Origin: a virus
DNA: 33,275 bases
Strand: one strand, 5' to 3'
Virus record (IMG/VR): IMGVR_UViG_3300027038_000027
How positions within the stretch are numbered: the first letter of the stretch is position 1; every line of letters starts with the position of its first letter. Shown here piece after piece: positions 1-33,275 of this stretch. The notes under the pieces are model-generated. The model worked only from the letters and a program-made list of their open reading frames with translations. It was not told where the DNA came from and made no database searches. The translations under genes were made by a program, and so were the position numbers.

Positions 1-1
1 T

Positions 2-1261
2 CAAATTGCTAAAGAGTTGGGAACCACGGTTGTTTCGTTAGGTGCTTATACGACAAGTCTGAATATTCTGCGTGGTCTTGATGAAGCGCATACAGCACAT
101 CAAATCAAATTATCTGGTACTTCTCGTGAAGCATTTATAAATGATCAAGACAAAATTCTCGAAAAACAGCTGGCGACTCTTAGTAAACAAGATCCGATGT
201 ATAATCAGTTGTTTGATAAATACAAGAGACAGTATCAAGATAATGTTGACGCATTTGGCGTGAGCATGGATGAAATAAACGCTTCGAGTAGAGAGGGATT
301 AACAGAACTGGCAGCTGTAGCCACAGAACAATTTGCGTTAATGCAAGAGAGCGGATTAACTTATTCTACAGATGTGTGGCAAACACAATTCAATAAAGTT
401 CAAGATGCGAGAATAGCCATTATCGGGTATGGTGAAACAACAACTCAGCAATTTGATAGGATTAAGGAAAGCACTGACAGAACGAGTAATGCTTTCAAGA
501 GTTGGTTAGCGAATACAGCCACTTTATCACAGAAAACAGCTCTTGGATTTGATGAAAATAATCGTGCAATACAAGACATGGCTGAAGAGACTCTTCATGC
601 AGCTGATGCTGTCCGTACTCTTACAGGAGAATGGATAAGTGCGGCTGAAGCGAAAGCCCGTGCAACGCAAAGTTTTACAAAAGAGTATAATGCAGCTCCA
701 CCACAGATTATAAAAATTATCGAATCAAATGCCCAAAATGTACGAAATCAGATTGAAGCATTGAGAGATTTGATTGATGCATATGATAATCGGCCGAAAA
801 GTGGGACTCCGGAGGTAATGGGACAAAGAATTGCTGAAATGCACGCGTGGGTCGACAATAAAGCGAAACTTGAATATCTTGAACGCAAAATGAGCGCTTT
901 TGAAAGTCAATCACGTAGTGGTAGTGGTGGTAGAGGTGGTGAAAGAGGTGGTGGAAATACGACAGATTATGATGATTACAGTAGTTCTTATGGAGGAAGT
1001 TCTCAAGCAGGAAGTACAGGAAGAAGTAGTCGTTACCAACCACCAGAAGGAGCAAGTAGTGGAGGAAGTTTTGTACGAAATCCTATCATGCCTGCAGCTC
1101 CGCCCCAACACTACTCGGTGACCGTGCAACCGGGAGCTGTGCAGCAACATTATCCGATTATGAAAGACAAGCAGGCGATGGACGAACTTGGCAGCATAGT
1201 TGGAGAAGCGGTCATGTTCCGTTTGAAGAACGCTGGGTGGAAGCCCAGCACGACGAAATAG
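2..1261 (+). CDS. tail tape measure protein, C-terminal part (gene continues upstream of window)
   Basis: The frame of the listed ORF 17..1261 is open to the window edge. The product is a long helical Gln/Ala/Glu-rich sequence ending in a Ser/Gly-rich low-complexity tract. It sits immediately upstream of the tail genes. Confidence 0.5.
   Translation, partial: QIAKELGTTVVSLGAYTTSLNILRGLDEAHTAHQIKLSGTSREAFINDQDKILEKQLATLSKQDPMYNQLFDKYKRQYQDNVDAFGVSMDEINASSREGLTELAAVATEQFALMQESGLTYSTDVWQTQFNKVQDARIAIIGYGETTTQQFDRIKESTDRTSNAFKSWLANTATLSQKTALGFDENNRAIQDMAEETLHAADAVRTLTGEWISAAEAKARATQSFTKEYNAAPPQIIKIIESNAQNVRNQIEALRDLIDAYDNRPKSGTPEVMGQRIAEMHAWVDNKAKLEYLERKMSAFESQSRSGSGGRGGERGGGNTTDYDDYSSSYGGSSQAGSTGRSSRYQPPEGASSGGSFVRNPIMPAAPPQHYSVTVQPGAVQQHYPIMKDKQAMDELGSIVGEAVMFRLKNAGWKPSTTK
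900..1080 (+). repeat. low-complexity Ser/Gly-rich coding repeat (agtggt/ggtggt units) inside the tape measure gene
   Basis: Seen directly: SGSGGRGGERGGG...SSSYGGSSQAGSTGRSS. The reverse-strand ORFs over this tract (717..1150) are artefacts of the repeat. Confidence 0.4.
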
Positions 1262-1263
1262 TC

Positions 1264-2883
1264 ATGCCGATCAAAGTTTTTGATCATACTGCCGTAACCG
1301 TATCCCTTGCTACGGTTGTAGACTTGGGCTCAAGTCAACAGATCATAGATTCTTTGACCGTGAATGACACTGGTGTCTTTGGTGTCTTTGCTATGAGTGC
1401 TGATGCCACTCAATCTACGGCGATAAACACTGGGGCAATCATACAAGGATCACAAATTGGAACACTTAACGTAAGTGGGGTAGGTGGCCTTCCTGAGAAT
1501 GCTAGAATTACGCAAATTCGTATACGCGTGCCATTTAGTGCTTCTATTCACATGACCGCGATTTCAACTATAACGATTAACGCAATGACACCACGTGGTC
1601 CAGATTTAGTTTTTATATATACTAATGCTCTTGTGTCTTTGGAGGGTCCTGACATTTCTTATGACTACGCTTACTCCGTAACAGATTCAGCTGATTTTAT
1701 TTGGGATGTCTCTGGCTTAGGCGTTGATCCTAGCTATATTACGTTTTCAGAATTACTTCTTTTGGGCAGAAAAGTTATACCATTTGATTATATTGATTCC
1801 GCTTATTCAGGTCCGATGTTTGCTGTTGAAGGTAATGGTGAAAGTCTTACAGTTCAGTTGAACTTAATACTTGTAGGTGGAAGTGGTGGGAACGAGTCGC
1901 ATTTAGATTTTAATTTGCAATATACAGGGGGATTTGAATTTGAAGTTACATATTATGAGGGTGTGGATATCACAAGTGCACTACCCATTCGGCATAGTGT
2001 GTTTGGTGGTAGCTTCATTAATCTTGCAGGCATAGGATTTGCGGAAAATGTTCAGGTATTTATCACCGGTGATAATAAGCTTGAAGATGCTGAAATAGAA
2101 CTTGAAGTAACCTGGGTGAGCTCTACGTCATTACTAATTATTGAATTACCGCCACATACTGCTGGATGGGTTGATATTCGTGTTGTCAATCCTGACATAG
2201 AAGGCGCAACTGATACACTTATCGACGGATTTCAGTATTCGTCGTTGATGTTGTTTGCTGTGGTTCCAATGCAAGCTGGTATTCTTGGCGGCGATATAGT
2301 TCGCCTTGACGGTGTTGATTTCGATAATCAGATGCAAATTTTCGTAGATGAAGTGAAAGTAGCGTCTGACAAAATTTCATATCGTGTAGGTTTTGACAAT
2401 AAACAACACGTCTTTATTGAGTTATTGCCACATGCAGCTGGGCTGGTAAATGTCCGTGTACAAAATCCAGATACGGACGATGTTCCTGGAGAGTTTGCAA
2501 CACTTGTGAACGGCCTCACATTTACAGCTCAAATCTCAACACCAGGTGCAGATGCTGGCGGTCCGGATACGGCGAAGGGGCCGATCCCAGCCAAAGTGAA
2601 GACCAAGGACGCAAAGTCAACACGCGGTCAAAATAACGGCACGCTCACATATGCGTGGACCGCTGACGCAAGTAATCCAGCGGCCACAAGTTTCACGGCT
2701 CCTGACCAGCTCATTACTGAAATCATCTTTCCGACGTATGCGCCTGGCACATACCGTTTCGTATTGACCGTCACAGACGAGGGTGGAAGTTTTCATGCCT
2801 CCTCAACGCGTATTATCGTGGTCCCTGAAGCCACAAAGCCGCGCATTCGGATGAACAGCTTGTCACTTTCGCTTGGTGAATAA
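1264..2883 (+). CDS. minor tail protein with Ig-like domains (IPT/TIG-like and PKD-like); distal-tail-protein candidate
   Basis: The ATG lies 3 nt after the upstream stop; the ORF track shows a GTG at 1237 as an alternative start. VFITGDNKLEDAEIELEVTW...VDIRVVNPD and FDNQMQIFVDEVKV...VNVRVQNPD fit IPT/TIG patterns. LTYAWTAD...PGTYRFVLTVTDEGG fits a PKD-like Ig domain. Confidence 0.5.
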   Translation: MPIKVFDHTAVTVSLATVVDLGSSQQIIDSLTVNDTGVFGVFAMSADATQSTAINTGAIIQGSQIGTLNVSGVGGLPENARITQIRIRVPFSASIHMTAISTITINAMTPRGPDLVFIYTNALVSLEGPDISYDYAYSVTDSADFIWDVSGLGVDPSYITFSELLLLGRKVIPFDYIDSAYSGPMFAVEGNGESLTVQLNLILVGGSGGNESHLDFNLQYTGGFEFEVTYYEGVDITSALPIRHSVFGGSFINLAGIGFAENVQVFITGDNKLEDAEIELEVTWVSSTSLLIIELPPHTAGWVDIRVVNPDIEGATDTLIDGFQYSSLMLFAVVPMQAGILGGDIVRLDGVDFDNQMQIFVDEVKVASDKISYRVGFDNKQHVFIELLPHAAGLVNVRVQNPDTDDVPGEFATLVNGLTFTAQISTPGADAGGPDTAKGPIPAKVKTKDAKSTRGQNNGTLTYAWTADASNPAATSFTAPDQLITEIIFPTYAPGTYRFVLTVTDEGGSFHASSTRIIVVPEATKPRIRMNSLSLSLGE

Positions 2884-3311
2884 TGGCGAAAACCACACTC
2901 TTTGCGAATGATTTGCTCAAGCTGATCTTCAATGCGATCCCAATGACTGGCTTGGCCGATGATGCCGTGTTGTTCACGGTCACCGCACTGACAGTTGCGC
3001 TGCACACGGATGATCCTGGTGTCGACGGTGATCAAACAACGTTCGAAGTGGATTACACCGGCTATGTGCGTATGGCGCTCGCTCGGAGTCCAGATGGATG
3101 GGTGGTGACCAATAACGAAGTCTCACCGACGAACAATATTGACTTTCCTGCATCTACGGGTGGCGCGGCCACGACTGCGACGTACGTATCGATTGGTACT
3201 GGCGTTGACGACAAAATGCTGTACAAGGGGCCGCTGATCCCACCGATCTACATTGCGCCTGATGCACCTGCACCACGCGTCACTACGGCAACCACTGTCT
3301 CCGAAGGATAA
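2883..3311 (+). CDS. hypothetical minor tail protein
   Basis: TAATG stop/start overlap with the upstream gene; clean ORF inside the tail module. Confidence 0.45.
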   Translation: MAKTTLFANDLLKLIFNAIPMTGLADDAVLFTVTALTVALHTDDPGVDGDQTTFEVDYTGYVRMALARSPDGWVVTNNEVSPTNNIDFPASTGGAATTATYVSIGTGVDDKMLYKGPLIPPIYIAPDAPAPRVTTATTVSEG

Positions 3312-3314
3312 ATC

Positions 3315-3719
3315 ATGGCATTAACTCCGAAACTTTCGAATGCGGGCGCAAATGCGGCGGCGGATGCCACATGCGCATTGCTCAACGGCGGCTATCTCGA
3401 CATCTATGATGGTGTGCAGCCAGCCACGGCCGATACGGCGGTTGGTGCGCAAGTCAAATTGGCCCGTCTGACATTTGGTACGCCAGCATTTAGCGCGGCA
3501 GCGGGTGGTGTGGCCACGGCGAACGCCATCGGGGCCGATGCGTCGGCCGACGCGACCGGCACGGCGTCGTGGTTCCGCGCCTGCACCGCGGGCGGCGCGG
3601 CCGTCTTCGACGGGAGCGTCGGCACGAGCGGCGCGAATCTGAATTTGAACACGACTTCGATTGCCATTACTGGTAACGTGGCGGTGTCCTCGCTGACGTA
3701 CACACAGTCGAAGGGTTAA
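3315..3719 (+). CDS. Ala/Gly-rich small tail-associated protein, hypothetical
   Basis: GAAGGA Shine-Dalgarno sequence 7 nt upstream. The segment is very GC-rich (about 65-70%) and encodes an Ala/Gly/Thr-rich product. The antisense ORFs listed here (3321..3896, 3404..3703) are GC-rich artefacts. Confidence 0.45.
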   Translation: MALTPKLSNAGANAAADATCALLNGGYLDIYDGVQPATADTAVGAQVKLARLTFGTPAFSAAAGGVATANAIGADASADATGTASWFRACTAGGAAVFDGSVGTSGANLNLNTTSIAITGNVAVSSLTYTQSKG

Positions 3720-3723
3720 AGAC

Positions 3724-6294
3724 ATGGCGAACTTGGTTGCGATTGCTACGGGAAATTTTCTCGATGCTACGACGTGGGGCGTAGTAGATGGTCCCTCTAG
3801 TGGGATTGCTGCTGGCTTTACGCTCACACTCACGGCATCGAACATAGATTCCTCAACATTCGTTCCAAGTGCAACTTCCATTATTGGAGTAGCCATCCAT
3901 CTTTACTCGCGTGCGGCTGGTTCCCCATCAAATACGATAACACTTACGCTTCGTAATTCGACCACATCAACAAACATCCAAAGTGTTACGGCCAATGTCA
4001 GTGACTTACCTGCTTGCACTGCTGGAACAGCCAGCGAAGGTGGTTGGCATTTCTTCAAGTTCGCCACGCCGCATACACCAAATGGCACAGACAGCTATGT
4101 CATAAGGTTGGTGCTCAGCGCAACTACCACAGCAGTTACCTTATGGTCTGTGGGAAATGGTAGTAACGTCGCGCGCTTTCTGGTCACTGCGACGACGCAA
4201 GTGCCTGCTGCTGGAGATGGAATGTATTTGGCGCAACAGCTTGATGGTGCGGCTAATCCAGCAACGCCATCAGGGTTCACCGTCACGATGAACCAAACGG
4301 CAGCGACCGACTATGGAACGATGGTGTCTAGTTCTGACCAGTCGGAAAATGTGATGAGTGTGTCAAAATCATGCACACTCGCGTTTGGGTCAGCAGCTTC
4401 AACGAATTATACGCTCCGCCTCTCTGGGAATATGGCGGTGTTTAGTGGCGGCACATTGACCATCGGCACAGTTGCTACTCCAATCCCTCGGACCAGCACG
4501 GCCACACTGGAATTCGATATGACTGCTGTCAATAGCATGTGGGGTCTCCAGTGTTTGAACGGCAGCACGGTCACCATGCAGGGACTCTCGCGGACATCTG
4601 GAAAGAATGTCTTTTGGGCATTGTTGACTGCGAATCTTGCGGCTGCTGGAGTGGCTGCCACTATTGATACCGACACTGGGTGGCTGAACGGTGATGCGGT
4701 TGGTTTTGCTCCAACTACTCGCACTCCAACTCAAAGCGATGAGGTGACGTTAAACGCAGATGCAACATCGACTGGTCTCGCATGGACTGGCGGTGTAACG
4801 AATGTTCATGCTGGATCAGTGACCGAACCAATGCAGGCTGAAGTGGTGCTCTTAACACGAAATGTGCGAGTGCGATCAACAAATGCCTCAAATGGCCTTT
4901 GCTGTCGAGCCGACGCAACGGCGACTCTGGATATTGATTGGGTAGATTTTCGCTATCTGGCGAGCGAGTTTGGACGGTCAGGATGGACAATCAACACTGG
5001 AACCGGTGGCTCAGCTAGCTTTGAATATTGTGTGTTTCGAGATTCACGACAACTCTGGGTCTTCACTATTATTGGCCCAGCGGGTACTGGCACTGTGATT
5101 ATCCAACATTGTGTTGGTTTTAAAGGATCTCAAGGATTCTTAAATATTCCTAATTTAGCGACGAACTCTAATCACATTTACAATGATTTAATCGCCATCA
5201 ATTATGTTGGTGCTGGTGGTGGTATTTTCGTTATTTCACATTTTGAAGCATCTGCTTACTCCAATTGGCGTGTGGCCGGAGGTGGTAGTACAAATGGTAT
5301 CCAGTTTAATAATGGCGTAGCAACTAATTTTGCTGGAAAAGCTACGTGGGGTCCATTTGTTGTGCATAGCGGCGGTGGTCTTGGTTTAGCACTCGTCAAT
5401 AGTGCTCCTTGTTCTAATGTACATATAGCCGATGTGCTCGCGTGGCGAAATACAACAGCAGGTGTGACTTTTTCTGGTTCATGGGTTCAAGTGCATTGGG
5501 ATCGTGTACGCGCATGGGGCAATGGCACTACAAATTTTGAATTTTCTAGCTCCTCACTCTCCTTGAATTGTGTGGGCTGTGTCTTTGATGAATTGGAGTT
5601 AGCTGGCGATACGGCCTTTAGCACTACTACCGGCATTGGGTTTTCAACTCAATTCCTCACACTTGAATTCTTTGTGAAGAAAGGAAATTTTGGAACTTCT
5701 AGCGGCGTTAAGACAACTCATGCTACTCAAGATATAAATGTCACATCCCCATTAGCGAGTGTGCGGGCATACATCAACAATTGCTTGTTCACCGCTGGCA
5801 CATTGTTCAATGCCACCAATCTCTATGGCGGATTTGGATCACGATGGCATTTCTCGCGCTTCAATCGGACCGCTGGCGATTTCCGCACTTACACACCGCA
5901 AGGCATTGCTCGGCGTGAAGTCACAACCACAGATGCAGGGGCTGGCTTAAAACTTACCCCATTGAGTGCTCTCGTCAAGCTGACGTCGAGTGCCCAAACA
6001 CCAGGAAGAGGGTTTCTTGTTCCGGTCGATAGCGGCCAAGCCGTCACTGTAACAGTGAAAGTTCGAAAGGATTCCAGTTATAATGGGAATGCTCCTCGAC
6101 TTGTCATGCTTGGTTCTAGTGGTGTGGTTAGCGACGTGGATGTGGTGGGCGACACCCTAAGTGTAGGTGTCGATACCTGGGAAACACTGACCTACACGAC
6201 TCCAACCACAACCGATGCTGGAGTCTTGGAGTTCATCGTGGATTGTGATGGCACCGCTGGTAATGTGTTTGTCGATACGTGGACGGCTGCCTAA
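3724..6294 (+). CDS. tail fiber/tailspike-like protein (Thr/Ser/Asn/Gly-rich, beta-solenoid-like repeats)
   Basis: 856 aa in the tail module, with repeated short N..G/V.V-type segments typical of beta-helix spikes. No catalytic motif was recognised. Confidence 0.5.
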   Translation: MANLVAIATGNFLDATTWGVVDGPSSGIAAGFTLTLTASNIDSSTFVPSATSIIGVAIHLYSRAAGSPSNTITLTLRNSTTSTNIQSVTANVSDLPACTAGTASEGGWHFFKFATPHTPNGTDSYVIRLVLSATTTAVTLWSVGNGSNVARFLVTATTQVPAAGDGMYLAQQLDGAANPATPSGFTVTMNQTAATDYGTMVSSSDQSENVMSVSKSCTLAFGSAASTNYTLRLSGNMAVFSGGTLTIGTVATPIPRTSTATLEFDMTAVNSMWGLQCLNGSTVTMQGLSRTSGKNVFWALLTANLAAAGVAATIDTDTGWLNGDAVGFAPTTRTPTQSDEVTLNADATSTGLAWTGGVTNVHAGSVTEPMQAEVVLLTRNVRVRSTNASNGLCCRADATATLDIDWVDFRYLASEFGRSGWTINTGTGGSASFEYCVFRDSRQLWVFTIIGPAGTGTVIIQHCVGFKGSQGFLNIPNLATNSNHIYNDLIAINYVGAGGGIFVISHFEASAYSNWRVAGGGSTNGIQFNNGVATNFAGKATWGPFVVHSGGGLGLALVNSAPCSNVHIADVLAWRNTTAGVTFSGSWVQVHWDRVRAWGNGTTNFEFSSSSLSLNCVGCVFDELELAGDTAFSTTTGIGFSTQFLTLEFFVKKGNFGTSSGVKTTHATQDINVTSPLASVRAYINNCLFTAGTLFNATNLYGGFGSRWHFSRFNRTAGDFRTYTPQGIARREVTTTDAGAGLKLTPLSALVKLTSSAQTPGRGFLVPVDSGQAVTVTVKVRKDSSYNGNAPRLVMLGSSGVVSDVDVVGDTLSVGVDTWETLTYTTPTTTDAGVLEFIVDCDGTAGNVFVDTWTAA

Positions 6295-9200
6295 ATGCCG
6301 CTAACACCGACTGATGGCTCTGGCACTTATTGGGCTGATGGGCTCCCGATTCTCATTGTTCGCAGAGCTACTGACAGCTCGAAACTAGTTGGCATATGGC
6401 TCGACGGATTACCATTCCTCGTCAACGATGAGTCGAGTGGAAGCACTGGCACGATCACGTTTGACGCGCCTGTTATTGGTGCCGCTGGAGCAGTAGCTAT
6501 TGCGGATATCACGGCAATTGGAGCCGTTGAAATCCTCGGTCCAGATATTATTGCAACGAGTTCCACGAGTATTATTGGTGGAAGCTCCAATGAAATTCCC
6601 GCTCTGGTTGTGTCTGCCACAGGTGCTGCGTGGAACGCACTGGGTACGGCGGCAATCCTTATTCCAAAATTTGCTTCGTCCGGTCTTGGCTCTACGCTTC
6701 CAGCTAGTAGTGTTCAAATTACTAAACCTGCCGTGTCTGCGGCTGGTGTTGTTGGCGCACCTGCAAACGTCACGTTCGGAGTACCACTCATTGAAGGGTC
6801 ACTTGGTGTTATTGGCCCCTCAACTGTTGAAATCGAAATCGCTCTGATTGAAGCGGTTGGTGAAATCTTTGACCCACCGGCTATCGCATTTGATGCTCCG
6901 CTCATAGAAGCGGTTGGCGAAGTTGACGCGTCACGTGGTGAACTGTTTAGCACGAGTGAGTTCAACGCAGTCGGGCAAGAAGGGCATTGGCCGGAATCTG
7001 CCACATTGCGTGCGATCGTCGAAGATGATGCCTGGGGTGGAACTTTAACATACGAGTGGTCGCAAGTATCCGGACCAGTAACCGCCACGATTGTCTCACC
7101 AACGAGCCCAAAGACGGAAGTCTTCTTTGAAGAAATCGCTGGGGTCTACATTTTCCAACTGCAAGTATCCCGTGAAGATGGTCTCGTGGGATCGGCGCTT
7201 ATGCGCGTGCGTATCTACACCAATGCCGTGCCAGAATCGGCGATTCTTACCGAAGATCCTGGCATTGTCACCCTCGAAGTGAACACAGTACTTCGTGCGG
7301 CTCAGATTGGTTCAACACGCATTTCCGATGGCATTGACCAAGTTAGTCGGTGCATGTTCACGCTCTATGATGGCGCGACACCGGATGTGGCGTTGATGAA
7401 CATCGGTGATGACATGGTGCTCAGTCGTTATGGCGAGCGGCTATTTGGTGGTGTGTGCCTTTCCTATTCTGTGACGGATAAAGAGGGCTATCCGTTTTAC
7501 AACGTGTCGGTGATCGGCTACGCATGGCATTTTCTACGCACGATCATCACCAAAACCTACACCAATTGGCCGTTGATGTCGATTGTCGCAGATCTACTCT
7601 CACAGTCCGTGGGCGGTATTACCATCGCTGATAACACGTCACTGTCAACACCAGATGCGCCAACACCACCAGCTACGCCGCAAAAAACGTTTGCCGAAGT
7701 GTTAGCGGACCTTCAAGCGGCGCATGTGTCCAACGCAGTGGTCGCACTTTATGGTGCGCGGATCGGACACAACGACGCAGTAGCACTTCAAGCGATGACG
7801 TCTGTGCCGGAGACCCAAGAGACACTCGGTAACGTGATTGGGCATGGCGATTTACGCGCACTCATCGGAATACCAGTGATTGGCGGTCCGGTGGCAGTGA
7901 CCGGGATCAGCATTGAATTTATCGATAAGAATATTGCTGAATGCTTAACGGAACTGACGAAATACGCGCGTGGCCTGCATTGGAAGGTGGACGCGTATAA
8001 AAAATTGCATTTCACGTCGTTAGAAATTGACCTCGATCCCGCACCGATCACAGTGACGCATCCGACGGTCAAGGATCTGTCCGTAACGCACACGATGGGC
8101 CAGAGTGCAAATCGGATGAAGATTTACTACACTGAGCCTTCACCGACTGAAGCCAATGGCGATAAAGTAGAGCAAGGCTCAGTGATCGGACCGATTGCGA
8201 AAGGCGCCACCAAAATCCAAGTGTCAAGTCTCGCTGGATTTAGTCCGACCGGTGGTATGACGACGATTAATGGACAAAAAGTGTCGTGGTCTGGCACGGC
8301 AGTTGTTCGTGCTGCTTCGGTGTATGACCGCGTGACATTTCTTTTAACACTTACACACGCGGTCGAAGGCGGTGAACTCGGTCAGGCACTTGCCGAAAGA
8401 CCGTCTTCTGATGGTGGTCGTGGGGTAACACCACCCGATGATGAACATCCTACAACGCATGGCCCAGGGGGTCCTTATAATCCACGCGGGTATTGGCTAT
8501 CGTTAAATACACCTGATGGTGAAACACCATTGATGCAGTACTTCGATAACGGTGCGTATATGCGCGAAGGTAATCTCTATCCAGTCAGTACGACGCACGG
8601 CATGGAGTATTGGTCAATTCATGAGCGGTCGATTGAAGTCACGGTGCTTGGTGTGAAGTATCAAGACGTGGTGCCGGATGATTTGGAAGCGCCTGCTCCG
8701 CGCACGGATCGTTGCACGCCCACCGCTGAGTCCACACCAGAAGATCGGCAAGCAGCCGCGTGGTCACGGGTGACAAGTATCAACGTATATCGTGATGGCA
8801 GACCGGTACTGATACCGGAAATGGCCATGAATCCTGCTGGAGCGTGGTTTCCAACAGGAGCCACGGTGCTAGCCGAATCGGAAAAATCCAAACCAGGTGA
8901 TGAAGATAAAACCATTTATCTCGTTGGTAGTTTACCGGCGCGTGGTGGCAAGTTTGTGGATAGTCAGCCTAAATGGGATCTAGGGCCTGTGGCCGAACCG
9001 CCATATCTGTATAAAGAACCGCGTAAATGTCCAGATGGCAGCAATCCGTGGGATCCGCCAAACACTTTTTTCTTGACTGGTGTGAAAACGCATCTACCAA
9101 AAGGGACGAGAGTTCCAACTGGTTTGGTAGTGAGTAGCGGCACGATGGTCGATGGCATCGTGACATCTGAGGAGGCCATTGTCATTGGCTTAGCGGTGGC

Positions 9201-9612
9201 TGTGACTACGGTCAGTCCGGACGTGAGTAAAACGTTCGTGATTGTTAATGATCTGGCGGCGCAACACGCGCTTGCGCTCCGGCTTTCGACGTCAGGTGGG
9301 GCCACGGATGCTGGTGTAATTGAGGCTGCGTTTGATGCTGGCACGAAAAGTCGTGACGATGCGACGGCGATTGGCGAAGAGTTTCTTCGTAATGCGCGGG
9401 TGATTGATACGACTTTGACCTGCACCATACAAGACGCGCGTGCGCAACCTGGACAAATACTCGATATGGACATGCCTGTGCCGTATGGCAAAGTAAGTCT
9501 CAAAATCCAGCAAATGGATATTAGTGGTTTTGAGCTAGGTGTTCGTCACGATCACAACATTACAGCGGCCACCGAGTTGGTGAGGATGGAAGACCTCTTG
9601 AAAGGAAGATAA
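6295..9612 (+). CDS. large tail fiber / host-specificity-like protein with a PKD-like Ig domain
   Basis: 1105 aa, with the ATG immediately after the upstream TAA. TYEWSQVSGPVTATIVSPTSPKTEVFFEEIAGVYIFQLQVSREDG fits a PKD-like domain. Internal approximately 20-aa repeats PLIEAVGE / ALIEAVGEI lie near 6780-6920. Confidence 0.5.
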   Translation: MPLTPTDGSGTYWADGLPILIVRRATDSSKLVGIWLDGLPFLVNDESSGSTGTITFDAPVIGAAGAVAIADITAIGAVEILGPDIIATSSTSIIGGSSNEIPALVVSATGAAWNALGTAAILIPKFASSGLGSTLPASSVQITKPAVSAAGVVGAPANVTFGVPLIEGSLGVIGPSTVEIEIALIEAVGEIFDPPAIAFDAPLIEAVGEVDASRGELFSTSEFNAVGQEGHWPESATLRAIVEDDAWGGTLTYEWSQVSGPVTATIVSPTSPKTEVFFEEIAGVYIFQLQVSREDGLVGSALMRVRIYTNAVPESAILTEDPGIVTLEVNTVLRAAQIGSTRISDGIDQVSRCMFTLYDGATPDVALMNIGDDMVLSRYGERLFGGVCLSYSVTDKEGYPFYNVSVIGYAWHFLRTIITKTYTNWPLMSIVADLLSQSVGGITIADNTSLSTPDAPTPPATPQKTFAEVLADLQAAHVSNAVVALYGARIGHNDAVALQAMTSVPETQETLGNVIGHGDLRALIGIPVIGGPVAVTGISIEFIDKNIAECLTELTKYARGLHWKVDAYKKLHFTSLEIDLDPAPITVTHPTVKDLSVTHTMGQSANRMKIYYTEPSPTEANGDKVEQGSVIGPIAKGATKIQVSSLAGFSPTGGMTTINGQKVSWSGTAVVRAASVYDRVTFLLTLTHAVEGGELGQALAERPSSDGGRGVTPPDDEHPTTHGPGGPYNPRGYWLSLNTPDGETPLMQYFDNGAYMREGNLYPVSTTHGMEYWSIHERSIEVTVLGVKYQDVVPDDLEAPAPRTDRCTPTAESTPEDRQAAAWSRVTSINVYRDGRPVLIPEMAMNPAGAWFPTGATVLAESEKSKPGDEDKTIYLVGSLPARGGKFVDSQPKWDLGPVAEPPYLYKEPRKCPDGSNPWDPPNTFFLTGVKTHLPKGTRVPTGLVVSSGTMVDGIVTSEEAIVIGLAVAVTTVSPDVSKTFVIVNDLAAQHALALRLSTSGGATDAGVIEAAFDAGTKSRDDATAIGEEFLRNARVIDTTLTCTIQDARAQPGQILDMDMPVPYGKVSLKIQQMDISGFELGVRHDHNITAATELVRMEDLLKGR

Positions 9613-9617
9613 CACTT

Positions 9618-9914
9618 ATGGCTGATGAACAATTACCACCTGAAACAGTAACCTACTGGGCGATTTCCATCTTTAACAGCAAGACGTTTTGGTGGAACGT
9701 GGCGAATTTCATTCCAGCGATGTTATCACTAACTGAAATCGTGCAGCTCATTCCAGTGCGCTTTATCGGAATACAGCTGGCTCTTGTGGCAGCAGTCAAT
9801 CTGTGGTTACGCACATCGACTATTCGACCTGTGGCGTTAATCAAACCCTTTGCGACAACCCCTATCAACGTGGATAAGATTGGGCCACCGGCGCCACCTG
9901 TTTTGACCGATTAG
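9618..9914 (+). CDS. small membrane protein (2-3 predicted TM helices); holin candidate
   Basis: GGAAG Shine-Dalgarno sequence upstream. Hydrophobic stretches NVANFIPAMLSLTEIVQLIP and FIGIQLALVAAVNLWL. Confidence 0.4.
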   Translation: MADEQLPPETVTYWAISIFNSKTFWWNVANFIPAMLSLTEIVQLIPVRFIGIQLALVAAVNLWLRTSTIRPVALIKPFATTPINVDKIGPPAPPVLTD

Positions 9915-9931
9915 AAGCAAGGAACGAAATA

Positions 9932-10912
9932 ATGCTACGAACTAATCGTCGTCATGGAGACATGACCGCTCGAAAAGTCAGACGTCCGGCATCACATCGA
10001 ACGCGTGGTGGTGGTGGTGCAGGGCTTCCTGTGGATTTTTCTGGTGGGCCAACGGTCGATCCAACCGAGAATGTCAAAGATCTTTCTGAAGCACTAAGCC
10101 AACGCCAAGACGATTTGCGTGAGAGCAACAACAAATATCTTGACGCGCGGCTGGATGGCATGGAGAACATGGCGATTCTCCGGTCATCCCACAACAGCGA
10201 GATCATGGCGTTGCGGGCGGAGTTCTACAAAGAGATCCGCCACATGGAGTCGGACCGGGTCGACAAGATTCGATCGGTCGATGTGGCCAACGCGGCGGCG
10301 ACGGCGGCGCAGCTCCTCTCAGCCGTGACGACGCTGGCGACGACGGCGCAGGCGACTGCTGAAACACTGCGCAACCAAGTGGCCGCAACGGCGGCGGCCG
10401 TGGCGAGCCAGACGGAGCGCGTGGTGAATCCGATCATCGAACGGTTGGCGCTCTTGGAGAAGTCGAGCAACTTCGGGCAGGGGCGCGCCGAACTCGCGAA
10501 TCCGGCGCTGTCGGAGGCCGTGATCGAGATGCGCAAACTGGCGAGTGGTATCTATGAGCGCCGGGGGCACGATGCGGTCGCGGATCCGGCGCTGACGGCC
10601 ACGCTGGCGAGTCTGGCGTCTGGACAACAGGCGATGGCGGTGGCGATCGGCGGCTTGAAGACGACCGATGCGACGGCGAGTGGACGACAGCAAGGAGTTG
10701 GTGACAGTCGCCAAATGTTGACATGGTTTCTTGGAATTGTGATAGCTCTGATAGGGTTATACACATTTACACAACGACCAAATGCTGAGTTAACAGAATT
10801 GCGTAATGAATTACGAGCACGTTCCAATCCTACACCGTCACAGATTATTTACACTCCAGCACCACCTGGAACACAATTACCAACAGCGCCACCAGCGCAA
10901 GTACCGAGATAA
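9932..10912 (+). CDS. Ala-rich coiled-coil protein with C-terminal TM anchor, hypothetical
   Basis: Basic N-terminus, a GC-rich Ala/Thr-rich central helical region, then the TM segment MLTWFLGIVIALIGLYTF near the C-terminus followed by a Pro-rich tail. Confidence 0.45.
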   Translation: MLRTNRRHGDMTARKVRRPASHRTRGGGGAGLPVDFSGGPTVDPTENVKDLSEALSQRQDDLRESNNKYLDARLDGMENMAILRSSHNSEIMALRAEFYKEIRHMESDRVDKIRSVDVANAAATAAQLLSAVTTLATTAQATAETLRNQVAATAAAVASQTERVVNPIIERLALLEKSSNFGQGRAELANPALSEAVIEMRKLASGIYERRGHDAVADPALTATLASLASGQQAMAVAIGGLKTTDATASGRQQGVGDSRQMLTWFLGIVIALIGLYTFTQRPNAELTELRNELRARSNPTPSQIIYTPAPPGTQLPTAPPAQVPR

Positions 10913-10913
10913 T

Positions 10914-11123
10914 GTGCTTGATAAAAAACTTCTTAAACAAACAATTAAACATCTTGACGAAGAAGCAACAGTCGCATTTGAGTTATCTAAACGCTGGGTG
11001 GCTGAAATGGAGAGACTTCAATCTGGAGAACGATATATTCCTGAACCAAATGACTATTGGCGAGCAACCAAAATCACAACAGCAGCTAATGCTCTAAAGC
11101 ATATCCTGAAATGGGCAAAATGA
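10914..11123 (+). CDS. small hypothetical protein
   Basis: A GTG lies 2 nt after the upstream TAA, in the frame of listed ORF 10806..11123. Its TGA overlaps the ATG at 11120 (ATGA), which suggests coupling to the next gene. The competing listed ORF 10912..11097 is in another frame. Confidence 0.3.
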   Translation: MLDKKLLKQTIKHLDEEATVAFELSKRWVAEMERLQSGERYIPEPNDYWRATKITTAANALKHILKWAK

Positions 11124-11605
11124 CAGATCTTATTTGGCATATCAATGATCGAGTTATTCCGGCAGCTCTGGATCTGTTACCCGGAAGAATGAATTCGCTC
11201 GAAGCACGAGCTATGCTTTTGGCGATTGGTCTCCAGGAATCTAAATTCCAGCATCGTCGCCAAGTGAATGGTCCTGCGCACAGTTTTTGGCAATTTGAAC
11301 AAGCAGGAGGTGTGGCTGGTGTATTGTCTCATCCAATGACTGCATCTATCATCACACCAATTTGTGATTTTCTTCTTTATCCAACGACGACTCTTGCATG
11401 CTATACTGCTATCGAGCATAATGACGTCTTGGCTGCGTGTTTTGCTCGTCTCTTATTGTGGACAGATTCCCGACCATTACCATTAAGACATCAGGAAGAG
11501 AGTGGTTGGCAAATCTATTATGCACAATGGCGACCAGGAAAACCACATCCACAAACTTGGCATTCAGCATTTGTTAATGCTTGGCAAATTGTTAGTGGTA
11601 CATAA
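11111..11605 (+). CDS. putative lysozyme-like / lytic transglycosylase-like protein; endolysin candidate
   Basis: LAIGLQESKFQ...GPAHSFWQFE resembles the ES..F catalytic region of GH23 lytic transglycosylases, but the GLMQ/AYN motifs are not clear. ATG 11120 is an alternative start. Confidence 0.35.
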   Translation: MGKMTDLIWHINDRVIPAALDLLPGRMNSLEARAMLLAIGLQESKFQHRRQVNGPAHSFWQFEQAGGVAGVLSHPMTASIITPICDFLLYPTTTLACYTAIEHNDVLAACFARLLLWTDSRPLPLRHQEESGWQIYYAQWRPGKPHPQTWHSAFVNAWQIVSGT

Positions 11606-11998
11606 ATGCTATTCCTTCTTTTAACTTTGGTGCTTAACAAAGATCTAACACCAGGTATGACACGATCACTAACTGTAGAAACTGTGTGTTCAACGAAATG
11701 GGGATTAGATCGTCGTTTTGTCACTATCGCAATGAAACGGCATGTAGCTGCAGCTTATGGTGTGCCTTGGATAGATCGTATTTGTTGTGAATTTGATCAT
11801 CTTATTCCACGATCATTGGGTGGAGCTGATAATATTCTAAATCTGTGGCCTCAGCCTTGGCCTGAAGCAAAACAAAAAGATCATCTTGAAATCGTACTAG
11901 GGCAATTGGTTTGTGCTAAGAGACTATCTCTGAAAGAAGCACAGCATATGATTGTAAAAGATTGGCATAGTGCGTATCTAAAATATGTAAAACCATGA
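11606..11998 (+). CDS. HNH endonuclease
   Basis: CCEFDHLIPRSLGGADNILNLWPQ is an HNH core (DH...GG...N). ATG 11657 (MTRSL...) is a possible alternative start. Confidence 0.6.
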   Translation: MLFLLLTLVLNKDLTPGMTRSLTVETVCSTKWGLDRRFVTIAMKRHVAAAYGVPWIDRICCEFDHLIPRSLGGADNILNLWPQPWPEAKQKDHLEIVLGQLVCAKRLSLKEAQHMIVKDWHSAYLKYVKP

Positions 11999-13371
11999 AT
12001 ATTCCTATACTTGGATCATTTACATTTCCAGCTCCGTATAATACACGTGGGATTCGTCTTACAAATCGGAGTAATGCTCCAAATGGGTGTGCTCCACGAC
12101 ATTATTCGTATTATTCTGTTGTAAACAACCATCAAAATCAAGATCATCTCTTTGTTGTTATTGGACGAAATAGTGCTCCACCTCTTTTCATAAAAGTACA
12201 TAAAGAAAGTGGCCAAATTATTGAACAATGGTCACCAGAATGGGCAAGAGGAGAAGCTGAAGGTTGGTATTTTAGTGATAAGAAACCTCGTGGTCTTTAT
12301 CTAGTGATGGATTCTCGATTAATGTGCTATGACGTAGTCTCCAAAGAAATGGAAACCATTTTCTCGCTTGATCCTAGATATGGAGCATCGATCTGGCAAG
12401 CTCATTCGAGTGCAGACGATAAAGTTCATTCAGCCACAGTGCGTGATACAGCTTATCAGGATGCGGGTTTTGTTGTGTATCGTCAAGATCAACAGTATCC
12501 ATTTGGACTTCGTAATGGCTATGATGAATGCCAAATTGATAAAAGCGGCCGATATCTTGTTGTTAAAGCGGGTCTTGAACCGCCTGGCGGTGATAATATT
12601 ATCATTGATCTTGATACTGGCGATGAGTATACTATTCTTGATCGTGACGGCGCTGTTGGTCATTCAGATTGTGGCAATTGCATTTTGATTGGTGAGGATG
12701 ATTCTTCCGACCGATGGCAAATGGTGCTATGGGATCTTAGAGCTCCATCGAGTTCTCACCAAAAATTGCTTAGAGGTGGCTCTACGTGGGGCAATGGAAT
12801 GGGTCATAATGCCGTACGTGGAAATCGTGTCCTTGTTAGCAATGAAAATGGTCTCATTATTGTTTCGACTGATGGCTCACAAAAGGAGACTCCTGTTGCA
12901 CCAAGTTTAATGTGTCCACCAACATCGCCTCTTAATCCGTATGATTGGCAAGTGAGAGCTAGCTGGGACCCAATAGCAGAATATGCTTGTTGGTTGGCTA
13001 ATTGTGACGGCAGTCATCGTCTTGATGCATTTCTTGTCCAGACAACCATCTCCTCACCACAAATCCTTGTCGTAAATCCACCAAAACCAGGAGGCTCTAT
13101 GCAATCACTAGCGATTTCCACTGATGGATCATTTAAAGAAGTGAAATTGAAACATGACAGTGGATATGAAGCAGTTGGTGTGCCCGGTATGTTTGATGAT
13201 CGGCCTGCATATCTTATACCATTATCTGACTCATTAATAGATGGACATGGGGCAGAACTGACATTAGTGTGGGATGACGGAATAACACTAGTGCAACATG
13301 GATTTCTAAATATCAAGAGTAATCCACCAAGATTTTCTCCAAATATTTTCACGAAACCAACAGGTTTTTAG
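11995..13371 (+). CDS. hypothetical protein, possible beta-propeller fold (glycan-binding/depolymerase candidate)
   Basis: 458 aa with repeated DG/GxxxxD-containing strand-like segments. It ends in a T5 run at a TAG stop, immediately before an open frame leading into the next gene. Confidence 0.4.
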   Translation: MNIPILGSFTFPAPYNTRGIRLTNRSNAPNGCAPRHYSYYSVVNNHQNQDHLFVVIGRNSAPPLFIKVHKESGQIIEQWSPEWARGEAEGWYFSDKKPRGLYLVMDSRLMCYDVVSKEMETIFSLDPRYGASIWQAHSSADDKVHSATVRDTAYQDAGFVVYRQDQQYPFGLRNGYDECQIDKSGRYLVVKAGLEPPGGDNIIIDLDTGDEYTILDRDGAVGHSDCGNCILIGEDDSSDRWQMVLWDLRAPSSSHQKLLRGGSTWGNGMGHNAVRGNRVLVSNENGLIIVSTDGSQKETPVAPSLMCPPTSPLNPYDWQVRASWDPIAEYACWLANCDGSHRLDAFLVQTTISSPQILVVNPPKPGGSMQSLAISTDGSFKEVKLKHDSGYEAVGVPGMFDDRPAYLIPLSDSLIDGHGAELTLVWDDGITLVQHGFLNIKSNPPRFSPNIFTKPTGF

Positions 13372-13457
13372 GAAGCCGTCGGGAAGGAATTGTCCGCGCA
13401 GACGGCCGCGGATTCAAAGACAATACAGGGCGATTTTTCCCTCTAGGCGCAACTCTT

Positions 13458-14588
13458 ATGTGGGCTCTTCGTGGTGCGAAATACGAGCCAGAACGAGTTG
13501 AAGCACAGTGGGCTTTTCTCCAAAAACATCGATGGAACTATTATCGAGTGTTTGGAGATGTTGCGTGGGCGCCAGAGTTGGAGACAAATGGTGATTGGCC
13601 AGATTTTCAAACTCTTCTCGCTTGGATGGTGGATACTGGTTATGACAAATATGGCCAAAGATGCCAATTGACTGTTAGTGGGGGTTCAAAACGAAATCTT
13701 CTTCGAATAACAGATCAAGTTCTTGAAGTGATCAAAGGTCGTGAACATAAATTCATGTATCTGGAACCATCCAATGAAGGAAATGTCAGTAAAGATGTAG
13801 TCATCCAGATGGTTAAGAAACTTATGACTTCTGGTTTACTCGTTGCTCCTGGCTTTGGAAATGATTATGGCGGCATCATGAAAGAACTGATGCTAGCTCA
13901 TATTGGCAATATGGTTTCTCCCCATTTAGCTCGAACTGCGAGCGATTTTGATTGGCGATTCGTTCGTCAAACATGGGATGTAAGAGACTATAAAGTTCCA
14001 ACATCACAGGGAGAACCCAAAGGACCACTTTCGAGTGTGTCGTGGTGTAGTGATCCATTACGACTTGCAATGGCACGAGCTGTTGGGATCTTAAATGGTG
14101 CTGGCAGTTATTGTCTGCATAACGGTGCTGGTGTGTATGGCGTGGAAAAATCATTTGCAGGAGGAGTTCGTCCGCCAAATATTTGGGAGACACCAGATAT
14201 AGATAATATCATGACAGCAATTCGTGGTATTGATACATTAATGCCAATTGGTGTAGAAGATTGGGTTCGTGCCAACGATGCGTGGACTGTTCCTGCTCAT
14301 CCACTTCGTTCACAACATTTTTGGGAGGGTAAGTCTGGTTATGGCGTAAACAAGAATTACTCAGCCAGTTTCGGAGCCTCATTTGTGACGGCTCCGTGTG
14401 GCGTCATGAGCCAAGAAGGCAAAGACCCATATGTTACAGCACGAAATGCTTGTCGCGTCGTGGTTTCTGATCCATTGAATCCTGGCACACCGATTGAAAT
14501 CAAAGACTTGGGCGCAGGAGAGGAGTTGGTACTGAAAGGTACGCCGAACGCGCAAACAGCGTACATAATCAATGGAATCAGATTGTAA
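13458..14588 (+). CDS. putative TIM-barrel glycoside-hydrolase-like protein (clan GH-A-like NE motif)
   Basis: YLEPSNEGN resembles the NEP acid/base motif. The frame is open upstream from 13323 and encodes GIVRADGRGFKDNTGRFFPLGATL, which looks like a GH N-terminus, but there is no canonical start before ATG 13458. Confidence 0.35.
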   Translation: MWALRGAKYEPERVEAQWAFLQKHRWNYYRVFGDVAWAPELETNGDWPDFQTLLAWMVDTGYDKYGQRCQLTVSGGSKRNLLRITDQVLEVIKGREHKFMYLEPSNEGNVSKDVVIQMVKKLMTSGLLVAPGFGNDYGGIMKELMLAHIGNMVSPHLARTASDFDWRFVRQTWDVRDYKVPTSQGEPKGPLSSVSWCSDPLRLAMARAVGILNGAGSYCLHNGAGVYGVEKSFAGGVRPPNIWETPDIDNIMTAIRGIDTLMPIGVEDWVRANDAWTVPAHPLRSQHFWEGKSGYGVNKNYSASFGASFVTAPCGVMSQEGKDPYVTARNACRVVVSDPLNPGTPIEIKDLGAGEELVLKGTPNAQTAYIINGIRL

Positions 14589-14610
14589 ACAAAGAGACGG
14601 AAGGAATAGA

Positions 14611-15075
14611 ATGAAATCTCTCATCCGAATGATTTTGATCTTTCACGCAGTAATCTGGTTATCAGCTTGTGCTGGTAACAAAGCTCCTGTTCTTGTTGGC
14701 CAAATTGGTTTAGCAACGTCGCAGTCAATTGAAAGAGTGTCCGAAGGTTCTCGTCAATTGCGCGAAGCTGGTAATATGCCAGCTACTGTTGACGTGAATG
14801 TACAAGGAGCATTGAAAGCAATTAATGCCAAATTAGAGCCTCTTCCTGAAATCCTGCGGTCGATTGACAGACTGCAAATTGCTAACGACTCTACAGCAAC
14901 ACTAACAAATCGAGCGATTGCGATTCTGGAAGAAGTAGGACAAGATGTTTCGGTCGTAATCGCTGGTGTTCCTGTTGGCCAGGCAACTCAGAAACTCCTC
15001 GAATTGGTTCGTGCGGCTCAAAAGGCAATTCAGACTACGATGATTGAAGTCGCGAAAATTCAAGGAGCACAGTAA
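14611..15075 (+). CDS. lipoprotein (signal peptide with LSAC lipobox, helical mature part)
   Basis: AAGGAA Shine-Dalgarno sequence 4 nt before ATG 14611. MKSLIRMILIFHAVIWLSAC is a signal peptide with a canonical L-S-A-C lipobox. The listed ORF starts earlier at 14572. Confidence 0.5.
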   Translation: MKSLIRMILIFHAVIWLSACAGNKAPVLVGQIGLATSQSIERVSEGSRQLREAGNMPATVDVNVQGALKAINAKLEPLPEILRSIDRLQIANDSTATLTNRAIAILEEVGQDVSVVIAGVPVGQATQKLLELVRAAQKAIQTTMIEVAKIQGAQ

Positions 15076-15323
15076 TGGAAAAGATCGATAAATTGAATAG
15101 TTCAATTGAGGGAATCACACAGTTGATGTTGTCAGCCAATATCGCTGTACCCATAATTGCTGGAACAATTGGAGCAATTGTGATGATTATCAAGAGTCAT
15201 ATTGGAAAAGGTCCGTCTCTGCCGGAACTTGCCAACACTCTTGAAGCCCAGATCAAGAAGACTGGTGTGACAGTGAGTGAAAATGAGGCAGCTGCAATCA
15301 AAGCCGCTCTTGGCGTGGTGTAA
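15075..15323 (+). CDS. small single-TM membrane protein (holin- or i-spanin-like)
   Basis: TAATG overlap with the lipoprotein gene. One TM segment ANIAVPIIAGTIGAIVMII and a charged helical C-terminus. Last gene of the plus-strand block. Confidence 0.45.
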   Translation: MEKIDKLNSSIEGITQLMLSANIAVPIIAGTIGAIVMIIKSHIGKGPSLPELANTLEAQIKKTGVTVSENEAAAIKAALGVV

Positions 15324-15426
15324 ACTTCAGCCTGCTTCTTGCGGGAAGAAGTAGGTCAGGTGCTGTGTGGTCCCGAGCAGCGAAGAAATCGGGGCAATTA
15401 TTCACGAAATCCTAGCATTCCTCTTG

Positions 15427-15753
15427 CTATTCTCTCTGCGACGTTCGCGACAAACTTTGCGTCCTCGTCTCCGCCAGATCAGTTGCAAGAGTCCAGGCTG
15501 GTTGTAGTTCACCAATAGAATTGAATCCTTCTGCGACAACAATTTTCCAGAATCGAGCTGGTAAACGATTCTCGTAGACTTCTACTGACTGACCATCACC
15601 ACCAATACTTTTTGAGTATCGTGCCACTAGAAAATGTGTACCATAGACAAATTTCTCTGGACCAATCCAAGCATCACCAAATGGTGCCCGATTCTTAGCA
15701 GTCACAAGCCAAATTTCTGGAAATAAATCATCTATGATGGAGTGATCACTCAT
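15427..15753 (-). CDS. hypothetical protein
   Basis: ATG 15753 forms an ATGA overlap with the stop of the upstream membrane-protein gene, and MSDHSIIDDLFPE... follows. The longer listed start at 15846 overlaps the upstream gene. Confidence 0.4.
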   Translation of the reverse strand: MSDHSIIDDLFPEIWLVTAKNRAPFGDAWIGPEKFVYGTHFLVARYSKSIGGDGQSVEVYENRLPARFWKIVVAEGFNSIGELQPAWTLATDLAETRTQSLSRTSQRE

Positions 15754-16022
15754 TTCATTATCCATGGCATTGCTGCTACAACAATAAACCAAACGACCCA
15801 GACAAATGCTCCAACTACTGCCAATACAGTGACAGTGGTCTGCCACGGATCATCAGTCTGTGCTGTTATACTAAAAAGAACAACACTAACGATGATCATT
15901 GCTAACAGCCAAATCTTAGCGAACACTCTTGTCATTGCAAAATTCGTCTGGAAGATACGTGATTGAAATCCCTCGATACCCGTAATACTGTTCAAATCTG
16001 AGAATACCAAAACAGGCGCCAT
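15750..16022 (-). CDS. small membrane protein (2 predicted TM helices)
   Basis: KIWLLAMIIVSVVLFSI and VLAVVGAFVWVVWFIVVAAM. Internal start MTRVF at 15935 is possible. Confidence 0.4.
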   Translation of the reverse strand: MAPVLVFSDLNSITGIEGFQSRIFQTNFAMTRVFAKIWLLAMIIVSVVLFSITAQTDDPWQTTVTVLAVVGAFVWVVWFIVVAAMPWIMK

Positions 16023-16143
16023 TCTTATGACGGATAAATCTCATGCTATTGATGTCGTTTCTTGCTTGATCAATAGTTGGTTGTATGGGTCCACCACAAC
16101 TACTCGCCAAGAGACAAGCGATTAACAGAAGTATCTTCTTCAT
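15916..16143 (-). CDS. putative lipoprotein; superinfection-exclusion candidate
   Basis: MKKILLLIACLLASSCGG is a signal peptide with a lipobox-like ASSC. First gene downstream of a promoter/operator. Confidence 0.45.
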   Translation of the reverse strand: MKKILLLIACLLASSCGGPIQPTIDQARNDINSMRFIRHKNGACFGILRFEQYYGYRGISITYLPDEFCNDKSVR

Positions 16144-16175
16144 GTTGCTCCGGAGCCGTTTTCTCTAACCACGAA

Positions 16176-16205
16176 TATCTACATCGTCGACATTCTCGAT
16201 GTAAA
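16176..16205 (-). promoter_or_regulatory. sigma70-like promoter (-35 TTTACA, 18-nt spacer, -10 TAGATA) with an embedded inverted-repeat operator
   Basis: On the minus strand: TTTACA tcgagaatgtcgacgatg TAGATA. The perfect 7-bp inverted repeat TACATCG-N10-CGATGTA (plus 16180..16203) spans the spacer. GGAG lies before ATG 16143. Confidence 0.35.
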
Positions 16206-16377
16206 TGTGGAATTGATGCATCACTTTGAGTTCGTATATTGATATTCATCAAGATGTACTTTTATACAAAATGTAGTTGTCACATGAAGAGTTACGTGGA
16301 TATATGAACACATGGGACAACGTATGCCTGTACTAGTCCTGTATGAGTCGAAATCGAGTAATTTCATAGCAATTTGT

Positions 16378-16770
16378 CTACGAGAGACTATATGTTGCCG
16401 TCTTACCCTTGCCTTGGTGAGAAAGAAGACCATTCTTCACCGCGAGCTTTAGAATATGGTGAACGCCGCTAACCGATTTGAAGCCCATTTTTTTCCCAAT
16501 TTCCCGAGCACTCATTGGGTCTGAGCTTTTAAGAAGTTCACGAACCTGATCGATTCGTTCATTCTTCTTGAACGACTTACTCTTCTTGCGTTTTTTGTAT
16601 TTCTTGTGTGGCGTAACAACAGCGACAGTCGATTCGAAATCAGCAGCGTGTCCATTCTGCGTGAGCATGAACTTGCGGAGATGTGCAATGAGCATCCCCG
16701 TATTTGCTTGTCGCGCTTCGAGTTGTGAGATCAACGAAGTCACTTGCACTCCAACATCTTTCTTCGCCAT
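16378..16770 (-). CDS. winged-helix DNA-binding regulator (N-terminal coiled coil, basic linker, C-terminal wHTH)
   Basis: MSAREIGKKMGFKSVSGVHHILKLAVKNGLL is MarR/wHTH-like. The gene sits directly upstream of the operator-bearing intergenic region. Confidence 0.45.
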   Translation of the reverse strand: MAKKDVGVQVTSLISQLEARQANTGMLIAHLRKFMLTQNGHAADFESTVAVVTPHKKYKKRKKSKSFKKNERIDQVRELLKSSDPMSAREIGKKMGFKSVSGVHHILKLAVKNGLLSHQGKGKTATYSLS

Positions 16771-16797
16771 TCTAGTCCTCCCATACGACGTTATCTG

Positions 16798-17091
16798 TTA
16801 ACAATCGTTTACTTGTAGCTGACTTGCGTTTGTCCTATCCACCCACTCTTTGAAATCTGACATGAAATGTTCAGAAAGTGGTTCTCGACCAAATCCTGTC
16901 AAGATTACCGCACCACATCCTGGACATACCCATCTGTCCCCTACCCATACTTTGTATGGTTCCCATTTCTCTGGTTCAGCAAGACCAGGTTCTGGATTTC
17001 GTTCACCTGGTTTTGGCATTGCTTCAATGAAATAAAATCCAGATTTAGTCATCCTGAAGAAACGTTGACATGGCACGCAGACGGGTTTCAT
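16798..17091 (-). CDS. zinc-ribbon protein, hypothetical
   Basis: CVPC...CPGC pairs; ATGA overlap with the upstream gene. Confidence 0.4.
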   Translation of the reverse strand: MKPVCVPCQRFFRMTKSGFYFIEAMPKPGERNPEPGLAEPEKWEPYKVWVGDRWVCPGCGAVILTGFGREPLSEHFMSDFKEWVDRTNASQLQVNDC

Positions 17092-17342
17092 CGCTTGTCG
17101 ATGACCTGAGTAAGCCCGATGATTTGGTGTTCGAGAGTTTTCTTGAGAGCTTGCGCTTGTGCAATTCGAGCCGCAAGCGCCGACACTTCTGCGTCAATGA
17201 CAGTAATCTGATACGACAACAATCGACGTTGCCGGAGAATCGAGTCGGTGTCAAGATGAGCGAAATCCTGACTTGTGGTGATTACGACGACATCACCCTT
17301 TTTGATTGGAGCAACGACTTTTAGAGCCTCCTTCTTTTTCAT
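17088..17342 (-). CDS. hypothetical coiled-coil protein
   Basis: ATGA overlaps on both sides. Confidence 0.4.
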   Translation of the reverse strand: MKKKEALKVVAPIKKGDVVVITTSQDFAHLDTDSILRQRRLLSYQITVIDAEVSALAARIAQAQALKKTLEHQIIGLTQVIDKR

Positions 17343-17650
17343 AACTCCTCTTTCTGAAGCCGTTTGACTTCGATTGTTTGTATTTGAACAGTACGATTTC
17401 CATCAAGACGTATGCGCGCGAATGTGCCGTCTGTTTGTATAATCACACCATATTCTTTATGTCCTTTCTCTCCTTTTCGTCTCGCCCAATACCACACGCG
17501 ATCACCGCGCTTCACGAGAGCCACTTCGTGTATGCTCGTTAATCCAAGCCTTGACATCCACGTCCAAGACCAATTTCTTTCGGTCACACCCACGATTCGC
17601 AATAAAGGACCATTTGAAATCTTGGTGAAAGTGAAGTGCTTGCTGGTCAC
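17339..17650 (-). CDS. small DUF1918-like (SH3/Tudor-like GDRVW motif) protein
   Basis: GDRVWYWARRKGEKGHKEYGVIIQTDGTFARIRLDG. The true start is possibly ATG 17557, because of overlap with the upstream gene. Confidence 0.35.
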   Translation of the reverse strand: MTSKHFTFTKISNGPLLRIVGVTERNWSWTWMSRLGLTSIHEVALVKRGDRVWYWARRKGEKGHKEYGVIIQTDGTFARIRLDGNRTVQIQTIEVKRLQKEEL

Positions 17651-17834
17651 TCAATCCTGCTTCGAGGAGAATGGCCAAAGCAAGCTGCGCAGGACCGCTA
17701 CCACCATAGCCCCACGAAAATCCATCAGGACTATGATTGTAAACTTTGAGAGATCTTTCTGGTGAAATCATTCGTCCGTCGATACGAACTGCGCCATACC
17801 AAGTCTTATCATTCCATTCACCCTCAATTTTCAT
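17502..17834 (-). CDS. conserved hypothetical protein (HSPDGFSWGYGGSGPAQLALAIL motif)
   Basis: Non-random, globular-looking sequence; family not recognised. Confidence 0.4.
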   Translation of the reverse strand: MKIEGEWNDKTWYGAVRIDGRMISPERSLKVYNHSPDGFSWGYGGSGPAQLALAILLEAGLSDQQALHFHQDFKWSFIANRGCDRKKLVLDVDVKAWINEHTRSGSREAR

Positions 17835-17842
17835 GTCGCCTC

Positions 17843-18100
17843 CTATGGTTTTGCTGATGAATCGTATTCTATGGTTCCAGGATGAGAACGTTGATACATC
17901 TGAAGGTCATTCGATGCTTGCGATTCTGACATACCAAATTTGCGTATTAGGTGTTCTCGATTAATAAATCCGAACACGCGCAGTGCCTCGGCAATCCATT
18001 CCATACGATGTTTCTGATACCAATTCCCAGCAACTTTAGACATCGGGTTCAAATCCATGTTTCTTTTGCAAATCTGGAACATGCCAACATGGCTTGCCAT
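17843..18100 (-). CDS. small HTH-domain protein
   Basis: FGFINREHLIRKFGMSESQASNDLQMY is HTH-like. ATG 18043 is an alternative start lying 4 nt after the stop of the upstream primase-polymerase gene. Confidence 0.35.
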   Translation of the reverse strand: MASHVGMFQICKRNMDLNPMSKVAGNWYQKHRMEWIAEALRVFGFINREHLIRKFGMSESQASNDLQMYQRSHPGTIEYDSSAKP

Positions 18101-18794
18101 TCCTCATCCGGTATTTCCAACCCGGACAAGAACACGAACCTTTGCCTGTTTCACGATGAACTTTCGTGGTGTAGGCGTTCTTCACACCTTTGCTACTATC
18201 GTACAACTCGATAAAGAAATCTTCCGGATTCGGTTTGTCTTTCTTTGGGCGTTTCTCGTTAAAAAGAACACCATCGAGTCGTTTGTGGAGATATGCTAGC
18301 TGCTCGGAACGCTCTTCAATAGTGTTAATAGTCCCAAGCAATTTTCCGGTGACAGTGAAATAACGTCCTTCTGAGTAGATTTCTACGAAGCCAAGTTTGC
18401 GCCATCCGTCGGGAAGTTTGGCCTTCACGAGAATATGAACACCAGCTCCTGATGGACTCGCTTCAGTGTATGATGAAATCTCATCAATGATTCTTTGCGC
18501 TTCTTGTTTCTTAGCGCCAGTAATGGGATCGCGGCATTTGTCAAGATCGATGCCACAAAATCCTTCGCCGAGAACGAATCCGATTCCATGTGCATGGCCA
18601 TCACGAAATGTTGAAAGTGCTTGACTGAAATGAGCCCAAGTGGCAGGATTAGTGCTGCTGGCCATCCTCTCAGGATTTTCTGCTTGGATGGGAATCTTGG
18701 TAGGATTGTCGCCACGAGTATCGAGGCGCCAACAAACCCAACGAGGCATTTCACGTAGCTCGCGTGGGATGTTGAGTATCTCAAGATCGTTCAT
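18036..18794 (-). CDS. primase-polymerase (archaeo-eukaryotic primase family, Prim-Pol N-terminal domain) fused to a C-terminal SWIM zinc finger
   Basis: AEP motifs GIDLDKC (DxD), SPSGAGVHILV (SGxGxH) and EIYSEGRYFTVTG. The C-terminus SCSCPGWKYRMRNGKPCWHV matches the CxCx(n)CxH pattern. Confidence 0.65.
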   Translation of the reverse strand: MNDLEILNIPRELREMPRWVCWRLDTRGDNPTKIPIQAENPERMASSTNPATWAHFSQALSTFRDGHAHGIGFVLGEGFCGIDLDKCRDPITGAKKQEAQRIIDEISSYTEASPSGAGVHILVKAKLPDGWRKLGFVEIYSEGRYFTVTGKLLGTINTIEERSEQLAYLHKRLDGVLFNEKRPKKDKPNPEDFFIELYDSSKGVKNAYTTKVHRETGKGSCSCPGWKYRMRNGKPCWHVPDLQKKHGFEPDV

Positions 18795-19024
18795 TTGGTT
18801 ACTTTCTCTGGCGGAAAAACAACTCCTTCACCATACTTCCACTCCCATGCTATGGAATCACCACCATCAGTGATGATCACTCGAACAGTCGTTCCGATTC
18901 GTCCACCAACACTAGTCGCAAGTTGAACAGCCCGATGAAGCGCAGTTGCCGCAGACACGAAATGTTCCGCTTCTTCGTACTGACCATCAGGAAAGAATTG
19001 ATAGACGGAGAATTCGTTTGCCAT
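18791..19024 (-). CDS. hypothetical protein
   Basis: ORF with a stop/start overlap to the primase-polymerase gene. Confidence 0.35.
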   Translation of the reverse strand: MANEFSVYQFFPDGQYEEAEHFVSAATALHRAVQLATSVGGRIGTTVRVIITDGGDSIAWEWKYGEGVVFPPEKVTK

Positions 19025-19221
19025 TATTTGATCTTCACCCAGGAATCACCAATGAGCATCACAATTGGTTCAATTTCACCCTTTGGTGTCATTGGAACCC
19101 ACCAAGGATTGTGCATTCCATAACAAGGAGTTCCTACGAAATGCCGATCTTCTCGCTGGACAAGACATCGATGATGAGGTTCTGGCCAACCTAATTGGTC
19201 AGTAATTTTGGTGAATCTCAC
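19024..19221 (-). CDS. hypothetical protein
   Basis: Short ORF packed between neighbouring genes. Confidence 0.3.
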   Translation of the reverse strand: MRFTKITDQLGWPEPHHRCLVQREDRHFVGTPCYGMHNPWWVPMTPKGEIEPIVMLIGDSWVKIK

Positions 19222-20291
19222 AACACTTCACCAATGATATGGTCTGCCATGGGATGCCTGTATCTACCCGTATTCGTTTTCTGCTGATAGTTAATTCGGA
19301 TTTCTTTGCCAATGAATCGAGTTGATTCAGTGGCAAACACACGACGCCACTCATCGTTGAGCGTCTTGACTTGGACTTCAACACCAAATTCATCGACGCA
19401 TGAGATCTTTGAATGTGGACCTAACAGACCAGCCACAAATCCGACGATCTTACAGATAACGAATTGTTCTTTCTTGATCTTGATCCATGAACGAGAACGG
19501 TGATCTTCCTCATAGAGAGCTTTAAGATCCTTGATAATCGCTCCCTCACCACCAGCATCCCAAATCCTCTGAAGAGCTAATTCAGACACTTCGAATTGAT
19601 CGGCGAGACGAATAGCACCAGGCGAAATCAGTGACGCGCCTTCTTCGAGCAAATCTCGACGAGCGGCGGTCGTTTCACCAAGCGCAGAATTCGGACCAAC
19701 ACGAAGCATATCGAAAAGAATTAGTTCAGATTTGTGAAGAAGATCAATGGACGTAACATCGGTTGACGTGCCACCAGGAATACACAATTCTCCATCGTAG
19801 ATTCCAGGCGCAAGATGAGCAGCAACTTCACGGATATGATTACCAAGAATGCGCACATTCCCCGCCCGCGACCACGCGGTGATTTCTGCTCCTACTTCGA
19901 GGATGATACGATGTCCATCATATTTGACTTCGAGGATGTGATCAGCGTCGACGTAGTCGTCGAGAACCCATCCCTCTTTGAGACCAGATGCCAACATCGG
20001 ACGAACAGGAATTTCTGGAGAAGCACCAAGCAGGGAAGGCTGAGCAGGAGCGCCACTACCACCAACGATTTTGAGATTTGGCGTTGATGAAAAGCGACCA
20101 ACAATTGGAGGAAGAGCTATTACGCCAGGACCACCACGGACTAATTCGTCGCCAGCCGCTTTGATGTGCCAGCATTTATCGGGAGTACGAAATCCTCGAC
20201 ATGTACAGACGAGACGTCCATCATCGTGAAGAGTGACGACGTGTGGTTTTCCATTCGGATTGGATTTGGACGGGTAACTCCACGTTCTCAT
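19218..20291 (-). CDS. lig: ATP-dependent DNA ligase with N-terminal SWIM zinc finger
   Basis: Motif I EVKYDGHRI (KxDGxR), DGEL, EGAIIKD and WIKIKK (motif VI). The N-terminus LVCTCRGFRTPDKCWH matches the SWIM CxCx(n)CxH pattern. Confidence 0.7.
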   Translation of the reverse strand: MRTWSYPSKSNPNGKPHVVTLHDDGRLVCTCRGFRTPDKCWHIKAAGDELVRGGPGVIALPPIVGRFSSTPNLKIVGGSGAPAQPSLLGASPEIPVRPMLASGLKEGWVLDDYVDADHILEVKYDGHRIILEVGAEITAWSRAGNVRILGNHIREVAAHLAPGIYDGELCIPGGTSTDVTSIDLLHKSELILFDMLRVGPNSALGETTAARRDLLEEGASLISPGAIRLADQFEVSELALQRIWDAGGEGAIIKDLKALYEEDHRSRSWIKIKKEQFVICKIVGFVAGLLGPHSKISCVDEFGVEVQVKTLNDEWRRVFATESTRFIGKEIRINYQQKTNTGRYRHPMADHIIGEVL

Positions 20292-20298
20292 TAGAGCT

Positions 20299-20327
20299 AG
20301 TATACTTTATTAGCCGGTAAATGTAAA
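20299..20327 (-). promoter_or_regulatory. promoter: -35 TTTACA, 17-nt spacer, -10 TATACT, 7 nt upstream of the ligase ATG (implies a leaderless mRNA)
   Basis: On the minus strand: cTTTACAtttaccggctaataaagTATACTagctctaATG. The same motif recurs at 21952..21980 and 25023..25051. Confidence 0.45.
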
Positions 20328-20334
20328 CAGAAAG

Positions 20335-20571
20335 CTATCGTCGCCGCCTTCTTTTCTTTGCTGAAATCATTGCGTCCGCAAATTGGTAGGCGATGTCAGC
20401 AATCTCTCGTACATTCTTGCCTTTTCCAATTTCTCGAACGATTCCACACAGAGCTTGTCCGGCGAAATAATCCCTGAGTTCAAACAATCGATCTTTTACC
20501 AGTTCTTTCTTTACCTTCGCCATGGTTGTCTCGCTCGTTGACGTTCGTTGTGAATTTCGTCGGCAAAACAC
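20335..20571 (-). CDS. hypothetical protein
   Basis: ORF; ATG 20523 (MAKVKK...) is the likelier start. Confidence 0.3.
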   Translation of the reverse strand: MFCRRNSQRTSTSETTMAKVKKELVKDRLFELRDYFAGQALCGIVREIGKGKNVREIADIAYQFADAMISAKKRRRRR

Positions 20572-20699
20572 CGCACCATCCGATGAAAATCCTCGAGAAC
20601 ATCGTCCGGCGCATTTCTCATAAATCGTTCGAGCTTGTCGTAACGACCAGGAATTTCTCTCGAGATCATGCCAAATGCGTGCCGAAATAATTGGGACAT
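20511..20699 (-). CDS. hypothetical protein
   Basis: ATG 20699 lies 2 nt after the upstream stop; the listed longer start overlaps the upstream gene. Confidence 0.3.
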   Translation of the reverse strand: MSQLFRHAFGMISREIPGRYDKLERFMRNAPDDVLEDFHRMVRCFADEIHNERQRARQPWRR

Positions 20700-20700
20700 G

Positions 20701-21045
20701 TTATTGTGAGCTCGTAAGGCCGAGGTCTCGTTCAATCTGATCGATCCGAGCATTAAGTCGAGAAGCTTTTGACTCATCTAACCCACTATCTAATTGTTCG
20801 CGAAGTTCCGCACGCTCCACCATCAACTCAGCGCGCTCGAGGTCCTGCGCATAAGCTTCATCAGCTTCGCACTCCAATCGATTTCGTTCTTCTGCTTCAG
20901 CCTGAAATTCTTGTTTCAGGTTGCCATCGTCGTCGATATGATCACAGCCATTGTCGGCCCACTCACCACAGATTGGGCATTTCCAATTCCCTTGTGCTGG
21001 ACCACAGGACGGACATTGAGTATCACCACAAAGACATGGTCCCAT
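20701..21045 (-). CDS. Cys-rich zinc-ribbon plus acidic coiled-coil protein
   Basis: CLCGDTQCPSCG...CPICGEWADNGC followed by a Glu/Asp-rich helix. Confidence 0.4.
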   Translation of the reverse strand: MGPCLCGDTQCPSCGPAQGNWKCPICGEWADNGCDHIDDDGNLKQEFQAEAEERNRLECEADEAYAQDLERAELMVERAELREQLDSGLDESKASRLNARIDQIERDLGLTSSQ

Positions 21046-21047
21046 AG

Positions 21048-21287
21048 TTACCTCTTTTCCAAAGCAGTGTCTATAATCTCAAGAAAATCTACACACCATA
21101 GAGCAGTGACTCCTACCACCTCCCACACTATGTGCTCTTGTTCAGGTTCAAAGCCAAATTCGTCCATGAACGATTTCTTTGCCATCATCATCGCAGTTCG
21201 TAAATCTTGATGGCGAGCTTGTCCATAACGTGTGCCATGTGGACGATAGACTTTTACATGGTCGTATTTTGTTTTGATGACCGGCAT
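21048..21287 (-). CDS. hypothetical protein
   Basis: ATG 21287 (MPVIKTK) forms a TGATG overlap with the upstream small ORF. The listed ORF uses GTG at 21290. Confidence 0.35.
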   Translation of the reverse strand: MPVIKTKYDHVKVYRPHGTRYGQARHQDLRTAMMMAKKSFMDEFGFEPEQEHIVWEVVGVTALWCVDFLEIIDTALEKR

Positions 21288-21454
21288 CACAATTCCACAG
21301 CTTCCACTCGAACACTGATGATTCCGTAATGGTCATTATCTGGTGTTTCGAGTGCATTCTCGACGGCAAGTTTGCAATCTTCTACGCTTGGAGGTTCTAC
21401 ACGAGGACGTTGATCATCAATGGTAATTCTTGCTGTGATTATGATGACTTTCAT
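21287..21454 (-). CDS. small hypothetical protein (55 aa)
   Basis: Not in the ORF track because it is under 60 aa. Its ATG 21454 forms an ATGA overlap with the stop of 21451..21702, and its stop overlaps the next start. Confidence 0.3.
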   Translation of the reverse strand: MKVIIITARITIDDQRPRVEPPSVEDCKLAVENALETPDNDHYGIISVRVEAVEL

Positions 21455-21702
21455 GGATGCAACCGTACAAATTCTCGAAACATTACCTGTTCTTCAGGCG
21501 TGAGAAAGTTTGTGATGAATTCTTCCTGAGTTGGTCCAACATAGGTTTTACATTGACAAGGAATCTTTTCTTGCCATGTTCCACACGTTGGACACTGTCC
21601 TCTAGTGATTTCATCACAACCATTGTTATCGTGCGCTTGCGCGACGTGCCTACAGTTTGCACAACGTGGCCATACATCACCAAGTTGACTCATGCTTCTC
21701 AT
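21451..21702 (-). CDS. zinc-finger protein
   Basis: CANC...CPTC...CQC; ATGA overlap with the upstream gene. Confidence 0.4.
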   Translation of the reverse strand: MRSMSQLGDVWPRCANCRHVAQAHDNNGCDEITRGQCPTCGTWQEKIPCQCKTYVGPTQEEFITNFLTPEEQVMFREFVRLHP

Positions 21703-21944
21703 AAATCCTTAATCTTCGGATGTTCCACTCTGGTATGTTCACGAACCCAGTAGGCTTTGCGGCATTCATCACAGCAATTACGACCACCAAATGGGTAGTG
21801 ATTATCGTGTTGCCGTAATTCGTCAGATCGTGGACATTCAAGTCCATGAGGACATTTATGTCTATATGTACGCCGACCATGACGAGGTAACTTCAGTGTC
21901 GGAGTTTGACACCAATCGCAGTAATTTCCAAGCCGCTTACCCAT
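21699..21944 (-). CDS. zinc-finger protein, possibly a mini HNH-like nuclease
   Basis: CDWC ... HGLEC ... HDNHYPFGGRN ... CCDEC (CxxC-H-N-H-CxxC arrangement). The ATG lies 7 nt downstream of a TATACT -10 box. Confidence 0.35.
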   Translation of the reverse strand: MGKRLGNYCDWCQTPTLKLPRHGRRTYRHKCPHGLECPRSDELRQHDNHYPFGGRNCCDECRKAYWVREHTRVEHPKIKDL

Positions 21945-21951
21945 TACAACT

Positions 21952-21980
21952 AGTATACGCTAAACGGGCGAAAATGTAAA
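21952..21980 (-). promoter_or_regulatory. promoter: -35 TTTACA, 17-nt spacer, -10 TATACT, 7 nt upstream of ATG 21944 (implies a leaderless mRNA)
   Basis: On the minus strand: cTTTACAttttcgcccgtttagcgTATACTagttgtaATG. Confidence 0.45.
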
Positions 21981-21997
21981 GAGAAAACGATCACGAT

Positions 21998-22288
21998 TTA
22001 AAATGGTATGTCATCATCTGGGATAGGTGCCGCAGTTTGTTCTACAACTTGTTGTTCTATGGCTTCTTGTTGTTTTCCACAAGCATCTATAAATCCATCA
22101 CCAATATTCTGAAAATTCATGGCGTCTTCTTTTGAAATCCAGACAACGATTTCTACATATCCGCCATCTGCCATTGGTTGTACATGTGCTGTATGTGGAA
22201 CCTTCACACCATATCGCTGTGCAGCCACTGTCCGATAGTTATCGCGAAGTTTGTGTAATTCAGCTCGTACCTTTTCTCGTTCATTCAT
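21998..22288 (-). CDS. small helical protein ending in the SSB C-terminal tip motif (…PIPDDDIPF)
   Basis: The last 6 residues, DDDIPF, are identical to the C-terminal hexapeptide of E. coli-type SSB. The rest of the 96 aa has no OB-fold-like sequence. Confidence 0.5.
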   Translation of the reverse strand: MNEREKVRAELHKLRDNYRTVAAQRYGVKVPHTAHVQPMADGGYVEIVVWISKEDAMNFQNIGDGFIDACGKQQEAIEQQVVEQTAAPIPDDDIPF

Positions 22289-22451
22289 GATCTAGCTCAT
22301 TGATCTTTACATCGATGTTTGTCTCAATAATCCTGTATGGAATGTGTAGTGCTAGAAATTGATTTGTTTGAAGAGCTTTTCGGATGTACTCAACTGTTAA
22401 CGATTTGCCACCACCTTGTGGTCCACTCACAATTATCTTTATCACGATCAT
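22281..22451 (-). CDS. 56-aa ORF with an N-terminal Walker A (IIVSGPQGGGKS); probable truncated kinase/ATPase remnant
   Basis: Its ATG 22451 forms an ATGA overlap with the upstream stop. The P-loop is seen directly; the ORF is too short for an NTPase and has no Walker B. Confidence 0.3.
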   Translation of the reverse strand: MIVIKIIVSGPQGGGKSLTVEYIRKALQTNQFLALHIPYRIIETNIDVKINELDHE

Positions 22452-22828
22452 CCTCCAAGATATTGCAACGTCAGTGCCAATGTTATGTAGTGAATGAATT
22501 GATCAAATCCGACACTCACGAAAAACCAATGTACTTGCTTCTCTTGCCAGAGTCGTGTGTTAATGCGGCTCGTTATGGCATCAGTCACGAAATGTGTGAC
22601 AAATGTCACACAAAACCACGAAATGTATCGCGTGATAAACCAAGGTGTAGGAGAAAACAAAAAGACCCAATTGATAACACCAACGAGTACTGTGGTGTAT
22701 ACTGAAACATGCATCAATAGTGCTCTCCAGTTCTTTGATTTGTTTTGGGCCATCCAATCTGTTTGACAAACGAAATCCGCAAACCAATGCGCCAGCATAA
22801 TCCAAACTGGAAGCTGTAAATCATTCAT
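22448..22828 (-). CDS. integral membrane protein (about 4 TM helices)
   Basis: Hydrophobic segments, e.g. VYTTVLVGVINWVFLF and FFVSVGFDQFIHYITLALTL. Confidence 0.45.
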   Translation of the reverse strand: MNDLQLPVWIMLAHWFADFVCQTDWMAQNKSKNWRALLMHVSVYTTVLVGVINWVFLFSPTPWFITRYISWFCVTFVTHFVTDAITSRINTRLWQEKQVHWFFVSVGFDQFIHYITLALTLQYLGG

Positions 22829-23051
22829 GTTGTGTTATCTATCATTTTGGCACAGAAAATTGCTATTCGTGCTGTCTGTTTATAGTGAAATCGAGCATCT
22901 TGTTCTATATTATCGACATAGATGACATACCAAATCTTCATCTTGAGACCCCAGGAGTCTATCTTGCCGGCTTACGGCCTAGGCTCCGTCCGTTGAAAAA
23001 CGAAATACTCTTGTTCGCGCCTATCAATGACTTCTAATATTGTCTCCATGA

Positions 23052-23234
23052 TTATCCGTTCTTGGCGACGTGAATCGCCATCTTGGTGTAACGTTCCCAG
23101 TATTCTGGAAATGCTTCTTTGATCCGTTTGATATTCTCTGAGTCAGCGTATTTGCACGCCTCTCCAAGAGCTCGGACAAACGATCCACCAAATCGGATCA
23201 TCATTTCGACAGGTGCGCGATCTTCTTCGTTCAT
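23052..23234 (-). CDS. hypothetical protein
   Basis: Short ORF followed by a 223-nt AT-rich intergenic region. Confidence 0.3.
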   Translation of the reverse strand: MNEEDRAPVEMMIRFGGSFVRALGEACKYADSENIKRIKEAFPEYWERYTKMAIHVAKNG

Positions 23235-23242
23235 GCTAACTC

Positions 23243-23530
23243 CTACGCAAACATTTCAAGTCCGTCCTCTTCAATACGCACACCACATCGAACCAAATCT
23301 TGTATTTGTTCAATTGTAATGACTTTCGCCAGTTCTTCAAGCGAAGGTTGTAAGAAAATCTTATCGTGTTCAGCACCCGAAACGATATCTCTCGAACTAG
23401 GAACCAATCGATCAAGTAGTAAGAATGCGTGAAGATCCTTGCGTGGGCTAAGTTGCCGTTCTAACGGAACTGGTTCAAGAAAGAGAGACTCATTCTCTTC
23501 AAATTCTGTGATCATTTCATGCTCAGTCAT
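23243..23530 (-). CDS. hypothetical acidic protein
   Basis: ATG 23530 forms an ATGA overlap with the upstream stop. The longer listed start (23593) overlaps the upstream gene. Confidence 0.35.
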   Translation of the reverse strand: MTEHEMITEFEENESLFLEPVPLERQLSPRKDLHAFLLLDRLVPSSRDIVSGAEHDKIFLQPSLEELAKVITIEQIQDLVRCGVRIEEDGLEMFA

Positions 23531-23871
23531 GATGCATCCACCTTTAATGCCATCAATGGTAACCATCCAGCTGGCTCTGGGTCCACCACCCACACGACAT
23601 CGAGGTCAACACTTTTCCCAGTATCAGCGTTTTTCATCACACATGACCTGATACGATCAAGATCGATGCGATAACGCTTTCCTGTTGGCACATCATCGCC
23701 CAGAATTGGCCATCCTGGCTCAACTTCACGACGAACGAAAGTTGCTCCGACTATTGACATTGTACCTTTGCGAGAAGTGATTCTCGTATCACACTGAAAA
23801 CAAATGTTAATGGTTGGTTGATCGTTGACAAAAAGACAGCCGCAGATAGGACAGACAAGCCATTTCGCCAT
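23527..23871 (-). CDS. Cys-containing hypothetical protein (CPICGC...CFQC)
   Basis: ATG 23871 is preceded by a strong GGAGGAGGAG Shine-Dalgarno sequence. The upstream part of the listed ORF (to 23928) covers the intergenic hairpin. Confidence 0.35.
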   Translation of the reverse strand: MAKWLVCPICGCLFVNDQPTINICFQCDTRITSRKGTMSIVGATFVRREVEPGWPILGDDVPTGKRYRIDLDRIRSCVMKNADTGKSVDLDVVWVVDPEPAGWLPLMALKVDAS

Positions 23872-23888
23872 ACTCCTCCTCCAGCTGC

Positions 23889-23911
23889 CGGGCACCCAAT
23901 TGGTGCCCGGC
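23889..23911 (-). promoter_or_regulatory. GC-rich perfect hairpin (9-bp stem CCGGGCACC / GGTGCCCGG, 5-nt loop) in the 5' region of gene 23527..23871
   Basis: Seen directly. It lies between the DUF932 stop (23938) and the Shine-Dalgarno sequence/ATG at 23871. No U-tract follows on the minus strand. Confidence 0.35.
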
Positions 23912-23937
23912 CATACGATGGGGACCAACCACCGTTG

Positions 23938-24909
23938 CTACGCCGCGAACTGCGTCGCGAGCAAGAGTGCCTTTTGTTTCAGCTTCGCGTTTTTGCCAAA
24001 CACAGCACTCTTGTTAGCCGAACGGATACTCTTGGTGTTGTGCGCCTCTGCGGGGCGGACATGGTCTACGTATTCAGTAATCGCATTGAAAGCTGTCCAA
24101 GATGTACCCGGAGCAAATTCGGTCCCCTTCCCCGATTCAGACAGTTCGAGGATCTTCTCGAAACGACGCGCGACGACTGGGTTTTCCATTTCCAAATCGT
24201 CTTCATCCTCGATACCAAGCACTTCAGCGATGTAGGCACGAACTTCGTCGTGATCCATTCGCTTCGCTGCCAGTTTTGCGAACGTTTCGCCGGATTGTTT
24301 CAGCGACGCTACCAGATTGGTTACCAAATCGGTAACCATTTTCATCTGATTTGCGACACCGGAAACGTGCCGCAGTTCGATGATTTCCTTGCTTCTGAGC
24401 GCCAACGCGATGGTATTGGCGCATACAGCACGCACTGGTGTCGGTCGAGCGGTGAAGCGGGTCTTGCCATTGTGACCGGTCATGACAAGGAAGTAGCCAT
24501 CGACGTGATCGCCGGCCACCACTTCGATTCGTTCGGGGAGCTTCGCAAGCATCCAACATTTGTCCCCAGTCCCAAGCGCTCCGGCTGTTTCAATCGTAAC
24601 ACCGAACTGTTCGCAGGCAGGTTGAAGAACACCAAATGCCTCATGATTCTGAAGCACGTGGTATTTGTCGCCGACGGTGTGAAGGATTTTGTGATCGACG
24701 TCGCGAACAGTGGCTTTTCGACGACTCACTTTGGTTCCGTCAGCAAGGAACAAGTCCTCGATCGAGACCAACCAGTCAAGGTGAGCCGCTTTGAGAGCAG
24801 CCGGAACATCCGGATTACCCTCCATTTTGGTGCCAAGCGCGTGCCAAGGAGTCTCTCCCTGATACGCCATTGTAGCTTGACCCATGAGTTCCGAGATCTC
24901 GTGGCTCAT
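23938..24909 (-). CDS. DUF932 / phage-plasmid-like protein (TIGR03299-like)
   Basis: MGQATMAYQGETPWHALGTKM... is typical of this family. ATG 24909 has a GGAGAAAGG Shine-Dalgarno sequence; the listed ORF start 24951 is a TTG. Confidence 0.55.
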   Translation of the reverse strand: MSHEISELMGQATMAYQGETPWHALGTKMEGNPDVPAALKAAHLDWLVSIEDLFLADGTKVSRRKATVRDVDHKILHTVGDKYHVLQNHEAFGVLQPACEQFGVTIETAGALGTGDKCWMLAKLPERIEVVAGDHVDGYFLVMTGHNGKTRFTARPTPVRAVCANTIALALRSKEIIELRHVSGVANQMKMVTDLVTNLVASLKQSGETFAKLAAKRMDHDEVRAYIAEVLGIEDEDDLEMENPVVARRFEKILELSESGKGTEFAPGTSWTAFNAITEYVDHVRPAEAHNTKSIRSANKSAVFGKNAKLKQKALLLATQFAA

Positions 24910-25022
24910 ATCTAACCTTTCTCCGTATGCTTCCTCCCGCAACAAGGACAAACGGAATATCCTCGCGGAATGCGCGCTACACAGATTTGACAGACAAGAA
25001 GTAAGCGCCTATTCATAACTAA

Positions 25023-25051
25023 AGTATACTATTCCCCAGCCCGTTTGTAAA
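25023..25051 (-). promoter_or_regulatory. promoter: -35 TTTACA, 17-nt spacer, -10 TATACT upstream of the DUF932 gene
   Basis: On the minus strand: cTTTACAaacgggctggggaatagTATACTtt, about 107 nt upstream of ATG 24909. Confidence 0.4.
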
Positions 25052-25084
25052 GTAGTTCCGCTCAACAACTTTTGTTGAAATCTT

Positions 25085-25513
25085 CTATCTTGCTTTCCAG
25101 TTCTCCCAATACGTGCGAATCATCCAATCTTGCACCGCTTCTTCATTTGGTTCTGCAGGAATTGGAGATGTATTGATGAGATCTTTGAGTGATCGTTCTA
25201 GATTTCCTGCCATTGTGAGTACAGCATCAAGTTCTATGCGCCCATAGCGCACATCCATGAGAAATTCTCGTGTACCTTCAACCATTGGTAGGACCAGACG
25301 ACCAGTCTGCATTAGCTCTACACCTTGAAATCCTAAACGAAGCATGTGCATTGCATACTTAGTGTCGTATCCATGCTTTGCCTCAAGCTCAGGACGGTGT
25401 ACTTTCTTTTGTCCTCGCTCGCCTAATAATCTTTGTCTCTGTGCTTCCATGTAACCAAGAAATCTTTTTCCAGCATAGCGACTGATAACGCGGTTGTTGG
25501 TTCTACAGCACAC
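25085..25513 (-). pseudogene. C-terminal half of a Pol-beta-superfamily nucleotidyltransferase (KYAMHMLRLGFQG region); the N-terminal half is on the opposite strand
   Basis: HGYDTKYAMHMLRLGFQGVELMQTGRLVLP matches the C-terminal helical domain of YcgL/RlaP-like nucleotidyltransferases (family name recalled, not searched). No N-terminal nucleotidyltransferase core lies upstream on this strand. Confidence 0.45.

Positions 25514-33275: not shown

Follow-up and report, generated by a model that had tools for sequence, protein, structure and literature searches.

An uncultivated tailed phage from groundwater/sediment, for which no cultured relatives were found, probably drives leaderless mRNAs from three operons of its early arm with host sigma-70-type promoters. 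The window, that is, the whole 33,275-nt stretch of DNA analyzed here (IMG/VR record IMGVR_UViG_3300027038_000027), contains three copies of one promoter motif, each followed at nearly the same short distance by the start codon of an operon-first gene. The promoters and the first genes that they would serve are:

20299..20327, minus strand: promoter copy 1, -35 box TTTACA (20327..20322), 17-nt spacer, -10 box TATACT (20304..20299)
19218..20291, minus strand: 357-aa ATP-dependent DNA ligase carrying a SWIM-like CxC..CxH motif in its N-terminal part
21952..21980, minus strand: promoter copy 2, TTTACA-N17-TATACT, in a 53-nt intergenic gap
21699..21944, minus strand: 81-aa Cys/His-rich protein with two homologs (71-76% identity)
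25023..25051, minus strand: promoter copy 3, TTTACA-N17-TATACT
24912..25016, minus strand: 34-codon ORF MNRRLLLVCQICVARIPRGYSVCPCCGRKHTEKG, a single zinc-ribbon unit
23938..24909, minus strand: DUF932 protein, 323 aa, the second gene of the predicted copy-3 transcript

Under the proposed mechanism, the three sites would be strong promoters for the host housekeeping (sigma-70-type) RNA polymerase holoenzyme, each heading one operon of the phage's early/replication-repair arm. The -10 hexamer ends 7 nt (copies 1 and 2) or 6 nt (copy 3) before the ATG, such that transcription starting at the usual seventh or eighth base past the hexamer would begin at the A of the AUG or at the A that precedes it. 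With a 5' UTR of 0-1 nt and no Shine-Dalgarno sequence, such mRNAs would have to be translated in leaderless fashion, by binding of a ribosome that already carries initiator tRNA to the 5'-terminal AUG; the downstream genes of each operon would be reached through translational coupling, via 4-nt overlaps or 2-nt gaps. This model presupposes a host RNA polymerase with matching promoter specificity and a host able to translate leaderless mRNAs. The outcome is a concrete, predicted transcription map of the early arm of this phage, with three strong promoters and three operons.

Exact matches to TTTACA-N17-TATACT number three in the window, all on the minus strand, against an expectation of 0.01, and none of 100 dinucleotide shuffles reached three. 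These are the same three sites that had been picked out in a sequence-only reading of this DNA, which also suggested searching the rest of the genome for the 29-mer pattern; the 33-kb window holds these three copies only. The TATACT hexamer itself occurs five times on the minus strand of the entire window, and three of these five occurrences are the promoter copies. All three copies are intergenic: each lies in a gap of 43-68 nt within the minus-strand gene arm, on the strand that codes for the genes of that arm. Exactly 17 nt separate the hexamers in every copy, yet these spacers are unrelated in sequence (5/14 identical positions between copies 1 and 2 after a shared TTT), and conservation is limited to the hexamers plus a few bases next to them. 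The likeness of the copies therefore reflects functional constraint rather than duplication, and an origin of the three sites as repeats is rejected.

Each hexamer matches the sigma-70 consensus in five of six positions, and every copy has A2 and T6 in its -10 box. A generic sigma-70 scan of the region yielded 26 sites compared to 26.8 expected, which is the chance level, so that only its top-scoring sites are informative; the three copies are among the six sites with the highest score (10/12). Thus, by their sequence, the three copies show the pattern of a sigma-70-type promoter. They resemble the E. coli-type promoter (TTGACA-N17-TATAAT), which may not represent the consensus of the host, in the 5/6 match of each hexamer, the invariant A2 and T6, and the 17-nt spacer, but differ from it in being identical to one another at the off-consensus positions (-35 G3 to T, -10 A5 to C). 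Between the genes of the early arm, no other motif was found to recur.

Copy 1 fills a 43-nt intergenic gap, and the heptanucleotide agctcta separates its -10 box from the ligase ATG at 20291 (TATACTagctctaATG), the 7-nt distance that had been noted previously. The ligase gene heads a tightly overlapping operon (20291..18036) that encodes, in addition, proteins of 65 aa and 77 aa and a primase-like protein of 252 aa. In the ligase alignment, nine of the ten sequences align from residue 1 onward, and S8 and S10 are invariant; given this conservation of the N-terminus from the first residue, we consider ATG 20291 a validated start.

The -10 box of copy 2 is likewise followed by 7 nt (agttgta) and ATG 21944 (TATACTagttgtaATG), in agreement with the earlier description. 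This ATG opens the 81-aa gene, the first in an operon of small Cys-rich proteins (21944..20701), and is the sole in-frame start between the upstream stop codon and the conserved CDWC motif. With its two homologs, the 81-aa gene is a real gene, and ATG 21944 is its only possible start. An apparent similarity of the N-terminal part of the 81-aa protein to the upstream sequence in contig L018 turned out to be spurious.

Copy 3 begins 27 nt past the stop codon of the upstream nucleotidyltransferase ORF (TGA, 25070..25068), and its -10 box is followed by 6 nt (ttagtt) and ATG 25016. The sequence downstream of copy 3, TATACTttagttATG, opens the 34-codon ORF (25016..24912), whose stop codon lies 2 nt ahead of the DUF932 ATG. 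The sequence-only reading had assigned to this copy a leader of about 107 nt, ending at the DUF932 ATG (24909); the distance is correct, but the stretch is not an untranslated leader, as it contains the 34-codon ORF, which that reading had overlooked. A structured RNA in these 107 nt is not supported (z -1.6, no Rfam match). Because in copy 3, too, an ATG follows after 6 nt, the three copies share one predicted leaderless layout. In a search of 1.84 billion proteins, the 34-aa product matched zinc-ribbon units of the form CxxCxxxlPxGxxxCPxCG (best E value 3e-6), and no full-length homolog was found; its start is less strongly supported by sequence comparison than those of the ligase and the 81-aa protein. 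In the closest DUF932 relative, P0070 (77% identity), a 71-aa gene overlaps the DUF932 start, and in contigs L022 and L015 the regions upstream of the DUF932 genes differ from that in the window.

No Shine-Dalgarno sequence precedes any of the three ATGs: the 20 nt before each are taken up by the -10 box and the 6-7 nt after it and contain no GGAG-like run, in contrast to the GGAGG or AAGGAG found before other genes of the window. For leaderless genes, a distance of 6-8 nt has been reported (PMC6028130), which matches the 6-7 nt between -10 box and ATG here. The predicted ligase and 81-aa messages are unstructured over their first 50 nt (z +0.3 and +0.8, respectively), and the copy-3 message shows some structure at its 5' end (z -2.1). 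In all, about three of the roughly dozen operon starts in the window would be of the leaderless type. Combined with the comparative evidence described below, these features support the earlier suggestion of leaderless mRNAs for the ligase and zinc-finger operons, with transcription start sites inferred from promoter spacing, and the phage messages from all three copies probably begin at the start codon.

Three further promoter-like sites are present in the window:

27231..27259, minus strand: TTTACT-N17-TACAAT upstream of ku, leadered, 33 nt from the -10 box to ATG 27197
32489..32517, minus strand: TTTACA-N17-TAGAAT, 10/12 consensus matches, 18 nt before ATG 32470
16176..16205, minus strand: TTTACA-N18-TAGATA upstream of the lipoprotein gene (ATG 16143), a weak candidate

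The site before ku, recognized previously as a relative of the three copies, was located at 27259..27231; an AAGGAG is found within the 33 nt between its -10 box and ATG 27197, and the region provides an internal contrast, an ordinary leader with a Shine-Dalgarno sequence. At 32489..32517 there may be another promoter, whose leader would be very short and lack a Shine-Dalgarno sequence. The site reported earlier for the lipoprotein operon does exist (16205..16176), but its role as a promoter is weak because the -10 hexamer lacks the conserved final T.

The same layout (-35 box, 17-18 nt, -10 box, 6-7 nt, ATG) was detected in contigs that encode related ligases, namely, once in L008, twice in L012, and five times in L014. 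In the shuffle test, a promoter-like site was counted if an ATG followed it at a distance of 6-7 nt and began an ORF of 30 codons or more. This count was three in the window, against 0.07 expected, and five in L014, against 0.0; L008 and L012 yielded one each (0.06 and 0.01 expected), with a shuffle maximum of one, so that neither is significant alone, and the second site of L012, at position 280, is outside this count. Nine sites align to cTTGACA-N17-TATAAT-N6-ATG; the hexamers in the related contigs are TTGACA combined with TATAAT, TATATT or GATAAT, along with TGn extensions. One of the ATGs in L014 opens a 289-aa ORF that matches PHROG families (E value 6e-20), and the antisense genes called at this position in the source annotation have no matches. 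The layout is absent from L010, L013, L015, and L022, which carry related ligase or DUF932 genes. Taken at the sequence level, these counts indicate that the layout is under selection and recurs in relatives.

Even if the promoters are real, the productive messages could be leadered, with the first genes translated mainly from read-through transcripts of upstream promoters, either by re-initiation or by initiation independent of Shine-Dalgarno sequences, and the short spacing a by-product of packing promoters into narrow gaps. We consider this explanation unlikely, although several observations are compatible with it. A scan for terminator-like hairpins found none upstream of the three copies, so that read-through transcripts with internal ATGs probably exist as well; the early arm is dense with overlapping genes; and in L017 and L018, the 81-aa gene has homologs that lie inside operons and are coupled to the gene before them. 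However, gap packing leaves unexplained why the ATG lies at 6-7 nt in all three copies and in the eight sites of L008, L012 and L014; gaps of 43-68 nt from the upstream stop are long for re-initiation; and there is no Shine-Dalgarno sequence for internal capture of ribosomes.

A more specific extension of the leaderless reading, which we regard as doubtful, is that the strongest early promoters of this phage group form a module consisting of the promoter, a leaderless Cys-rich or zinc-ribbon mini-ORF, and a coupled enzyme gene. A 55-aa ORF overlaps the ligase start in L008, and another 55-aa ORF is located 12 nt before the ligase in L012; these two, together with the 34-aa ORF before DUF932 in the window, are examples of such an arrangement. 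If the module exists, leaderless loading would bring ribosomes to the message without Shine-Dalgarno recognition, for example, when the host is shut off or ribosomes are modified, and coupling would then carry them from the mini-ORF to the enzyme gene, in a host that otherwise uses Shine-Dalgarno sequences. The module could then be a deliberate expression strategy.

Reading of the hexamer pair by a phage-encoded factor, be it an alternative sigma factor, a repressor or another operator-binding or DNA-binding protein, appears very unlikely. The recurrence of the off-consensus TTTACA and TATACT in all three copies, with no scatter around TTGACA and TATAAT, is in line with such a factor, and among the products of the early arm are many small zinc-finger proteins and a LexA-like winged-helix candidate (16770..16378). 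Furthermore, in copies 1 and 3 the -10 box is part of an 8-bp palindrome, AGTATACT. Yet copy 2 lacks the palindrome, both hexamers match the sigma-70 consensus in five of six positions at the optimal 17-nt spacing, and the TTGACA-type variants found in the same layout in the related contigs have a housekeeping look rather than that of a phage-specific operator. No sigma factor gene was identified among the proteins scanned. Finally, a chance coincidence of hexamers and nearby ATGs, conceivable given how often short hexamer patterns arise and given the chance-level outcome of the generic scan as a whole, is effectively refuted by the shuffle controls, with three exact 12-base-specified matches against 0.01 expected, all intergenic and on the coding strand with the ATG at 6-7 nt (three against 0.07), and by the replication of the layout in independent contigs.

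The preferred interpretation, host sigma-70-type promoters with leaderless messages, adds a further case to a well-known mechanism, beside lambda cI, cI and cro of PY54, and the leaderless genes of actinobacteria. The lambda cI gene is expressed without a leader from pRM (PMC10491246), and for PY54 cI and cro, the 5' ends mapped by RACE are at the AUG, with strong promoters immediately before the start codon (PMC4488713). As in these phages, a phage sigma-70-type promoter in the window is predicted to start transcription at the first AUG, with no Shine-Dalgarno sequence. Unlike the temperate immunity repressors of lambda and PY54, however, the predicted leaderless first genes here encode a DNA ligase and two small zinc-binding proteins, each at the head of a multi-gene operon, and whereas the PY54 ends are RACE-mapped, those in the window are predicted from the sequence. 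Neither a repressor/operator switch nor an integrase was recognized in the window.

In the dual start model of GeneMarkS-2 group C, a Pribnow box is located 6-8 nt before operon-first genes, and ribosome-binding sites serve the internal genes and the remaining operons (PMC6028130). The window likewise appears to mix leaderless operon starts with Shine-Dalgarno genes, as in the Actinobacteria and Deinococcus-Thermus of that group. However, its GC content of 40-56% and clear -35 hexamers set it apart from the typical high-GC promoters of actinobacteria.

No close DNA relatives were found among cultured phages, and the protein search against cultured phages returned only distant matches (at most 32% identity) with hosts across several phyla, so that no host call resulted. 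Scans of IMG/VR with the ligase, the DUF932 protein, and a 548-aa structural protein gave no matches, and a scan with the MVP-like protein recovered only one 482-kb contig. A metagenome scan with the ligase identified one distant locus. Genome scans for a prophage or host with a single protein found none; with the ligase alignment, the only matches were distant ligases, at 25-43% identity, in Acidimicrobiia and Planctomycetota MAGs. No tRNA genes were found in the window.

The main practical value of the leaderless layout lies in annotation. Two of the three predicted leaderless first genes, the 81-aa gene and the 34-codon ORF, were missed by the source gene caller, which placed a spurious antisense ORF where one of them should be. 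These misses amount to a systematic annotation error and imply that small zinc-finger genes at operon heads are likely under-annotated wherever leaderless starts occur. The same happened in L014, where two antisense calls replaced the 289-aa gene with PHROG matches.

The 33,275-nt window contains exactly three matches to TTTACA-N17-TATACT, all of them on the minus strand, against 0.01 expected; none of 100 dinucleotide-preserving shuffles contained three. The exact search returned the three identical sites claimed in the sequence-only reading, together with the flanks quoted there, TATACTagctctaATG (ATG 20291) and TATACTagttgtaATG (ATG 21944), and the proposed extension of the pattern search to the remaining window yielded no further exact copies.

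20299-20327, minus strand: copy 1, occupying the 43 nt from a stop codon to the ATG of the ATP-dependent DNA ligase gene
21952-21980, minus strand: copy 2, within a 53-nt gap ahead of the gene for an 81-aa Cys/His-rich protein
25023-25051, minus strand: copy 3, beginning 27 nt past the upstream ORF's stop codon
32470-32517 region, minus strand: TTTACA-N17-TAGAAT, 10 of 12 matches, 18 nt upstream of ATG 32470

Across the entire window, the minus strand has five TATACT hexamers, three of which belong to copies 1-3. A relaxed scan (up to two mismatches, spacer 16-18) detected no more close intergenic copies, with the sole exception of TTTACA-N17-TAGAAT at 32517..32489; no Shine-Dalgarno sequence lies between this site and ATG 32470, the leader would be about 11 nt, and a 6-codon ORF begins 1 nt past the -10 box. 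The related TTTACT-N17-TACAAT reported near ku is present at 27259..27231. The TTTACA-N18-TAGATA reported before the lipoprotein gene is present as well (16205..16176), but is a weak candidate because it lacks the conserved final T of the -10 box.

All three copies are located in short non-coding gaps, on the coding strand. Aligned with one another, the copies share nothing beyond the two hexamers, the G that precedes the -10 box and a few bases at the flanks (TTTCTnTTTACATTT in copies 1 and 2). No relationship is seen between their 17-nt spacers, and on this ground a duplicated segment was rejected as their origin. The pattern is the one expected of a two-block protein recognition site with constant spacing, and the copies are accordingly predicted sigma-70-type promoters. 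The gene layout of the window is phage-like, with a structural arm converging on the arm that carries the copies:

17..15323, plus strand: structural arm, encoding large proteins with TIG and PKD domains
33127..15427, minus strand: early arm, mostly small, tightly overlapping genes

In a generic consensus scan of the early arm, the total number of promoter-like matches was at the chance level (26 vs 26.8 expected), so that only the top-ranked sites are informative; copies 1-3 are among the six best (10 of 12 matches), all six of which are on the coding strand.

In sigma-70 promoters, the -10 hexamer occupies positions -12 to -7, and +1 accordingly is the seventh base past the hexamer. In copy 3, this base is the A of the ATG; for copies 1 and 2, an A directly ahead of the ATG takes this place, and the A of the ATG itself is the eighth base. 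Whichever of the two is +1, the predicted 5' UTR is 0-1 nt long. None of the three ATGs (20291, 21944 and 25016) is preceded by a Shine-Dalgarno sequence, because the prior 13 nt consist of the -10 box and 6-7 nt. Clear Shine-Dalgarno sequences precede other genes of the arm, for instance those at 26181, 23234, 17834, 17342 and 16770 as well as ku (AAGGAG), which has its own promoter with 33 nt from the -10 box to the ATG. Thus, the phage apparently mixes Shine-Dalgarno-led and leaderless starts. The distance from the -10 box to the start in copies 1-3 is the same as in the leaderless first genes of operons described with GeneMarkS-2, where the Pribnow box lies 6-8 nt from the gene start (PMC6028130). 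Over their first 50 nt, the messages of the ligase and 81-aa genes are no more structured than shuffled sequences (z +0.3 and +0.8, respectively); the copy-3 message is somewhat structured there (z -2.1).

The start codons themselves were assessed by comparison with homologs. Most of the 66 ligase homologs are 34-57% identical at 96-100% coverage, with about a dozen shorter (coverage 61-80%). Nine of 10 close homologs share the same first residue (M-K/R-x-F/W-x-F/Y-P-S-x-S); S8, S10 and a SWIM-like CxC..CxH motif (residues 29-42) are invariant, and the next Met is residue 99, so that, judging from these alignments, ATG 20291 is the ligase start. The invariant SWIM-like zinc finger (C29, C31, C40, H42) corresponds to window 20166-20207, and a primase-like protein (18036-18794) has a C-terminal SWIM match. 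The 81-aa ORF is a real gene, as it has two homologs with 71-76% identity; its product contains a conserved CDWC motif from residue 9. In this frame, a TAG lies 18 nt upstream of ATG 21944 with no ATG, GTG or TTG in between, and therefore ATG 21944 is the only possible start. An apparent upstream similarity in L018, a contig carrying a homolog of this gene, was rejected as spurious.

Copy 3 had been described as a promoter with a 107-nt leader to the DUF932 gene. Instead, TATACTttagttATG opens a 34-codon ORF, MNRRLLLVCQICVARIPRGYSVCPCCGRKHTEKG (24912-25016), the stop codon of which is 2 nt upstream of the DUF932 ATG (24909); a structured untranslated leader is unsupported (z -1.6; no Rfam match). 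A search of 1.84 billion representative proteins with the 34-aa peptide gave ten matches (E up to 1e-3, best 3e-6) and no full-length homolog. The four matched proteins inspected (P0189, P0190, P0191 and P0196) consist of repeated zinc-ribbon units, CxxCxxxlPxGxxxCPxCG, and there is a sub-threshold Pfam DZR_2 match; the ORF looks like a genuine one-unit zinc-ribbon protein. The leaderless reading thus holds in its core, on sequence and comparative evidence, and is corrected at copy 3, which is of the leaderless type too and heads a missed zinc-ribbon ORF. Both the 81-aa and 34-aa genes are absent from the source gene calls, which place a 62-aa antisense ORF over the former (window 21791..21979, plus strand; L001 8313-8501); in both, the promoter abuts the ATG and there is no ribosome-binding site.

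The same layout was sought in contigs encoding ligase homologs. In L008 (ligase 57% identical), a 55-aa Cys-rich ORF starts at the ATG of TTTACA-N17-TATAAT-agttgt-ATG, and its stop overlaps the ligase ATG; in L012 (45%), TTGACA-N17-TATATT-taagtc-ATG leads into an ORF of 55 aa, likewise Cys-rich, that ends 12 nt upstream of the ligase, and TTGACG-N17-TACTAT-caacac-ATG (position 280) heads another operon. The 83-kb contig L014 (46%) has five sites of the form TTGACA/T-N17-18-(G/T/A)A..AT followed by 6-7 nt and ATG. In the region 8801-9850, one of these, TTGACA-N17-GATAAT, is followed after 6 nt by a 289-aa plus-strand ORF matching PHROG families (E 6e-20); the two antisense minus-strand genes called there by the source have no matches and are probably a mis-call caused by the leaderless start. 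We counted promoter-like sites with an ATG at 6-7 nt and an ORF of at least 30 codons, relative to 100 dinucleotide shuffles. The window has 3 (0.07 in shuffles) and L014 has 5 (0.0); promoter-like sites of any kind in L014 number 9 (1.1 expected). One such site each is present in L008 and L012 (0.06 and 0.01 expected) when an ATG at 6-7 nt is required, neither significant individually because single shuffles reached 1. By the same count, none was found in L010, L013, L015 or L022. The consensus of the nine aligned sites is cTTGACA-N17-(TGn)TATAAT-N6-ATG. Given this recurrence, which rejects a peculiarity of one contig, the layout is, by comparative sequence evidence, a selected feature in part of the phage group, not universal among ligase carriers.

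The sequence features and statistics are direct observations, from which we infer the polymerase, the start site and the route of translation. Most likely, and with fair confidence, the host primary-sigma holoenzyme would start transcription at the AUG or 1 nt upstream, the leaderless message would be bound via its 5'-terminal AUG, and translational coupling, to which ATGA overlaps and 2-nt gaps between genes point, would serve the downstream genes of the operon. It is rather unlikely that the promoters are real while translation proceeds mostly from read-through transcripts: the scan found no terminators upstream of the sites, as such read-through would have it, but the exact 6-7 nt spacing at 11 sites would be left unexplained. 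Recognition of the identical hexamers by a phage-specific factor is less probable still, given that in related contigs the layout is built from ordinary variants of TTGACA and TATAAT. Chance can be practically dismissed.

That phages make leaderless messages from sigma-70 promoters is classical knowledge. The lambda cI message is leaderless from pRM (PMC10491246), and in PY54, the RACE-mapped 5' ends of cI and cro are at the AUG, with strong promoters directly upstream (PMC4488713). All defining leaderless features testable from sequence alone are found in the present case. The mechanism is already known; what differs is the genes involved. In contrast to the immunity repressors of the known phage cases, the multi-gene operons here begin with a ligase gene or with genes for small zinc-binding proteins. 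In Actinobacteria (90% of genomes in group C) and Deinococcus-Thermus (97%), it is usual for leaderless first genes to have a -10 box 6-8 nt upstream, which is rare in Proteobacteria (5.6%) and Firmicutes (3.4%) (PMC6028130). Genome scans did not identify the host of the present phage, which may be one that translates leaderless messages routinely. The results provide a testable transcription map and show that gene calling in phage metagenomes misses or mis-calls small leaderless genes.

Upstream of copy 3, an RlaP-family nucleotidyltransferase (window 25085-25819) is divided between two strands:

25436..25819, plus strand: N-terminal half, Pfam profile positions 25-97, E 5e-14
25513..25085, minus strand: C-terminal half, profile positions 120-245; phrog_388, E 5e-26

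A 12-nt imperfect inverted repeat (25456-25467 / 25754-25765) forms the exact borders of the plus-strand homology. In silico re-inversion of the segment brings both halves onto one strand, yet 1 nt out of frame; gene decay, a true inversion and an assembly artefact are all possible explanations.

Of a 33,926-bp contig from a sediment/groundwater metagenome (ENA ERZ936689), the window makes up 98%; other groundwater and sediment samples yielded contigs with an identical ligase gene. A comparison with 50,697 deposited phage genomes gave no close relative by DNA or by protein, and the window contains no tRNA genes or Rfam matches. At the junction of the arms (15324-15426), a short hairpin, cttcttcccgcaagaag, not called in the terminator scan, may be a bidirectional terminator. 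The early arm encodes an MVP-like protein, Ku, DUF932, DUF3307, the ligase and the primase-like protein, and has an unusual abundance of small Cys-rich ORFs, such as those at 21702..21451, 21045..20701 and 17091..16798 (minus strand).

27381-29858, minus strand: 825-aa MVP-like protein with major-vault-protein shoulder, Vault_3 repeat and SPFH/Band 7 domains

This protein, unusual cargo for a 34-kb phage, has a 45%-identical homolog on a 482-kb IMG/VR contig (L016). Among the related-ligase contigs, L013 carries an IS605 OrfB/TnpB (Cas12f-like) gene (1273-2370), and the 138-kb L015 encodes NAMPT/NAPRTase, a protein kinase and adenylosuccinate synthetase (1-6106).

Follow-up and report, generated by a model that had tools for sequence, protein, structure and literature searches.

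A small phage protein without an OB fold carries an exact copy of the SSB C-terminal tip and may serve as a modular adapter

The stretch of DNA analysed here, referred to below as the window, comprises 33,275 nucleotides of the IMG/VR virus record IMGVR_UViG_3300027038_000027. A short gene, co-oriented with the long minus-strand operon that surrounds it, encodes a protein ending in the hexapeptide DDDIPF. The gene, its parts and the ORF immediately upstream are as follows.

21998-22288, minus strand: target gene, 96 codons, ATG start, TAA stop at 21998-22000
22121-22288, minus strand: core domain, residues 1-56
22028-22120, minus strand: acidic linker, residues 57-87, net charge -4.5
22001-22027, minus strand: SSB-type C-terminal tip PIPDDDIPF, residues 88-96
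22001-22018, minus strand: strict hexapeptide DDDIPF, residues 91-96
22281-22451, minus strand: upstream ORF of 56 aa with a Walker-A-like GPQGGGKS motif

Translation of the ORF gives a protein of 96 residues, MNEREKVRAELHKLRDNYRTVAAQRYGVKVPHTAHVQPMADGGYVEIVVWISKEDAMNFQNIGDGFIDACGKQQEAIEQQVVEQTAAPIPDDDIPF, whose C-terminal end, ...TAAPIPDDDIPF, is directly followed by the stop codon. The initial annotation, which had placed a 96-aa product ending in DDDIPF at 21998-22288, is thereby borne out, with exact coordinates. The whole protein has a pI of 4.9, and its core segment a pI of 8.1. The ATG lies within the 3' end of the upstream 56-aa ORF, with an overlap of 8 nt (22281-22288), which suggests that translation of the target is coupled to that of its neighbour. 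This neighbour shows weak, sub-threshold matches to Pfam AAA-type and PHROG thymidylate-kinase models, and is far below the length of a complete NTPase. A promoter and terminator scan near the target returned no signal beyond shuffled expectation. Given its position on the operon strand, its overlapping start and the existence of homologues elsewhere, the target looks like a real gene.

Elsewhere in the window the following features were recognised.

18036-18794, minus strand: primase-polymerase with a C-terminal SWIM finger
19218-20291, minus strand: ATP-dependent DNA ligase with an N-terminal SWIM zinc finger
23938-24951, minus strand: DUF932 protein
25085-25513, minus strand: RlaP-like nucleotidyltransferase, C-terminal half (profile positions 120-245)
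25433-25819, plus strand: ORF resembling the N-terminal half of RlaP, containing GSTAHGLAMPGTDDRDEMGV, Pfam RlaP in the contig gene table
26385-27215, minus strand: Ku homologue
27381-29858, minus strand: 825-aa protein with a major-vault-protein shoulder, a Vault_3 repeat and an SPFH/Band-7 domain
3724-6294, 6295-9612, 9932-10912, 11995-13371 and 13458-14588, plus strand: large ORFs of 326-1105 aa, no PHROG match

The plus-strand block encodes tail-type proteins, among them TIG and PKD Ig-like domains, a Gp80-like fibre protein and a helical tape-measure-like ORF, and the greater part of it is without a PHROG match; just one of the large ORFs (6295-9612) lies above the Pfam gathering score, with an Ig-like K319L-like PKD domain. 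Judged by these searches the virion module has diverged far from those of known phages, and the window contains no recognisable capsid, portal or terminase gene. The contig is phage-like and probably partial. No SSB, PolA or clamp was found in the 33-kb window; since the contig is partial, their absence from it is no proof that the phage lacks them, and the phage may encode its own SSB and polymerase outside the window.

The Ku homologue, the ATP-dependent ligase and the primase-polymerase, all on one early-gene strand, look like an end-joining module, which recalls the Ku-encoding mycobacteriophages Omega and Corndog. The 825-aa vault-like protein (shoulder match E=3.7e-26, no PHROG match) is unusual for a phage. 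The RlaP-like gene is seemingly split, its halves diverging from one point; this could reflect an in-place inversion or an assembly artefact, and no convincing flanking inverted repeats were found at the split.

Identical protein and DNA are present on six metagenome contigs from one sediment/groundwater project (PRJEB22302), one of them 33.9 kb long, and these contigs are 100% identical across their overlap. Isolated phage genomes contain no match to the window or to the protein (megablast, tblastn), and the DUF932 gene of the window has no close relative in 185,579 species genomes. The initial annotation had also read the motif as a hint of a host whose SSB ends in DDDIPF. DDDIPF or DDDLPF tips are conserved over most bacterial phyla, and because they are so widespread the motif points only weakly to such a host.

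The terminal hexapeptide was then considered against the background of the window. A tblastn search of the window with E. coli SSB as query gave the hexapeptide as its sole match (22018-22001). A six-frame scan of the window, in stop-to-stop frames of at least 30 codons, found no second ORF with an acidic run followed by an [ILVMF]P[FYW] ending. From the window's own amino-acid frequencies, a DDDIPF ending has a probability of 1.75e-8 per ORF, and about 2.2e-6 such ORFs are expected by chance among its 127 six-frame ORFs of 50 aa or more. On these figures the tip is non-random.

The structure of the target was predicted with AlphaFold2 using a 28-sequence family alignment. The pLDDT is 94-97 over residues 1-50 and 57-74 over residues 61-96. 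The predicted core consists of a long helix (residues 3-26), a two-stranded β-hairpin (about residues 36-45) and a short helix (residues 53-60). Along the linker (residues 57-87) the pLDDT is again 57-74, with a low-confidence helix at residues 65-84; its composition is rich in Glu, Gln and Val, not in Gly, Pro and Gln, and the matching region of the second long-form protein of the family, P0010, is coil. On these models the linker is probably flexible. The structure prediction of P0010 has the same core fold as the target, followed by coil, and a structured domain leading through a low-confidence linker to the tip is thus the layout common to both long-form proteins.

Searches of the target against Pfam, PHROGs and NCBIfam gave no match above noise. 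The OB-fold ssDNA-binding domain of SSB (PF00436, phrog_44) is absent, and the SSB-type acidic ending ...DDD[IL]PF is present at residues 91-96. Since it lacks the OB fold that defines SSBs, the protein falls outside the SSB family, and it would act as the C-terminal half of an SSB does, without SSB membership. That the protein is not an SSB had already been claimed from its sequence, and the claim holds: the predicted structure contains no OB fold and the family searches gave no SSB match. The accompanying description of the rest of the protein as helical and not OB-like stands in its second part; the first gives way to a predicted core in which a β-hairpin lies between a long and a short helix.

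The core defines a family of about 30 small proteins without prior annotation. Queried with the target sequence alone, 5.8 billion protein clusters yielded no protein but the target itself, while HMMER, run exhaustively on 1.84 billion representatives, detected 11 small homologues of residues 6-57, a set that a profile search of the same representatives enlarged to about 27. HMMER E-values of the family range from 4e-7 to 7e-4 in single-sequence mode and reach 5e-26 with the profile. Member lengths range from 58 to 120 aa, and the common motif, YR..A ... DGAFVEV.VW[VI]P, is represented in the target by Y18, R19 and A22 and by D41, G42, two variable positions, V45, E46 and, further on, W50. In the family alignment D41, G42, V45 and E46 are invariant, and R19, A22 and W50 nearly so. 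The target shows both traits by which the family is recognised, the conserved motif and a helix-plus-β-hairpin core of about 55 residues. No family annotation is present for any of the members, and the core family is absent from 185,579 species genomes.

Homology extends to soil-metagenome proteins of about 55 aa with the pattern 'EGEIEVD..A.VS..DGAYVEAWVWVP' (hhalign probability 97.6%, E=4e-12, against the target core). The DGAYVEAWVWVP branch, in its fuller pattern 'F/YR..A..LY..EGEIEVD..A.VS..DGAYVEAWVWVP', was observed at loci L139, L141, L147, L157, L160, L172 and L177, and one locus of the branch is carried by a soil-metagenome contig of 164.6 kb. Neither Pfam nor NCBIfam holds a model for this branch.

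The pI of the family is mostly acidic to neutral, about 5-6, which argues against general DNA binding and for protein-protein contacts. Those members for which genomic context is available all lie within phage replication/recombination modules, with SNF2 helicase, SMC-like ATPase, PolA, β clamp, UvrD, Mgm101 or Pam3_Gp34-like genes as neighbours. The target conforms to this setting, being placed among the primase-polymerase, ligase, Ku and DUF932 genes. However, five of the eight family loci belong to one related phage group, and the neighbours therefore give no specific partner for the core. Indeed, the SNF2, SMC-like and Pam3_Gp34 neighbours recur essentially inside that group and are missing from the window and from loci L011, L135 and L136; no neighbour gene is universally conserved in the family.

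The distribution of the tail within the family indicates that it is an add-on. Of the 28 aligned members, 26 are tail-less, and these are distant, at most 53% identical in the core; most members stop right after the hairpin, and a few have Cys-rich extensions. Long forms ending in DDDIPF are confined to the target and P0010 (97 aa), the latter from a 586-bp contig without useful context. Between the two proteins 24 of 56 core positions are identical (41-43%), against 2 of 34 in the linker and all six in the tip. A neighbour-joining tree of the cores places them as sisters, with the weak resolution that 51 columns afford. An intact tip beside a linker with two identities in 34 argues for selection on the tip, and since all other members are tail-less, the tip would have been added onto an independently functioning domain. 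The simplest history would be that linker and tip were acquired once and that only the tip has since been under purifying selection. The initial annotation had regarded loss of the terminal motif in close homologues as speaking against its reading; the motif is absent from 26 of 28 members, all of them distant, and kept in full in P0010. By this comparison the tip is not family-defining, and is strictly kept where the long form exists.

Further tail-bearing relatives were found neither in IMG/VR, by a [PQ]DDDIPF-seeded search, nor in JGI metagenome contigs, with the pattern DG[GA]YVE..[VI]W; the searches of 5.8 billion clusters and 1.84 billion representatives gave none beyond P0010. A recent capture of an SSB 3' end found no support, since the linker resembles none of the C-terminal regions in a set of 121 DDDIPF-ending viral ORFs. 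As a separate observation, the linker motif GFIDACGKQQEAIEQ (residues 57-87) resembles a unit, G..G...MDACARQPEAI, present in five copies in P0004. This otherwise unrelated protein of 336 aa has a lipoprotein-like signal, and phmmer matches it to the target over five stretches (E=1.3e-6).

To place the tip in a wider context, IMG/VR was scanned for DDDIPF followed by a TAA stop, and the first 120 loci (L013-L132, TAA stops only) were taken. At least 107 distinct full-length products ending in DDDIPF were reconstructed from these IMG/VR loci. Among the matches listed, 32 of the 107 products matched Pfam SSB and 34 matched phrog_44; many further products belong to other PHROGs with an SSB or gp2.5-like annotation. 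Carriers that are not SSBs, again among the matches listed, include SF2 helicases, an AEP primase, a DNA-polymerase processivity factor and Pam3_Gp34-like proteins, as well as several PHROGs of unknown function (862, 2300, 1811 and 13350). The non-SSB carriers discussed here are located as follows.

L036:4839-6524, minus strand, and L060:942-2771, plus strand: SF2 helicases ending in DDDIPF
L125:4519-6078, plus strand: AEP primase ending in DDDIPF
L059:6511-7686, plus strand: clamp-like protein ending in DDDIPF
L021:5371-6162, minus strand: Pam3_Gp34-like protein ending in DDDIPF
L027:1279-1497, minus strand; L058:1958-2176, plus strand; L088:4580-4798, plus strand: phrog_1811 carriers
L017:2622-2846, minus strand; L033:2983-3207, minus strand; L118:351-578, minus strand: phrog_1811 carriers

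The phrog_1811 protein is helical, 73-76 aa long, and found in pelagiphages and cyanophages with the motif KYEAEI...GIGEHPQF; at least six such proteins with DDDIPF occur within the 120 viral loci, and its homologues in 163 phage records are annotated as hypothetical throughout. When the target core was compared with phrog_1811, hhalign aligned the six tail residues only, at a probability of 0.85%. The tail of the target is less singular than the initial annotation assumed, and the survey shows the DDDIPF tip to be a portable module, which phage DNA-metabolism proteins have acquired repeatedly. The searchable literature discusses the tip for SSBs and for the OB-fold phage protein Bas52_0087; no description of a non-OB protein with an SSB tip or of an SSB-Ct mimic, and no general survey of the tip, was found there.

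We tentatively favour the reading that the target is a modular adapter, which would tether SSB-tip-binding enzymes to the partner of its core. The folded core would bind a component of the phage replication/recombination apparatus, probably as an oligomer contacting a protein partner, and the probably flexible acidic linker of about 30 residues would present the exact copy of the SSB tip. The tip would dock in the SSB-Ct pockets of SSB-interacting proteins, for which host Pol III chi, PriA, DnaG, RecQ, RecJ, ExoI and RecO, or phage equivalents, are candidates. The docked enzyme would thereby be tethered to the core-bound component, and the outcome would be an SSB-like recruitment hub without ssDNA binding. 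The SSB tip docks through its terminal Phe, its carboxylate and its acidic residues into pockets of many genome-maintenance enzymes (PMC5872125, PMC10164576), and DDDIPF is named as the SSB-Ct interaction motif (PMC5872125). From this known docking, together with the PriB graft and the T7 tails described below, we infer that the tip of the target binds SSB-interacting proteins.

Several features argue for the adapter. The tip is exact, non-random and retained in P0010, and both long forms, in which a low-confidence linker joins the structured domain to the tip, parallel the N-terminal domain, disordered linker and tip of SSB. The core is conserved independently of the tail, among replication/recombination genes, which suggests that the tip joined a domain that already had a partner, and the family is acidic and not DNA-binding in character. 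Moreover, viral tip carriers beyond SSBs include replisome enzymes, for which tethering is the natural reading, and published work shows that the SSB C-terminal domain is portable. Lastly, the phages of the tail-less relatives have their own PolA and clamp, whereas the window has only the primase-polymerase, ligase and Ku; the lack of PolA and clamp fits, weakly, a need for coupling to host machinery, being a single case from a partial genome.

The initial annotation had proposed a decoy or a recruiter, and both roles are plausible. A decoy is the main rival of the adapter, though we consider it somewhat less likely. Freely exposed tips, possibly multivalent should the core oligomerise, would occupy the SSB-Ct pockets of ExoI, RecJ, RecQ, PriA and RecG and so uncouple host SSB, and the phage could gain protected DNA ends or intermediates, or interference with defences wired through SSB and ExoI. 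The target is a small acidic protein (pI 4.9) without a recognisable DNA-binding domain, so ssDNA binding would not gate its tip in the way it does for SSB; as a small soluble protein whose tip is permanently exposed, it would be an equally good competitor, and the gene shares its early-gene strand with Ku and the ATP-dependent ligase, a DNA-end module. Competition with ExoI (SbcB) as the DRT10 defence is activated has moreover been proposed for an SSB-like phage protein that ends in FDDDIPF (bioRxiv 10.64898/2026.04.29.721553). Yet a decoy has no need of a conserved partner-binding core, and the core is old, conserved and usually tail-less. Most other phage tip carriers are replisome components, for which recruitment is simpler, and stoichiometric competition with abundant host SSB would require high expression.

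In a stronger form of this idea, which we consider rather unlikely, the target would be a dedicated decoy, a small oligomeric scaffold whose several tips shut down or re-route the host SSB interactome (ExoI, RecJ, RecQ, PriA, RecG, chi). If true, the protein would protect DNA ends handled by Ku and ligase or blunt SSB/ExoI-gated defences. It would then represent a new class of host-takeover or anti-defence protein acting by short-linear-motif mimicry, and the other non-SSB DDDIPF carriers would mark a general, undescribed phage strategy.

It is unlikely that the tip serves a contact internal to the phage, as in the T7 model, where it would bind a phage polymerase, primase-polymerase, helicase or annealing protein and owe its identity with the host tip to shared pocket ancestry or a common docking site. 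The precedent is that T7 gp4 and gp2.5 contact T7 DNA polymerase through acidic C-terminal tails (PMC8472574; Ghosh et al. 2009 via PMC9917605), and the presence of the tip on several different replisome proteins in viral contigs is what an internal docking tag would give. However, the tip matches the bacterial consensus letter for letter, beyond a merely acidic and aromatic end, and no phage candidate for SSB-Ct binding was recognised in the window, where many ORFs are without annotation.

Very improbable is a functionless fossil, a tail gained by illegitimate recombination with an ssb 3' end: the family generally functions without a tail and just two carriers are known, but the hexapeptide is intact in both, despite a core identity of 41-43% and linkers that cannot be aligned, neutral sequence would be expected to decay as the linker has, and no trace of SSB-linker sequence is found upstream of the tip. 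A divergent or truncated SSB, with a cryptic OB fold or as an ssb remnant after loss of the OB domain, has in its favour the tip itself and a weak formal resemblance to SSB's domain-linker-tip layout, and is effectively refuted by the absence of any SSB family match and by the predicted non-OB structure.

In bacterial genome maintenance the SSB C-terminal tip serves as the central docking peptide, and it is pursued as an antibiotic target. At least 17 E. coli enzymes bind it (PMC10018359). A natural carrier that is not an SSB would reveal phages tapping or jamming the SSB hub with six residues, and the target is a potential genetic tool against SSB-partner interactions in vivo. Carriers of the tip range from helicases, a primase and a clamp to small proteins of at least two unrelated families. 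This range suggests a broad phenomenon, and the tip could predict phage proteins that plug into the host replisome or that might trigger SSB/ExoI-linked defences. This broader pattern in viral contigs may be a more valuable lead than the target itself.

Compared with known systems, the target is closest in its ending to E. coli SSB (...DFDDDIPF), with which its last six residues are identical. As in SSB, the tip ends an acidic segment, probably flexible in the target, that follows a folded N-terminal domain, and from this identity of sequence and presentation the same SSB-interacting pockets are expected to fit it. Unlike SSB, the target has no OB fold in its predicted structure and no sign of ssDNA binding; its linker is about 31 residues long and rich in Glu and Gln, whereas that of SSB is long and rich in Gly, Gln and Pro, and its folded domain comes from an unrelated small-protein family.

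An SSB-style acidic C-terminal tail on a phage protein that is not an SSB is also found in T7 gp4. The T7 helicase, like the T7 SSB, uses acidic C-terminal tails to hold the polymerase (PMC8472574), and the terminal Phe of gp2.5 is the subject of Ghosh et al. 2009, as cited in PMC9917605. The target has no sequence or fold relationship with gp4 or gp2.5, and PHROG and Pfam searches found in it no homology to gp2.5 (phrog_112) or to the gp4 helicase/primase; what they have in common is limited to the principle of an acidic tail with a terminal Phe. Furthermore, the T7 tails do not copy the host tip and have the phage's own polymerase as their target, and gp4 is a large enzyme, unlike the 96-aa target, which has no catalytic domain.

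Bas52_0087 (...FDDDIPF), another phage protein that bears the tip of host SSB, has been proposed either to engage host ExoI (SbcB) or to interfere with it (bioRxiv 10.64898/2026.04.29.721553); unlike the target, it is predicted to be SSB-like, with two OB folds. The phrog_1811 proteins are an independent case of a small non-OB phage protein with the exact tip, but they have almost no linker and an unrelated core. An exact copy of the host tip borne by a very small scaffold that is neither an enzyme nor an OB fold appears to be undescribed, while the use of SSB-style acidic tails by phage proteins, non-SSBs included, is a known principle. The PriB-SSBc chimera, finally, also bears the SSB C-terminal module on another scaffold, and PriB carrying the grafted SSB C-terminal domain stimulates PriA (PMC8509808). 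Unlike the target, this artificial protein is built on an OB-fold ssDNA binder.
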